From the NCBI RefSeq assembly GCF_000372725.1, contig NW_005201092.1:532564-596563 (forward strand): a stretch of DNA of 64,000 nucleotides, read 5' to 3'. The first letter of the stretch is position 1. The number at the start of each line of letters is the position of its first letter. Source of the stretch: Emiliania huxleyi CCMP1516 (taxonomy: Eukaryota). Below the pieces are notes generated by a model. The model was not told the origin of the DNA and did not search any database. It was given only the letters and a program-made list of their open reading frames with translations. Positions 1-64,000 of this stretch are shown here, one piece after another. The translations under genes were made by a program, and so were the position numbers.

Positions 1-3000
1 CGACCGTCCGGTGAGCTGGTCGCCGACAATGTACGAGTTGTGGCTGGTCGCGACCCAGTAGTGCGACAGCGGCTGCGAGAGGTCCGCGGTGTACGCGTTT
101 GGCGGCACCGCACGGTTCTCCGGCGAGAGGAGGAGCATCGCGAACCGCATGTACGACAGCCGGGAGCTGCCAGCGTCGCCGCACGCGCGGGCGTAGGCCG
201 CGCGCGCTGCCGGCACGTCGGGTTCCTCCTGCACTGCGGCTTGGAAGGCGAGCCACCCTCGGAGGTCCATCTCGCCGTCGGCGTTGGCGTAGTCGTTGAA
301 GAGCTGGCGAATCTCGTCCTGGGCAGTGTAGCCGGACAGCAGGACCTCCGCCACCTGCAGCATGTTCAGCGAGCCGCCAGCGGGCGTGAGCCACTCCGGC
401 AGCGGCGTCGCCTGGGCCAACCGCACCGCCCTTGCCTCCAGCTGCCGAGCATTGGCATCGGCGCCGACAGAGTCGCGCGCGCTCTTGACGACTGCGGCGA
501 GGGAGCAGTTCGAGCGGTTGGCGGCCGCAGGCAGGCTGTGCAGGGGCAGCACGCCCGCCGCGTTGCCGCCGATGGAGACGGACGCGGCCATGCGCGAGAG
601 CAGCCAAAGGTGTGACGCCGCTCCGGGCGAGCGCAAAGCCACCTCCGCCATCAGGGCCTGCAGCGCCGCCGCCCACGCCGCCGCCTCCTCGTCCGAGCTC
701 GTGACGCGCAGCACGCGCAGCTCGCCCTGGAGATTGCGATGCCGCACGCGCACAGTGCCCAGCCCGCCGCCGCGCGCCTCGACGGCAACCTCCGTCACGA
801 GCGGGACGAAGACGCGGTCCCTCGACGACCAGGACCAGCCGAGCGCAAGGGAGGGCGCGTCGAGGACGACGAAGCTCGGCACGGACGGCTCGTAGAGGTC
901 GTCGATCACGACTCGCCCCGCGAGGCCGGCAACGAGCGGGTGGAGGTTTGTGGGCGTCTCGGGCGGCATGCCGCGGCGGCGATGCCACAGCGCAAAGGGC
1001 CACCTCGTCGCGAGCTGGACGAGGTTGCGGCGCGGCAGGACGGCGGCGCCGGCGCGTCGCGCGAAGGCGCAGAGCGAGGCCGCCTTGCGCGCGAGAACGC
1101 GCCAGACAAGGGTCTGCGGCGAGATGGAGTGGGCGCGGGCCAGCCGGATGATGCGTGGGGAGTGGTCGTGCAGGTAGAGCTGCAGCGCGGCGAGGAGGAG
1201 GTGGAGGAGGAGGAGCCCCATCCCGAAGAAGGCAAAGGTGGAGAAGAGCTCCGCAGGGGAGAGGCCAAAGCTGTCCTCGCACACCTCCGCGTCCTGCTCG
1301 CACATCTTGAGCAGCAGCACGGTGAGGTAGACGACGACGAGCGAAAGGTACGCCATCGTCGCGAGCCAGTTGTCCTCGCTGCGGCGGAAGGGCTGCGTCG
1401 CCATCTGCAGCGAGAGGAAGAGGATCGAGACGAGCAGCGCGACGAGCGCGCGCGCCTCCTCCAGCCTCTCGTCGATGAGCAGCACGAAGCACGTGAGCGT
1501 CAGCTTGCGCAGCACCTCTAGCACCTCCCACAAGTACGCCTCGGGCCTGTAGTCGGCCCAGAGGAAGCGCGTCGAAGCGACCCACTTTGTCGTCCGGCCG
1601 GCGCGGATCGCGCGCTGGTGAGCGAGAAGCAAGACCAGGTAGAGCACCGGCACGCCGACGGGCCAAAGCGGGGAGAGTCCGAACGCCCAGTTCTTGAGCC
1701 GCTGGTGCGCCGGCGTGCTGCACTCCAGCGAGTAGTCCGCCTGCAGGAAGGACCGCGTCTCGCCCGTGGCGTCGTCGTAGACGAATGCGTCGCACAGAAA
1801 CGAGGAGAAGATGAGCGCCGAGACGGCGGGCAGAAGGAGGAAGGTGGCGTAGAGAACCAGCGGGAGCACTCTGCGAAGCGCAGAGACGAGAAAGACGGAG
1901 GCGCCGGTTCCGCGGAGCTGCCCCTTTGCGTGGGCGACGGCGGCGTTGCGGATGGTCCACGCCACTGCGGCGAGACCGATGACGCCCCACGGAGCGACCG
2001 CCGCCCCGATGAGCTGGTCCAGCTTTGAGCCGTAGCAGGCGGACGGCACCGCCAGGTCCATCACCCGCGCCGCGGCGGTCAGGGCGGACATCACGTTTTC
2101 CATGAAGCTGCCGACGAGCGTCTCCGGGACGCTGAGCGCGTAGACGGAGGGGATGGCGGCCAGGCACTGGTAGAGAGCGACGAAGATCTTTAGCTTCGAC
2201 CCCGTGCCCGCGCGCTTGAGAAGCGCGGCGAGAGAGCGGCCGGCTCGCAAGACCCTCCTCGCCGCCTTGTGCCGAGGCTCCCAGCTGCTCCGGAGGAGGG
2301 CGATCGCCGCACAAAGCAGCCCCGACGCGATCACAGCCGCGGCGGCGAGCGAGGCGGGGCGCCATGGCGGAGGGCAGTCGACGCACTCCCTGCTGGCGAC
2401 GCTAAAGTACTGTGCGACCGCGAGGCCTTCGCAAGAGCCGGAGCGCTCCCCACCCCGCCTGCAGGAGCACACCTTGCACCGGGGCCCCTCGTGGCGGTAA
2501 TCGCAGAGGTCCGAGGCGGCACCCTCGTCATCGCCCTCCACCTCGAGCCGGCGCCTGGAGCTCGCGCTGCCTTTCGTCGAGCCCCTGCACGCGTCGGAGT
2601 CGTAGCAGCGGTAGAGCTCCGTCGTGCGGCTCGAGCCGCGCCAAAAGTCCCTCGAGACGCCCATCGTCGCCACCGTCGTGTTGCGCGAGCACTCGGCGTT
2701 CGGCGGGCAATCCTTGCAGTACTTGGTCGGGTTTTTGAAGATGTCGGCAGCGCTCTCGACCAGGTAGTAGCCCTCTTTGCAGATCGAGCAGGTGACGTCG
2801 CCGCGCCCACTACTCAAGGGATAGGGGCAGAGGGTGCATTCCCCCTGGCCAGGGTTGGCGGCGTACGTGCCTGCAGTACACTCGTCGCACGATACGCTGC
2901 CGGCGCCAGAAGTGGTGCCGGGCTTACAGAGCTCGCACTGGGAGAGGCCAGGCGTGGCGGCGAAAGCGCCCGGCGAGCACTCCGCCGGCGGCGCAGCCCC

Positions 3001-6000
3001 ACCGCTGCACGACGATCCCGCCGGGCAGTCGAAACAGTCGGGATCGCCGTCATCGTCGGTGGCATTGGCGTATGTGCCCAGCTCGCACGCCGCGGGCAGC
3101 TCGAGCGACGCGCCAAGAGGACACAGGCTGCCAGGCTTACAGCGGAGGCACTCGGCTGCGCCGCTCGCCTTCTGGTAGAATCCGGCGGAGCATCGTTCGC
3201 ACTTGGAGAGGCCAGGCGTGGCGGCGAAAGCGCCCGGCGAGCACTCCGCCGGCGGCGCAGCCCCACCGCTGCACGACGATCCCGCCGGGCAGTCGAAGCA
3301 GTCGGGATCGCCGTCATCGTCGGTGGCATTGGCGTATGTGCCCGGCTCGCACGCTGCGGGCAGCTCGAGCGACGCGCCAAGAGGACACAGGCTGCCAGGC
3401 TTACAGCGGAGGCACTCGGCTGCGCCGCTCGCCTTCTGGTAGAATCCGGCGGAGCATCGTTCGCACTTGGAGAGGCCAGGCGTGGCGGCGAAATGGCCGG
3501 GCTCACAGGGCGCGCACGCGTCGCCGCTCTCCGCTCCCCGCGTCGCGCTCGCGGTGCCGGCGGGGCAGAGCTCGCAAGCGGCGCTCGAGTTGGAGCCGTT
3601 GTTCGGGTTGAAGCTGCCTGCGGGACAGGGCTCCCAGACCATGCTCGTGGCGGCGCCCACTTCATTGCAGGAGCCGCCCTTTGGACACGGCTCGCAAGAC
3701 GACTGCCCGACAGCCGCCGAGTAGCTCCCCGGAGGACAGGCGAGGCAGTCCGCCTGGCCTGTGAGGGGCTGATACTGGCCCGGAGCGCACGGCAGACAAG
3801 CATCCTCGCTCGCCGCGCCGCGCGCCGGCATCATCGTGCCGCGGGGGCACGGCGTCGGGTCGGCGGTGCCCTCGACGCAGTAGCGGCCTTGAGGGCACTG
3901 CCCGCTGCAGGTGGGGCTGCTCAGGTCGGTCTCGTTCCCGAAGAAGCCGGCGGCGCACTCCTTCAAGCAGCCGGTGAAGTCGCCGGAGAAGGCGTCCTCC
4001 CCGTCGCCGCTTGTCGGCGGCATGTACTGCCCGCGCTCGCAGGTCCAGCTGATGGGCGCGTTCGAGCTGACGGTCGTCTCGCCGACGTTGCCCTCGAAGG
4101 CGGTGCCGACGATGAGGGCGGTCTCGCTGTTCGTGTCCTGGGAGGCGTACTCGATCGCAGCGCCCTTGTCAGCCTCGTTGCGCTCAAAGGCGGAGTCCCT
4201 GATGACGAGGCTCTGCGACAGCTCGGCAAATAGCCCGCCGCCGCTATTTCCCGCTTTGCAGCCCGAGACGGTCACCGCCTGGAGGCCGAGGCGGCTGCCC
4301 TGCTTGGAGGCGATGCCGCCGCCGTCCCCGCCGGCGAAGGAGTTGCTGATGGTGACGCCGCGAAGGACCGCCTCGCCGCCCTCAATCACAAGGGAGCCGC
4401 CGTCGCCGTCCGCGCGGCCGTTGATGAGGGTGATGTCGCCCTCCAGCGTCAGGCGGCAGCCGCCCGAGACGAGGAAGTGGCGCGACATGCCCTCGGCGTT
4501 CATGATGGCGGTCGAGCCTGGGCTGCTCTGGATCGAGACTTCGATCGGGGTGCGGCACGACAGCTCGCTACCGCCGAGAAGGAAGAGTGCGTCGCGCTGC
4601 AGCTGCAGCGACACGTTAGCGCTGGGAGCGCGGTTATCCCCGCCGCCACACACGCAACAATGGACCTTGGCCCTGCCCTCGCCATTGAAGTCAGTGCTGC
4701 CGTGCTTGTTGCACCGGTTGTAGGATGAGTACTTGTCACAACCGTCGCCCTCGCCATCAAACCAAGCTATTCCGGACGATGCACCAGGGCGATCCATGCA
4801 GAGGCCCTCGGCGTCTTTGAGCCGCTTGCGCAGCTGGTCGACGGTCTCGACGAGCTGGGTCGCGGGAGTGAGCGGCGGGAGCGGCGGCGGAGATGGCGGT
4901 GATGGAGGGGACGGTGGCAGCGAGGGCGGCGAGGGCGACGATGGCGGCGAGGGCGGCGAGGGCGGCGATGGCGGCGGCCAGCACACCTGCGATGCGCAAA
5001 ACGCTGGGGGTCAGCTGCATAAGAGGGAGGCTAGGGCGATTGGCGAGCTACACCTTCCAGGGGGGCTTGGGCTTCTCGCGGAAGGAGAACCACTTGATGG
5101 TGGCACCCGCAACCACAATCCCTGTCAGAGAAGTGCCATCTCGAGCCATGATCCCTGAAAGGTCCGGATGGTTCGAGCAGTACTCCTTGCCGTTCACCTT
5201 GAAATAGTCTTTCGCGGGGCCGCACTCTGGAGGCTTCTCTTTGCCCCAGCCGCCAGTCCCATTCAAACCGCCTTCGACAACCATCAGTGGGTGGCCTGGG
5301 ACATTGACAATGCTGCACGTGGGGTCGCGAGGACCCTTGCCCGCAAGAGACCGACGGCCGGGGCCATCGGAACCTGCGCCGTCACCCCCCTTGCCGCCGC
5401 CGCCCTCGCCTGCGCCCCCCTCGCCGCCGCCGCCGAGCCCGCCGCCGCCCTCGAAGGCCGGGTAGTTTGGCGAGGTGGCGCACGCGCCGCCGTCGGTGAG
5501 CGGGCACGGGCCGTCAGCCTGGACGCTCAGGCCAGGCAGGAGCGGCGGGGATGACGGCGGTGACTGCGGGGGTGGTGGCGGCGGCGGTGGCGACCGGGGT
5601 GGCAGAGGCGGCGGCATCTGCGGCGGCGCGTTGGCCCAGCAGATCTTCCAGCCGGCCGCGTACGTCGCATAGTCCGAGCTCCAGGTGATCTTGCCATCCG
5701 ACGGCACGATCCCAGTCGGGCCAGAGGTGCCGCAGTACCTCACGCCGTTGACGAAAAGATAGTCGAAGGGGCAGTCATCTGTCGGGTCGCCGTTCCCGTC
5801 GAAGTCCCAGTAAGGTTCATCGTCTCCCTGCACGTCGAAGGCGAGGGAGACCAGCGGGTTGGGCGGCACATTGGTGAACTCGCACCACTCATCAGGGCCG
5901 TACTTGTCCGGGTAGTTTGGCGAAGTAGCGCAGGCGCCGCCGTCGGTGAGCGGGCACGGGCCGTCAGCCTGGACGCTCAGGCCAGGCAGGAGCGGCGGGG

Positions 6001-8257
6001 ATGACGGCGGTGACGGCGAAGATGGCGGCAGCGGCGGCAGCGGCGGATGGCTAGGTGGCGGCGGCATCTGCGGAGGCGCGTTGGCCCAGCAGATCTTCCA
6101 GCCGGCCCCGAACTCAAACTCGTCCGAGACCCAGGTGATCTTGCCATCCGACGGCACGATCCCAGTCGGGCCAGAGGTGCCGCAGTACCTCACGCCGTTG
6201 ACGAAGAGATAGTCGAAGGGGCAGTCGTCTGTCGGGTCGACGTTGCCGTCGAAGTCCCAGTAAGGGCCATAGTCTCCCTGCACATCGAAGGCGAGGGAGA
6301 CCAGCGGGTTGGGCGGCACATTGATGAACTCGCACCACTCATCAGGGCCGTACTTGTCCGGGTAGTTTGGCGAGGTGGCGCAGGCGCCGCCGTCGGTGAG
6401 CGGGCACGGGCCGTCGACCTGGACGCTCAGGCCAGGCAGGAGCGGCGGGGATGACGGCGGTGACGGCGGGGATGGCGGCGCGGGTGGCGGCGGCGGTTGG
6501 CTAGGAGGCGGCGGCATCTGCGGCGGCGCGTTGGCCCAGCAGATCTTCCAGCCGGCCGCGGACACTTCATCGTCCGAGACCCAGGTGATGTTGCCATCCG
6601 ACGGCACGATCCCAGTCGGGCCAGAGGTGCCGCAGTACCTCACGCCGTTGACGAAAAGGTAGTCGGGGCAGTCATCTGTGGGGTCGCCGTTCCCGTCGTA
6701 GTCGTAGTAAAGGTAATAGTCTCCCTGCACGTCGAAGGCGAGGGAGACCAGCGGGTTGGGCGGCACATTGGTGAACTCGCACCGCTCCTCAGGGCCGTAC
6801 TCACCGTCCGGGTAGTTTGGCGAGGTGGCGCAGGCGCCGCCGTCGGTGAGCGGGCACGGGCCGTCGACCTGGACGCTCAGGCCAGGCAGAAGCGGCGGGG
6901 ATGACGGGGAAGGCAAAGCGCCACCACAACACATAACGGCCTCGTCGCAGGAGCACCAAGAAGGCTGGAAAATGCAGTCTCCACCGCAATCACAGTAGTT
7001 TGAAGCCGGCTGACCAGGGCACAGCACCGCAGCCACCCCTTGTAGGCGTGCGGCGGAGCAAACCAGCAGGAAGACCACACCGTGCCGCGAGCCCATTCCC
7101 GTTCGGGATGCGAAAGAGCGGAGCCGCGACTCCATAGTAGAGGAGTTGCCGTTACGTCGAGCATGGCTGCGGCCCTCCACCCTCCCATTCTTGATCTGCT
7201 GCTGTCGCAACAGCCCGATGCATGCCGCGAGCAGCGCCAGCACGGCCGCACAAGAGTAGAGAAAGAGCAGCGAGGCCGCCTCGATCTCTGAGTGGGCCGT
7301 GGCGGTCGTGAAGCTCTCCTCGGGTAAGGGGTCGCCGATTTGGGTCGCGCCGGAAGTCTCGTCAAAGGAGGCGAGCTCGGCGTAGATGAAGGAGGCGCAG
7401 CGTGGCCGCGAGCCGGCGAGGTCACTTGAAATGGAGAGGGGATCGGTCGACTCGGTCGTCTTCGAGTCGGAAACAGGTCGCACGAAACGGGTCGTCTTCG
7501 AGATCTTCCAGCCGGCCGCGTTCGTCGAATAGTCCGAGACCCAGGTGATCTTGCCATCCGATGGAACGATCCCAGTCGGGCCAGAGGTGCCGCAGTACTT
7601 CACGCCGTTGACGATGAGGTAGTCGTAGGAGCAGTCGGCCTGAGGCTCCACGTCGAAGGCGAGGGAGACCAACAGGTTGGGCGGCACATTGGTGAACTCG
7701 CACCGCTTCTCAAGGCCGTACTTGTCCGGGTAGTGTGGCGAAGTAGCGCAGGCGCCGCCGTCGGTGAGCGGGCACGGGCCGTCGACCTGGACGCTCAGGC
7801 CAGGCAGATGTGGCGGGGATGGCGGCGGAGGGGGCGACCGCGGTGGATCGGAATTGTCGAGCCGACGTCGACGTCGTGCCGCGTCGCCCCGATGGTGGAG
7901 GCATGCCTCCGGAAGAACAAGCGTGCCAACCGGCGCCCACGTGCTGCTTTCGCCCACGTTTTGCAGGCAATCGCAGCCGGACTGGCAGAAGCACCAGCAT
8001 CCCTCGGAATCGCAATGGTGCTCGACGTTCGTCGTGGTGGGGTGAGCTCCTTCGCAAGAGTCAACGCAGCGCTGTCTGGAGCAGTCCGAGGCAGGTCCAC
8101 GGCACACAAAAGCGTCGAGATCGCTCGTACACCGACCCGCTGAAGGGAAGCTCTCCCAGGTTGAGCGCGTCGCCTGAGAGAAAACCGCTCCCGGCGGCGT
8201 CGCCGCGCCTCCATTGCCGGGCAGGCCGAAGCAGAAGATCAGAGCAGGCGGCAGCAT
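1..8257 (-). CDS. Giant receptor-like protein: signal peptide, five CUB-like repeats, parallel beta-helix-like region, Cys-rich (GCC2/GCC3 / ephrin-receptor-like) repeats, multi-pass TM module, then PH-like, EF-hand-like and PI-phospholipase C X domain; truncated at window start
   Basis: Exon 8257-5054 (ORF 5048..8284), GT-AG intron 5053-4987 (WK|VCW), then an exon from 4986 to base 1 in one frame; the ORF track lists no terminated ORF in that frame. My translation gives CPAG/CEPG repeats, KLKIFVALYQ, FLQADYSLEC, WEVLEVLRKL, QPFRRSEDNWL, then LRVTSSDEEAAAWAAALQAL, EIRQLFNDYANADGEMDLRGWLAFQAAVQEE and DLSQPLSHYWVATSHNSYIVGDQLTGRS. Confidence 0.85.
2940..3490 (-). repeat. In-frame tandem duplication (about 264 bp unit) of Cys-rich repeat modules
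   Basis: Near-identical blocks begin at about 2940, 3204 and 3468 (ggagaggccaggcgtggcggcgaaa), encoding KCERCSAGFYQKASGAAECLRCKPG... Confidence 0.9.
5460..7810 (-). repeat. Coding tandem repeats of CUB-like domains with Pro/Ser linkers (about 430-470 bp unit)
   Basis: Repeated LPGLSVQVDGPCPLTDGGACATSPNYP...YCGTSGPTGIVPSDGKITW...GWKICW in ORF 5048..8284. Confidence 0.9.
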
Positions 8258-8878
8258 CGAGATGCAAGAGATCTGAGCTGCCAAACTCGGCCGCCGACAC
8301 AGCTGTACTTTTTTTTTAAGGTCCTCCGGCCAGTTTCGGGGGGCAAACCCCGCCCGGCCCCTAGAACCCCAGGTAAGGCCCAGGTGTGGCCTAGGGCATC
8401 AGAAGGGACCAAGAGGAGTCCAGTCTGAGCAATAGAGCCCATGTCTTTGCCCCCGAAGGTCGCGTTCAAATGCCCGGACGGACGTCACAGTGGTGTCCGG
8501 CCGGCGCGATCACCGAGCTGTGACGCTCAGGGAAGCCTGATGAGGTACTGGTTTCTTTGCCCAGGGCTGGCCTACGGCCCGTGCTGGATCAGCTGAGCAA
8601 GGTTTGGGGAGAATCCTATAGTAGGATCTTCAGATATTTTGACGGATGATCGAAATCACCCCGTTTTTGCCCTCTCGCAAAGGTCCAAAGTCGCCACCTC
8701 TCGCAAAGGTCCAAAGTCGATGAGTTCTCCGGTGGACCATCAATATTTACCGAGATATGGCCGCTCAAAGTCTGAGACCTGTCACAAAAGTGATGCACCT
8801 ATTGGGAGCGAGCTTAGGGGACCCCTAGGGTTCTGAGGGCCGGATTTTTTAAGACCTTTTAAGAAACGAGGAGGTTTG

Positions 8879-9008
8879 GGGGCTTAACTTGAGCACTTGA
8901 GCACTGGATAGGGCCGATTCCGCGTGGTACGGGACCCCTCGATCGTCTCGCCCTCCCTCACTGGTGTGTTCATCGGGGGGGGTCATAACAAACACGGGGC
9001 TTAACTTG
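8879..9008. repeat. Small dispersed repeat (about 105 bp) flanked by the direct repeat ggggcttaacttg; second copy at about 35286-35398
   Basis: gagcactggatagggccgattccgc...gggacccctcgatcgtctcgccctc...ggggtcataacaaacacgg occurs at both sites. Confidence 0.7.
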
Positions 9009-9211
9009 CCATTTAAGAGATTGCAGGCACGGGGGGTCCCTCTTTTAAGACCGTTTAAGAAAATCGGCCTCGCCGGCATGCGTCGCTGGGTTCCGCGCAC
9101 GTTTTCTTTTTTCAACGATCTTCTTCTCTCTCGTCGACAGGCTGTCAGGAAAGAGGTGGAATCGCGCTTCGCCACAGCCAAGAGCGGCTAAGTCAAACGT
9201 GACCTCTAGTG

Positions 9212-10526
9212 CTACGTATCATCACTCCCCCCACCGGCCAGCCCGGCCGGCGAGAGCTGGCTGAGTATCTCCGCCTCGAGCTCGTCGAGCGCCTCCTCCG
9301 CCTCGCTCGCCCCGCCGCGCGTCACGGGCAGGTTCGCGTCGCCCGAAGCCAAGTCCTGTCGAGCACCGGGTGTCAGACCCGCTGGAGGAGTGCCTTGTCT
9401 GTGCGTGTCTGTGTGTCGCTCCATCCCGACCGTCTCTCCGCCCATGCCTCCACCCATACCTGGCGTCGGTATCCCAAGTCACTGCTGCCTCGCCTCTCCC
9501 GCTATCCATCACCTCGGCAGGGAGGATGAGCTCGAGCGACTCGCGCCGCAAGTAGTCGGCGTGCGCGCCTGCAGAGGGGCTCCAAGCAGGTGCAGGGGGC
9601 GTGTCTAGCCGTCCCTAGTGCTCCGGCGAGCGGGGGGTCTGGCGCGCCCGCGGCGCTCGGCGGCAACAGACGCGACTCGACGCCGAGGGCCACAATCCTA
9701 CGTCGTGTGAGAGCAAGTCAGGGGGGTGGGACGACCAGAGGCCGCTAGCAGATGGGCCTCCGGGGCGTGGATGCGACGGACTGCAGCCGAGAGCCTCTCT
9801 TCTCGGGTGCGAGTTCAGAGGTGTCTTCCGCGCATCTGGCGCCCCAATCTCGTCTGTCGCGCGGAGCGCCACGTCGAGGTAGAAGAGGGCCTCGAGCGGG
9901 ACGACCATCCCGAGGTTGGCGCGCAGCTTGCTCAGCGCCTGCGCCGCGTCCGCCTGCGCGCCGCACCGCCTCCAGCCGCACGCGCCCCACTGCCACCCGA
10001 TGGCCGCGCGCTGGTCGGCCGTGAGCGAGGCCGACGCCGCGAGGAGGGTGGCGGCGCGCTCGAGGGCGGGCACCGTGTCCGCAGGGAGCAGCGCGCCGAG
10101 CTCGGCCCAGCGCTGCGCCTCCGCCAGCGCCCGCGCCTCCCGAATCGCGTCGCGCACCCGCACGACCTCCTCAAACGCCTGCCGCGTCTGCTCCCGCGTC
10201 GGCGGCGAACGGCGGAGCTCGCGCCAGTCGGCGTCGAGCGCGGCGCGGCGCGGCGCGAGCTCGTTCTGCGATCTGAGCCGGTACAGCTCGTCGCCCTCGC
10301 GCAGCTCGTCCGGTCGCGGCGCCGTGGCCAGCCTCTCCGCCTCTCCGTGCACGAGGCCTGCGATGGCCGCACCGGCGCCCACGGTCCAGGCCCGGAGCGC
10401 AATTTGCAGCGCGTCGCGCCGCGTGCGCGAAGGCGACGGCGGCTGATCGGCTCGCCCGAGCGGCGCGGGGAGCACGGCGCACGAGGACGCCGCGAGGCTG
10501 GGAACCAGCCCGACCGAGGAGAGCAT
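9212..10526 (-). CDS. Multi-exon hypothetical protein, possibly plastid-targeted
   Basis: Coding-like segment in ORF 9615..10763 from MLSSVGLV (RRDAL motif; IGWQWGACGWRRCGAQADA...LEALFYLDVA), with later exons ADYLRRESLELILPAE and DLASGDANLPV...EAEILSQL ending at the stop at 9212. Confidence 0.55.
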
Positions 10527-11205
10527 TTGGGGGAAAAGAAAACGGTCCGCTTTTTGAGCAGGTGTGCCGCCGCGCGAGCGACGCTCCGAGATCGCCCGAG
10601 ATAGCGCGGCGCGGCGGCGGCGGGGGGGGGCGTGGCGTGGAGCCCCGAGATTGCGCGAGATTGCCCGAGATCGCGAGGCGCGGCCCGAGATCGCTCGAGA
10701 TCGCGCGGGTGTGTGGCGCCTTGGCATATCTCGGACTCGGCGAGGTGGATGGGCTGGGAGCAAGGAAGCGGAAGTGATCAGTGCGGTAGATCAGTCGGGG
10801 CGCAAGAGGTGGCCTGTGAGCCATCCGGCTTACATTTACCCTGCGTTCTTGCACATGGAGTGCAAGATACTCGTTCTGAGAGAGATTTTTAGCAATACCA
10901 AACAAATCTAACACTCACACGTCATTTGTGTTGCTCGTTCTGTTGCCATCCCAAACTGTCACTCCCCTTTCTCCCGGCCGGGGTGGGGCGCGCGCGCGCG
11001 CGGGGGCGACGGGTGTGCGGGATGTCTGTGGGCCCGAGAGCGACATGCCATGTCCGCCTTGCGTTTGTTTGCTTAACATCGAAGGCTAAGCTCAAAAGAA
11101 AACGTGCCGCTTAAGACCTATCGTTTACAATATGGCACCCCTCTTCGTTTCTCTTTTTTCTGGCCAAAGCTTTTTCTTGCACGAGCGATGCCTTAAGGCC
11201 CTTAA

Positions 11206-11320
11206 CTTGGCCGCAATGTGTATCTCGCGAGACCTCGTGAGAAGGCCGCCCGCAGGCCTCCCCGAGGTTCACCGAGGGCCCAAGTGCAAGTCAAGAATTG
11301 GCTTTCTTTTGGCGGGCAAG
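11206..11320. repeat. Short dispersed repeat family; copies at about 42497-42575 (same strand) and 54318-54378 (inverted)
   Basis: Shared gagacctcg(t/a)gagaaggccgcccgcagg...aagtcaagaattggctttc. Confidence 0.7.
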
Positions 11321-11402
11321 CCCTTAACTGTAATCCGTGTGTGAGCCACTCAACGAAACTCCGCAGGACCACACACCCTCGCACCACCGCACAGGTCCCA
11401 CC

Positions 11403-12446
11403 TTAGCGACCACCCCCCAGCGGGAGCGACGAGAGGATGTGCTCTCCTCCCTGCAGCACCGCCTCCATCAAGGCCGGCGGCGGCAGAGGCGAGGGCGGCG
11501 GCGAGGGCGGCGGCGGGGGCGCCGGTGCGCAGCCGGCGGTCGGCTTCAGCCGCCAGCTCTTTGCCCAGTGCGCCTCGCTCTGGCTGCACCTGTACGAGTC
11601 GACCCACTCCCGGTACCGCGAGACTCGGGTGTAGACGCCGGGCGTGAGCGGCTCGGCGCAGCCAAAGCCCCAGGAGGTGACTCCGACGAGCACGGGGACG
11701 CCGTCGTCGCCGACGCGGAAGAGCGGCCCGCCCGAGTCGCCCGCACACGCGTCCACTCCGCCGAGCAGGTTGCCGGCGCACATCTCGGGCCCGTCCAGGT
11801 ACGGGCAGAGCCCAAGGAAGCCAAAGATGGGGCCGCAGAGCAGGGCGTTGCACTCGCTCGAGCCAAAGGTCCTGACCTCGGCCTCGTGCAGCACGCCGGG
11901 GGTGATGGTGGTGCCGAACAGTGGGTAGTACGACGGGTCGTAGAGTGCGCCCCATCCGGCGACGGTCAGCTCATTGCCGGGCCCGCTGTTCTCGCCGTGG
12001 TCCAGCGTCGCAAAGGCGATCTGGTCGGAGCACTTGACGGCGTCGCTCAGGACCAGCAGCGCGAGATCGTTCTGGACGGTGTCTGGGTCGTACTCTGGGT
12101 GCGGCACCAGCTGAGCCACAGCCACGGTGTCGCCGCACTCCGGATTGTCCACCTCTGGGTCGAGATATTCGGGCTGGTCGGGCCCCATTGGCGTCGAAAG
12201 GGTGTGACGCGAGGACGAGACCTGGTAGACTGCGGGATTGCTGCTCTCGGTGATGCAGTGGGCCGCAGTGAGGACCAGGTTGGGCGACACGAGGCTGCCG
12301 CCGCAGAAGAACTCGCCGTCCTTCAATAGCGCAACGACAAACGGATAGCGGTTGAAGGAGGTCTCAACGCCGCCGACGACGCGCGGCCGAGGCTCCTCGA
12401 AGAGCCGCAGCGGGAGAGCGGTCGCAGCCGTCGCCAGGGAGAGCAT
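11403..12446 (-). CDS. Secreted trypsin-like serine protease (peptidase S1)
   Basis: Signal-like N-terminus, R|VVGG activation site, CGGSL, LTAAHC, DLALL, GDSGGP, SWGFGC, PGVYTRVS; Pro-rich tail. Confidence 0.95.
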   Translation of the reverse strand: MLSLATAATALPLRLFEEPRPRVVGGVETSFNRYPFVVALLKDGEFFCGGSLVSPNLVLTAAHCITESSNPAVYQVSSSRHTLSTPMGPDQPEYLDPEVDNPECGDTVAVAQLVPHPEYDPDTVQNDLALLVLSDAVKCSDQIAFATLDHGENSGPGNELTVAGWGALYDPSYYPLFGTTITPGVLHEAEVRTFGSSECNALLCGPIFGFLGLCPYLDGPEMCAGNLLGGVDACAGDSGGPLFRVGDDGVPVLVGVTSWGFGCAEPLTPGVYTRVSRYREWVDSYRCSQSEAHWAKSWRLKPTAGCAPAPPPPPSPPPSPLPPPALMEAVLQGGEHILSSLPLGGGR

Positions 12447-12546
12447 GAGTGATCAGGGGCGGTGGTTAGGAGCTCAACGAGTGAGCAGTGCAGGCAAGCT
12501 CCGACGAGCGCGACTTGGCTGCCAAGGATGTCGGTGTCCCGCCTCA

Positions 12547-12593
12547 GCTTTTTTTTTTGAGAGCGCCTTCGTTGTTAATAGTACAAACCCAAT
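12547..12593 (-). repeat. Poly(A)-tailed 3' end of a retroposed element; inverted copy at about 55448-55490
   Basis: attgggtttgtactattaacaacgaaggcgctctc followed by an A-run at both loci. Confidence 0.7.
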
Positions 12594-12924
12594 TGTTGTG
12601 GGAGGGGGAGGGGGAGGCGGGCTAGAGGGGGAGGCGGCGGCGGGGGGGAGGAGGAGGAGGTGGGAGGGGGAATGGAAGTGTCCGCACGGGACCGCGGCAT
12701 TTATGCGACTTGACTCTTGCGAAACACACGATACACGTGGTATCTCTCCCCCCATCGTGGACTTGGGGGCAGCCGGCCGCCCCGTGAGACTGACCGGCGC
12801 AGCCTCTGCCAGCTCTGCAGCCTCGCGCAGCGCCGCCTGCTCCGCCGCACCCGCTAGCTCAGCCGCCTCGCGCTCTGCTCGCCTCGCAGCCTCCTGCTCA
12901 GCAGCCAGCCGCGCCGCCAGGCTG

Positions 12925-13290
12925 GAAGTGGACGCAGTACTACGACGCGAAGTGGGTCAAGAAAGCCATAACGCGGCTGGTGCTCGTGGAAACTTTGGGT
13001 GGCATTGCGCCGCCCACCAAGCAGTTCCTCCACGTGTTCGCCAAGGAAGCGGTGGGCACCAACACGGTTCCGGACGGTGTAATGGGGCGGCGTCGGCGAG
13101 CGCCTCCTCCTTTGTCGTCGTCCACCACACGCAGCAGATCTCCATGGCGGCGGTGGCGGGCGACGCCGAAACCATCAACAAGCAGGCGCGCAAGAACCAA
13201 GATGCGTACCAACTTGATCAACTCCCCCGAGAGGCGAGAGTGCCAATTGGGTCAACGTCAAGAACAAGCAAGAGCAAGTAACGGGTTGTC
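12925..13290 (+). mobile_element. Degenerate C-terminal fragment of a non-LTR retrotransposon (restriction-like endonuclease type)
   Basis: LVETLGGIAP followed, after a frameshift, by SFVVVHHTQQISMAAVAGDA, resembling the E-x-x-G-G ... Q-x-I-S tail of RLE-type LINE ORFs. Confidence 0.5.
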
Positions 13291-13430
13291 ACGCGTGCCC
13301 GTGCCGTTAAGTTCCGCGGACGTGGGCCCCTCCACCCTTCATGTACGGATCACGTACTCGAGTAGTCTCCACAGACGCTGTCGTGGGATCGCTTGTCATG
13401 TGGGCCGCCGGTTTTTTTGACTTCTTTTTT

Positions 13431-13611
13431 AATAACTTTCGCATGCTCAGCACCTGGACGAGGTCACATGGACAACCAAGAATTGGCACGGCCTGCAAAT
13501 GCAGCGTTTGTCAGTCGTCCTCCACACCGCTGTGGCGTGGCAGACGGTGAACGAGCTAGCGTGCGGGGAGAGCGGCATTGTGCATGGTGCGGAGTGCATT
13601 GCCGTTCTTAA
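13431..13611 (+). mobile_element. Non-LTR retrotransposon 3' fragment (same family as 40529-41003 and 37261-37426), interrupted by the Harbinger element
   Basis: Encodes HAQHLDEVTWTTKNWHGLQMQRLSVVLHTAVAWQTVNELA, as in ORF 40624..41034. Confidence 0.8.
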
Positions 13612-14684
13612 GAGGTTCACGAGAGTTGAACTCTACCCAGCTGCCGAGGTGGGCAGATAGCGGCGTAGCCAGAAAGAGTGTAACCGAGGGCGGCTGATCG
13701 TGCTTGACTGTAGCAGAGTGTAAACAAGGCCAACCTCGGCACGGCCACACTCGGCCACACTCTACCACGCACCCCGACCCCGAGATGAGCCCTTCCCACC
13801 TGGCACTCGATGTGACTGAGTGTGGCAGAGTCCGTGCAGTCAGAGGGTGCCTTCGTTCGGCATCGAAGAGTGTTCATGAGCACGGCCGACTGTGCCCGAC
13901 TGTGGCCGAGTATTACTGAGGGCGGAAGATAGCAGCAGAGTGCAGCAGAGTGCAGCAGAGTGCAGCAGAGTGCAGCAGAGTGCGGCTGAGTGCGGCTGAG
14001 TGCGGCTGAGTCTGGCGGATAGTCCTGGACCACGCAGCACGGATGGAGCCGCCGGGCGCAGCAGGCCATCGAGCCACCGCACGGAGGCGCGGGCCGCGTC
14101 TCCCCGCCAGCCCTCTTGTTCGAGTCTCGCACCCACCGTGCCGGCGGCCCGGCGGCCGCCGCGCCTGCCGCCTCCTTCCCGAATGCACAGCCCCCGGCTC
14201 GCGCCGGGCCGCTCTCCGCGACCAGTCAGAGCAGCCTGTCCTACTCGGTCACGCGACGACAGCGGCACGCGAGCGCGGCCCTCGCCACGGCCGCGACAAT
14301 ACAAGAGCTGGCCAAAGGCTGCGCGGCAGCGGCGAGACGCACATCGCAGCGGCCGAGGCAGCGCGCACCCGCCGAGCGTAGACTGCCTACACGCAGGCCG
14401 TGCATGTGAGCTCTCCAACGTACGCGCCGTGCGGCACGACCAAAGACCTACGCCTATCCGGCGAGACAAAAGAGCACCGACGGCGACGCCACACATCCGT
14501 GAAGGTGTTTAGGTGCACGTCGGCCTCTCGTGCCGTGCGCAGGAAGAGAGAGGCGCTGCCAGAAGCTCGTGACGCGGCGAAGTGGTAGAAAGATCGTCGG
14601 GGAGCGCCAGCGCTGGCTAAAAGCCCGACGAAGCTGTGCGGCGTCGCTCTCGGCGAGCATATAAAAAACAAATAGAGGAGTATA

Positions 14685-15618
14685 CTAGTGGGGCCACGGC
14701 CCAAACGAGCGAAACCGCTGGAAGCGGCGCAGCTCCAGGGCGCTCACGTGGCCAACAATCTTCATGACTGTGGCGAGCTCCTCAACGCTATGCGTGAAGG
14801 CCCGCCCTTGGGCGAAGAGCTGATGCCGCTTCACGTAGCGCACCACATTCTCAACCCGGTTCCGAATACGCTCATGAGCGCGATTAAAGCGCCTCTTATC
14901 GATGCGTCGTCCGGGACCGTTCATCTGGTTCTTCTTGAACTTGGTGAGGATGCCACGGCAGCCAACGTAGCCGAGATCTCCCAGCCAGCGCTCACCGTGT
15001 CGGAACCGGTGCTGACGGCGTGTCCTGCGCCAGATTGTGGCGTCAGAATCAGACCCCAGGTGTGGGCCTGTCCACAAGACAATTGCACCAAGAAAGGTGA
15101 TGCCAAGCTGCCACTTGTACACGTGCCTTTGGGGATCAGGGCAGAGGGAGGGTAAGCAGGCTGGGAGCAGTCAGTTACTGCAGCAGGAGCTCTCCGGAAG
15201 GCAGAGGGCAGACAGATTGGCAGTCCTATGATAGTGAATTGTAGGCCTAGAGCAGATATCGTAGGAACCTCTTGTATTTGTGCGCATAGAGCAGTGTCGC
15301 TTCCGCCCAGCGGGATGGCTCCGTCACGTAGATGGGCAAGGTGTCCACCACGCTCGTGTACATTGTATCGAAAAAGGGCGCGTGGTTGTATGGATCGTAG
15401 CGATCCTGGCTTCGCACCTCGTTCAAATTAGCAGCAAATGCCTCGGCTACCGGCACCACCTCAGCGTACCACGTTGCATCACTGACACCGTTCCAGTTGC
15501 CTGGAATATTGCCATTGCCGACGAGCGACCACTCCTCCTCCCGGCCGATATGGAGCGCGAGGTGAATCCACATGAAATAACAGTACAGGTAAACGAGCCG
15601 AAATGGCGAGGCGCCCAC
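14685..15618 (-). CDS. DDE_Tnp_4 (Harbinger/IS5-like) transposase, one intron (15268-15127); 5' end uncertain or disrupted
   Basis: SVVDTLPIYV...YAHKYKR|HVYKWQLGI...SDSDATIW...LGDLGY...FNRAHERIRNRVENV; an in-frame TGA lies just upstream at 15625-15627. Confidence 0.85.
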
Positions 15619-16294
15619 TTGTGTTCATATTACGTGCCGATTGCGCGCGCGCTTTTGGCCCAAAACGCATATTTGAGATCGTAAGTATTTTTCAACGCCG
15701 CCGGAAGTCGTCATGCGTGGGTCATCTGCAATGAGAATGATTGGGAGATGTGAGCTTCATGGAGGCTCGACGTTGGGGCACTAGCTGCCTAATTAATGAG
15801 GTGGTGCGGCGTCTGCCGGTCTGCGAATGCTCTGGAGCATAGAATGCCAGCTGCAACCCGCGCGACTTTGGCCTTTGTTTGCGCGTGGGGCGCGATGCTA
15901 ACGCTACAGTCGAGTATCGGCTCGTGGAGCTCGAGCGGAGGGAGGCTGGAGGACGTTGGGCGTCGTGAGAACTGAACGGGGAGGGGGGGTCTGGCGTGGA
16001 TGGAGGAGTTCACTTTTATATATCACCTGGTTATAGCACCATGCTTGGACAAACTGAGAATAGGCTCAGTCTGTTCACGCTTGGACAGAAAGAGAAAATG
16101 AAAAATAGGCATGGCCTCTTCGCCCAGGGGCGGGCCGCCTTCAGATTCACGCATAGCGTTGAGGAGCTTGCCACAGTTGAGGAAGATTGTTGGCCACGTG
16201 AGCGCCCTGGAGCTGCGCCGCTTCCAGCGGTTTCGCTCATTTGGGCCGTGGCCGCACTAGGCATTCGAGGTTATTTTTTTATGCCCCCGAGCGT

Positions 16295-16550
16295 ACCGTG
16301 GTCGCAAGTTGGCGACCACGCGACCAGCTGGCCGTATGTTGGCGACCATATAGGGTTTTTGGTCGCGTGGTCGCTGGTCGTACTTTGGCGACCACTCTGG
16401 TCTCTGCCAGAGTGGTCGTGACCGTGGTCGCAAGTTGGCGACCACGCGACCAGCTGGCCGTATGTTGGCGACCATATAGGGTTTCTGGTCGCGTGGTCGC
16501 TGGTCGTATGATGGCGACCACCCACGCGACCACGTGGTCGTGACCGTGGT
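16295..16550. repeat. Tandem repeat (about 126 bp x2) rich in short gaccac/gtggtc palindromic motifs, inside the transposon
   Basis: accgtggtcgcaagttggcgaccacgcgaccagctggccgtatgttggcgaccatatagggttt at about 16295 and 16421. Confidence 0.9.
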
Positions 16551-17660
16551 TCTAATTCTGTTTCTTCTTTCTCAAAACAGGCACCGAGGACTCAGACCAT
16601 TTCGTCCGTCGAGGCACTTCTCCGAACAACGCTTTGTCGAGATCCGGAGATCTACCTCTGAAAAACCTCTCGACTCGTGCCCCCCAAAAGCGTAAAAAAC
16701 ATCTTGGAGAAGCGAATTGCGACCGTCCCTCCTCGCGCCGTGAGAGCACCAGCTTCGTCGGGCTTTTAGCCAGCGCTGGCGCTCCCCGACGATCTTTCTA
16801 CCACTTCGCCGCGTCACGAGCTTCTGGCAGCGCCTCTCTCTTCCTGCGCACGGCACGAGAGGCCGACGTGCACCTAAACACCTTCACGGATGCGTGGCGT
16901 CGCCGTCGGTGCTCTTTTGTCTCGCCGGATAGGCGTCGGTCTTTGGTCGTGCCGCACGGCGCGTACGTTGGAGAGCTCACATGCATGGCCTGTGTGTAGG
17001 CAGTCTACGCTCGGCGGGTGCGCGCTGCCTCGGCCGCTGCGATGTGCGTCTCGCCGCTGCCGCGCAGCCTTTGGCCAGCTCTTGTATTGTCGCGGCTTTG
17101 GCGAGGGCCGCGCTCGCGTGCCGCTGTCGTCGCGTGACCGAGTAGGACAGGCTGCTCTGACTGGTCGCGGAGAGCGGCCCGGCGCGAACCGGGGGCTGTG
17201 CATTCGGGAAGGAGGCGGCAGGCGCGGCGGCCGCCGGGCCGCCCGCACGGTGGGTGCGAGACTCGAACAAGAGGGCTGGCGGGGAGACGCGGCCCGCGCC
17301 TCCGTGCGGTGGCTCAGTGCTTCCGTGCCGGTGGATTGTGTGTGCTGCCACGCCACTGACTGGCCGCTTCCGTCCCAACGAATTCTCTGGGTGTGACCGA
17401 GTGTGGCCGAGTTCGTGTGCTGACTGTGTGCGCAACCGGACGACCATTTGATTCCCACCTGCACTCAACCACACTCTGCTGCACTCCTTCACTGTAACAG
17501 AGTTTGACCGATTGAGGCCGAGTGTGCTGGAGGGTGCCATCGCGTGGCAGAGCCCGCCAGAGGGCGACCGCGTCGTAAAAATGTGTAGAGTTCAACTCTC
17601 GTGAACCTCTAACGGAGCTGAGAGGAAGAGCTCCACTCTCCGCCCAATCGTCCGCAGCAG

Positions 17661-20600
17661 ATGGCTTCAGCCGCCGCCGCCGAGGAGGAGGCGACTCTCG
17701 AGGCGCTCGCGTACACGCTCATCCGCATCACGTCTCTGCTGCTGCTCGGCTACGTCTCCGCACGGCACCTCCTGCCACCCGGCGCGCAGAGCGGCATCAG
17801 CGCCTTTGTCGGCACCCTCGCGCTTCCTGCGCTGCTCTTCTCCTCCATCGCCATTCTGCAGTGGGATGCCGTCGACTGGACCATCGTGGCCGCAGTCATG
17901 CTCGCCAAGGCACTGACCCTCGCCTGCTGCGTCGGCGTCGGCGTGCTGATCACCCCTCGCCCCGCAAACGCCGGGGCCGAGATCCTCAACGGCGCCGTGC
18001 TTGCTCTCCTCGCCGTCTCTTCGGACGACCTCGGGCTCGGTCTCCCCGTGATGAGCGCGCTCTACGGCCGCGGCTCGCGCTACGTGAGCCAGCTGTTCGT
18101 CATCGTGCCGCTGCACAACCTGCTCGTCAACCCCGCCCTGCTCTCGCTCCTCGCGCTCGGCTGTGCACAGCGCTCCTCGGCCGGAGGAGGCCGCGCCGAG
18201 CTCGGCCCCATCCTGCGGGGCGTGCTGCGCGGGCTCGCCGGCAACCCGCTCGTCCTCGCCGTCCTCGCCGGCCTCGCCACCAACCTCGCAGGCGACACCA
18301 CGCCCAACCTCCCACTCCACCTCGCCCTCGACCGCTCCACCACCCACTCCACCTCGGTTTCCACCTCCCGCGAGGAGAGGCGCGACCCGAGATGCGAGGA
18401 GCCTGCTCGGAACATTCTCGGAACCTTCTCGGAGCTTTCTGACAGGCGTGGCGAGGAGGGGGCACGCGCCGACGGCGCTGCCGAGGGCGCTGGCGGAGGT
18501 CTCGTCTGCGCTTGGCGCGGCTCCACCTCCGCCACCCAGAGTGGTTCCCGCCCGCCGAGTAGAGAATAACAAGTGTGTGTGTCGTTTCTCTGGTCGTCAG
18601 GCGTCTACCCGCCCCGCCGCCAAGTGGTTTCGCCTTGCGTGCGTGTGTGATCATTCCGCTCTCTTTGCTCAGGCGACGCCTACCCCGCCACGGTGCTCGT
18701 GCTCGCGGGCATGGCCTCGGTGGGCTCCTCCCGCCCGCTGGGCTTGCACAGCCTCACGCCCCTCCAGCCACCTGCCAGGGACCCGGCTGAGGACCCTCTC
18801 CCAAGGTTGGCTCCTCCGAGCCGCTGCTGTCGGCCCGCTCGCTCGCGACTCCGGCGCCCGCCCTCGTCGTCCAAGCCCGTCGCCGGCTGTGAACGCGGCG
18901 TCTCTTCACAGCCCATCGACTGTGAGCACAGGCGCTCGCCGTCCTGCTCAAGTGCGCCGTCTTCCCGCTGGCGACGCGCACGCTCGCCCTCGCCCTCGGC
19001 CCGCTCGTGTCCGGAGCCGCGACGCCGACGGCGACGACCCGCCTCGCCCGCTCGCCGAGGAGTGGCGCGGTCGGGCCACACACCCACAAACTCACCGGCT
19101 CTCCGTACCCCGATGGCTTCAGGAGACGCTCGACTTTGCCTTCCTCTACGGCACTCTCGCCACCTCCAACGTCGCGCTCGTCATCGCCTCCTGCTACGAG
19201 CTCGCGCCAAAGGCCCATATCTCCCCATATCTCCCCATATCTCCCCATATCTCCTGCTACGAGCTCGCGCCAAAGGCCCGCAGCCGTGCTGTTGTGATGT
19301 AGCTCTACCACCGCAGTGTCACTGCTACTCGCCCCGTCGCCGTGCTGCTCCTGTGCTTGGACGCATCACCATTCTCACGCGGCGGAGATTGCCTCTTGTG
19401 ACTTGCCTAAACCTCCGCCTGTCCCCGCGCGCAGACCGTCGGCCTCGTCGCCGCCACCCTCTCCCTCAGCAAGCTCGTCGGCTTCCCGCCCGCCCTCGCC
19501 TCCGCTGCCTGCCTGCGGCCCGCGCTTCCCTCACACCTCTAGCCGTGGGTGCAGGCTTCCCGCTCCTCCTCGTGTCCGCCGCCGTCTACCAGCTCTCCTC
19601 GCCCGCCAGCGCGATCGCCGTCTCCACCAACCTCGAGCGAGCGACGCAGTTCGCCTCACTCACCCTCCGGCCTCCTCCGACCCCGCGACCCTTCCCGGAC
19701 CCTTCTCCCCGAACTCTCTCCGTAGCGGCATCTCGCTCCTCTCCTGCGCCATGGTGCTCGCCGGCGGAACGCTGCAGGGCGCGTGGCGGCCACCTGCCCC
19801 CGCGGGCGTGCGCAGGCCAGGCGGCGCCGCGAGCCCAGCGGCCACGGTCGGTTCTCTTGTGCAGTTGCTCACTGCTGCTACTACAGGCAAGGCGGCGCTC
19901 CGAGCTCGACGGCGACGCTCCGGCGGGTGGGCGTGCTGGCGGTGCGCTGCAGCGCTGCTGGTCCACAGCGACGCTCAGTCTGCTGTGAACAGCGTCTCTC
20001 TTCATGCAGCCGCCGACTGCGGAACAGGCGCTGCAGCTCTGCTGGTCCACAGCGATGCTCTGCGTGAGCGCGGATCGCCTCCGCGCCGCCGCACCGGCCG
20101 AAGCGAAGGCCGTGGCTCCAGCTTCACTTCGGTACGGACTGGACTCGCATCCCGTACCGTCTCGAAAGAATGCGCGAGTAGGTGCTCTTCGCCCTCATCT
20201 CGAGTCTGCGGTGGGCCGTCGACTCCTTCCTCGTCGCGGTCGCCGTCGCGCCGCGCCTCAGTTGCCGGGCGCAGCTGCTGGCCGCCGCTGCCGTCGCAGC
20301 CGCCGCCACGGCGCCGGTGATCGCGGCGTGGCCTGCGGTGTGGCGCGAGGCTGCGCTGCCGCAGTGGGTGCTCAGCGAGGGACACGCGTCGGCGTGCGCT
20401 GTCGCCTACCTCGCCTTCGCCCTCGCCCTCGCCGCCGCGAGCTCGCGGTCGCTCGCGCGGGCTCGCGCCGTCTCCTCTGCGAGGCGGCGGGTGGCAGTCG
20501 CCATCCACGCGACCACTGCGCTGCGGGCGGCAGGCCGCCAGTACCAGCAGCAGGAGGACGAGCCGCAGCAGCAGCCCGCCGACGAGTCGCCGCGCCCGAA

Positions 20601-21402
20601 GCCGAGCTTCCTCAAGTCCGTGAGCAATTTGGGCGCGGCCCTGAGCCGCAGTCTGGACACGCGGCTCGGCGAGCTGTCCTTCACTCCGGCGGACGCGGCC
20701 AGTGCTGGCGCCGCGGAGGAGCCCGCGCCGGGTCGTAAGCCGCACCAGCTGAAGCCGCACCCCGACTCCTCGACTACTACGCCGCCGCCGTCGCCGCCGA
20801 CATCGCCGCCGCTGTCGCCGCCGACATCGCCGCCGCCGTCGCCGCCGATATCGCCGCCCGCGCCTGCAGAGCTCCCGAACAGCGACGGAGCGAAGCCCCC
20901 GCCGGGGAGGGGCACCTGCGTCCGCGATGACGACGCGCTTGCGACGAGCCCGGCGGATATATCTAGCGTCGCCGCGGTGCGTGTGCAAAAGCTGATTCGC
21001 GGGCGTGTCGGCCGCCATCGTTCCTTCAAGGTGCAGCAGGCGAGTGCCGACGGCCTGGCGCTGCGGCTGAGAATGCTCACGATTCTCTCGATGGTGCGCT
21101 TCGCCGCGCAAGCGGCTGTGCTCTCGGCGACCACCCACCCGGCCTCGACGGACTCCGGCGCCGCCCTCCTCTTCGCCTCGCTCATGCTCGTCGACGGGCA
21201 GGGCGGCATCACCTTCCTCTTATTCGGGCTCACGCCCCGTCTCAACGCAGTCGGCCCCCTGCTACAAAAGTGCTTGGGGCGCCTGCACGCGGTGAATCCG
21301 TACAGCTCTCGCATGAGCTCTCGCTCCTGCTCGGCGGAGCTGCCCAGTGACGTCCGGAGGAGGGCGAAGGTGACGGCGCGTCGCTCGATGCTTTATGCTT
21401 AG
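17661..21402 (+). CDS. GPR155/LYCHOS-like protein: auxin-efflux-carrier (Mem_trans/PIN-like) domain fused to a C-terminal multi-TM module; multi-exon
   Basis: FVGTLALPALLF, DDLGLGLPVMSALYG, LLVNP, NPLVLAVLAGL (AEC family); later GFPLLLVSA and a terminal helix LMLVDGQGGITFLLFGL like the GQG..FG motif of GPR155. Confidence 0.75.
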
Positions 21403-21656
21403 GCCGTAGCCCAAGCCGTCAATAGCATTTGGGTCGGAAGCGACTGATGAACTGTGAGAGTCGTGGTTTTCGAAAATATCTCTCTCTCTCTCTGATGAAA
21501 CCGCTCCGGGGTCAGGCAGAGATCTAGGGGCAACGGGTACCGCGACGCGAGTCGTGCTAGTTGAGCCCTTGAAGGATGAGGGGGGGGAACTCCTCGGAGT
21601 TATTTTTCCGACAAGCGCCTTGGAGGTCCTCATTTTCTTCTTTCTTCGCCTGCAGG

Positions 21657-22840
21657 ATGTGTATGCACATGTTACATTGGCCGCCCACCGCATCGGCGCC
21701 CGCCTGTCTGGCCTCTCGCCAGAGCAGCTCGTCGCCTTCATCGACGAGCAGGCGCCTCTCTGGAGCGCCGCCGCAATGCGCGTGGCGGAGGAGCACGCCG
21801 CTCGGCTCGTGGAGCAGCCCGAGTGGGTGCTCTCCGAGGTCCTCCTCTCGCCGGACCTCGCCCCGCACATCCTCGCCCAGCTTCCGACCAAGGAGCACGC
21901 CGCCAAGGGGACATGCCGCGCGTGGCGCCGCGGCTGGATAGAGACGCTGAAGAAGCGCGAGAGGCCGCGCCTGGTCGTGTTCTGCGGCTACGACGGCGAG
22001 GGCGAGTTTGTCAACTCGCTAGAGCGGTACGACCCGTCCACCAATCAGTGGGGGGAGGAGGCTGTGGCCCCGATGCCGACGGCACGAAACTATTTCCGCA
22101 CGGCGGTGCTCGACGGTAAGCCGTACGCTGTGGGCGGCGAGAATAACGACGAAGGCTGCCTCAGCTCGGTGGAGCGGTACATCCGGCTGCCAATGCGTGG
22201 GAGGCGGTGGCGCCGATGGCGACGGCTCGGCAAAATCACGCCGTGGCGGTGCTCGACGGCAAGCTGTACGCGGTGGGAGGCTGCATCGACGACGAAAACC
22301 TCAGCTCGGTAGAGCGGTACGATCCCGCGACGAATGCGTGGGAGGCGGTGGCGCCGATGGGGACGGCGCGGAGTGACCATGGCGTGGCGATGCTCGACGG
22401 CAAGCTGTACGCTGTGGGCGGATTCGATGGTGGCCGCCTCAGCTCGGTCGAACGGTACGATCCGGCGGCGAACGCGTGGGAGGAGGTGGCGCCGATGGCG
22501 GAGTCGCGGGACGAAGCTCGCAGTTTCGGTGCTCGACGGCAAGCTGTACGCTGTGGGCGGGTGGGATGCCATTTACAATCGCCTCAGCTCGGTGGAGCGG
22601 TACGACCCTACGTTGGATGCATGGGAGGCAGTGGCGCCGATGGCGACGACGCGGTACAGTCACGTCGTGGCGGTGCTGGATGGCAGGTTGTACGCTGTGG
22701 GAGGCTTCAACGACGGCGACGGCGACTTCGGCACGGTCGAGCAGTACGACCCGGCCGAGAATGTGTGGGAGGCGGTGGCGCCGATGGCGACGGCGCGAGG
22801 CGCTTCTATCGCGCGGAGTCTTGATGAATGTAGTGCCTAG
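21657..22840 (+). pseudogene. F-box-like plus Kelch repeat protein with two apparent frameshifts
   Basis: Repeated AVLDGKLYAVGG...LSSVERYDP..NAWEAVAPM spread over three frames (shifts near 22180 and 22510); N-terminal VLLSPDLAPHILAQL...CRAW. Confidence 0.8.
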
Positions 22841-23053
22841 TGCGGTCAGGTTTGACGTAGCCTGGCGTTTGTGCCCCGTTTCGCGTTTGTGCCGTGGGTG
22901 AGCATTTGACACGTCGACGAGTCCCTCAGTACGGCTTTATACGCAGCCAGACGCACGCTAGGACTCGCGCAGTGCGCGGCCAGACCATGCAGCCATGCTT
23001 CATGTGCAAGGTGTCGGGTGTGGGTCGCAAACAAGCTCGTCCGATATTCCTCT

Positions 23054-23731
23054 TCACCTGAGCACGGCGTGGACCTCTATGATCACGCCCTCCGGATCGA
23101 GAAAAAAGATCTGGTGCCAGTCGCGAGCGAACCGCGTGCCGTAGTCGGCGTACTGGACGCCGTGCGCGTCGAGGTGGCGCTTGAAGGCGTCGATGTCATC
23201 GGTGCGGAAGGCGATGTGGCCTATCGGGCCGACGCCGATCGGGTTGATGGCCTCACCGCTGCGGAAGGCGACGCCGAGGTCTCGCGTAGCGAGGTGCATC
23301 TGCATGTGGCCGTCCGTCGTGAAGCTGATGGGCACGTCCGAGCCGGCGCCCGCGGCAGTCATGCCTGTCCGCGGAAACATCTCGATCGGCATCTCATCCA
23401 TGCGCAGCACATCCCTGTAGAACTCGAGCAGGCCTGTCACCTCGCGACTCACGACGTTGATGTGGTGCAGCTTGGGCGGTGCGAAGGCATCGCTCGCGTG
23501 ACGCTCCGAGCGCAAATCGGGATTTGCCGCGACGAGCGTTTTAAGCTCGTCCTCGAGGCCATCTCGGCTCTCGCGCAGTTCCGGGTGCGCAGTCTCAAGG
23601 CTGCGCAGCTGCTGCTTGACCGATGCGAGCTGCTCCCGGAGGCGGGCGTGCGCCAGCGCTGCGCCGCTGCTTGTGCACAGGTGGCGGCCTCTCGCACTCC
23701 CGCCGCAACCGACGCGCAGTAGCGCCCTCAT
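23054..23731 (-). CDS. Glyoxalase/VOC-family protein with an N-terminal transit-peptide-like extension
   Basis: LHHINVVS...FYRDVL, GHIAFRTDD, QIFFLDPEGVIIEV; intronless. Confidence 0.85.
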   Translation of the reverse strand: MRALLRVGCGGSARGRHLCTSSGAALAHARLREQLASVKQQLRSLETAHPELRESRDGLEDELKTLVAANPDLRSERHASDAFAPPKLHHINVVSREVTGLLEFYRDVLRMDEMPIEMFPRTGMTAAGAGSDVPISFTTDGHMQMHLATRDLGVAFRSGEAINPIGVGPIGHIAFRTDDIDAFKRHLDAHGVQYADYGTRFARDWHQIFFLDPEGVIIEVHAVLR

Positions 23732-24153
23732 CGTCGTTGTCGGCGTCGCACGTTGTCGGTAGCCGACTTGCACAGCCTCTTCCTCTCGCCAGGTCGTGCC
23801 GCTCCACCGCTCCACCGCCACTGTCTCGCCAGGCGGCACGCAAAAAAGAAGAAATACTCCACGAGAAAATAGGCACCGGCCCTGCGCGCACCACTCCCTT
23901 TGTTCTCTTCTCATAAAATCGGAGGGTCGGCCCACGGGGGGACTTCGTGAACTGAAGCGACCTAACGATTTATCGATTTTATGTATTATGAGTGGCAGCA
24001 AAGGGAGTGGGCGCGCACTGGCACTAACACGCGACTCCTGCGAGGAAACGAAACATCTAGTTGAAATTGGAGAGAAGGGGGCTTTTCCTCTTTCTTTCTA
24101 AACAACGAAGGACTCGATCTCTCAAAAGACAGCTCACGCGGCTCCGTTGGGGC

Positions 24154-26260
24154 TCACGCGGCCGTCCGCATGCGCACCCTCCTCACGCCGAGGCTGACCA
24201 GCGCCTCGTCACACCTCTCCGCCTGCCTCTCCACCCCCCCCTCCGCCGTCTCTCGAGCGAGCGCCTGCAGCGCCGCAACGCCGCCGACCCGGTGCCACTG
24301 CTCAGCGCACGCAGACGAGGAGGTTGCGAGGGCGAGGAGGGCGTTGATGCTGTCTCTGCGCCAGCCATCATCCTCGGGCTGGTCCAGCCGCGAGAGGAGC
24401 AGCGAGAGGCAAGTGTCGTCGGCCGCGAGGTCGGGACAGCTGCTGGCCAGGTACACAAGGGCAATGGCAGCAGCGAGTTTGCAGTCGTCCGAGGCGCCTG
24501 CCTCCTGCGCGAGAGAGGAGAGGACCGCCACACCGCCAGCCTCGACGACACCCTCGTGCGTGGCGGGTGTTACCTCAATCATGTTGCCGAGCCGCCACCG
24601 CGGCACCACCCTTCTGCCTCTCAGTCCCATCGCGAGCCAGCGCGACGAGGACCTCGATGCCGCCGGCCGCTGCGATCGCCACGCTGTTCTCGTCGTTGTC
24701 AGAGAGGTTCCACAGCGCCCCCGCCGCACGCTCCTTCTGCCCCTCGTTCCCATCGCGAGCCAGCGCGACGAGGACCTCGATGCCGCCGGCCGCAACAATC
24801 GCCGCCTTGTTGTCGTCGTTGTCAGCGAGGCACCACAGCGCTCCTGCCGCACAATCCTTCTGCCCCTCGTTCCCATCGCGAGCCAGCGACACGAGGACTT
24901 CGATGCCGCCGGCCGCAGCAATCGCCACGCTGCTGTCGTCGTTCAGAGCGAGGTTCGCCAGCGCTCCCGCCGCATTCTCCTTCTGCGCCTCATTCCCGTC
25001 GCGAGCCAGCGACATTAAAACCTCGATGCCACCAGCCGCAACAATCGCCGCCTCGTTGTCGTCGTTGTCAGCGAGGTTCCTCAGCGCTCCTGCCGCATTC
25101 TGCTTCTGCGCCTCATTCCCGTCGCGAGCCAGCGACATTAAAACCTCGATGCCACCAGCCGCAACAATCGCCGCCTCGTTGTCGTCGTTGACAGCGAAGT
25201 TCCACAGCGCTCCTGCCGCACAATCCTTCTGCCCCTCAGTCCCGTGGCGAGCCAGCGCAATAAGCACCTCGATTCCGCCTGCAGCAGCGATCGCCACCTT
25301 GAGGTCGTCGTTGGTAGCGAGGTTCCACAGCGCCCCCGCCGCTTCCTCCTTCTGCCCCTCATTCCCGTCGCGAGCCAGCGACACGAAAACCTCGACGCCG
25401 CCGGCCGCAGCAATCGCCGCCTCGTTGTCGTCGATGTAAGCAAGGTTCGCCAGCGCCCCCACAGCGTTCTCCTTCTGCTCCTCATTGCCATCGCGAGCCA
25501 TAGCAACGAACAGCTCGACGCCGCCGGCCGCAACAATCGCCGCCTTGTTGTCGTCCTTGGCTGAGAGGTTCCACAGCGCCGCCGCGGCACCCTCCTTCTG
25601 CTCCTCATTCCCGTCGCGAGCCAGTGACACGAGGGCCTCGATCCCGCCGGCCGCAGCGATCGCCACCTTGAGGTCGTCGTTGACAGCGAGGTTCCACAGC
25701 GCCCGCACCGCATCCTCCTTCTGCGCCTCATTCCCATCCCGAGCCAGTGACACGAGGACCTCCACGCCGCCGGCCGCGGCTATCGCCACCCGGCTCTCAT
25801 CGTCGTCCCGGGCAAGCTCCTGGAGCGTTGCCGCGACGTCCGCCTTCTCGTCCTCGTCTCCAACCCGTAAGAGGGCGACGAGCGCGTCCATCCGCCTGCT
25901 GCTGGCCTCCTCTCCCGACAGCCGCTTGAGCTCTCCGAGCGCAGCGGCTTGCAGCTCCGAGGAGGCATCGCCAGCGGTCTCCACCAGCCGCGCGAAGGCA
26001 CCGCGCGGCGCGAAGATCAGGGACCACCGCTTGCACACGGCCGCGTGGCGCAGGCCCGTCTTCTCGAGCACGCACGGCGCAAGGTCCGGGTCCGCGAGAA
26101 CGTCGGTCGCGACGGCGGGCGGAGGGCTGTGGTGCGCGAGGAGCGCCTCGGCCCTCCTGTTTGCAGCGGGGCTGTCCCGCATCGCGCCGGCGGCGATCGC
26201 GATCAGGGCATCGGGCGGAAGAGCGGCGAGCCGCAGCTCGTAGCGGGCGCAGGCGAGCAT
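24154..26260 (-). CDS. F-box-like plus Armadillo repeat protein; frame break near 24600
   Basis: About 11 repeats of IAAAGGIEVLVSLARDGNEEQKENAAGALWNL (41 aa, 123 bp); N-terminal VLADPDLAPCVL...AAVCKRW; the C-terminal ARM-like segment continues in another frame to 24154. Confidence 0.85.
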
Positions 26261-26833
26261 TCGCGGCGAAAACTGTTTTTCCATCGATTTCTTGCGCATT
26301 GGCGCCCGGGCCGGCCACTCCTCCGCCGTCGCCACCGATGCAGTCCACAGGTCGACGCGGTCGTGGCTGTCGCTGCAGGCCCAGCGCATGTCAGTCGCGC
26401 TGCAGCTCGCGGCGGCGGAAGAGATTGCGACCGAGCTCAGGCCTAGACTCCCCTGCGTCACTACGTGCCTCCCCGTCTTTGTAGCCTGGTGTTTGTGCCC
26501 CGTTTGTGCCGCGTCCCGTGCCCGGAATTCATTTTATAAAGCTCCTCCACCGTCGCGGGCGGAGGCGAGCATTTCCCGGTCCGGCGCGACGCGCGAGAAT
26601 TCGTTTTTCGCCTCAGTCATTTCCTCGATTTGTGCATTCATTTCTTGCACGATTTCTTCCCTTGCCCCATTTTTTCGTCTTCGTAGGCTTGTTCATTTAT
26701 GAAGAATTTTTCTCGAGGCCTCGACCGTGTCGCCTCGGCGTTGCTCGACGGTGTTGCCTCGACAACAACAACACCGGCTTGGCGCTTTCTCCCACATCAT
26801 CCCGTCGCAGCTGGCCGGAGTTGATCCCTACAC

Positions 26834-27931
26834 ATGGCTGAAAGCCGAGCATTACCGATAATGATTCCGACGCCGGTCACCGCGCTCCTTTCGGCGCTCT
26901 TGCTCGGAGCTGCGCTGGCAGAGCCGGAGCACTGCTCCGCCGCAGATATGCCACGTGTGTCCCTCGGCGACGGCAACATGCTTCCTGCGGTAGGCCTCGG
27001 CCTTTATTATACGCCGCCCGGCGCCGTGGCTCAGGAGATCGTGCGTGAGGCGCTCCGGCTGGGCTACCGCCACCTCGACACGGCCGGCTTCTACGAGAAT
27101 GAGGCGGACGTTGGGCGCGCCGTGCGCGAGTCGGGCATACCTCGCGAGCAGATCCACATCACCTCAAAGGTGTGGCCCGAGGCGGAGGGCCGCTGGGTCG
27201 AGGACGGGTTCGCGGCCGTGCTCGACGCAGTCAACGCGAGCGTTGCCGCGCTGGGCACGCGCGCCGACCTCTACCTGATTCACTGGCCGGTCAACCCGGA
27301 TCAGCGGATCGAGTACTGGCTCGCACTCGAGGAGGCGCAGCGGCTCGGACTCGCGCGGAGCATCGGGGTGAGCAACTTTGGCGTCGCCCACCTGCAGCAG
27401 CTGATCGATTCGCCGCGCACGAGCGTGGTGCCAGCCGCCAACGAGGCCCCCTCGCCGGCGGGCGACAGGCGAGGGCGGCGGCTCACCGAGAGAGGCGCAG
27501 CTCGACCACGTAGGTTGAGCTGCACCCCTTTTTGCGAAAGGACGAGATCGAGGCCTTCTGCGCGGCGCGTGGCATCCGCCTGATCGCCTACTCCCCGCTC
27601 GCGCGCGCGCTCCGCCTCGACCACCCCTCGCTGGAGGCGGCGGCCGCGCGGCACGGCGTCTCTACTGCGCAGGCGCTCGTGGGCGAGACGGGCAAGCACC
27701 GCCCGCCACCTCCTCACGTGCTCCTGTCAACAGGTTCTGGTGCGCTGGTCCGTGCAGCACGGGTACGTGCCGCTCCCAAAGTCGGTCAGATCCGAGCGGG
27801 TGGCGCAGAATGTGGACGTCTTCGGCTTCGAGCTCTCGGCGCAGGAGATGGCGGCGCTCGACGCGCTCGACGAGCGGCTCTTCACCGAGTGGGAGGAGTG
27901 GGGGCAGCTCGACCCGACGGCGTTGCCATGA
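26834..27931 (+). CDS. Aldo/keto reductase (AKR5-like) with signal-like N-terminus, two introns
   Basis: PAVGLG, GYRHLDTAGFYENE, ITSKVW, DLYLIHWP, SIGVSNF, AYSPL, PLPKSVRSERVAQN. Confidence 0.92.
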
Positions 27932-29284
27932 GGAGGGCGGCGAGCGAATTTCCTCAACCGACAACCCCTCATGTAACGTGTAACGTAAAGAGCCGACCCG
28001 TGTACGGACTCCACTCTAGTGTACGAACCTCACTCGTGATCAGTCCCGCTATGGATATGCCCAACCCACAAAATGAATACGCACCGCATTATGGTTATGC
28101 TCTGGTTTTAAAGGACCACGGGAAATATTGTTTTTATTGAATATATTGCTCCAATAGTTAGAGGTGCGATCAATATCAATATATATGTCAATAGTTAGAG
28201 GGACCAGGGCCTGGATTGGCTAAGGGGGGCTCAATATATTGATATATTCAGCGATGGTATGTCCATCCCAGCTGCTGGGCGGGCTTCAGGGTGGTGCTTT
28301 CACGCGAAAAGGAATCGACGCGATGTACAAACTACAAAGCATACAAGAAGAGGAGAAAGAAGAGGAGAAACACCAGTGATGACGAGACAGAAGCTAGCGC
28401 GGACGAGAGCAGGGCAGACCCGGGGACGGCGGAGCCGGAGCAGACGGCATCGGCCGCCGAGGGAACGTTGGGAAGAGGCACGAGGAGGGCGGCGACCTCG
28501 ACCGACTATGGAGGACCCGTCGCCAGACGACGCAGGGCGGACGATGTGGAGGCGGAGCAGACGCGCAGGGCGAGACGAGGGAGGGAGCAGGACTTTGCGG
28601 AGATCAGCAGGAGGATGTACGAACGAAGAGATTAGGAGCAGCAGGGACCTGAGGGACCATGTGGAAGACGGCTAGTGCTAGTCCCCCATTGGGAGGACGA
28701 CCCCGGCTAATGTAATGTAAACTGCATACTGGGCTGGGTTTTTAGGCATTGTGGGGTTGGCACTCCCATCGACCCTCATGACCTCCTGCGGTCTCTGAGA
28801 TGGACACCAGTGGGTGTGGGACCACAGCCAGGATACACTCGAAGGCTGGGTAAGCAGTAGAGGTCGATACTCGACGCGTCCCACATGGTTGTGTCGCTGT
28901 CGGCACGCTGTCGACAGGACGTCGGGCGACACCGGTGGCAGTGCCACCCAGGAGTGGTCGGTAGTCTCCCGTCATGAGAGAGCCACCATGTGATCCGTAT
29001 GATGATTCCTGACAACCGCCTCAGTCAACTTTCGTCACAGTTCCCGCTCTGAGAGGAGCTGCGGGTCAGCTCGACAGCTGGAGCTGTGTCGCCGGCGTGC
29101 GGCGGCCTGCCTCCGGAGGTGCCTCTGAGGTGGACATTTCTTGGTCACCGTGAGAGAACGCGTTCGAATTTTTACTCCGGAACTTCAACTGAGCACGCGC
29201 ACCGGCCAGGGCTACAATAGTGCCAGTGAGGCGAAGGCGCGAGTCGGAAGGCCGCGACCGTCAAGTGTTTTCGTCATTTTCCTA

Positions 29285-30695
29285 CTAGAGTTAAGCCCTT
29301 GAAGGGCCCCGCCCCCAATGGGGGCGGGGTTGAATGGGCTGGCGCTGGCGTGGCGTTGACATGAGCACGAAGTTGCTAATGTGGGTAGACGAACAAAAAG
29401 TAGGGTTGAATTCGTCCACGTAAGGCTTGGCCTTGGGGACTGGTTGGGGTGGCCTCAGGCATCTCCAAGGGAGTCGCAGCGGTGCCCCATAAGCATCTTA
29501 GCGATTGTCGAACCTCGAAGTGCGTTCGTTTGAAGAAAGGCACACGGTACTATCGCCTATCGGGCCACCGGTGTCGGGTCACCAGTACTAAACAAAAATT
29601 CGACACTTTGAGGGGTGAGAGCATACAGTATTGTGGCATATCATGTCACATAAGGTCAAGCTTGACCGCAGAAGCATCAAGAAGCGGATACTCCAGCTCG
29701 ACTGTGCCGGCAACGCTGCCTCCTCACGCCGGCTGGCTGCCAGCAGCCGTCGCGGCCCGTGGCGTGCACCAGAGAGGGAGAGAGGTCGAGTCCGCGTGGC
29801 TCAGGCCGGCCAGAAGGTGTGTGGCGACGGCACCGTGGCAGGAGTGCGGAGAAGAGCTCGCCGAACGCGAGCAGCGGAAGGCCGAAGTGTGCCAGCGCGA
29901 GAGCCTCGCGAACGGGTGCAGAAAAAGCTCGCCGTGACACGATGCCGGGCGGTGGTGGTGCTCTGGCGGCTGTGCACAGTGGGAAACGTCAGGCTGCAAC
30001 AGGGCAGCACGATGGTCGTGCCCCGCTGCAGCCTGGCCTGACATGCACAGGGCGAACAGAGACGGTACTATCGCCTGGCGCTCGTCTGGGCAAACTTTGA
30101 CCGCCGCCCGGCTCGCAACGAGCACGCAGCGACAAAATGATGACCGTGTCGAAGTTGAGGCTGGTCGAGAGAAAGAGGCTGCCATGCGAGCCGGCAACTG
30201 GCTGGCTCGGCGTGGACAGCCGGCGGCGACTTTTTGCCGAAGAGCGTGCCTGCCGAAGAGCGAGTCTGACTCAAAGTGCACGGAGTGGGCGCCGCCGACC
30301 GTCGGGAGGAGTCCGATGGGTGCCAGGACGATCCAGAGAGCGATGAAGGCGCAAATTGCGCCGCCGAAAGTGGCGGTAGAGGCCAGGCCGTGCGCGTGGG
30401 CCGGTCGGGCCACGTCCCGGGGCGAGCGATCGAGGGCCGCGGGGCTCGCCCCGTCGGCCGAGCGGTGCGAACGGCCGGTCGCCCGCTTCGGGTTGGACCC
30501 GCCGGGCGGTCCGGCGGCGGATGGCACGGCCGGGCGGGCCCCGGGAGGCAGGCGGGGCCGCGACAGGCGGCAGGGCAGAAAATCCCATTCGGAGAGCGTG
30601 TAGCGCGACCCGGTTGCTACTTTCAATGATAGGGACAATCGCTGTGAACCCAGCCACGTATACTATTTTACGATAAAAAAAGAGAGACACAGAGA
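29285..30695 (-). mobile_element. Non-autonomous Helitron-like element, copy 1
   Basis: Inverted diverged copy at 40510-42477; 3' end has the hairpin ccccgcccccattgggggcgggg then CTAG followed by T; a possible A|TC 5' start at 30695. Confidence 0.6.
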
Positions 30696-31001
30696 TACGC
30701 GCGGATTGGCCCCGCCGTCTTCCACGCCAGCACCGGCCGGTGCTATTCTAGAGCGCGGCGGCGAAGTTGGCAATCGCCTGGCGGAAGGCGGGCGCGGCAC
30801 CCGCGCCGGTCGCCGCACCCGCACCAGCAGGCGCCGCGCCCCGCCGTCCCCGCCGCGGGCGGCTCCGGTGCCGCCGCGCCGGCCGCCCCGCGCCACCGCA
30901 CCGGCGAGGTCCTCCATCGGTATCGTCCCCTGGGCTGGCACCGCTGAGTTGCTGCATGGCGCATGTCGGCGACTGTGCTAGCGAGAACGGCTCTAGCGGC
31001 T

Positions 31002-34000
31002 CTAGGTTCGCGGTTGCGGTTCCGCTGTATGTGATCCGCCCCAGGCCGCCTTCAGCCTTGCCAAATTCTTCGATTGCTCGGCGCGGGAGCGGGCGCGGGA
31101 GGTGGAGGAGGCGTCCAGGCTGGACGGAGTGACGGCGGCTACGCCCGACTTCCGCACGACGGGCGGGGCGAAGCCGTAGTACTCCTCTCGGAAAGTTGTC
31201 ACGAACTGCGGGCAGCTCAGCAGCGTCGCCAGCTGGTTGCTCGCGAATGCGGCCTCTTGGCAGATGCGGCCCACGGCCTGTGAGTCGCAGACGTTAATTA
31301 ATCAACTAACTTCTTAACTGGTTAAATTAGTTAATTATATCCTGTGAGCCGCAGACGGTGACGTTGTACGTGAAGGCGGGCGACCCCTTCGCCCCGAGAC
31401 CGTAGTTGACGATTTGCCGCTGCTTCTCCTTGAGGATCACATCGAAGAGGTCCGGCCGCTCGTAGACGATGCTGCCTTCCGCCAGCGTCCCCTAACACGC
31501 GATGCAGATAGGATGCGTACCACGGTCCGAACAGAGCTCCAAACAGGTGCGGGCTCGTTGCCGACGCGGTGCGTTTGAGGCGTGCCACGCTGTCGTCGTC
31601 GGTGTCAGTGACGTAGATTGTGAAGTCGATGAAGTGGCCAAGCCGGTCTTTCCACTCGGAGGCGGTAGCCGGCTTGCCGTACAGGCTACGGTGCAGCTCG
31701 TCCACCAGCCGGTTGACCCGCGGGATGTAGCCGGCCGCTAGCCCAGCATCTCGGCAGACCCAAATCATCTTGTACTGCTCCGCGCCGAGCGAGTTTGGCG
31801 AGCGCGCCTGCCGATGCCACGAGGCGCGGAGGAGCGGGGAGGCCTGCAGCAGGCGCCACACGCGCCAAGCAGCGAGGAGCGTGCGGAGCAGAAGCTGGAG
31901 CGCCGTCGGCGAGCCGAAGTTGCCGGTGCTTTCGGACCACCACACCTGCGTGATGAATGCACCAACATCAGGGCGGGAAGACGGTATTGTGCAGTGTATT
32001 CAGAGCACCGCGTGAATACGAGGGATACGAGTACAGGGGATACAGCGGGAGTCAGCGGAAGACAGTCGAATCCGTGTGTCCTCTCGAGCGCTGGTTGGAA
32101 TACAAGAACGCGTTATTCATTCAGCTTCTAAGGCCACCGCACCGCGAGCAACGCAATGGACCCCATCGTGAAGAGTCCGTCCAGCCATGCCCAGAGCGAG
32201 CGGAGGAAGCGTGTGGGGAACGCGTAGCGGTAGACGAAGTGGAGCGAGTAGCCCGCGAGCAGCACGGCGGCGGCGACCTCGAGGGCCCTGCCCTGCCACT
32301 CCGCCCTCGCCGCCTCCGAGAGAGTCGACCACGAGAAGGCCAGGCCCAGCGACGTCACCTCGCCCAGGATGAGCAGCCAGGAGACGATGTCGAAGACGGC
32401 ATGCAAGCTCGTGTGCGTCCCTCGGCGAAAGAGCGCGCGCATGAAGGCCGACTCGTCCGCAAGGTTGGCGCGTCGGACAGCGTGCTGGATCTTTGTGGCC
32501 GCTGCTGCCCGTGCATCGTCCGCCCCGGAGAAGCGCGCCTGCCGAGGAGCCGGCACATCGACTTCGGCAATCGTCGTGGCCGCCATGCGGTCGAGCTTCG
32601 CCTTTGCAAGGGCCGCCTTGCCCACGAGAGACATGGCGCGGGCGCGCTCCTGCATCAGGGACAGCATCGGCACGACGCCGGTGCCCGTGCCGACGCCGAG
32701 CACTGCGTCGGCCCGCGCAAGATCGGCCACCGCGTAGCCGTAAGGCCCACGGACCTGCAGCGCGGCCTCGCCGCTCAGCAGCTGGGAAGTGTCTCGGAAG
32801 TGTCTCGAAGTGTCTCGGAAGTGTCTCGAAATGTCTCGGAAGTATCTCGGAAGTGTCTAGGACCTGCAGCGCGGCCTCGCCCCTCAGCAGCTGGGAAGTG
32901 TCTTGGAAGTGTCTCGGAAGTGTCTCGAAGTGTCTCGGACGTGTCTCGGAAGTGTCTAGGACCTGCAGCGCGGCCTCGCCGCTCAGCAGCTTGGCGATGC
33001 AGGCGTCTGACGCGAGCCGGCCTGTCCACGACTGGCCGGGCTTCACCTCGATCAGGAAGCAGAGGTAGTTGGCCTCGTTGCCCGACCCGATGGAGAAGGG
33101 GTGCCAGAAGGGGTCGATGCCCGGCACGCAAATCTGTGCGTACTGCCCAGCGCAGAACCGGAACGCGGCGGGCCGCTCAACACGGAGGAGGAGGACCTTT
33201 CCGGTCGAGACAGCCTCGAGCACGCGGCACCGGTGTGTGGTGAAGAAGCACCAGGCCCGGTCTGTGAGGTAGAGCGTCATGGACGCGCCAAACCACGAGA
33301 GCGTCTGCGACCTCCGGAGAGTGCCTTCGCGGACCGGCTTGTCGAAGGTGTGCACTGCTGCGACGAGGAACCTGGCGGGAGTGGGAGGGGGTGGGTATTG
33401 CCATCTCAACCGAGCGCTCTCGGTTTGCTCACATGACGAAGACGAATCCGTGCGCGATCTTGAAGAGCTCATACGGCACGCGGCCGCGGATGAACGATGT
33501 GATCAGCACGATGGCCGTTGAGACGGCAGTGACTAGCCCGGTCACGAATATCTCAGAGCGGAGCTTGGAGCAAAAGTCGGCCGGGTCGAGCCCGTGACGA
33601 AAGTCGTAGCAAATCTTTCCGAAGAAGCCGAAGAAGCCGCTGGGGGGGGGCGGGGGGGGATCAGCTGCAGATTGGGGCGCAGTTTAATCGGTTTTCCACT
33701 CACATGGTGGCGCCGATGAGGAGGATGCAGAAGGCGTAGCCGACCTGGATGTGGAACTGCATGATATGCTGAAAGGGAAAGGTCGAGCCCAGGACCTCGG
33801 TGGACAAGAGGGCGAGGAGCCGCTTGGCCATCGTCAACGGGAGGAGTGCCAGCTGGAAGAGGATGGCATGCATCTGAAGCGCGGGTTCATGGTATACAGT
33901 GTCAGTGTCAGCTGCTTCGCCTGTCTGTACACGAATATATCCCGCCAGGAGAAGCTGCAACTCACCAGGCCAAACTCAAAGGGTGGCATCAACCGTTTAA

Positions 34001-34280
34001 GCCAGTAGTTCGGGGCGCCCTCGGGCACGTTCGCGAGCTGCACGTAGTACTTGTTCTGAAAGAAATGCTGCCAGGCCACAATCGTGAGGAGCAGGTGCAG
34101 CGCTCGGAAGAGGAGCAAGCTGTACAGCACGTTGAAGCGAGAGCCGACGCGGTCCACGAAAGAGACGGACTTGACGTTATCCATCGCCAACTTTGCAATT
34201 CTGCGATTGAATTGGCGAGATGCCGCAGCACCCTCCACCGTCGTCTCCATCGCTTTCGACGCGTGTTCTGGAGACGACAT
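31002..34280 (-). CDS. NADPH oxidase / ferric reductase family flavocytochrome with a 4-TM insertion in the NADPH-binding domain; multi-exon
   Basis: FHIQVGY, IAHGF and AVHT (candidate heme His), AGQYAQI and WHPFSI (FAD), GPYG, GTGTGVVPMLS (NADPH), MIWVCRD, IYVT, GRPDL, EEYYG. Confidence 0.9.
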
Positions 34281-34370
34281 GCCGAGTCGTTGAGAGCAGA
34301 ACACAGCCTGGCTGTCCACGACAAACCGCACCGAGAGAGGGGGGGGAGGGACACAGGCCGGCTTTTTTCG

Positions 34371-35120
34371 TCATAAGAGGGCTCCCGCGGCGATCAACAC
34401 CGCAACTCCTTTTCTGGCTACGCGCACAGACACAGTACGCGGCAGCGCCGACACGTCAACCCGCGTGTACGTCAGCGACGGGTCGCGCACGCCGCACGAG
34501 GCGCATGCGTGCAGCGGCAGCGCGTGCGCCATGCGCTCGTCGCTCCACTCGCCCAGCAGCCGCCGCTTCGTCTCGTCGGAGACGTGCACGCAGCGCTGCA
34601 GCAGCGCCGCCGTCTCGTCCTCGGGCCGCTCCAGGTCCATGACGACGTTCGTCGAGGCGTGGAAGCGCGTCTCCAGGTCGATGGCCGCCTGCTCGGCCGC
34701 GGCGAGCTTGCCCTGGTCGACGCACATGCCGCACACCGCGTGCGCCGGGCAGCCGCACTGGCCGCGTTGTGGGCGCACGGTCTTGGCGACCGCCGGCGCT
34801 GCGCGCCGGTCGTGCTGCTCACGCTGCCGGCGGCGCTGGTCGCGCGCCTGCCGATCGCGCGTGTTCGCGGCGGCTGCATCTCCTGCTCGTTTCGCTCGCA
34901 CCCGAGCGGCTGTCGCCAGGCGCTTCAGGTCGGCGGTGCTGCGCGCGCGGCCGTCGGCTCTGCACAGCCACATGTCCTCCTCCTCGGCAGGCTCGCACGG
35001 CTTGCCGTCGAACTGCGGCGGGAACCCGCGACGACGCTTCGCCCAGGCCGGGCACGATGGTGCCGCGACGAGCGGCGTCGAGGCGACGGCCATCGATGGG
35101 TCCAGAAGACTTGGAGACAC
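34371..35120 (-). other. Truncated ORF, possibly the N-terminal fragment of a Helitron-type protein
   Basis: Basic Arg-rich stretch, a C-x-C...C-x2-C cluster and LHACASCGVRD; ends abruptly just upstream of the NOX gene. Confidence 0.3.
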
Positions 35121-36149
35121 TTCTAAACCAAAAAATCAAAAAAGCGAGCACAAGTGCGTTACATGGGCATGGCCGGCGTTTCTGCACCGAACGATCTTAC
35201 TTTCGGTCTATCGAAAGTGTTGATCGATAAAATTCTTTTTTGGCTGTTTGGCGTGTGGTGTAACGTCTGTTTGTGCGGGGCGGTGAGCACTGGATAGGGT
35301 CGATTCCGCATGGTACGGGAGAACGGGACACGGGACCCCTCGATCGTCTCGCCCTCTCCCTTGCTGGTGTGTTCATGGGGGGGGTCATAACAAACACGGT
35401 ACAGGACACTGTGCCTAGTTTGCCTCCCTTTGCAGGAGAGGACGGGGCAAAGGACGACGCGGCTGTGTATGCCTCCCTGTTAGCGGACGCGTGGCTGTGT
35501 GTGTGTAGAGAGAGAGAGAGAGAGATCGAGTGTATGCCTCCCTGTAGGAAGCGGCGTGCGCGGCGCACAAAGTCAAAGTCGCTCCACAAAGAGGGGCCAA
35601 GCCTGCCTAGTATGAAGTATGAGGCCCTCGAGCTTGGATATCGGGCTTGCTACGAAGCTGCTCGATTGCATCTGGGGACGCCGCTCGCCGGTCACAGCAG
35701 GGCGGCGTTAGAAGGATTCATAGGTGAACTCGCAGCTCGCGGGGAGCGCGGACACCGGAAATTTTGTGAATGAACAGCGTCTAACCGAGAAAAAATCGGG
35801 GTCGACGTCACCGCTGACGTCACGCTGACCGCTCACGCTGACCGCTCACCTCTGTCCGATCCGTTCGTCCATATGCAGGTGGCACCGCTCCTCTCCTCCC
35901 CTGCGGTGCCCACCTTTTCAAAGTTCCGGGAGCCTCCCGCCGCGCTCTCCGAAGAGTGGCGCAGCTGGTCGACCGCGAACTCCGTGAGCCTCCCTTCGAC
36001 CGTCGGCCCCCGGACTCGACATTTTCGCGGCCTGCGCCGGAGAGTTGGCGGTCGTGCGCTGGGTGGTAATCGTCATCTGTCTGCTCTGCTGTGCTTCTCG
36101 CTCGTGCGTCCTTGCAACTTGTGCTGACCTCCTTTCACCTCCTGCTCTC

Positions 36150-36250
36150 CTATGCCACGTGGCTGTGTGGTGTGTGTGTGTTTGGGTTTCTATGTTTGCG
36201 ATTTGGATTTTGGATTTTCTGTTTATTTATTTATGCACTTTGTTTATTTA
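36150..36250. repeat. AT-rich dispersed repeat; inverted copy at about 54380-54462
   Basis: tatgccacgt...tgtttgggtttctatgtttgcgatttgga...tttatttat in both. Confidence 0.7.
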
Positions 36251-36880
36251 TTTATTTATGTCCATCCCGGGCTTGCAGATGCCCTAAAATTGCTCAAAAT
36301 GGACCCAAATCGCTTCAAATTCGCTTGGATCGCTTCAAAATCGCTCGGAATCCGCGAATAATTTGATTTCAGCCACCATCTAGGCGACCTTTGGGACAAA
36401 TGTCGCTTTTGGAGGTGAAAATCAGTGATCAATACCTCAATATGTTGTCAATAGTTAGAGGGGATGCTGTCAATAATCAATATCAATAGTTACAGGGGCG
36501 AGAATCAATCTTTCCCGTCGTCCTTATACTGGTTTCGTGTGCGTAACCTGGTGCGTAGACAGGCGCAGTTATACAGCAGATATGAAGGCCGGCCCTCACG
36601 CCCTGCCCCGCACTTACGCAGCATAAGTTTACCAATTCAAGCCCATCGACGACCGCGTTACGCATGACGTATCATGTATCCGCATACACACGTAGCTACC
36701 CCTTCCTGGCGCCACAGCCTGGAGGCGCTGACGTACTCTGGATACGCATTATGTTTCTGCACTCGCCAAAACGCCCGCGACGATTGCGTGGCCAATGATT
36801 TCAGGGGCCCACGCTGCCTTGTGATAATCCAAATCGAATCCCAATTGTCCAACTCGCAAAAATCTGCGTGCGTCCGCTGC

Positions 36881-37790
36881 ATGATGGCCCCGCTGCGGAC
36901 CGCGTCGTCAGAGCGCCTCGTGTTGATCCCGGCCACCCTCAAGAACAGCACGACTGGCTACAAGAACGTGAACTTCGACCGCCGCAATATGAAGTTCCAG
37001 GTGCATGTGCGGGATGGCGGCAAGCGTGTCCACCTCGGCTACTTCGACACCGCCGAAGAGGCGGCCATCGCCTACGCTCAGTCAGAGTGCGGCCGTGCCG
37101 ACGCCGCCAAGCTGCTGCAGCCCCGCCCCGCTCCCACTCCCGCTGGTGCCGAGGCGATACGGCAGGCGGAGAGGGAGGGCCTCACCCTCACCACCAACAG
37201 CAGCAGCAACAGCGGCTACAAAGGCGTCTGCTACAACCCGAAGCAGCGAGGCAGCAAGAATTCTTAAGATACAAGCCTCTCTCACAGCACACTGGCACGA
37301 CAAGGGCGCAGACTGGCGCGGACTGGTACACACACAGGCTCACCACCGGAGCCGCCTAAGCGACTCCGTTAAGAACGGCAATGCACTCCGCACCATGCAC
37401 AATGCCGCTCTCCCCGCACGCTAGCTCGAGGCAGCAAGAAGTACAAACTGGAGGTGAGTGAGGGAAGGCGGCAAGCAAGTCAGCCTCGGCCTCTTCGCCA
37501 CCGCCGAGGAGGCGGCTCTCTTCTACGCCCGCAGGGAGGCAGGCAAGGACACGCTCGCCAGCGATCTCACTGCGACGCCGCCGCCGCCGCCGCCGTCCTC
37601 AACCTCTGCGGAGCTGCCAGTGTACGAGCTCAGCATTCTGACGCCTGAGCAAATGGCCGCCAATACGACATATAGTCCACCGTCCAATTTGGACTATAGT
37701 CGAGCGCGTCGGAGAGGTGTTTGGAGACCAGCCCTAGCGGCAGCGCCAACTTATGGCAGCCCTAGCGGCAGCGCCAGTGCGCGCACATAA
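36881..37790 (+). pseudogene. Tandem AP2-domain protein disrupted by a retroelement insertion and a 4-nt duplication
   Basis: TGYKNV...RVHLGYFDTAEEAAIAYA; second domain SGYKGV...[insertion]...QVSLGLFATAEEAALFYA. Confidence 0.8.
37261..37426 (-). mobile_element. 5'-truncated non-LTR retroelement insertion with a 14-bp TSD
   Basis: cgaggcagcaagaa at 37247-37260 and 37427-37440; the insert matches 40529-40695. Confidence 0.9.
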
Positions 37791-37935
37791 AGGGGGTGGG
37801 GTGGGGTTGTTAGGGGTGGCTGTCGAGGGCTATGCCCGAGTCTGTTGTTACCAGCGCACATACAATCCTAGCCAGCTTATGGCAGCCCTAGCGGCAGCGC
37901 CAATTTATGGCAGCTCTAGCGCGGCAGCGCGAAGT

Positions 37936-38055
37936 TTTTAGGGTTAGGGGTAGGGGGGTTAGGGGTTAGGGGTTAGGGGTTAGGGGGTAGTGGGTGGGGG
38001 GTACAGGGGTGGGGGTTAGGAAGTAGCGGTTAGGGGTTATTTAGGGGTTAGGTGG
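37936..38055 (+). repeat. Degenerate interstitial telomere-like (TTAGGG/TTAGGGG) array
   Basis: ttagggttaggggtaggggggttaggggttagggggttaggggttaggggg...ttaggggttagg. Confidence 0.75.
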
Positions 38056-38059
38056 GGCG

Positions 38060-38475
38060 GATGCGTCAGACGTATGCGTAATACGTGAGGCGCAACCCGT
38101 GTTGGCCGCCACTTCTCAGTCAGATCCGTCGTGCGTGTGCGTAACAATACGTGGGACGTAAGCTCCCCCCGACACCCGTGGCGAGCGATGCATCAGACGT
38201 GTGCACAATACGTGAGGCGTAACCCTTGCTGGCCGCCACTTCTCAGTCAAATCCGTCGTGCGTGTGCGTAATACGTGCAACGTGGGACGTAAGCTCCCCC
38301 CGACACCCATGGCGCGAGCGATGCATCAGACGTGTGCGTAATACATGAGGCGTAACCCCCTCTCCGCCGCCGTTCACGGTCGAGAGCGTAGAGCATGTGC
38401 GTAATGCGTCGGTCATAGGCCCACCCAGCCCCGATTTACGATCCCACTGCGTCAGACGTGTGCGTAATACACCGT
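38060..38475. repeat. Tandem repeat (about 125-130 bp unit, about 2.5-3 copies) next to the telomere-like array
   Basis: gatgc(g/a)tcagacgtgtgcgtaatacgtgaggcgtaaccc...ggccgccacttctcagtca recurs at about 38060, 38187, 38320 and 38450. Confidence 0.85.
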
Positions 38476-38884
38476 GCGTAGCACCCCGAGAGAGCCTCTC
38501 TGGCAAAGCTTACATAAAACAGACGCATCAGCCATCACTGGAGCCGCCACCCGGCTTGACACGGCACCAAAAAATACACGACGTCTCAGCGACGTCCTAC
38601 GGACCGTGGGCATGGATGTGCATAAGGTGGCCAACAATTGCATTAGTGGCTCTTACATATCCATAGCGGGACTAATAACCTCCCACGAACCTACCCTACC
38701 TACCTAGTACCTACACCCCCACATCAGCCGGGACATCTACGCCAACGCATGCTGAGCTCTCACCGCGACGGGGCCCCGCTCTCGGCTCTCCCTCTCCACA
38801 TCCCTCCTCTTCTGAGCCGGGCAACCTAGCCTCTCCCTCTAACTGAGTCAACGTTCGCTGGTACAAGTCACGTCTGAGGTAGCA

Positions 38885-40462
38885 CTACGCTGCCGCCAAA
38901 CGGCTCGTAGTGCTCAGACTCGAACGTGCGCTGTGGCTGTGGCTCGGGCAGTACGGGCTGCGCCGAGAGGGCAGAGGAGCTCGCCACGAGGTCGCGCAGC
39001 TGCACGACCTGCGAGACGGCGTCGAGGAAGGGACGGTCCCCGGAGAGCCGGTCCGGCGCCTATCCACCACTCGGCCAGCCCATCTGAGCTCCTCCGCCGG
39101 GCGGGCCGGCGGGCCGGCGGGCCGGCGGGCCGGCGGGCCGGCGCCTGTTCAATCAGCCAGTCCGTCAACCAGCCGATGCGCCGACTCGTCGGGCGGGCGG
39201 AGCGGCGGGCCGGCGCCTTGAGGACGTCCTGCCGGAGGGAGGCGAGGAGGAGGGCGGGGCCCGGCCCGACACCCTCGCCCCTCGCGGAGGCGGCGGTCTC
39301 CATCTCGATCTCGATGCCGGCGACCATGTCGAGGAGGACCTGCCCGGGCGGGGGGGACGCGTCGCGGGGTGCGTCGCGGGGTGCGGAGCGGGCGGCCCGT
39401 GTGCCCCGCCCACGGCTGCCTTGAGGCGCAGCCCGACCCGCCCCTCCACCGACACGAGACCGACAGCCTGCGGAGCCATCGGGCGAGTGGAGGACGCGTC
39501 CCGCCCGCCCCCTCCGCACCGGCTCCAAGCCCGCCCACCCGCTGCAGCTCCTCGGCCGCCTAAGAGGAAGGCTCCAGGAAGGCTCCGCGAAGGCGTCACA
39601 CCCCGACCGCCTGCTCGACCGGCTCGGCCACCGCAGCACGCGCAGCGGCCACTTGCTCCGCCGCCGCCCACTCCGTTGCCGCCGCCCGGCTGGACGCGGC
39701 GGCTACCCGACCGCGGGCAGATGGGAGGAGTGAGAAGGGGGAGGAGCGAGACGGGGAGAGGTCCAGTGGAGAGTGAAGTGGTGTCTCGTGCACGGCTATG
39801 CGCCGCCGTCTTTACTGCGGCTATGCGCCGCCAAACACGCGTGTCTCGGGAGTGACCCGGTGCGTTCTGGGAAGAGTCACACACCGGCGATGTCGCGAAC
39901 GCTAGCCTCCGCCGCCTCCACCCGCCTGCGCGCAGCCTCCTCGGCGAGCGCCACCTGGAGAGCCGGCCGAAGGAGGAGTGACAGCTCGCGTGAGACGAGC
40001 GGCGAGCTGCGAGCGGCGAGGGCGCACCTCCCTCTCCGCAGCCCTCGCCTCGACCGCCGCCACCCGCTCTGCCGCCACGGCGGACGCGGCCTCCGCCGCC
40101 GCCGCCCGCTCGTCGGCGGCGGCCTGAATCGCAGCCAGCCGCCGCGCAAAGTCCATGCTCGCCGTCTCGAGCGCCGCCGCGTGCTGCGCCGCCACCTCCT
40201 CTGCTGCTGCGATTCGCTCGGCCGCACCCTTAGCCTCGACCTCCGCTGCGCGGTTGGCGAGCTTTGCGGCCACCTCCTCTGCCGCCGTCGCGCGCGCCGC
40301 ACAGTCCGCCTCGGCGGAGGCGATTCGACGAGCGGCGTCCTCCTGGGCCGCTGCCACTGCCTCGGCGGCCGCCTCGGACCTCGCAGCAGTTGTGGCGACG
40401 TTGAGGTTCAGCAGCCGGGCCGCCAGCCCGCCCGCCTGCTCATGGGTGTCACGCGGCGGCAT
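38885..40462 (-). CDS. Possible multi-exon Ala/Glu-rich coiled-coil protein (fragmentary)
   Basis: ORF 39902..40462 is heptad-like (AAEEVAAKLANRAAEVE); coding-like exons VALAEEAARRRVEAAEASVRDI and VLLDMVAGIEIEMETAAS follow AG sites. Confidence 0.35.
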
Positions 40463-40509
40463 TGCTCTCTCCGCGCGACAGGCGCTCGCGCTCGACTGTG
40501 GACTCGACC

Positions 40510-42477
40510 GTCCCTATCATTGAAAGAATTCTTAAGATACAAGCCTCTCTCACAGCACACTGGCACGACAAGGGCGCAGACTGGCGCGGACTGGCACACA
40601 CACAGGCTCACCACCGGAGCCGCCTAAGCGACTCCGTTAAGAACGGCAATGCACTCCGCACCGTGCACAATGCCGCTCTCCCCGCACGCTAGCTCGTTCA
40701 CCGTCTGCCACGCCACGGCGGTGTGGAGGACGACAGACAAGCGCTGCATCTGCAGCCCGTGCCAGTTCTTGGTGGTCCATGTGACCTCGTCCAGGTGCTG
40801 AGCGTGCGAAAGTTTATTGCTCAGCTGGTTCGCCGCCTCCCTCAGGGTGCTGCGAACCTCCTTTCCAAAGCCTCCGAAAGCCTCAAAATCAAACAAACGT
40901 ATATCGCAATCATGCTGCCGCGCAAAGGGGTAATCGCCAGGCTGCTCCGTGAGCTTTCCCTTGGGGGCATCCTCCTCCTCCCCCTCCTCCCCCTCCTCCT
41001 CGGCATTGAAAGAAGCAGACGGGTCGCGCCACACGCTCTCCGAATGGGATTTTCTGCCCTACCGCCTGTCGCGGCCCCGCCTGCCTCCCGGGGCCCGCCC
41101 GGCCGTGCCATCCGCCGCCGGACCGCCCGGCGGGTCCAACCCGAAGCGGGCGACCGACCGTTCGCACCGCTCGGCCGGCGGGGCGAGCCCCGCGGCCCTC
41201 GATCGCTCGCCCCGGGACGTGGCCCGACCGGCCCACGCGCACGTCCTGGCCTCTACCGCCGCTTTCGGCGGCGCAATTTGCGCCTTCATCGCTCTCTGGA
41301 TCCTCCTGGCACCCATCGGACTCTTCCCGACGGTCGGAGGCACCCACTCCGTGCACTTTGAGTCAGACTCGCTCTTCGGCAGGCACGCTCTTCGGCAAAA
41401 AGTCGCCGCCGGCCGTTCACGCCGAGCCAGCCAGTTGCCGGCTCGCACGGCAGCCTCTTCCTCTCGACCAGCCTCAACTTCGACACGGTCATCATTTTGT
41501 CGCTGCGTGCTCGTGGCGAGCCGGGCGGCGGTCAAAGTTTGCCCAGACGAGCGCCAGGCGATAGCAAGGTCTCTGTTCGCCCTGTGCATGTCAGGCCAGG
41601 CTGCAGCAGGGCACTACCATCGTGCTGCCCTGTTGCAGCCTGACTTTGCCCACTGTGCACAGTCGCCAGAGCACCACCACCGCCCGGCATCGTGTCACGG
41701 CGAGCTCCTTCTGCGCCCGCTCGCGAGGCTCTCGCGCTGGCACACTTTGGCCATCTGCTGCTCGCGTTCGGCGAGCTCATCTCCGCACTCCTGCCACGGT
41801 GCCGTCACCACACACCTTCTGGCCGGCCTGAGCCGCGCGGGGTCGCCAGCGGGGGCAACGCGTCGACCTCTCTCTCTGGTGCACCACGGGCCGCAACGGC
41901 CTGCTAGCAGCGTGCGCGAGGAGGCAGTGTGCCGGCACAGTCGAGCCGGAGCATCGGGTTCTTGATGCTTGTGGGGTCAAGTCTGACCTTATGCGGCCTA
42001 ATATGCAATAATAATGCTTGCTCTCACCCAGTCTTTTGAGATATTATCCCTCAAAGTCGAATTTTCGTTTACTGGTGACCATAGTAGTGTCTGTCTTGTT
42101 TGCGAGATCTTCAAACGAATCCTTTAAAGTCTCGACAATCACTAAGCTGCTTATGTGGCACCGCAGAGGCTCCCTTGGGGATGCCTGAGGCCACCCCAAC
42201 CACTCACTAGGCCGTACGTGGACGAATTGGCCGCTACTTTTTTCGTTTACCTACATTAAGGGAGTAAGCTGCTTATGGGGCACCGCTGCGACTCCCTTGG
42301 GGATGCCTGAGGCCACCCCAAGCACTCCCTAAGCCTTACGTGGACGATTTCAACCCTACTCTGTGTTTGTTCGTCCACGCACATTAGCAACTTTGTGCTC
42401 ATGTCAACGCCACGCCAGCGCTAGCCCATTCAACCCCGCCCCATTGGGGGCGGGGCCCGTCAAGGGCCTCACTCTAG
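40510..42477 (+). mobile_element. Non-autonomous Helitron-like element, copy 2, carrying a LINE insertion and an internal duplication of about 125 bp (about 42143 and 42266)
   Basis: Homologous to 29285-30636; ends with the hairpin ccccgccccattgggggcgggg ... CTAG (42474-42477) followed by T. Confidence 0.6.
40529..41003 (-). mobile_element. 5'-truncated non-LTR (RLE-type) retrotransposon with an 11-bp TSD
   Basis: cattgaaagaa at 40518-40528 and 41004-41014; encodes FDFEAFGGFG...QMQRLSVVLH; the empty site is preserved in copy 1 near 30615-30636. Confidence 0.9.
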
Positions 42478-42610
42478 TGGATGAAGCGTTTCTCTCTTGG
42501 CCGCTTTGTGTATCTCGAGACCTCGAGAGAAGGCCGCCCGCAGGCCGAGGGCCCAAGTCAAGAATTGGCTTTCGGTCGCGGGCAAGTTTCTCTCGAGGTC
42601 TCGCAATCAG

Positions 42611-43412
42611 GGTTCCGGCTCCTAGCCGGATAGGGGGTCTGTGGCCACTGGCTGGCCCCTCCCAGATAGGTAGGTAGGTTGGTCTTGTTTCGCCCAAAAG
42701 GGCCCTGCAATAGGTAACTACACTCTGTTTTCATCTTTTTTCGCTTCGCTGCGCGGCCTGGGGATGTAGGTAGGTACTGTGCCGTACCAAAGTCTGAACA
42801 GGTTGGAGCAGCAGCTCCTGACCACGGCGCCGCAGGCGCCTGTTGATAGGTCCAGGTGATAGCCCTGGATGGGCAATGCATACGCCTCACTGGGCCTCAG
42901 ATCCCCCGGGCCGCGTCCCGGTGCTCTGTGGTCGGATTTGTGACGCCGCCGCACCGCGCCGCGGCCGGGGGCCCTCCGGAGGCCAAGGATGGCCGTGCCG
43001 GACCGGGACGAGCTCTGGGAGGTTCAGTGTCAGTGTATATATTGTAGAGATCAACCATGTGCACCAATATCTCTCAGTCTAGCTAAGCCTGGGAAGGCGA
43101 TGCCGGGGCCGTACAGCAGCTTGATGGTGCTTCGCCGGCGTGCGTCCCGGAGCGGTGCCGGACGGGCGGTCCGGGGGAGGAAAATGGAGGACAACGCCGA
43201 CGGTGCTCTGATTCGACTTTTTACTTCAAACAAAGACAGTGGCACGCGCCGCACTGCGGCGCGTGCCACTGTCAGGAGCGGATCCGTCAGTTAGTTGTGT
43301 TCACGCCGGGATCGTGTCCTCCACAACCTGGGCAGACTTTAGCCAAGTACAGTAGGGCGTTTTGGCGCGAGTCAGTGGCCACAGACCCTCTATCCGGCTA
43401 GGAGCCGGAACC
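42611..43412. mobile_element. MITE (Tourist/Harbinger-like), 802 bp, about 40-bp TIRs, CAG TSD
   Basis: ggttccggctcctagccggatagggggtctgtggccactg at 42611-42650 and its near-perfect reverse complement at 43373-43412; cag at 42608-42610 and 43413-43415. Confidence 0.85.
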
Positions 43413-43583
43413 CAGGGTGGCCCCGTTTATCCCAACCCCTTATAGCAGTAGCAGCAGCAGCCCAAATGACGTGTGAGTGTTAGAGTTGCTGTCTGTCCTC
43501 CTCAATGTTGGAACCCCTTACGCACACACTCACCTTACGCACTCTTTACACAGGGGAGGCGAGGAGTGCGTTTTTCCGGACGA

Positions 43584-46508
43584 ATGATGCCATACGGCTG
43601 AAGTACCGAATCCAGGACACAGACGCCCGATCAAGTTGGAGGGCCGGCACGGTGCTCGAGTGGACCGCCGAGCGCTCGTCGATCGTGCCAATGTCGTCGT
43701 GACCTCTGTCGACCCGCAAACCGTGCTGTCGGTGGGTAACGGGCAGACTGCCTTCACCGCAGACGTGACCGGCCTGCAGACTCTCAACGCCACCTACCTC
43801 TCCCCGCCGCTGCTGACGCAGACGCACGCCGACTGGGGCTGGCACGTCACGCCGCCGCCGGCCGGCGTGGAGCCTCTCCGCTTCACCGAGGCGGAGATCT
43901 CTGCGCGCAACCACTCCGCCAGGTACCCCGTGCTGCAGCCAAAGCTGGCGGCCGAGACCGCCTGGCTGCGCGCCAACCCTCACCGCCTCTCGCTGCTCCG
44001 CCTCTTCCTCCGCCGCACCGACCCACGCCTGCCTCCGATCGCGCCGTCCGACCTGCGGTCGCCTCGCCAGACGCTCCACCTTTGGAACGGTACGCTGACC
44101 TCCTCGTTCGAGCTCGACGGCGCGCCCGTGTCGGTCGTCACCGCCGTCCACCCCTCCCTCGACGCCCTCGCCACGCGGGTCTGCTCCCCAGCGGTGCGGA
44201 CACGCCCTGGCCCTAGCCCGAGCCCTGACTCTGACTCCTTGGCCCTGGCCCTGGCCCTGACTCTGACTCCTTGACCCTGGCCCTGGCCCAGGTGCGGTCG
44301 CGCCGCCTCGGCCTCGGCCTCGCCTTCCCGTACGGATCGGAGGCCTTCCAGGGAGGGCTCGAGTGGGGCAAGGCCGACCGCCACGCCTCCACGCTCGTCA
44401 GCGGCGGGCGGCGGTGCGACGGCCGCCCGGTCCTCCTCCGCCGCCTCGACGCGACGACGCACTACGTCCACCTCGCTCTGGGCGGCGGGGGCTGCCCCCA
44501 CCTCGCCGCCGGCCGCGTGCCGCACGACTGGTCGATCGCCCGCGCGGAGGGGGGAGGCGTGGAGGGAGGCGTGGAGGGAGGCGCCTCGGGGGAGGGCAGT
44601 GCCTGCCTCGACGCCACGCTGTGGCTGTCGCCCGCGCGCGAGCAGGTCTCGCCGCCCTCGGCGGCGGAGGTGTTTGCGGCGGCGGCGGCGCACTGGCCAC
44701 GCGAGTGGTCGCGCGGCGCGGCGCTCGACTTGTCCGGCAGCGCGGCCAAGGGCGCCGCCGCCCTCGAGGCGCCTTGTCTCCGCACATTTCTTTTGCAGCG
44801 CGTGTTTCTTTTTCTGCAGGCGCCGCCGCGCTCGAGGCTCGAGTCGTGCGCTCACAGTACCTCTCGATGTCGCAGGAGGCGGGGAGCAGCCCGCCGCAGG
44901 AAGATGACCGCTCGTGCGACCTCGGGTGATCTCGGGCGATCTCGGGTGATCTCGAGGAGCAGTGCCGCCGCAGGAGACGGGGCTTGTCCTCAACTCGTGG
45001 TACGGCAAGTTCCACACCGAGATGCGGCGCGCCTCGCCCTCTTCTCTGCCCGCTCCCCGATGCCAGCTCCGCAACTGACCCCCCCCCCCCCTTCCTCCTC
45101 CCCAAAAAGATGGATGCACAGCGCCCACCACTTCCTCTGGGGCCGGCCCGACCTGGCGCTGCGCTGCGAGCCGTACTTCGAGCGCGTGAGGGCGCAGGCG
45201 CGGCGGCACACGCGCGTCGCGCAGCGCTATCGCGGCGTGCGGTGGCCAAAGATGGCGGGGCCACCGCAGCTGATGCCGGCGATCGGCGACGCCGTCGAGC
45301 CGGCGGGCGCGCCGCTCTTCGACGGCCCGGGCGGTGCGGGGCCGCTCATCGTGTGGGAGCAGGTGCATGCACACAGGGGGCCGAGGGGTTGCAGCACACT
45401 GCACGCTGTGGGGCTGCACGCGCACATGGACATGGCAGCACACGCACACGCACACGCACGCAAGCACGCACGCACGCATGGCAACACAGGCGAGTGGCTA
45501 GAACACTGACTCTGTGCAGGTGCACCCCATCGTGTTCGCCGAGCTCGCCTACCGCTCCGCGCCGGACGCGGCCACGGTCGAGCGGCACAACCGGACATGT
45601 CCAGGACACGTCCATGACATGTGCGAGGCATGTCCTGTAGGCCACGGTCGAGCGGCACAACCGGACGGTGCACAACAGCGCCGATTTCATGGCCGATTTT
45701 GTGTTGGCGCCCCTCCCTCCCTCCGAGCCGCACGCCTGCCTGCCGCTCGGTCCGCCGCTGTGGACAGCCGAGGTCGAGTCCAGGACACGTCGAGGACATG
45801 TCCGAGACATGTCCCGTAGGTCCGCCGCTGTGGACAGCCGAGGTCGAGTCGAACGAAGGGCGGCCGGCGAGCGACGCAACCTCCCAGAACCCCACCTTTG
45901 AGCTCGTCTACTGGCGCTTTGGCCTCACGCTGGCGGCGCGGTGGCGGAGGCGGCTCGGACTGCCGCCCGTGCTTGCGTGGCAGGAGGTCCTTGCGCGGCT
46001 GTGCAAGCCGACGGCGCGGCCGCTGCGTGGCGTGCCAGGGGCGCCGCCAGGCTACCGCCCCTACGAGCGCTCCAGCGACGCCGCCCTGATTTCGAACGGT
46101 GTCGCGCCGCAGCTCTTCGCCGCTGCCTTCGCACCGGGCGAGAGGCTCGGCGCCGACGCCGCCGCGCTCCGCAACACGCTCGGCGCCACCATCGCGGCCT
46201 TGCTGCGCAACTTGCCTTGGGGCTCCGACGCCGCGATGTACGCGATGGCTGCGGCGCGGCTCGGCAACGCCTCGCTCGCCGCCTCGATCCTCGCCGATCC
46301 GGACGGCTTGTGGACGCGCCGGTTTGCGCCGAGCGGGCACTACGCCAACGCCTTCTTGCCGGTCTACCTGCCGGCGAACGGCGCGCTCCTCGCCGCCGTC
46401 GCCTTCATGGCGGGCGGGTGGGACGGCGACGGCGGCCGCCCCGCGCCCGGATTTCCGCGTGACGGGTCGTGGACCGTGCGTGCGGAGGGGTTCTCCAAGT
46501 ATTTCTGA
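43584..46508 (+). CDS. Six-hairpin glycosidase-like protein (family often annotated GH65-like in bacteria and fungi); multi-exon, start uncertain
   Basis: DRRALVDR...LSVGNGQTAFTADVTGLQT, WLRANPHRLSL, NSWYGKFHTEM, GVRWPKM, IVWEQVHPI, NPTFELVYWRFGL, YLPANGALLAAVAFMAGGWDG...PGFPRDGSWTVRAEG. Confidence 0.8.
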
Positions 46509-47817
46509 CGGATGAGGTCCTTTAGAGAGTCGATGACGCGGATATAAGAGGTCCTCTGTACGAAAAAATCTCTCCGCGCGGGGGCGCGGGGGGGGCCTAG
46601 GTGGGGGGGGTCCCATGGCCCGTCACAGGCGCCGATTTTTTTGATTTTTCCTTTATGCCACATTTTTACTTGTTTTCCATGGGGGAATTCGGCGTATGAG
46701 CCGTAAAGCCGTACACTAGGGGTTGTGCGCTGGGCCCTCCTGCTCGGCTCCAGCCAGTAGACAAGTCTTGTCATCCACAGAGTAGAAGAATCTGACCTCG
46801 GGGCCGATGTGACCAAGCGCTGGTAGCGTGGTTTTACCTCACACCCATATGGTCTCACAGTGTGCCGGCAGTCGCCGAGCAGTGTCGCTCACACAAGCCG
46901 CAGCACAAGTGACTGAGGGCCAGTGAGGGCGAGGCCATCGCTGTCACAGCTGTGGCAGCCGCACAGTAGGCTGTGTCAACTGTGCAGAGTGTGTGAGCAG
47001 CAGAGGAGCTGCTCTCCAGGCTTCAGGCGCAAAGAGATGCATGCCACCGAAGGCGCTGTCGAGGTTCGCCGAGCGCGGCGCAGGTTGGGGGACACCGTCA
47101 CCGACGAGCGCGTTGGAGTATTCACTCCGGACAAAGACGGCGGCACGCACACGAGCTGCGGCCGTGCCGCCGTCATAGTGGCGAGGCGCGGCACCGTCTG
47201 TGGCGAGGTGGGTCGCGTCCCCCGATTTCCTCAACTCACGGTCCACACCCTCAACTTGCGGCCATGCTATCACGCCTTGCGACAGCCTGTCGGCGCTGCT
47301 GACCGTGCCATGCTGCACAATTGATCACCTGCATAGCTCGCGGCCTTAGTATCAAGCATTCAGTGACGACCTGATCGTACGGCCAGTAGGAATCGGTGTG
47401 TCCTTCCAGCGCGTGTGCACGCTTTTGACGCAATGCGCGTCACAAACTGCCTCAGATTGGCTGCTGGCACTCTCGAGGCTATGCCTACACAGCCTCGCGC
47501 GCATGGGCAGTCAATAGGGACCACGCACCTTCTCAGGACAGCGCCGGTGCCTCTCTCTTGGACCGGCAAACTTGGTGGTCTCGTGTCACCAATGTGGGAC
47601 CAGTGCGGCATCGCGCCATCGACAGCTCTGAACTGCGCCTCACCACTGACCGGGAAGGCCGCCAAGTGGGCCAGCACAGGTCGCACATTGTGGCAGCAGT
47701 CAACAGTGCATGTCTGATAGCTAGAGCAGCAGCGTCAGGGTCGCAGGGTCGGATCGTGTCAAGCCTCTCGCCCGGCCGGCCGCGTGCAGACGTCGGCCTG
47801 TCTGCTGTCTGGGGATA

Positions 47818-48818
47818 GTGTGGTCGCTCAAGGCGGCGACTGAATGGCGCGTGCGGGCGCTGCTGGACTCAGAGCCGCTTGCTGGCGACCCGCACACAAT
47901 TTCGCTGCCGCTCGACGACGGCTGCCACGCGCCCGCCTCGCGGCCCGCCGAGGTGAGCCCGCTACTCAACCTTACCGCGGCAAAGCTGCTGATGCAGCTC
48001 AACGCGGTTTTGCTGTGCAGTGTGGGCGGGATTCAGACGTGGACGGCGGCGGCTGCGACGCCGTGGCGCCGCCTCCCTCCCCTCAACTTGACTCTCCTCG
48101 CCTCGAGCTGCAACCCGGGGATGCCGAGCTGCGAGGCGTACTCGAAGGCGGCCTCGCTCGCGGGCGAGGTTGCCCGCTTCGCCACCCAGGCGCCGCCTAT
48201 CGAGGACGGACCAGAGCTCGCCGCGCTGCTCGTGCTGCCAAGGAGCGGTGGGTGGTGGTCGCCTTTCGCGGGACGCGAGACCTCGACGCGGGAGCGTGGC
48301 TGACCAACTTCCAGACGTGGCAGGACGACGTGGCGGGCGGGTCGTGCGGCGAGAGGGTGCACCACGGCTGGGGCGAGAGCTGGGTGCAGCTGCGGGGGCG
48401 CGTGAGGTAGGGCGTGGAGGCGCTCCTCGCCGAGCACCCGACGTACCGGCTGGTCGTCACCGGCCACTCCTGCGGCGCCTCGCTCGCGACGCTGATGGTG
48501 GCCGAGTGGGCGGCCGACGGCTCCCTCTCCGCCCTCTCGCCGCTACCCCTCCTCTATAGCTTCGCCTCCCCGCGGTGGGAAACGCCGCCTTTGCTGTGGC
48601 GCGTAAGTCAACCAGCGCGATTCGATCCCGCGCGTGCCGCCCGACGTGGCCTCCTTGACCCCCCTCACCAGTGGCAGCACGCCGGCACGCAGGTCTTGCT
48701 CACGCCCAACTCGGGAGGCACCGAGGCGGGGGGGTGCGCAGGCGCCGGATCCTGCAACGACGCCGTGCCCGGCTACAGGCTCTCCATCCTCGACCACACC
48801 ACCGCTACTTTGGGGTGA
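47818..48818 (+). pseudogene. Lipase class 3 (GHSxG) gene with a frameshift and an in-frame stop
   Basis: VVAFRGT, WLTNF, VHHGW, TAG at 48408-48410, then LVVTGHSCGASLATL and YSFASPR; frame change near 48240. Confidence 0.75.
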
Positions 48819-49097
48819 GCTCTGCGGGATCGAACTGCTGAGTGAGCGAGCGTGCGTGCGAGCGAGGAGTGAGTGTGTGGCATTAGGTGGCTCACGTGTG
48901 CACTTGAGAACCCTGCTGGCTTTTTTTGATTTAGCCTTGCATGAATTTTGTTGTTCGGTGGCCACCGGGCGGGTTAGCAGCCTCGTTCTACGTTCATCGC
49001 CGCTTCGCCGGGGGCCGCGTGAACGCCGATCGAACGCCGACAGGAGCACCCCGGTAGCGGGTAGGGTTGTCGAAGGCGCCGCAAACGCAGACGAGCC

Positions 49098-49579
49098 ATG
49101 CCGCTCTGCACGAAGAGCCTCGCGATCAGCGCAAACTGCGTCGTCGGCGCCGCTTACGGGCTCCAATTCTTCCTCGCCCCGGGCTTCACGATCGAGCAGA
49201 ACTTCAAGGTCGTTCCCGACAAATACCACAAGTTCATGGGTCGTTTCACCGGTGGGCTTGTAGAGAGGGTAGCGTCCCATCTGTTTGTCGCCTCACACCC
49301 TGCCGCACCGCTCAGGCATGTGCATGCTCACACTCTGCAAGCTCATGAAGTCCGCCGACGAAGCGATCGTGTGGCCGGTCTCTTTCGCTTTCACGGCGTG
49401 CCCTGAGCAGCACGCGCGCCTTCCCACCCCGGAAGTTCCAACTTCCGCCCTACTGACAGGCGGCCGTCATGGCGTGCGGACCTGGCTTCGCCGAGATGTA
49501 CCTTGACACTACGCCGATGCACAAGGTCGCGCCGGTCCTCGTCGGCGGCGTCCTCGCCGTCCACCTGCTCTCCGCGTGA
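49098..49579 (+). CDS. Small multi-pass membrane protein, 3 exons (second intron appears GC-AG)
   Basis: MPLCTKSLAISANCVVGAAYGLQFFLAPGFTIEQNF...FTG|MCMLTLCKLMKS...FAFT|AAVMACGPGFAEMYLDTTPMHKVAPVLVGGVLAVHLLSA*. Confidence 0.6.
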
Positions 49580-49909
49580 AGCTCTCCGCCTGGGTCCGCC
49601 TGCCTGCCCGCGCCCGGAAATGCACACAATGCACCGCGGCATGCAGAGGTTAGCTGGCAGAGTGCAACGAAGGAACAGTGTCGAACACGTCCCAACTTCT
49701 TGTTCTTCTTCAAGAAGCCCCGCCTGACTTCCGACGCGTGCGCGTGGCCGTGGGTGTCGGGGACGCTCAGCGCGCTCTTTGTACCTCGCCAATGACCATA
49801 TTGGTGTACGACGTATCGATGCCCAGTAAACATTATCCCCCCCGCACGTGTGAAGCTTGGTTTTTTAGAAAATCTTTTTTCCAGTGAATCACTGCCGTGC
49901 CCTGAGCCC

Positions 49910-50120
49910 TGGTCTGACAGCGCTGACAGCAATGAGCAAACCCCGGACAGCGCCTGACAGTGCCCGACAGCCTGACAGCGCTGACAGCACTTTCTCTGAC
50001 AGTCTGACAGCATGTATCTGACAACCTGACAGCAGAGTCTGACATCAGAGGGGCTCCGTCGCTGTCAGGCGACAGGCCCTAACGTGACAGCCTGACAGCA
50101 GCAGCGCTGACAGCCCGACA
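49910..50120. repeat. Cluster of CTGACAG-like motifs
   Basis: More than a dozen (c)tgaca(g) copies in about 200 bp, with one inverted (ctgtcag). Confidence 0.7.
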
Positions 50121-50547
50121 GCAGCACAGACCGTACACAGACCCCGTAGAGCCTCTTTCTTTGCCCCATGAGGGTATAACAAATTTACATGCAAAGACAT
50201 GTGAGTGTGGTCCATGAGATTTGTTGTTGGTCCATGTAGTCATGGTATGGTCATGGGTCTCTCTCTCAACCCTCCCGCCCCACCTGCTGCGTGGTGTACC
50301 TGTAAAAGAAAGAAAGAAAGAAAACAGACAACCCAAGGGAGGGATGGGAGTATAAATAAATAAATACAACGTACACGCCAAACGAGGGGTGGGAGAAGGA
50401 CAGGGTCCCCACCTGCACGAGCAGGATCTTGTAAGGACGATCAGGGACACAGGGGAACGGGAGCGGGGAGCGCATCGCGGATGGGAGTACCTGTGTTAGT
50501 CCCAGGCGCGCGCAATTCTTTTTTCCCGCAAGGCCCACCCGTTGTAA

Positions 50548-51455
50548 TGCTGAAGCGCAAGTTGGATCACGGCGGCGGGCTCTTCGACTCCTCGCCCGGC
50601 GGCGGGCTGCTCGACTCCTCGTTCGGTTCCGCAGCGGGCGCGACCTGGACGCTGCGCGTTGACTTTGACGGAGACGACTCGCGCGAAGTCCACCTGCATC
50701 GCGAGGCGTGCCGGAGCGCCTTTTTGACGCTGCTGCAGGACACCGATCGCTTCGGGGGCAGCAGGACGGTCACTCTCGACCCCGCGTGGCGCAGCTTCTT
50801 CGAACCGCTGATGCGCATCCTGTACATCCCCGAGGCTGTCGACTTCTTCGTCGAGCAGCTGCTCGTCTCGCACGCCAGGACGATCGGGCAGGCCCTCGCC
50901 GTGAGCCACTGCGCCATCTACCTCGACCTCGACGCCCCCTTCTTCGCCGCCTTCTACGCGGCCGTCCGCTCGCGGCGTAGGCGCTGGTCCGCCTTCATCG
51001 ACGACGACCGCTTTGAGCTGCCGCGAGCGTGGCGCCAGCTGCCACTCGGCCACGCTCTGCGCTGGCTCCACGCGCTGTGCCCCTCCGCGCACGCCGCGCG
51101 GTCTAACCTGGCCGCGTACCTCGCCGCCGAGCCCGGCCTGAGCGAGAGCATGATGCACGACGGCGCGCGTGACGAGGAGGCGCGCCGCCGACTTCCGCCA
51201 CAGTCATCAACCTCACCCACGCTGACCCTAGCACGGACGAGTCGCACACACACACACACGTGTGGGGAGCCGACACGAGATCACACCCTGTCACCGGCCG
51301 AGCCACTTTGGGTCTGGACTGCTAGACACACAGTTTGGCTGGCGGCGCTCAAGGTGCCCGGCGCTCACAGCCCGATCACACGTTTAGCTGTGAACAGGTG
51401 GCCAGCGGTGCTGCGGAGCCTGACGACGAGGAGGCGACGCGGGGCTGGACGCTGA
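50548..51455 (+). CDS. Hypothetical protein, possibly with a BTB-like N-terminal domain; runs toward the assembly gap
   Basis: TLRVDFDG...EVHLHREACRSAFLTLL...FFEPLMRILY...CAIYLDL resembles a BTB pattern. Confidence 0.4.
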
Positions 51456-51471
51456 TCGTCCAGGCGGCGGC

Positions 51472-51571
51472 NNNNNNNNNNNNNNNNNNNNNNNNNNNNN
51501 NNNNNNNNNNNNNNNNNNNNNNNNNNNNNNNNNNNNNNNNNNNNNNNNNNNNNNNNNNNNNNNNNNNNNNN
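51472..51571. other. Assembly gap (100 N)
   Basis: Run of N. Confidence 1.
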
Positions 51572-52450
51572 CCCCCCCCCCCCCCCCCCTGGCCCCTCGC
51601 CCTCTAGCCGCCGCCCTCACCGCCCACACCCACCCACCCACACCCACACCTTAGCCAGTTGCGGCGGCCTCCGCAGGTGCGGACGACTGCGCGACCTTTT
51701 GCGCCAGACGCCAGACGCGGCAGATAGATTCTCGCCGTCGAACATTCTCGCTCCTGTGGGCAGTTCTCCGCATCCCGGGTAGAGCGAGCTCCCGAGGTGC
51801 TACCCGCCCGCTGCGCGCATTGGACTCCAAGTCGATACGAGCGCGCCGCGCGTTGAGCACGCGGCGCGCTCGCATCGATTCGCCACTTCCAGCGTGAGGG
51901 TGTATAAATAGCTTCAAAGAAGGACCAAGCGCACCAGCGACACAAGGGACTGTTCTACTAATCAAAACCCGCCCTCAAGGGCTGGGAATGCTGCGCTCCC
52001 AGCTCCCACGCCACCCCCCGCGAGCCCCCGAGGACCGCCCGACGGCGCCGACCGACCCTCGAGGACCGACCCCGCGAATTCATCGCTCATCGGGACGCGG
52101 GGGCTCTCTCGGCTCTACGGACGGCCTACGGGACCGGCCCCAGCTTCGGCTGAGGGCTGAGGTAGAGCCCGACAAGCTGCCGAGCCCGAAGGAGGTGGGC
52201 GTGGGAAGGTCTAGGTGGGGTGGTCCTCACCCCGGCGGCCCGCGCACGCACGCCGTCTGAGCCTAGCGCAGCGCGAACTCGCTCTGGGCCTAGCGCAGCG
52301 CGAGATTTGCGCAGCAACCCGGCCGGGCAACCCTGACGAAAAACTTATTTTGTTTTTGTTGAGACTTCTGTTTTGCCGTGCCAAGATCAACTGCTTAAAT
52401 TCTTTTTGTACTTAGCGTGAGATCAATTTGAGTGGAGGCCTTGCTGCAAG

Positions 52451-54105
52451 ATGCGAGCTGTGCCGTGGGGGTTTAATGCTCAGCTCGAGGCGAGGCCGCC
52501 GGCCGCTGGGTGGTACAGCACCGCCGACATGCTCAGTCGCCTTGCACTTGCGACTGCTCTCTTTTGCTACTGCCTCGCGACCCAGCCGCTGCGACTGGCT
52601 CGCTTCGCGCTGCAGTACAACCGACTTTGGCACGGCGGCTTCACAGGCACGGCCATGACGCTCCTCCTGCCGGTCACGCCGGCGGTCCTCGCTGCGATTG
52701 CGTGGGGCGAGCGGCTGAAGCAGTTTGTGATGAGGGAGGATGAGTGGGATCCTCGATTCGGCGAGGAGCCGTGTATTTGGTACCAACCACCTCCGTCGAA
52801 GGCCGCCGCCATCATCTACGACGCGTTCAGGCCGCTTGCCGACTGGGTGGCGGCTTTTGTGCTCTTCGGCGACAACCGCGTCGCCATCGACCACACTCTT
52901 CACTACACCATTTGCACAAAGGAGTACTGGTACGGCCTGCTTGACGGCGTTGGAGCACGCAGGCCGCAGCCTCCGCGCTGTCCTCGTCCTCGCTGCCTCG
53001 CTCTCTCTCCCCCCCCTACCTCCTCATCGCCGCATCCCTCTCTTCCTCGCCGCAGGCCGCTGCAGCTCGGGTCGTGGGACGGCCACGCGCTGCGCGACGT
53101 GGGCCGCGGCGTCGAGAGCGGCGGTTGCGACCTCGTCTGCAAAATCTCCGACTCGTACCTCGGCATCGGCGACCGCGGCACGAGACAGCCTCCCCGCCTC
53201 TCCTCGACCCTCTCCCGGACCTCCCCCGGGCCTGTCCTAGGCGACCTCGTCTTCAAGCGTGGCGTCGACTTTGCGACGCGCGGCGACATCGAGGCGGCTC
53301 TGCGCGGAGATGCGCGCTACGCGGGCAGGCCAGCGGTGCTGTGCGAGATGGTGCAGCCATGTGCGGGGCTCGAGGCGTCCGTGTCGAGCGACGGATACAG
53401 CGCCGTCCACTTGCTCGACATTATTGTTCTTCGTGTTATTATTATTATTATATTCAATATTAGGATTCAGCGCCGTCCACTCGCTCGACATCGTGACGCT
53501 GCGCACGCGCGAGGGCGCCAAGGTCCTGTCGCTCGTCTTGTGGCGAGACACTTCTGAGACACTCCCGAGACACTGGAGACACTCCCCAGGTCCTCTCGCT
53601 CGTCCTGTGGACCGACTGCCCCTCCTGGACGTCCCACTCGGCCACGGCCGGCTACCTCGTCGATATAGGCCCGCCGCTGGCCTCTCGCTGGCCCCTCGCC
53701 CCGCCCCGCCCCCGCACAGCGCAGCCGCGCCCCGCCCAACCCGCGCGCCCGCCACCCTCCCCTGCCTTGCCCCCTCCGTCGCTCGCAGCGAGTGAGACGC
53801 TCGTCGCGCCCGCCGCGTGGTACGCGCCCGGCTTCTGCTCGATGGCGGCGCCGCTCGTGGGGCAGCGCGTCCCCGGCGCGCGCGAGGCTTGCCTCAAGGC
53901 GATGGCGGCGCACGACGCGTCCGAGCTCGAGTGGCTCACTTGCGTCGGCTGGGACGCGATGATCACCGACCAGGGCCCCCTCTTCTTTGAGGGGAACGTC
54001 GGAGCCCAACGCGCGCCGCGCCGCGCGACCCTCACGCCCGAGCTAGCCAACGGGTTCCGCCGCTGGATGACGACGCGCGGGATTCCGGAGAGCATTTCAC
54101 AATAA
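52451..54105 (+). CDS. ATP-grasp-fold-like protein (sugar-transfer-associated ATP-grasp type); multi-exon
   Basis: LVCKISDSYLGIGD, VLCEMVQP, VHSLDIVTLRT and C-terminal VGWDAMITDQGPLFFEGN. Confidence 0.6.
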
Positions 54106-55553
54106 ATAACCCAGAGGGAGCCTTGGCCCTTGCGCTGCGGGCGACGGAATGGAGGAGGGGAAGTCGACGGGCGGAGGCTCTGTGTTAGTGCCAGTCCCGT
54201 GCAGCGTGCTGGTGGGAGAGGGCATTTTCTTCGTCGTAAAATTCTTTGCCCAGACCCCAGTGTCGCCACGCGGAATTCTTTTTCTTATCGTGTGTGTGGA
54301 CCGCCTTCGCTCGTAAAATTGCCCGCCAAAAGAAAGCCAACTTGGCTTGACCTGCGGGCGGCCTTCTCTCGAGGTCTCATAAATAAATAAACAAAGAGCT
54401 GGACAAATACCAAATTCCAAATCGCAAACATAGAAACCCAAACACAGGCGGCGACGTGGCATACGAGCTCATAGGAGAAGGAGGATAAATAGAGCAGACA
54501 ACCAGGTATCTCGAGATGAGAAAGAGAAAAAATTCCTGCAAGTGCACTCGACCATCGTCGCGAGGCGCAACGCCGCCATCTTCGACTACAACGCGTGGCC
54601 GAAGATGGGCGGCGAGATGCCGCGGGCGCCTCGGGTGCAGTATGAGTAGGGACGGGCGAGGGAGGAGGGGCGCTGACCACGGGCGACTACGAGTCGACGG
54701 TTCGAGGACGACTACTCGCCGCCTGGGTCGTTTGGGGCGCGCGGCTCCGTCGAGGACCGGGCGCGCCCCTTACCCGGCGCGGCGTAGGTCCCACTCTGAC
54801 GTATAGAGGGGAGGCACGGACAACGGCCCAATCCATCAATTCCACTCATCTTCTGGTGCTTGGCCCCGTGCAACAGCGGTCCGGCAGGCTGCCCCCAAGG
54901 CCCCCCGGGCCGCTGCGGGTTTGGGAGTTATGCTTAGGCACAGCTTCGGCGATGGCAGCCCCTCTCTGGGGTGTTGCATAGGCGGGGAGTCTCCCCCGCT
55001 GGTCTCCTCCTTCCCATTTTTTCTTTTCTTTTGAGAGCAGGACGCCGGGTTTGTCTTGTATGTGCATGTCGGGCCTGGGTGTGTGTGAGGGGCAGAAGGG
55101 GCGGGAGCGTGCGGGGCAGAGGCCCAACGTCGGGCGGCTTGTCGGGGTCCGGAGAATTCGAGGGGGGAACGAGGAGGGGGGAATGGGCGGTCGGCGACGA
55201 GTAGAGCAGCAGGCGCGTACGGGGTAGCCGTCACTTTCCCGCCTCGAAAGGGCGGGGCTGTCCCGGAAAGTGAGAGACGCCGGGCAGCGTGACGCATTAC
55301 TGAACCCTCCCATACGTGCTCGTACTCCTCCTTCGCTGTCCCATCTCCTCCTCTCTTTCCCGCCTGGGCGGGGCAGCGGGTGGGCGCGCGGTGCGGCGTG
55401 GCGTGTGAGCGTGTGCGACTGCAACGACGGACCGCTCGCAAGGGACCATTGGGTTTGTACTATTAACAACGAAGGCGCTCTCAAAAAAAAGAAAAATTGT
55501 GGGGCTGCTGACCGCGACACGACCGCTTTGGTGTCCCGCCGCCCAGTCGGCCG

Positions 55554-58500
55554 ATGATGCCGCCGACGTCGCCAATCTCGCCGCCGTCGGCCGACCTCGT
55601 GCGGAGGCTCGGGAGAATCGATCAGTTCGGCCCGAAGAGACAGGCAAGCCTGCAGGAGGCGTTCAAAACGGAGGCTGAGCTTTGCAAAGCGACGGAGAAG
55701 GACCTGCGCTCAGTCGCCAAGATCGGGCCGGGGCTGGCAAAGGTGTTGTACGGCGTGATCGCGACGGGCGAGTTTCCGCCCTCAAAGTGGCGCGGCGAGG
55801 CTCGCGTCGCGATGTGGAACACGCGCACGCAAAAGAAGGTGTCGACGCGGAGCCTTCCGACTGAGGAGGGCGCGGAGGCGTGGCTCGAGAAGCGCCCGCA
55901 CTGCGAGCGTTATACGGGCCAGGACATGACGCTGAGGGGGCCGAACCTCGTGTCCGACGCGAGCGTGATGGGCGGGGCGGACTACCTCATGCACTGCGGC
56001 CAGGCGGGCTCTGCCGAGGAGCTCGCTCGGCTGGACCAGACGTGTGCTGCCATCCCGCCCCTTCCTTGCCCACCCGCAGTTCCGCGCTGAGTGTTGCGTC
56101 CCGCCCACAGGCTCGCAGAGCACAAACTCGCGCGCCGCGTCGTCGCCGTCGCTGCGAGCGGCGGCTCGAGCTCAGCGCCTGCAGCGCCGCCTGGATCCAG
56201 CCTGTTCGACGCCGTCTCGCAGGCCGCGAGGCGGCTCGAGCAAGAGATCTCGCAGAACGAGATTCAGAGCGCCGCCATATCGGCGGTGTCGCGGCGCTGC
56301 GTCGACCCGCTCACCGAGCGCGCGCAGCGCAAGTCGCCGAGCCGGGTGGCGATCATCGATGACGACGACGACGACGACGACGACCCGCCGACGCCGACGG
56401 CGCTCTTGGCGGCGGCGAGCGTCCTGCTCTCGCGCCCGATCTGGGTCTTCACCGGCGCCGCGTCGGAGAAGAACGTCCTGCTCGTCAACCCGAAGCACAT
56501 GCCTCGCACCGTCGAGCCGCTCCGCCTCGCCGAGTTTGGGGGCTCGTACCACGCGCTGGTGCCGGACGACGAGGCGGCGGCAGCGGCGGAGCCGGCCGAG
56601 GCCGTCGTGTCGTCCGACCCGGAGGTGCTCGCCGACGCGGAGGAAGCGCTTCTCGCCGCCGACGAGACGCAGCTCCCTGACCTTAAGGACGACCTCGAGA
56701 CGAGCCTCAAGGACACGGTCACCACCATCAGCGGTACGTCCGCCCCACGACCACCCCGCCACCGCTCACACGCCGCTGCCAGCCTCGACCGCCCCCCCTA
56801 GCCACCGCGACCGACCCCCCTGGCCACCGCGGGCGCGCCGCACCCACCCACCCACCCATCCACCGCCCCGCCCAGTGCAGAGACGGAGAGGTGGAGCAAG
56901 GAGAACATCCCGGAGAAGCTCGACCTCTCTTCCTACTCCGAGCCGCTCGAAGGCTACCGGCGCCGCCTCGTGGACGGCGCAGGCCTCGACGCGGTGTGCC
57001 TCGGCGACAACGGCGTCGGCAAGAGCACGCTCGTCGACGTCGCCATCTACAACACGCTCGAGGACGACAACGCGTACAAGCCGCGCCTCGACCAGGGCTA
57101 CGTGCTCGAGGCGGTCAACAAGTTGTTCTCCACCGCCGAGGCCGACCCGCCGACTCTCGCGCAGCTCATCGCCGACAAGACATTGCTGTCTTCCAAGGGC
57201 ACCGAGGTCGTGGTTCTCGAACACGACGACGCGGCGGCGGCAGAGGCGGGCGCCGACATCGCGCAGCTGGAGAACGACTTCCGCTCGTACGCCGAGAGCC
57301 CCGGGCACATGCGGCCGAGCTTCAAGAAGGCGCACTTCCTGCTGCCGACGGGCCGTGACGACCACGCCACCACCGCGATCCACACGTTTGTGCGCTACGG
57401 CGGCGGCGTGCACATGCTCGTGAGCAAGTACACCGTTGCCGAGCTGAAGCAGCAGGCGTTCTTGTTCGTGGCGATCCGGCGCGAGCTCGGCGACGACGAC
57501 CCCGAGGACATCGAGAACGAGAAGCAGAAGGACGAGCTCAAGGAGGCGTGGCACACGTTCCTCAAGGTGACGCAGGGCCAGACAACCGATCTGCCAGAGC
57601 TGTCGGACGAGCTGCCGGCGGCCGACGAGCTGCCCGAAAGCTGGAGCGAGGTCAAGGTCTGCGACGCGGTGCTCAAGCTGACGAGCTCGCCCCACACGCT
57701 GTACTGCGGCGAGGGCCGGTCTCTGCACCACGACCGCAAGCAGATCCACGAGGTGCTCGAGACGATGAACGATGATGAGCGGCTCGAGCGGGTGGTCGCG
57801 AAGACGGTTGAGCTCTTCGTCCCCGCGGCGGTCCTCGAGGGCGGCTGTGGCTTCATCGACCTGCCCGGGAACAACGACGCCGACCCAGGCAGCATGCGCC
57901 AGATCCGGGAGGGCATCGAACGAGCGGGCGCCGTCTTCGTCGTGCTCAAGCGGGACATCGCGGGCGACAACAACACGGTCAAGCTCCTGAAGGACAGCGG
58001 CCTGCTGGCCCGCGCGCTGCATGCCGACGAGCCGCTCAAGCTCGTCTTCCTCTTCAACCGCGAGCTCAGCCAGCAGCTGAAGATCTCGGACATCGACACG
58101 GAGGCGGAGGCCGAGACGCGACGGGCGCTCGAGGAGAACACGCGCAAGAAGTTCAAGAAGATGCTGAGCGACGTGAACAGGTCCGCTCAGAATCGGCAGG
58201 AGCCAGCGCGGACCGAGGAGGAGATCGCGCAGATCGTGGCGAGCACGCCGATGCGCGCCATCTACCCGATGTCGCACACAGCATGCAAGCTGCATACCGA
58301 GTTCGTCGAGAAGAACGCGGACAACAAGGCACTAGCCGAGGGCGTCTTCTCCCACTCCAACATGTACTGGTTCTCGGGCGTGCTCGACGCGCTCAACCGC
58401 GACTACTACGTCCGAGAGCTCGGCCGCCTCGTGACGAAGACGATCCCCGAACTGCTGCAGAAGCTTCAGAGCGGCCTCGACGATGCGGCTCACACGGACG

Positions 58501-60635
58501 CGGGCCTGCCGTCGAAGCTCGTGGAGATGGCGCAGTCCTGGCTCAAGGGCGCGAACCGGCTCACGGGACCGTTTGGGACTCTTGTGGAAGACTTGAGGGA
58601 AAAGCTGCGCAAGCTCGACACCACGGGCCGCATTGACACCGCCCTCTTCCCTCGCCGCACCCCCGTTGGCTTCGAGCTCACGGAGCAGTCGCCCCCCTTG
58701 TCGCCATCCCCGCCACCCTTTGGCGAAGGGTACCGCAGCAAGATCGAAAATCTCGTCGCTAACTTTGTCGAGGAGGGGGAGGCGATCGCGGACTTCCTCG
58801 CAAGGGCGGAGGAGCGGTCGTCGCAGTCGTGGCCGACGCTAAAGAACAGCCTAAGGCACTACTCGACGGCGATGATGGCGATCGACCCGAAGCACAACGG
58901 GCTCCTCAAGGGCAAAGAGATCCTGCCGGTTGTGTTCGGCTCGCGCAGCCTTGTGCGGGTCGACTTCTCGCAGCTCGCTAATGACGAGCCCGAGTCGATC
59001 TTGCACGACTTCCTGCAGGACTTCAAGGAGCTCGTGATCGACTTGCTCGTCTCCTCCGTCGACCAGGCGCTGCAGGTGAACGGCGTCGACACGCAAGATG
59101 TCGTCGTCGAGACCCTCAAGGAGAGCTTCATGACCTGCGACGTCCACGCGCTGCTCGACGAGCGTTTCTCGATCAAGTGCTTCTTCATGCCTAAGCGTTC
59201 GCCGCCCGTCGACCTGCAGAACGGCGACGTTGCGGCGTATTTCAACAAGCTCGCGGCGAAAGAGCGCGTCACGGCGCTGCGCGACAAGGTGCTCAAGAAG
59301 GCGACGGATCAATCAAGCCTCGGCGAGGTGCACGCCCTCATCGAGAACAACCTGGAGACGACGCGCGAGGCGTGGAGGCACCAGCTCGCAACGACGCTGT
59401 CCAAGTTCACGGTCACGCAGTTCGGCTTGCTGATGGCCGACCTGACTGAGGGCCGCAAGCGCATGGGCGGCGGCCTGATCAAGCAGTTGCTCCGCGCCTT
59501 CCTCCAGCACATCGTGCAGACGGACCAGATGAAGTCGAATGCGGCGCTGCGGCGCGAACTCTCGCGCTACATCAACGACTTCCGCCGCCAAAACGCGGCG
59601 CTGCACTCGCTCTGGACGCGGCTCGAGAAGCAGTCCGATCCCGAGGAGCTCGGCAGGGCGGCGGCGCGGCACGTTGACATGCGGCGGCTGCGCGAGGCTG
59701 TCGTGCGCCAGGCCGGGAGTGGCGCCAACCTTGGCAGTCCGGCGCAGAAGATGCCGGCGCTCTCGCTCGTGCGCGAGGACGCGCCGAAGTGGTGGCATCC
59801 TTCCGAGAACTTCTTGCGCGGCGACATGTCCGTCGCCCAGCTCAACGCGCTGAGCGCCGAGATGCTCTCCAAGTACCGGCTCGGCGCGTGCCAGATGAAG
59901 ACGGAGGGGTACGCCTCACTCTTCCACGCCGTCGCGAAGCTCGCGTGGGGTCAGAAGTCGCTGAAGAGCCGCCTCCTGACCTTGAACGACGCGGCGGCGC
60001 AGCTGCGAGCCGTCTGCGCGGCCCAGGTCCTGAATTACTGCGCCAAGAAGGAAGAGCGCAACGCAAAGGTCGCCGGCTTCCTGCACGAGGCCCCGGCGTC
60101 GGACTGGAAGGAGCAGTACATCGCGCTCATCAAGGGCAACTACCCTGGTGACCTCTTCTGCCTGTGGCACCTCGCGTGCCACTACAAGCTCGACTTCTGC
60201 ATCTGGCGCCCGAGCGCCGAGAAGCTGCCGCCGATCCTTGTGACGCAGCGCGACAAGGAGTTGCCGACGGCGGCGCACCATCTCATCGTCACCGCCGACT
60301 CGGACAAGGCTGACGGCACGCCGATTGACCTCTCGACCATCACCCCGTCCGAGTACGAGGCGCAGTGGTGGTTCTTTGCCGACGACCGCAAGGTGCGCTT
60401 CAGCGACGCCAAGGGAAAGGTCCACCTCCTCGCCACGACCGACGACGAGGCCGAGGCGTCGACCAAGGCCCGCCTCGCTGTCCCGAGATCGACCGACGGC
60501 GTGGAGTGGACGTCTCCGTCGAGCTACCGCATCACGGCGGATGTGCCCCCCCCGCGCCCGACCGGAGCCGAGATCCACCACCGACCGGAGCAGCCAACGG
60601 AGGCGGAGAGGGCTTGGAAGAAGGCGCGCCGCTGA
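55554..60635 (+). CDS. Multidomain dynamin-like (Dynamin_N/NUGGC-like) GTPase with N-terminal HhH and BRK-like motifs and two OTU-like domains
   Basis: G1 GDNGVGKST, LLPTG...TT, G3 DLPG, G4-like FLFNRE, long helical stalk; DLRSVAKIGPGLA (HhH); RVAMWNTRTQKKVS...PTEEGAEAWLEKRPHCERY (BRK-like); SSLFDAVSQA...LAEFGGSYHALV and YASLFHAVA...GDLFCLWHLA (OTU-like). Confidence 0.7.
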
Positions 60636-61075
60636 AGCGAGTCAACCCGAGGCGCGGTTTGCGCAGACAGATCCGTGTAGGTTTGGGGGTTGCCATCGCG
60701 TCAGAGCGGTTGTTGTGTGTGTACTGTCTACTGCAAGATTGTGTTGGAGAGCGGCGCGCGCGGAGCACACTGGGAAAGTCGTGAATTCATTAGGCGGCTC
60801 CCGCGTGTGGTCGGTACCTCTGTGTTATTCCGATTCGTTTCCAGTTCCCCGTCCCTGACGAAATCTTTGCGCTCTCCTTTTTACATACATAAATATTGGG
60901 ATACCCCAACAGTGTTGGTTTTTACGCACTGCACTTGGAGCACTTGGAGTGCAGTTATTAACCTCACATCCAGGGCCGAGGAGCTGAGAAGTCGAGAAGC
61001 GCACCCAGCGGGCCGGATGATCGGTGTCGGGTTGCGGGCAAGACGCAAGGCGAATTCTTCAGTGTTAGCAACCCC

Positions 61076-63556
61076 ATGAGCAGCCGTCTCGTCTCGTCCG
61101 CCCGCAAGCTCCTGGCAGGCGGACGCGACCGGCTGTCATCTCTTTCGCGCGAGGAGCTCGTGCACCTGCTGGCGTCCGCTGACCAGCTCCTCGCTCGCGC
61201 CGATGCGCCTGCTGCAGGCGAGAGTGGCGCCGGTGCCAAGCACCCGTTGGAGCCCGCGCCGGCCGAGGCGGCGCCCGGCGCGAGCACCGGGCGAAAGAAG
61301 CGCCGCGGCGAGGCGCGGCCCTTCGACATGAGCCGGTACGGCCAGCGGTGGGTCGCGCTGCGGGTCGCGTACATCGGTACTCGCTACCACGGCATGCAGT
61401 ACGCTGAGGGCGTCGAGACGGTGGAGGGGGTGCTGTTCGAGGCGCTCACAAAGACGAGGCTCATCGCCGACCGGGACAGCTGCGGCTTCTCGCGCGGCGG
61501 CCGCACCGACCGCGGCGTCTCCGCCCTCGGCCAGGTCGTGGCGCTGCGGGTCCGCTCCTCGGTGGTGCCTCCGCCGGCGGCAGAGCCTCCGCCGGCGGCC
61601 TCTGCGGCGGCGGCGGGCGGTGAGAGCGGCGCGGGCGGCGGCGATGCGGCGGCGTCCGGCGACGGCGTAGCGGCTGCACCGGCCGAGGGAGTAGGTGGGG
61701 AGGGGGCAGCTTGCGAGGGAGGAGGAGGGGAGGGCGGGGCAGCCGAGGGCGTGGTGGCGGGGGAGATGGACTACGTGCGTGTGCTCAACCGCGTGCTGCC
61801 GCCCGACGTGCGGGTCGTCTCGTGGGCTCCGGCGCCGGCCGAGCTCTGTTCTTCTCATCTTCTTCTTCTTCTATTCTCATTTAATCGTGATTGTTGTTTT
61901 AGGTGGCGGCGGACTACTTGTACTCTTCTTCTTCTTCTCTCCTTCTTCGTACTCTTATTATTATGATAGGTGGCGGCGGACTTCTCGGCGCGCTTCGACG
62001 CCACGTCGCGGACGTGCCGCGGCCGCTGCTCCGCGGCTGAGGCGAGGCGGGCAGAGGGATGGCTGAGGAGGGCGTGTGGATGAGCAGGTCGCGCGCTACG
62101 CCTCCGTGGTGGCTGATTCGTCGTCGGTTACTAGTTGGCACACTGGGTGACGAGCAGGTACCACTACTTCTTCGCGCGCGGCAAGCTCGACATCGCAGCG
62201 ATGCGCGATGCTGCGCGCCGACTCGTCGGCGAGATGCAGCCGAGATGCAGCCGAGAGACAGCCGAGAGACAGCCGAGAGACAGCCGAGGTGCAGCCGAGG
62301 TGCAGCCGAGAGACAGCCGAGAGACAGCCGAGAGACAGCCGAGGTGCAGCCGAGGTGCAGCCGAGAGACAGCCGAGAGACAGCCGAGAGGCAGCCGAGAG
62401 GCAGCCGAGAGACAGCCGAGAGACAGCCGAGGGTGCAGCCGAGGTAATTGGTGGTTGACTCATGGTGAGCTCAGGCGAGCACGACTACCGCAACTTCTGC
62501 AAGCTCGACCCGAACGTCAGCTCGTTCGTGCGCCGCATCTCCGCCTTCGAGGTGCGGCCTCCCCCCTCCACCTCTGCCTCTCTGCCACATCTCGGCCAGA
62601 TCTCGGCACACCTCCCTGACGCCCGCTCCCCTCGAGCCCCCCCCCCCCCCCCCTCCCCTCTCGGCGAGACCTCCCCCTCCATCTCGGCTGATCTCGCATC
62701 TCCGCCCTCGAGGTGCGGCCAGTCGAACCGCCTCCAGGGACCGTGGGAGGGGCGGGCAGGCGAGGGGCGGGCGAGGGGCGGGCAGGCCTCGCCGGCGAGG
62801 GGCGGGCAGGGGCCGCCGCCGCCGACGACGACGACGAGTGCCCGCTCGCTCCTTGGGTCTTTGTCATCGACGGGTCTGCGTTTCTCTGGCACCAGGCGCG
62901 GCAGCGTGGCCCGTCGCGAGTCGTCAGTAGGTGCGATGAGCCCGCTTGTTGACCCCACCCTCCCGCTCCAGGTGCGGTGCATGGTCGCCACTCTCTTCCT
63001 CGTCGGGTCCGGACGCGAGGCTCCGTCGCTGGTCGACTCGCTGCTCGACGTGCAGCAGTGCCCCGCCCGGCCCTGCTACGACATGGCGCCCGACGCGCCG
63101 CTCCTCCTCCACTCGATCGGCTACCCGGAGGCGCGGCTGCGCTGGACGCCGCATGCCGACGAGTCCCTCTCGGCGGTGGCGGCGCTGTGGCGGCGCGAGG
63201 CGGAGGCGGCCACGCTGCGCTCCGCCATGCTGCTGACCATGCGCTCCTCTCTGCTCAGCGCCAGGGTGGCACGGCCGGCGCCAAGCGACAGGGCCGGCGG
63301 CGGGGCTGGCGGCGGCGAAGGCGGCGGCGGCGGAGGCCGCACGTCGCTAGTGGCGTGGGGGGAGCTGCTTGCCGAGGGCGGCCGCAGCCCGGGCGGGGAG
63401 GAGGCGGGAGCGGCGCGCGGCGGCAAGTACATCCCGGTGCTGCAGCGGCCGACTGCGGACGGCGTCGAGGCGAAGGCGGCGACGCACGAGGCCAAGCGCG
63501 CGAGGCGCGAGGCGCGCCAGCAGGCGGAGGCGGCAGCGGGAGGGACCCGCGACTGA
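61076..63556 (+). CDS. PUS3: tRNA pseudouridine(38/39) synthase, TruA family (PUS3/DEG1-like); multi-exon
   Basis: RWVALRVAYIGTRYHG, TVEGVLFEAL, GRTDRGVSALGQV, LNRVLPPDVRV, FSARF, YHYFF, GEHDYRNFCK, FLWHQVRCMV, YDMAPDAPLLL. Confidence 0.92.
62228..62445. repeat. Intronic minisatellite (cagccgagaga / cagccgaggtg)
   Basis: About 19 tandem 11-mers. Confidence 0.9.
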
Positions 63557-64000
63557 GAGTGTGTACAAAGTCATCGCACCACGGGGCGGGGCGTCAGCCT
63601 CAGTGAGAGCAAAAAGGTGTGCTCGAGCGCGGTGGAGGGTCGATCTCGTTGCGGGCCCGACTTGGTGTGCGACACACTTGTGTGCGATACTCTTTTCACG
63701 TGCTCAAAAGTAAAGCCGTGTTCTAGAGCCGACAGCCGTTCCGCTGGAACTTCACCACACCTGGCTGGCACTATACTCGTACGTAATTATCCCATGCTGC
63801 CTGGCAAGGAGGCCGTTCAGCGCCGGCTCGGTGCGGGCGCCTGAGAGCGTCGTACACATGGCCGGTGGGCCGCAGACAAAGATGATGTGAGCACGTCGGC
63901 CGGGGGCGGCGGCAAGTGTTCGCGCAGGAACGCCGCGTCGATGCGGCCGCGGCGGCTCGTCCAGCTGGACCCCGCCGGCTCTCGCGTCAGCGTGTGCTGC

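Follow-up and report, generated by a model that had tools for sequence, protein, structure and literature searches.

The gene and its predicted extracellular region

The window, i.e., the whole 64,000-nucleotide stretch of the Emiliania huxleyi CCMP1516 genome that was analysed, holds at its left end a minus-strand gene with the following features, given in window coordinates with their basis in brackets.

1..81, minus: start of a PI-PLC X box with the first catalytic His-Asn (start of Pfam PI-PLC-X, residues 1637-1662, E 9e-6)
about 127..621, minus: EF-hand-like helical region (AF2 model; alignment to PLC N-terminal halves)
637..969, minus: PH-fold domain whose first two strands are acidic rather than basic (VIA Z 12.1)
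970..1176, minus: conserved basic juxtamembrane helices, which may couple helix 9 to the PH domain (consensus; helices in the AF2 model)
1177..2349, minus: nine-helix membrane domain, predicted N-out/C-in, CRMP-like (AF2; loop charge; motif)
2362..2724, minus: EGF-like, Cys-rich juxtamembrane stretch, a feature shared with the CRMP core (sequence; Cys pattern)
2767..3954, minus: Cys-rich ephrin-receptor-like repeats with a 264-nt tandem duplication (2933-3460, repeat D5) (six Pfam PF07699 matches)
4057..4617, minus: region resembling a right-handed beta-helix, with approximate limits (Pfam Beta_helix at residues 196-283, E 7e-4, under the threshold)
4987..5053, minus: intron, 67 nt, GT..AG, phase 0 (spliced out in one X1 contig with a depth of 5.1; ends and length)
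5054..7021, minus: body of exon 1, three tandem 450-nt CUB and Pro-rich units and a divergent fourth (Pfam CUB E 2.6e-11, three stretches; repeat families)
7022..7096, minus: candidate start at ATG 7096 that resembles a signal peptide (KD 2.08 for the hydrophobic segment at 7078; ATG list; by eye)
7097..8257, minus: upstream in-frame stretch from ATG 8257, with a Cys-rich piece, one CUB-like copy and a hydrophobic helix near 7270 (open frame, hydrophobic segments, ATGs, CUB match)

The minus-strand frame 4986-1 is translated into 1662 residues without a stop and, from stop to stop, opens at 5010. GC3 along this frame is 0.77-0.94 and exceeds GC1 and GC2 in 17 of 17 blocks; a stop-free shadow frame of 800 codons overlaps the gene. 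An earlier reading made from the sequence only had described a single frame from 4986 to base 1; the frame is indeed open throughout, and 4986 is the start of an exon rather than of the gene. A 67-nt GT..AG intron (5053-4987) links it in phase to the upstream CUB-repeat frame, which is open over 8398-5048 on the same strand. This first intron is skipped in a single low-depth contig, and no contig in the runs spans from the CUB exon to the phospholipase C (PLC) part. The stretch 7097-8257 may form the genuine N-terminus or belong to a distinct small gene sharing the frame; run X1 has zero cover over 6889-7175, and ATG 7096 and ATG 8257 are both candidate starts. Beyond the window end, the gene extends for 525 codons, as read on the allelic locus L026, whose contig is 99.5% identical to the window's end.

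The predicted extracellular part had been described as a CUB/Cys-rich sensor within 4986-1. The Cys-rich repeats are recovered as six Ephrin_rec_like matches (PF07699, E 1e-24), and CUB domains are present but lie upstream, at 5050-7840. The proposed beta-helix-like region does match Pfam Beta_helix, but under the cut-off. The Cys pattern ahead of the first membrane helix is common to the relatives and, in a comparison made by eye, to CRMP sequences.

Transcript, membrane domain and enzyme

The join between the membrane and PLC parts is carried by a spliced contig of 4206 nt from run X1, which starts before the first membrane helix, covers window 2517-1 without a gap, continues to L026 position 195, skips a 116-nt intron and passes the stop (L026 273). 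Neither a stop nor a transcript break thus separates the two parts. Splicing of the 116-nt intron recurs across three studies (runs X1, X5 and X7, from P1, P2 and P4, respectively): the X7 joint equals that of X1, in X5 the joint measures 117 with a single intervening letter, and X15 is unspliced there. The sequencing runs were taken as RNA by guess, the argument being the splicing, as none of the runs with this sequence is recorded as RNA; in two RNA runs from other organisms, compared as raw reads, the matches were partial reads only.

Between 2349 and 1177, what had been read as a TM helix and a separate multi-TM module forms one predicted nine-helix domain (AF2 model, pLDDT 85.6, pTM 0.81). 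In 17-20 relatives, the loops after helices 1, 3, 5, 7 and 9 carry 8.4, 5.6, 5.4, 2.3 and 6.9 K/R, respectively, and those after helices 2, 4, 6 and 8 carry 1.8, 3.1, 0.2 and 1.9, with acidic residues exceeding basic ones; the conserved cysteines of the domain sit in the latter loops. From this alternation of charge, the PLC part is predicted to lie inside, in the cytosol, rather than extracellularly. A seven-helix GPCR reading was rejected because nine helices are predicted; Foldseek GPCR rows for this domain are at E 0.6 or weaker with TM-scores of at most 0.23, and no GPCR is found among the best 50 VIA rows. Searches for a relative of solved structure (VIA, Foldseek) gave nothing above background, the best matches being HRD1 in VIA (Z 7.5, rmsd 5.2, 186 aligned) and a Foldseek row at E 0.06. 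Such a result speaks neither for novelty nor against kinship. As the domain is without a clear solved relative, there is no relay mechanism to borrow.

The three motifs quoted in the sequence-only reading occur where it had placed them. L026 supplies the remainder of the X box, the 116-nt intron, the Y box (E 1e-17), which had been expected downstream, a C2-like domain, a coiled tail and the stop. On P0006, a model near-identical to the window gene that continues past the window, the X box is matched at E 2e-40; an apparent truncation after the X box in P0006, P0027 and P0031 was discarded, since these models read on into the 116-nt intron. Counterparts of rat PLC-delta1 His311, Asn312, Glu341, Asp343, His356, Glu390, Lys440, Ser522, Arg549 and Tyr551, taken from the catalytic and Ca2+-binding residues in the available text of PMC11174929, are all in the gene, as read by motif on L026. 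Six of the listed residues occur in 54 of 54 family sequences, a set preselected on the His-Asn motif and the Y-box Arg after 19 of 58 loci without an in-frame Y motif had been dropped. Lys438 is a further such residue of the rat enzyme. When one family member was compared with 23 solved PLC sequences from the PDB, where PLC gamma, epsilon, beta and zeta are represented, phmmer gave E 4e-45 to 6e-32. Downstream of the Y box, Pfam gives no C2 match, and a conserved region aligns weakly to PLC C2 (domain i-E 5.4 and 540). The X-Y linkers of PLC beta and delta are acidic and autoinhibitory, whereas the linker of this gene (69 residues) is neutral and those of the family (median about 140 residues) are mostly net basic.

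The PH-like segment proposed at about 650-900 is found as a PH fold at window 969-637 (model residues 482-592), with the USP37 PH domain as best VIA match (rmsd 2.4, 96 aligned); its first two strands average 1.7 K/R and 3.2 D/E over 33 rows. The EF-hand-like segment is likewise present, though wider (about 621-127) than the 220-320 first proposed; Pfam EF-hand_like is weak and occurs in 3 of 19 relatives. Together, the PH and EF regions align to PLC gamma1, epsilon and beta2 (VIA Z 9.6-10.9, rmsd about 10), and the top Foldseek rows are all PLCs, at E 2e-3 or weaker. In the 70% consensus over 29 rows, the juxtamembrane helices average 7.9 K/R versus 0.8 D/E. With a pTM of 0.55, the model of the membrane, PH and EF domains leaves the contact between membrane domain and enzyme unfixed.

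Relatives and comparable systems

TM-module sequence is combined with X and Y boxes in 14 of 21 matches. Prymnesium parvum has five full fusion models, on contigs of 1.3-5.4 Mb, and 12 of 58 motif-selected metagenome contigs match the window's TM module in the frame of the PLC motif (E of at most 4e-13). Outside haptophytes, the reach of the family was probed by word-indexed searches, in which the named fusions are all from P. parvum; viral contigs gave 0 matches to the motif. The nine helices are kept at about 38% identity across the family, and the ectodomains are swapped (CUB, beta-helix, Cys-rich, Venus-flytrap ligand-binding): P0002, P0010, P0016 and P0040 keep the TM and PLC parts under one to three Venus-flytrap domains (ANF_receptor, E 5e-44 to 8e-144). 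The TM module also carries other tails, including TIR (P0042, P0043) and kinase (P0044); PLC is missing in part or whole from the P. parvum models P0014, P0022 and P0041, and P0004 of the green alga Cymbomonas has the membrane module and no PLC. In a membrane-domain tree of 28 rows, the PLC-tailed members group with support 90/80, with P0041, which is not PLC-tailed, inside, and may share one origin. The X+Y tree had two outgroups and left out haptophyte soluble PLCs. These sequences place the fusion in a family whose ectodomains and tails can be exchanged, a point absent from the sequence-only reading, as was the CRMP-like, nine-helix character of the module; the UniRef label of its members is phospholipase C only.

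With eukaryotic PI-PLCs, the protein shares the PH-EF-X-Y-C2 order of the delta type, with a candidate C2, the X and Y boxes and every listed catalytic residue; it differs in that the enzyme is joined to a nine-helix domain and a large ectodomain, and in that the first loop of the PH domain is not basic. With the CRMPs of Toxoplasma, Plasmodium and Tetrahymena, it shares ephrin-receptor-like Cys repeats, an EGF-like juxtamembrane part, nine TM helices in N-out/C-in topology, as predicted here, and, for some CRMPs, beta-helix repeats (available text of PMC9815656 and PMC9670195). The motif FL-x3-[FY]-x6-WE-x5-RK has, by eye, equal spacing here and in four CRMP sequences of S2 Table. The nine-helix domain may be akin to the core of the CRMP exocytosis sensors of Toxoplasma and Plasmodium, by motif order and spacing compared by eye rather than by direct alignment; the C-terminus of TgCRMPa is cytosolic with experimental support (available text of PMC9670195). 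CRMPs differ in that no catalytic tail is reported for them in the available text of PMC9815656 and PMC9670195; 'phospholipase' and 'haptophy' are absent from the main text of the former, as is 'phospholipase' from the available text of the latter. CRMPs act as heterodimers in exocytosis.

GPCR-bigrams of oomycetes, amoebae and haptophytes (GPCR-PIPK, -INPP, -AC, -PDE, -TKL) are likewise single chains in which a multi-pass receptor-like domain is followed by a signalling enzyme at the C-terminus, but have seven helices rather than nine and are without the large modular ectodomains found here. GPCR-PIPKs are present in Emiliania and Chrysochromulina (PMC5784254); no PLC-type bigram is listed in the available text of PMC5784254 or PMC6033456, and 'GPCR-PLC' does not occur in that of the former. 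Fission-yeast Pkd2 and the fungal TRP-like proteins (PF06011) share nine predicted helices, N-out/C-in topology and weak profile matches on helices 6-8, which score 10-11 bits here and at most 22 in relatives, under the gathering score of 28.5 bits; Pkd2 differs by its Ig-like lipid-binding N-domain, its disordered tail and the lack of an enzyme. Receptor guanylyl cyclases and class C GPCRs place a Venus-flytrap domain, a Cys-rich spacer, a membrane part and an output in one chain, as do P0002, P0010, P0016 and P0040, with another membrane domain and another output enzyme.

Proposed signalling and its alternatives

This one spliced gene, comprising the ectodomain, the predicted nine-helix domain and a complete PLC of PH-EF-X-Y order with a candidate C2, probably encodes a one-component receptor-phospholipase C with predicted activity and ligand control. 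The sequence-only reading had proposed as much, and the spliced TM-PLC contig, the Y box and the predicted cytosolic PLC support it. With sensor, nine helices and PLC in one protein, an outside cue would likely be turned into lipid and calcium messengers without go-between proteins. The cue would bind the ectodomain, the signal would pass through the nine-helix domain and through the basic helices conserved beneath helix 9, and the tethered PLC would be released onto phosphoinositides, giving DAG and inositol phosphates. We infer that a ligand on the ectodomain switches a catalytically active PLC, with IP3 and Ca2+ following, and that this output may serve regulated secretion or contact sensing.

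Alternatively, the ectodomain and nine-helix domain could merely anchor or place the PLC, by mediating adhesion or by directing it to a secretory vesicle or a patch of membrane. The active enzyme would then be switched by cytosolic Ca2+, G-proteins or phosphorylation as ordinary PLCs are. The membrane domain may indeed replace targeting by a PH domain that is without a basic first loop, the interdomain contact is not fixed in the model, and indirect models are still open for comparable fusions according to the GPCR-bigram review (available text of PMC6033456). Yet one helix would be enough for an anchor, whereas nine are conserved together with a juxtamembrane motif, and several members have classical ligand-binding Venus-flytrap domains; placement alone appears rather unlikely.

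A Ca2+-permeable, possibly tension-gated channel of the Pkd2/fungal TRP-like kind, through which entering Ca2+ would activate the attached PLC, is less probable still. The Ca2+ ligands are retained in the PLC, for Pkd2, too, nine helices are predicted (available text of bioRxiv 2022.08.11.503631), stretch-activated Ca2+ permeability is reported (available text of PMC9727806), and PF06011 matches this protein and 8 relatives weakly at profile positions of about 280-370 of 426 (best E 8e-5). However, all these matches score 8-22 bits against the cut-off of 28.5 and cover the profile in part, and the closer motif match is to CRMPs, which are not shown as channels in the available text on them. 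It is very improbable that the fusion is a precursor from which the PLC is cut off as a soluble enzyme, or that errors of assembly or read-through created the join. High-GC DNA gives chance long open frames, such as the 800-codon shadow frame, and P0014 and P0041 are models without PLC. An artefact is nevertheless excluded by the GC3 bias, by the splicing seen in contigs of three studies and by relatives of 35% identity, from unrelated assemblies, in which the join recurs.

No description of a receptor-PLC fusion was found in the literature searched, which covered few subscription journals; supplements of haptophyte genome papers could tabulate the architecture. The usual account of PI-PLCs is of soluble enzymes that receptors recruit, and an enzyme that is the receptor's own tail represents a different wiring. 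The fusion would also provide a natural enzymatic read-out for the CRMP-type nine-helix domain of malaria and Toxoplasma parasites, so that its signalling mode becomes testable. More tentatively, haptophytes may possess a large receptor system in which a CRMP-type nine-helix domain acts as a general relay to which inputs (CUB, beta-helix, Venus-flytrap, lectin-like) and outputs (PLC, TIR, kinase) are attached in varying combinations; its PLC arm would be directly ligand-gated, with no need of G-proteins or kinases, and might drive secretion that depends on Ca2+, e.g., scale or coccolith release. In Emiliania huxleyi, PI-PLC activity is tied to calcification, a PLC inhibitor stops coccolith production, strain CCMP371 up-regulates PI-PLC transcripts in response to Ca2+, and 19 X-domain genes were counted in a study whose main text does not use the word 'transmembrane' (available text of PMC7563939). 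The fusions are candidates for this calcification-linked PI-PLC activity.

A single spliced gene across the window edge

The fusion of a predicted nine-helix membrane module to phospholipase C (PLC) is real, expressed and conserved, and it adds to the receptor-enzyme kind. The minus-strand frame 4986-1 encodes 1662 residues without a stop, as the sequence-only reading had claimed, and its GC3 of 0.77-0.94 along the whole length is typical of a genuine high-GC gene. Openness alone is poor proof of a gene here, because an overlapping shadow frame at 2-2401 (-) is also stop-free over 800 codons; the near-identical database model P0006 begins in this shadow frame and later switches into the true frame. 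P0027, an independent near-identical model of 1647 residues, runs from beta-helix through X box in a single frame. AG directly precedes position 4986, and a contig from run X1 joins 5050-5371 to 3862-4982, skipping the 67 nt of an intron that connects the frame to an upstream one. Features of the window are as follows.

5053-4987 (-), intron 1, 67 nt, GT..AG, phase 0
8398-5048 (-), upstream open frame, CUB repeats in 450-nt units
11406-12452 (-), trypsin-like protease with Pro-rich tail (Pfam, E 8e-46)
17622-18566 (+), membrane-transport protein (Pfam, PF03547), unrelated neighbour
24578-26533 (-), Armadillo-repeat protein (Pfam), unrelated neighbour
51472-51571, scaffold gap, 100 N
56802-60632 (+), 1277-codon open frame, strong GC3 bias; sole match weak AAA_16 (E 0.003)
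62459-63553 (+), tRNA pseudouridine synthase (Pfam), unrelated neighbour

Candidate start ATG 7096 gives a signal-like peptide and a whole protein of ~2870 residues; candidate ATG 8257 gives 3255 residues and two extra hydrophobic segments.

A degenerate X-box motif, run against metagenome contigs, picked out 58 loci, including L026, a near-identical allele (99.5% identity to window 1-378) that extends 1964 nt past the edge. Past the edge come first the remainder of the X box and a GT..AG intron of 116 nt; a 69-residue linker then leads to the Y box (E 1e-17), after which a C2-like region and a short coiled tail precede the stop, 525 codons past the edge. The X and Y boxes expected there are present, and the C2-like region, weakly matched, lies where C2 was expected. 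Contigs of X1 and X7 lack the 116-nt intron, X5 lacks it too but differs by one letter at the joint, and X15 retains it; the RNA label of these runs is a guess, and the splicing is the argument for it. A 4206-nt X1 contig is gapless over window 2517-1 and ends past the stop; this spliced contig carries both the membrane domain and the enzyme, with no transcript break between them. Contig depth reaches ~6000-7000 (X15) at window 8324-8600 and L026 1-158, on both flanks, and high-copy repeats therefore border the gene.

The enzyme part

At the end of frame 4986-1, where the sequence-only reading had placed the PI-PLC X box, Pfam matches its first 26 residues. The PH-like and EF-hand-like segments that this reading proposed are recovered in an AF2 model covering window 2412-1 and built from 43 rows (pLDDT 76.8, pTM 0.55): a PH fold (VIA Z 12.1; 96 aligned at rmsd 2.4) with EF-like helices behind it. 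In fold searches of this model, chains of PLC gamma, epsilon and beta can be aligned across both. On motif reading, all catalytic residues listed for rat PLC-delta1 in PMC11174929 have equivalents here. Six further positions are invariant across 54 family sequences (39 loci and 15 proteins; 44 clusters at 90%), a set in which the His-Asn pair and Y-box Arg are constant because sequences were picked on them and from which 19 loci lacking an in-frame Y motif were excluded. By domain and residue tests, the predicted product is a PI-PLC member whose C2-like region is matched weakly, and it is likely to be catalytically active.

Ectodomain, membrane domain and relatives

In frame 4986-1, Pfam finds the beta-helix-like stretch and Cys-rich repeats previously noticed, the latter being six ephrin-receptor-like repeats. 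Of the proposed CUB/Cys-rich sensor, the Cys repeats lie in this frame; the CUB repeats lie in the upstream frame and are spliced on. A 264-nt tandem duplication (98%) occupies 2933-3460 within the Cys-rich ectodomain, and P0027 has a single copy of this unit, so its copy number differs between alleles or close copies.

The multi-pass nature of the protein stands, with one predicted nine-segment domain instead of a separate TM helix and a multi-TM module. Odd loops are basic, and even loops are acidic with conserved cysteines (17-20 rows); with the Cys-rich part taken as outside, this predicts a C-terminus, and hence the PLC part, inside, in agreement with the earlier topology. Folded alone (37 rows), the domain reaches pLDDT 85.6 and pTM 0.81, and fold searches returned no match among solved structures. 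In PMC9815656 and PMC9670195, CRMPs are described as nine-helix proteins with EGF-like domains and ephrin-like repeats; the latter source adds that their C-terminus is cytosolic and that they act in the triggering of exocytosis, and declares them not bona fide GPCRs. Compared by eye with four CRMP cores (S2 table of PMC9815656, seen in part), the receptor-PLC has in common order a Cys-pair loop, W-x2-G-x-P and FL-x3-[FY]-x6-WE-x5-RK. The last motif occurs in 33 of 46 collected proteins, near-duplicates counted; of the 13 proteins without it, 7 do not include that part of the sequence. Kinship of the receptor-PLC with the CRMPs, from which its catalytic tail sets it apart, is probable and was judged by eye from motifs.

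Protein searches gave 4 matches (2 fusions), 21 matches (14 with membrane-module sequence, X and Y, 10 of them with the entire module) and 19 matches (one further fusion). Five full fusion models come from Prymnesium parvum, where their annotation reads just 'hypothetical' or 'Phosphoinositide phospholipase C'. An MMETSP transcript accounts for one truncated member. The named relatives, together with a GC content of 65%, suggest a haptophyte as the source of the window. Where at least 1450 nt precede the motif (16 loci), the membrane module is reached in 14, by an HMM built in part from these same loci, and 2 begin within juxtamembrane helices; BLASTP with the window's module, independent of the HMM, matches in 12/58. 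L013 (958 nt upstream, no PH/EF match) and L018 (no juxtamembrane match) fit the family pattern poorly.

Ectodomains vary among relatives, with one to three Venus-flytrap domains, beta-helices or a glycosyltransferase-15-like domain, the last at the N-terminus of P0017, a P. parvum receptor-PLC. Behind the same nine-helix module lie TIR tails (P0042 and P0043, with P0023 and P0024 judged TIR-like by eye), a kinase (P0044) or an unclassified tail (P0041), and these predicted proteins point to a wider receptor family. In a membrane-domain tree of 28 rows, PLC-tailed members group with 90/80 support and P0041 falls among them, a pattern compatible with one or several fusion events. A literature search on haptophyte TIR receptors found nothing relevant. 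P0024 has OmpA-like domains in its tail. P0005, a PLC of PH-EF-X order, has a single hydrophobic segment at its N-terminus and lacks the nine-helix module; it is possibly a different algal PLC type.

A tethered enzyme and its possible control

PLC-delta has a basic PH loop and an acidic X-Y linker, whereas in the receptor-PLC family the first PH loop is acidic and the linker of the present gene is short and neutral. A permanently tethered PLC would require an off-switch other than membrane recruitment, and the conserved basic helices below helix 9 would be the obvious coupling piece between membrane domain and enzyme. Because ligand-binding ectodomains swap in front and enzymes differ behind, the simplest reading is a one-component receptor-PLC whose nine-helix domain would relay from ectodomain to enzyme, and we moderately favour it. 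That the membrane part serves as an anchor only is rather improbable. A Ca2+ channel joined to the enzyme is less probable still; a lead in its favour is a weak match of the domain to PF06011 (TRP), a family that includes Pkd2-type nine-helix proteins. A cleaved precursor or an artefact is very improbable.

The literature search, which covered largely open-access journals and the main texts of genome papers, found no description of a receptor-PLC fusion; the accessible parts of PMC12716839, PMC13466386 and PMC9694693 do not mention one. The receptor-PLC would work like a GPCR-bigram, yet with nine predicted helices it is not one, and the accessible parts of PMC6033456 and PMC5784254 list no PLC type among GPCR-bigrams.

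What the first reader, a model, noticed from the sequence alone, without database searches (positions are those of the whole stretch)
31840..32510. NADPH oxidase with a built-in voltage-sensor/Hv1-like four-helix domain and an IQ-like motif
Seen: between GTGTGVVPMLS and MIWVCRD of the NADPH-binding domain lie AAATKIQHAVRRA (IQ-like) and four helices: HAVFDIVSWLLILGEVTSLGL, EVAAAVLLAGYSLHFVYRYAF, FLRSLWAWLDGLFTMGSIALLAV and, after intron 32142-31946, QLLLRTLLAAWRVWRLL. Known: some algal NOX proteins (e.g. Chondrus crispus Ccrboh, diatom homologues) carry four extra TMs at this position. Hv1 proton channels have an acidic S1 selectivity residue, an S3 F..LD motif and S4 RLWRVARI, and Hv1 provides charge compensation for phagocyte NOX2. 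Inference: the insert is a VSD/Hv-derived module (S1 Glu, S3 WLD, S4 WRVWR), making a NOX with its own proton-shunt or voltage/calmodulin control. The usual second TM3 His (14 residues after FH) also appears absent.
Basis: partly seen in the sequence, partly recalled or inferred. Interest (0 to 1): 0.85.

Follow-up and report, generated by a model that had tools for sequence, protein, structure and literature searches.

The report
NADPH oxidase carrying a voltage sensor
This expressed coccolithophore gene encodes an NADPH-oxidase-like membrane enzyme whose four long-unexplained extra helices match the voltage-sensor domain of proton channels and voltage-sensing phosphatases, so the enzyme is likely tuned by membrane voltage or pH and may carry its own proton leak.

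Summary
The minus-strand gene (34280-31002, 8 exons, 840 aa) is spliced as one transcript in contigs of three studies. It matches Emiliania huxleyi EMIHUDRAFT_469863. A 205-residue insert splits the NADPH domain at NOX2 residues 418-421. Four extra helices in algal NOX are in print with function unknown; ten searches found no paper calling them a voltage sensor.

They are homologous to one. The insert passes Pfam Ion_trans (27.3 bits, cut-off 25). A family profile hits Hv1, TPTE2 and Ci-VSP at E 2e-6 to 1e-4, and the top 45 PDB hits of an insert profile all carry voltage sensors. Residues map onto Hv1: E499=D112, Y536=F150, D559=D174, W598=W207, R599=R208, R602=R211. R205 is missing in 86 of 86 homologues, and His replaces E153.

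Fold searches agree but do not discriminate. The family spans haptophytes, diatoms, chlorophytes, Chromera, a euglenid, a choanoflagellate and an ichthyosporean. About half lost the S1 acid together with R208.

Best guess: a voltage/pH sensor coupled to the NADPH domain (0.45). Rivals: proton shunt 0.28, structural relic 0.22. The IQ-like motif is conserved but non-canonical. One heme His is absent family-wide, so superoxide output is unproven.

The parts
31002..34280 (-). NOX/ferric-reductase-family gene, 8 exons (34280-33966, 33873-33704, 33639-33433, 33371-32963, 32754-32143, 31945-31562, 31491-31342, 31277-31002), 840 aa from the first ATG; the start codon is not established
   Evidence: Junctions from run contigs; translation; same gene as P0003 / EMIHUDRAFT_469863
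33251..34130 (-). Six-helix ferric-reductase membrane domain; His146, His225, His238 match NOX2 His101, His209, His222; no His at the His115 or His119 places; Thr195-Gly196 kept; extra conserved His62, His72, His107
   Evidence: Pfam Ferric_reduct E 1.9e-8; alignments to NOX2, NOX5, DUOX1; column counts
32734..33211 (-). FAD-binding domain (HPFS motif), interrupted by intron 4
   Evidence: Pfam FAD_binding_8 E 8.4e-9
32755..32962 (-). Intron 4, 208 nt: two units of an 11-bp tandem repeat, each followed by a copy of the last 27 nt of exon 4
32668..32691 (-). First NADPH-binding motif GTGTGVVP
   Evidence: Sequence; aligns with the NOX2 motif
31838..32649 (-). Insert, residues about 403-607: stalk helix, IQ-like helix, S0-S4
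   Evidence: P0003 220-370 aligns to NOX2 267-421 and 576-607 to NOX2 418-449; helices
32458..32490 (-). IQ-like helix (IQHAVRRANLA), non-canonical
   Evidence: Pattern hydrophobic-Q-xxx-R/K in 29 of 40 acid-group homologues vs 7.6 in shuffles; canonical IQ in 0 of 86; no Pfam IQ hit on exon 5 or among the 25 of 28 families shown for 40 homologues
32326..32406 (-). S1; Glu499 (32361-32359) at the place of Hv1 Asp112
   Evidence: HMM alignment to 5oqk and 3wkv; coordinates
32221..32301 (-). S2; Tyr536, His539, Arg543 at the places of Hv1 Phe150, Glu153, Lys157
31934..32196 (-). S3, ending across intron 5; Asp559 (32181-32179) at the place of Hv1 Asp174; Leu570 at the place of Asp185
31946..32142 (-). 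Intron 5 (GT..AG, 197 nt, phase 0) between S3 and S4
   Evidence: Skipped in 7 of 8 runs laid
31844..31903 (-). S4; Ala596, Trp598, Arg599, Arg602, Gln605 at the places of Hv1 Arg205, Trp207, Arg208, Arg211, Asn214; one further Arg592 off the 3-residue register
31173..31837 (-). Rest of the NADPH-binding domain (helix PLLRASW two residues after S4, WVCRD, VCGS, EEYYG)

Best explanation
The gene encodes a NOX-family flavocytochrome with an Hv1/VSP-type voltage-sensor domain inserted into the helix after its first NADPH motif, and that domain likely acts as a weak voltage or pH sensor that tunes electron export. Shown: the gene is spliced as modelled; the insert sits at NOX2 418-421; it is homologous to S1-S4 voltage sensors with Hv1 residues in register. 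Predicted by the model: a long helix leaves the NADPH motif, an IQ-like helix and S0-S1 follow, and S4 returns into the next helix of the NADPH domain after two residues. Inferred: electron export depolarises the membrane and acidifies the cytosol; the one or two S4 arginines would shift against the S3 aspartate (and, in this subtype, the S1 glutamate, with His539 adding pH sensitivity); the short S4 link would pass that shift to the NADPH domain, much as the S4 linker does in voltage-sensing phosphatases (recalled). The IQ-like helix may add calmodulin control in place of the EF-hands that this group lacks. A proton leak through the same domain is compatible with this and is scored as a rival. 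Odds: homology about 0.93; sensor coupling as the main role about 0.45.
For: Homology: Pfam Ion_trans 27.3 bits on the cut-out insert. Profile of 100 family members, not picked by residue, hits 3wkv 2.1e-6, TPTE2 4.8e-6, human Hv1 6.2e-6, Ci-VSP 1.3e-4 over the insert. The insert profile gives 57 voltage-sensor proteins among 60 rows shown, the first 45 without a break. Foldseek lists 37 voltage-sensor proteins among 44 rows shown. Shared core: S3 acid in 80 of 86, at least one S4 Arg/Lys in 85 of 86, S2 aromatic in 81 of 86. These are kept also in the 46 members without the S1 acid, so the common role of the domain is not D112-type proton conduction. The spacing from S4 to the W-x-x-R motif is tight (interquartile 30-34.5 and 32-34) while the N-side spacing runs from 62 to 262. 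In the full model (pLDDT 87.6) S4 ends at 573 and the NADPH-domain helix starts at 576 (P0003 numbering). Ci-VSP also has an Asp at the S1 place and gives no proton current (PMC10377628, passages).
Against: No functional data. Only two arginines lie in register and R205 is absent in 86 of 86; AcHv3, which also lacks it, is only weakly voltage dependent (PMC10911540, passages). The S2 counter-charge Glu is His here and an acid in only 7 of 86. Structure alone does not discriminate: best Foldseek E 0.29, TM about 0.5; in VIA-align soluble four-helix bundles rank first (Z 12.0) above Nav1.5 (Z 10.5), Hv1 (Z 9.2, rmsd 3.1, 107 aligned) and Ci-VSP (Z 9.1, rmsd 4.2, 122 aligned), with 13 voltage-sensor rows of 50. 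The profile of 27 Gly-group inserts finds no voltage sensor in PDB, and only 3 of 22 and 0 of 27 single inserts hit Ion_trans at E up to 1. A tight S4 link may only reflect folding of the split domain. Buried charge pairs can be purely structural.
Confidence: 0.45

Rival explanations
1. Built-in proton channel: the domain conducts H+ like Hv1, so one polypeptide exports the electron and the compensating proton, at least in the subtype with the S1 acid.
For: This protein keeps the Hv1 core in register: E499, Y536, D559, W598, R599, R602; 9 of 86 homologues have this set with Trp, 24 with any aromatic. Glu can replace Asp112, and D112-R208 is called a crucial pair (PMC4969798, passages). AcHv3 lacks the first Arg and still carries proton-selective current. 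S1 acid and R208 go together: 39 of 40 with the acid, 3 of 46 without; P0006 and P0056 in the E. huxleyi clade lack both. The aromatic at the Trp207 place is Hv-like; Ci-VSP has Val there.
Against: The RxWRxxR signature is not met. No Asp185 equivalent in this subtype (1 of 40), and E153 is His. The co-occurrence rests on few events: independent-pairs test p 0.5. 46 of 86 homologues lack the acid yet keep the domain. Ci-VSP has the same acid-Arg pair without proton current. E. huxleyi already has two Hv genes (PMC10377628, PMC9171652, passages).
Confidence: 0.28
2. Structural relic: an old voltage-sensor domain now serves as a membrane anchor or packing partner, like p22phox or DUOXA, and its charges only stabilise the bundle.
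For: S4 has lost R205 everywhere and R208 in half the family. Three divergent members (P0061, P0138, P0147) have hydrophobic inserts that the insert HMM does not find at E 1e-3. C. crispus NoxD appears by eye to have Arg at the S1 acid place. These enzymes have no known regulatory subunits (PMC1940245, passages).
Against: Buried charges are kept across distant lineages (S3 acid plus an S4 Arg in 79 of 86). The Gly clade keeps a different outer acid, at the Asp185 place, in 32 of 46, which looks like re-wiring of pairs rather than decay.
Confidence: 0.22
3. Chance likeness: four ordinary membrane helices that resemble voltage sensors through composition.
For: Fold searches are not discriminating. 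Scores are modest (24-30 bits). The ESM Atlas hits to ion-transport clusters score 0.80-0.81, which shuffled proteins reach a third of the time.
Against: Among 177,635 PDB sequences the first 45 hits are all voltage sensors and the first other membrane protein comes at E 0.14. Three overlapping family profiles agree. Six diagnostic positions fall in register on all four helices.
Confidence: 0.05
4. Separate question: the enzyme is not a superoxide producer but a one-heme or re-ligated reductase with another acceptor, because the outer-heme His of TM3 is missing.
For: No His at the NOX2 His115 place in 66 of 66, and Phe at the His119 place in 63 of 66. Zhang et al. judged chlorophyte preNOX lacking this His unlikely to make ROS (PMC3591440, section 14). 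Superoxide output of E. huxleyi CCMP 374 was DPI-insensitive (PMC12684733, passages).
Against: His222 equivalent kept in 78 of 80 and Thr-Gly in 68 and 70 of 70; three further His are conserved (48 of 54, 52 of 55, 56 of 59) and could supply the ligand. Best sequence and fold matches are NOX5, NOX2 and DUOX1. CCMP 371 was DPI-sensitive.
Confidence: 0.35

Closest known systems
Algal NoxD / preNOX (Chondrus crispus Ccrboh; Kawahara 2007 PMC1940245; Zhang 2013 PMC3591440)
   Same: No EF-hands; four extra membrane helices between the first and second NADPH sub-regions; Thr-Gly dipeptide. By eye the C. crispus insert also shows an S3-like RFF..LD stretch and an S4-like RxxR.
   Different: C. crispus keeps both TM3 His; this family does not. 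The papers give the extra helices no function and no homology. Homology of the red-algal insert to this one was not computed.
Hv1 voltage-gated proton channels (human 5oqk, mouse chimera 3wkv; Aplysia AcHv3)
   Same: S1 acid, S2 aromatic, S3 Asp, S4 WRxxR and no fourth Arg, all in register. Like AcHv3 it lacks the first Arg.
   Different: Embedded in an enzyme; no R205; His for Glu153; no Asp185 in this subtype; S4 continues into the NADPH domain; conduction untested.
Voltage-sensing phosphatases (Ci-VSP 4g7v, TPTE2 9c49)
   Same: A pore-less S1-S4 domain joined through S4 to a cytosolic enzyme domain; similar profile scores.
   Different: Four S4 arginines there, two here; appended to a phosphatase there, inserted into the middle of an oxidoreductase domain here; Trp in S4 here.
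Phagocyte NOX2 with Hv1 as separate proteins
   Same: Same flavocytochrome architecture and the same need for charge compensation.
   Different: Here both modules are in one chain; no His115 or His119 equivalents.

Membership tests
NOX/FRD flavocytochrome | Ferric-reductase membrane domain, FAD domain, NADPH domain in order | tested here: met
   Pfam; PDB sequence and fold matches to NOX2, NOX5, DUOX1
NOX/FRD flavocytochrome | Four heme His (NOX2 101, 115, 209, 222) | tested here: not met
   Three present; His115 place is Ala, His in 0 of 66; substitute ligand possible, not tested
ROS-generating NOX group (Zhang 2013) | Thr178-Gly179 dipeptide | tested here: met
   T 68 of 70, G 70 of 70
ROS-generating NOX group (Zhang 2013) | His119 | tested here: not met
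   Phe in 63 of 66; algal preNOX are reported to lack it too
ROS-generating NOX group (Zhang 2013) | Superoxide production | not testable with these tools
   Needs an enzyme assay
Algal NoxD / preNOX | Four extra helices inside the NADPH domain, no EF-hands | tested here: met
Algal NoxD / preNOX | One clade with C. crispus and P. yezoensis NoxD | not tested
   No protein named as red-algal turned up; the C. crispus sequence was only read in a supplement
Voltage-sensor domain (Ion_trans S1-S4) | Sequence homology over S1-S4 | tested here: met
   Pfam 27.3 bits over cut-off 25; PDB profile hits
Voltage-sensor domain (Ion_trans S1-S4) | S1-S4 fold | tested here: inconclusive
   Four-helix model pLDDT 93.2; Foldseek top rows are voltage sensors but E 0.29 or worse; VIA Z 9-10.5, tied with or below generic bundles
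Voltage-sensor domain (Ion_trans S1-S4) | S2 motif aromatic-xx-acid-xxx-basic | tested here: not met
   YxxHxxxR here; acid in 7 of 86; some marine Hv1 also lack it (PMC4969798)
Voltage-sensor domain (Ion_trans S1-S4) | Voltage-driven S4 movement | not testable with these tools
   Needs gating currents or fluorometry
Hv1 | Acid in S1 at Asp112 | tested here: met
   Glu499; 40 of 86 homologues
Hv1 | RxWRxxR in S4 | tested here: not met
   AxWRxxR; first Arg in 0 of 86
Hv1 | Asp185 in S3 | tested here: not met
   Leu570; acid in 1 of 40 of this group, 32 of 46 of the other
Hv1 | Proton-selective current | not testable with these tools
   Needs patch clamp or flux assay
VSP/TPTE | Phosphatase domain after S4 | tested here: not met
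   NADPH domain follows S4
IQ motif | IQxxxRGxxxR consensus | tested here: not met
   0 of 86 canonical; relaxed form 10 of 40 vs 0.9 in shuffles; no Pfam IQ hit shown
IQ motif | Calmodulin binding | not tested

The most novel reading that the evidence does not exclude
An ancient, widespread eukaryotic NADPH oxidase fused with an Hv-type proton channel: one chain exports an electron and lets the compensating proton out, the natural fusion of the NOX2-Hv1 partnership. A diatom-containing branch re-wired the same domain from the D112-R208 pair to a D185-R211 pair.
Probability: 0.28. Interest if true: 0.93.

Novelty: new variant of a known kind. Interest (0 to 1): 0.78.

Why it matters
It gives an identity to the four extra helices of algal NOX, whose function Kawahara et al. 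2007 called unknown, and turns that into named mutations to test. Pore-less voltage sensors are known on a phosphatase and a sperm Na+/H+ exchanger (PMC10651576, passages); an oxidoreductase would be a new host. If it conducts protons, it answers in one protein the old question whether NOX enzymes have built-in proton channels (PMC2229569, search listing only). It also bears on pH control and extracellular electron export in coccolithophores and diatoms, and supplies 86 natural variants of the Hv1 core.

Tried and rejected
No genome is held for this window, so paralogues were not counted. My first exon models were wrong at introns 1 and 6; the run contigs fixed them. Alternative splicing through the 27-nt copies in intron 4: contigs of five runs skip all 208 nt. 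A single-sequence search of PDB finds no voltage sensor; profiles are needed. The Gly-group profile finds none either and is tied in only through hhalign to the other group (98%, E 5.9e-14). Fold searches are not discriminating. The ESM Atlas result (0.81) is a lead only. Co-evolution of S1 acid and R208 is not shown once the tree is taken into account (p 0.5); the Fisher value ignores kinship and is not used. The last homologue search gave no named red-algal protein. Ten literature searches gave no paper that links the NOX insert to a voltage sensor; the library lacks most subscription papers, and automatic domain annotations (InterPro, TCDB) could not be checked. No complex prediction was run. 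One full-length alignment script timed out. Heme-His distances could not be measured because model coordinates are not returned.
Full report
Gene. The finding lies in a minus-strand gene of 8 exons, 34280-31002, giving 840 aa. Contigs of runs X6 and X7 each carry all eight exons in one piece; X5 does so with intron 3 retained (three studies; RNA status is guessed by the tool). X13 and X14, on record as seawater RNA, also skip the S3-S4 intron, while X15 runs through introns unspliced. The database protein P0003 is the same gene, named EMIHUDRAFT_469863 of Emiliania huxleyi CCMP1516. It starts 32 residues later and lacks two short pieces near the C-terminus. Residue numbers below follow the 840-aa model; P0003 numbers are 32 lower.

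Position of the insert. P0003 220-370 aligns with NOX2 267-421 and P0003 576-607 with NOX2 418-449. About 205 residues are thus inserted in the helix after the GxGxxP motif. The full AlphaFold model (100 sequences, pLDDT 87.6) shows a long stalk helix, the IQ-like helix, four further helices, and a return into the NADPH domain two residues after the fourth. Its best fold matches are NOX2, NOX5 and DUOX1.

Homology to voltage sensors. Pfam Ion_trans matches the insert: E 0.0071 on exon 5 alone, 6.6e-5 in P0003, and 27.3 bits over a cut-off of 25 when cut out. A profile of 100 family members, chosen by coverage and not by residue, hits the mouse Hv1 chimera (2.1e-6), TPTE2 (4.8e-6), human Hv1 (6.2e-6) and Ci-VSP (1.3e-4) over the insert. 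A profile of 22 inserts (20 with the S1 acid, so a selected set) returns voltage-sensor proteins in its first 45 rows and in 57 of 60 shown. The alignment to human Hv1 gives E499=D112, Y536=F150, H539=E153, R543=K157, D559=D174, A596=R205, W598=W207, R599=R208, R602=R211. The Hv1 numbers are my reading of the printed alignment against the numbering in PMC4969798 (passages). Scores do not separate Hv from VSP as the donor; the aromatic at the Trp place and the lack of a fourth Arg lean to Hv.

Results against. The 27 Gly-group inserts (of 38 then in hand) give no voltage-sensor hit in PDB or Pfam; they are tied to the other group by hhalign at 98%. Only 3 of 22 and 4 of 40 single proteins of the acid-rich sets hit Ion_trans at E up to 1. 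The insert model is confident (pLDDT 93.2), but Foldseek's best E is 0.29, although 37 of 44 rows shown are voltage sensors. VIA-align ranks soluble four-helix bundles first and lists 13 voltage-sensor rows among 50, Hv1 at Z 9.2. The fold is consistent, not diagnostic.

Family. The representative search returned 150 best hits of 8,933. Of 155 proteins scanned, 98 match an insert HMM and 86 fill all four key columns; the other 12 were dropped from counts. The HMM was built from 60 of them, so the columns lean towards agreement. Counts of 86: S3 acid 80, S2 aromatic 81, aromatic at W598 83 (Trp 18), at least one S4 Arg/Lys 85, first Arg 0, S1 acid 40. The R208 equivalent is present in 39 of 40 with the acid and in 3 of 46 without. 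The 46 mostly have Gly in S1, keep the R211 equivalent (43) and carry an acid at the Asp185 place (32). On a core tree of 74 rows (12 fragments left out) the Gly type is mainly one nested clade, and the paired test is not significant. Of 30 proteins looked up, source names gave Sphaeroforma, Tetraselmis, Ploeotia, Cylindrotheca, Attheya, Chromera, Acanthoecidae, Ochromonadaceae, Cymbomonas and Pavlovales; the rest are unnamed. Three divergent members have inserts the HMM misses.

Coupling. The spacing from the last S4 Arg to the W-x-x-R motif has interquartile ranges of 30-34.5 and 32-34 in the two groups; the N-side spacing runs from 62 to 262. This fits a mechanical link but does not show one.

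IQ-like helix. Hydrophobic-Q-xxx-R/K occurs upstream of S1 in 29 of 40 acid-group members (7.6 in shuffles) and in 8 of 46 others (7.2 in shuffles). A relaxed IQ occurs in 10 of 40 (0.9 in shuffles); the canonical form in none. It is a real conserved feature of the acid group; calmodulin binding is a guess.

Heme site. His146, His225 and His238 are kept in 66 of 66, 74 of 74 and 78 of 80. The second TM3 His is absent in 66 of 66. His62, His72 and His107 are kept in 48 of 54, 52 of 55 and 56 of 59, and Thr-Gly is kept. Loss of this His is reported for green-algal preNOX (PMC3591440, passages and section 14). Whether the enzyme makes superoxide is open; DPI results for two E. huxleyi strains differ (PMC12684733, passages).

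What is known. Four extra helices in algal NOX are described in PMC5016757 (passages), PMC3591440 and PMC1940245 (passages), the last stating that their function is unknown. The word 'voltage' occurs in neither PMC5016757 nor PMC3591440; I did not search PMC1940245 for it. In the supplement of PMC1940245 (search passages) the C. crispus insert shows, by eye only, an RFF..LD stretch and an RxxR before the NADPH domain resumes, Arg at the S1 acid place, and both TM3 His. Part 10 of that file held no algal sequence. Passages of PMC10377628, PMC10651576, PMC4892433, PMC9322803, PMC9171652 and PMC5298346 mention no NOX-sensor fusion. AcHv3 is the precedent for a proton channel without the first Arg (PMC10911540, passages). 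Herve 2006, Anderson 2011 and Laohavisit 2015 were not seen and may bear on priority. Ten searches found no earlier identification. An earlier scan note on an Ostreococcus gene files the layout as known NoxD; two other look-ups were empty.

Verdict. A real, expressed member of the algal four-helix-insert NOX group whose insert is an Hv/VSP-type voltage-sensor domain (about 0.93). It works most likely as a sensor coupled to the NADPH domain (0.45), possibly as a proton shunt (0.28), or as a relic (0.22). It is not a member of Hv1 by signature, nor a canonical four-His NOX. Novelty: new variant of a known kind. Interest 0.78.

Noticed in passing
window 32755-32962 (intron 4): Two units of an 11-bp tandem repeat, each followed by a near-exact copy of the last 27 nt of exon 4, so the flank stands three times. 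P0173, a close relative, reads as having a single unit. It looks like an intron made by insertion with duplication of the flank.
   Followed up: partly
window 31561-31492 and 31341-31278: Non-canonical introns: GC..AG and GA..AG are the only placements of the observed joints that end in AG. The public model P0003 misses both and so loses the CGS NADPH motif.
   Followed up: yes
window 33432-33372 (intron 3): Retained in contigs of X1 and X5, which both carry a change at 33429, the fourth base of the donor. Retention stops the protein after residue 231. A possible dead allele; not checked against DNA of the same strains.
   Followed up: partly
window 31960-32115 (intron 5): High-copy repeat: many unrelated contigs lie on it in most runs laid.
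   Followed up: no
window 34097, 34067, 33870 (His62, His72, His107): Three extra His in TM1 and TM2 are conserved across the family that lacks the second TM3 His; one may be a substitute heme ligand.
   Followed up: partly
P0023, P0031 and related Gly-clade proteins: The diatom-containing clade has Gly at the Asp112 place, mostly Met at the Arg208 place, but Asp at the Asp185 place and Arg at the Arg211 place.
   Followed up: partly
P0055, P0062, P0065, P0076: A clade with Sphaeroforma and Ploeotia members keeps the canonical S2 motif Y-xx-D/E-xxx-R, the most sensor-like S2 in the family.
   Followed up: no
window 34371-35135 (-): 254-aa Cys/His-rich frame just upstream of the gene, no Pfam hit; by recall it resembles the N-terminal part of a Helitron protein.
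   Followed up: no
window 36668-37267 (+): AP2 domain (E 6.2e-7, below cut-off), possibly part of a mobile element.
   Followed up: no
window 5048-8398, 11403-12452, 17622-18569, 21458-22312, 23054-24097, 24575-26533, 26825-27583, 62459-63556: Neighbours with Pfam hits: CUB, trypsin, Mem_trans, Kelch, glyoxalase, ARM repeats, aldo-keto reductase, tRNA pseudouridine synthase. None is linked to the finding. 44 of 143 long frames were scanned.
   Followed up: no
window 56802-60635 (+) and 2194-4233 (+): Open frames of 1277 and 679 aa with no Pfam hit at E 0.001.
   Followed up: no
window 51472-51571: Assembly gap of 100 N.
   Followed up: no
window 31102: 18-nt in-frame insertion in the low-complexity C-terminal tail in run X10.
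   Followed up: no
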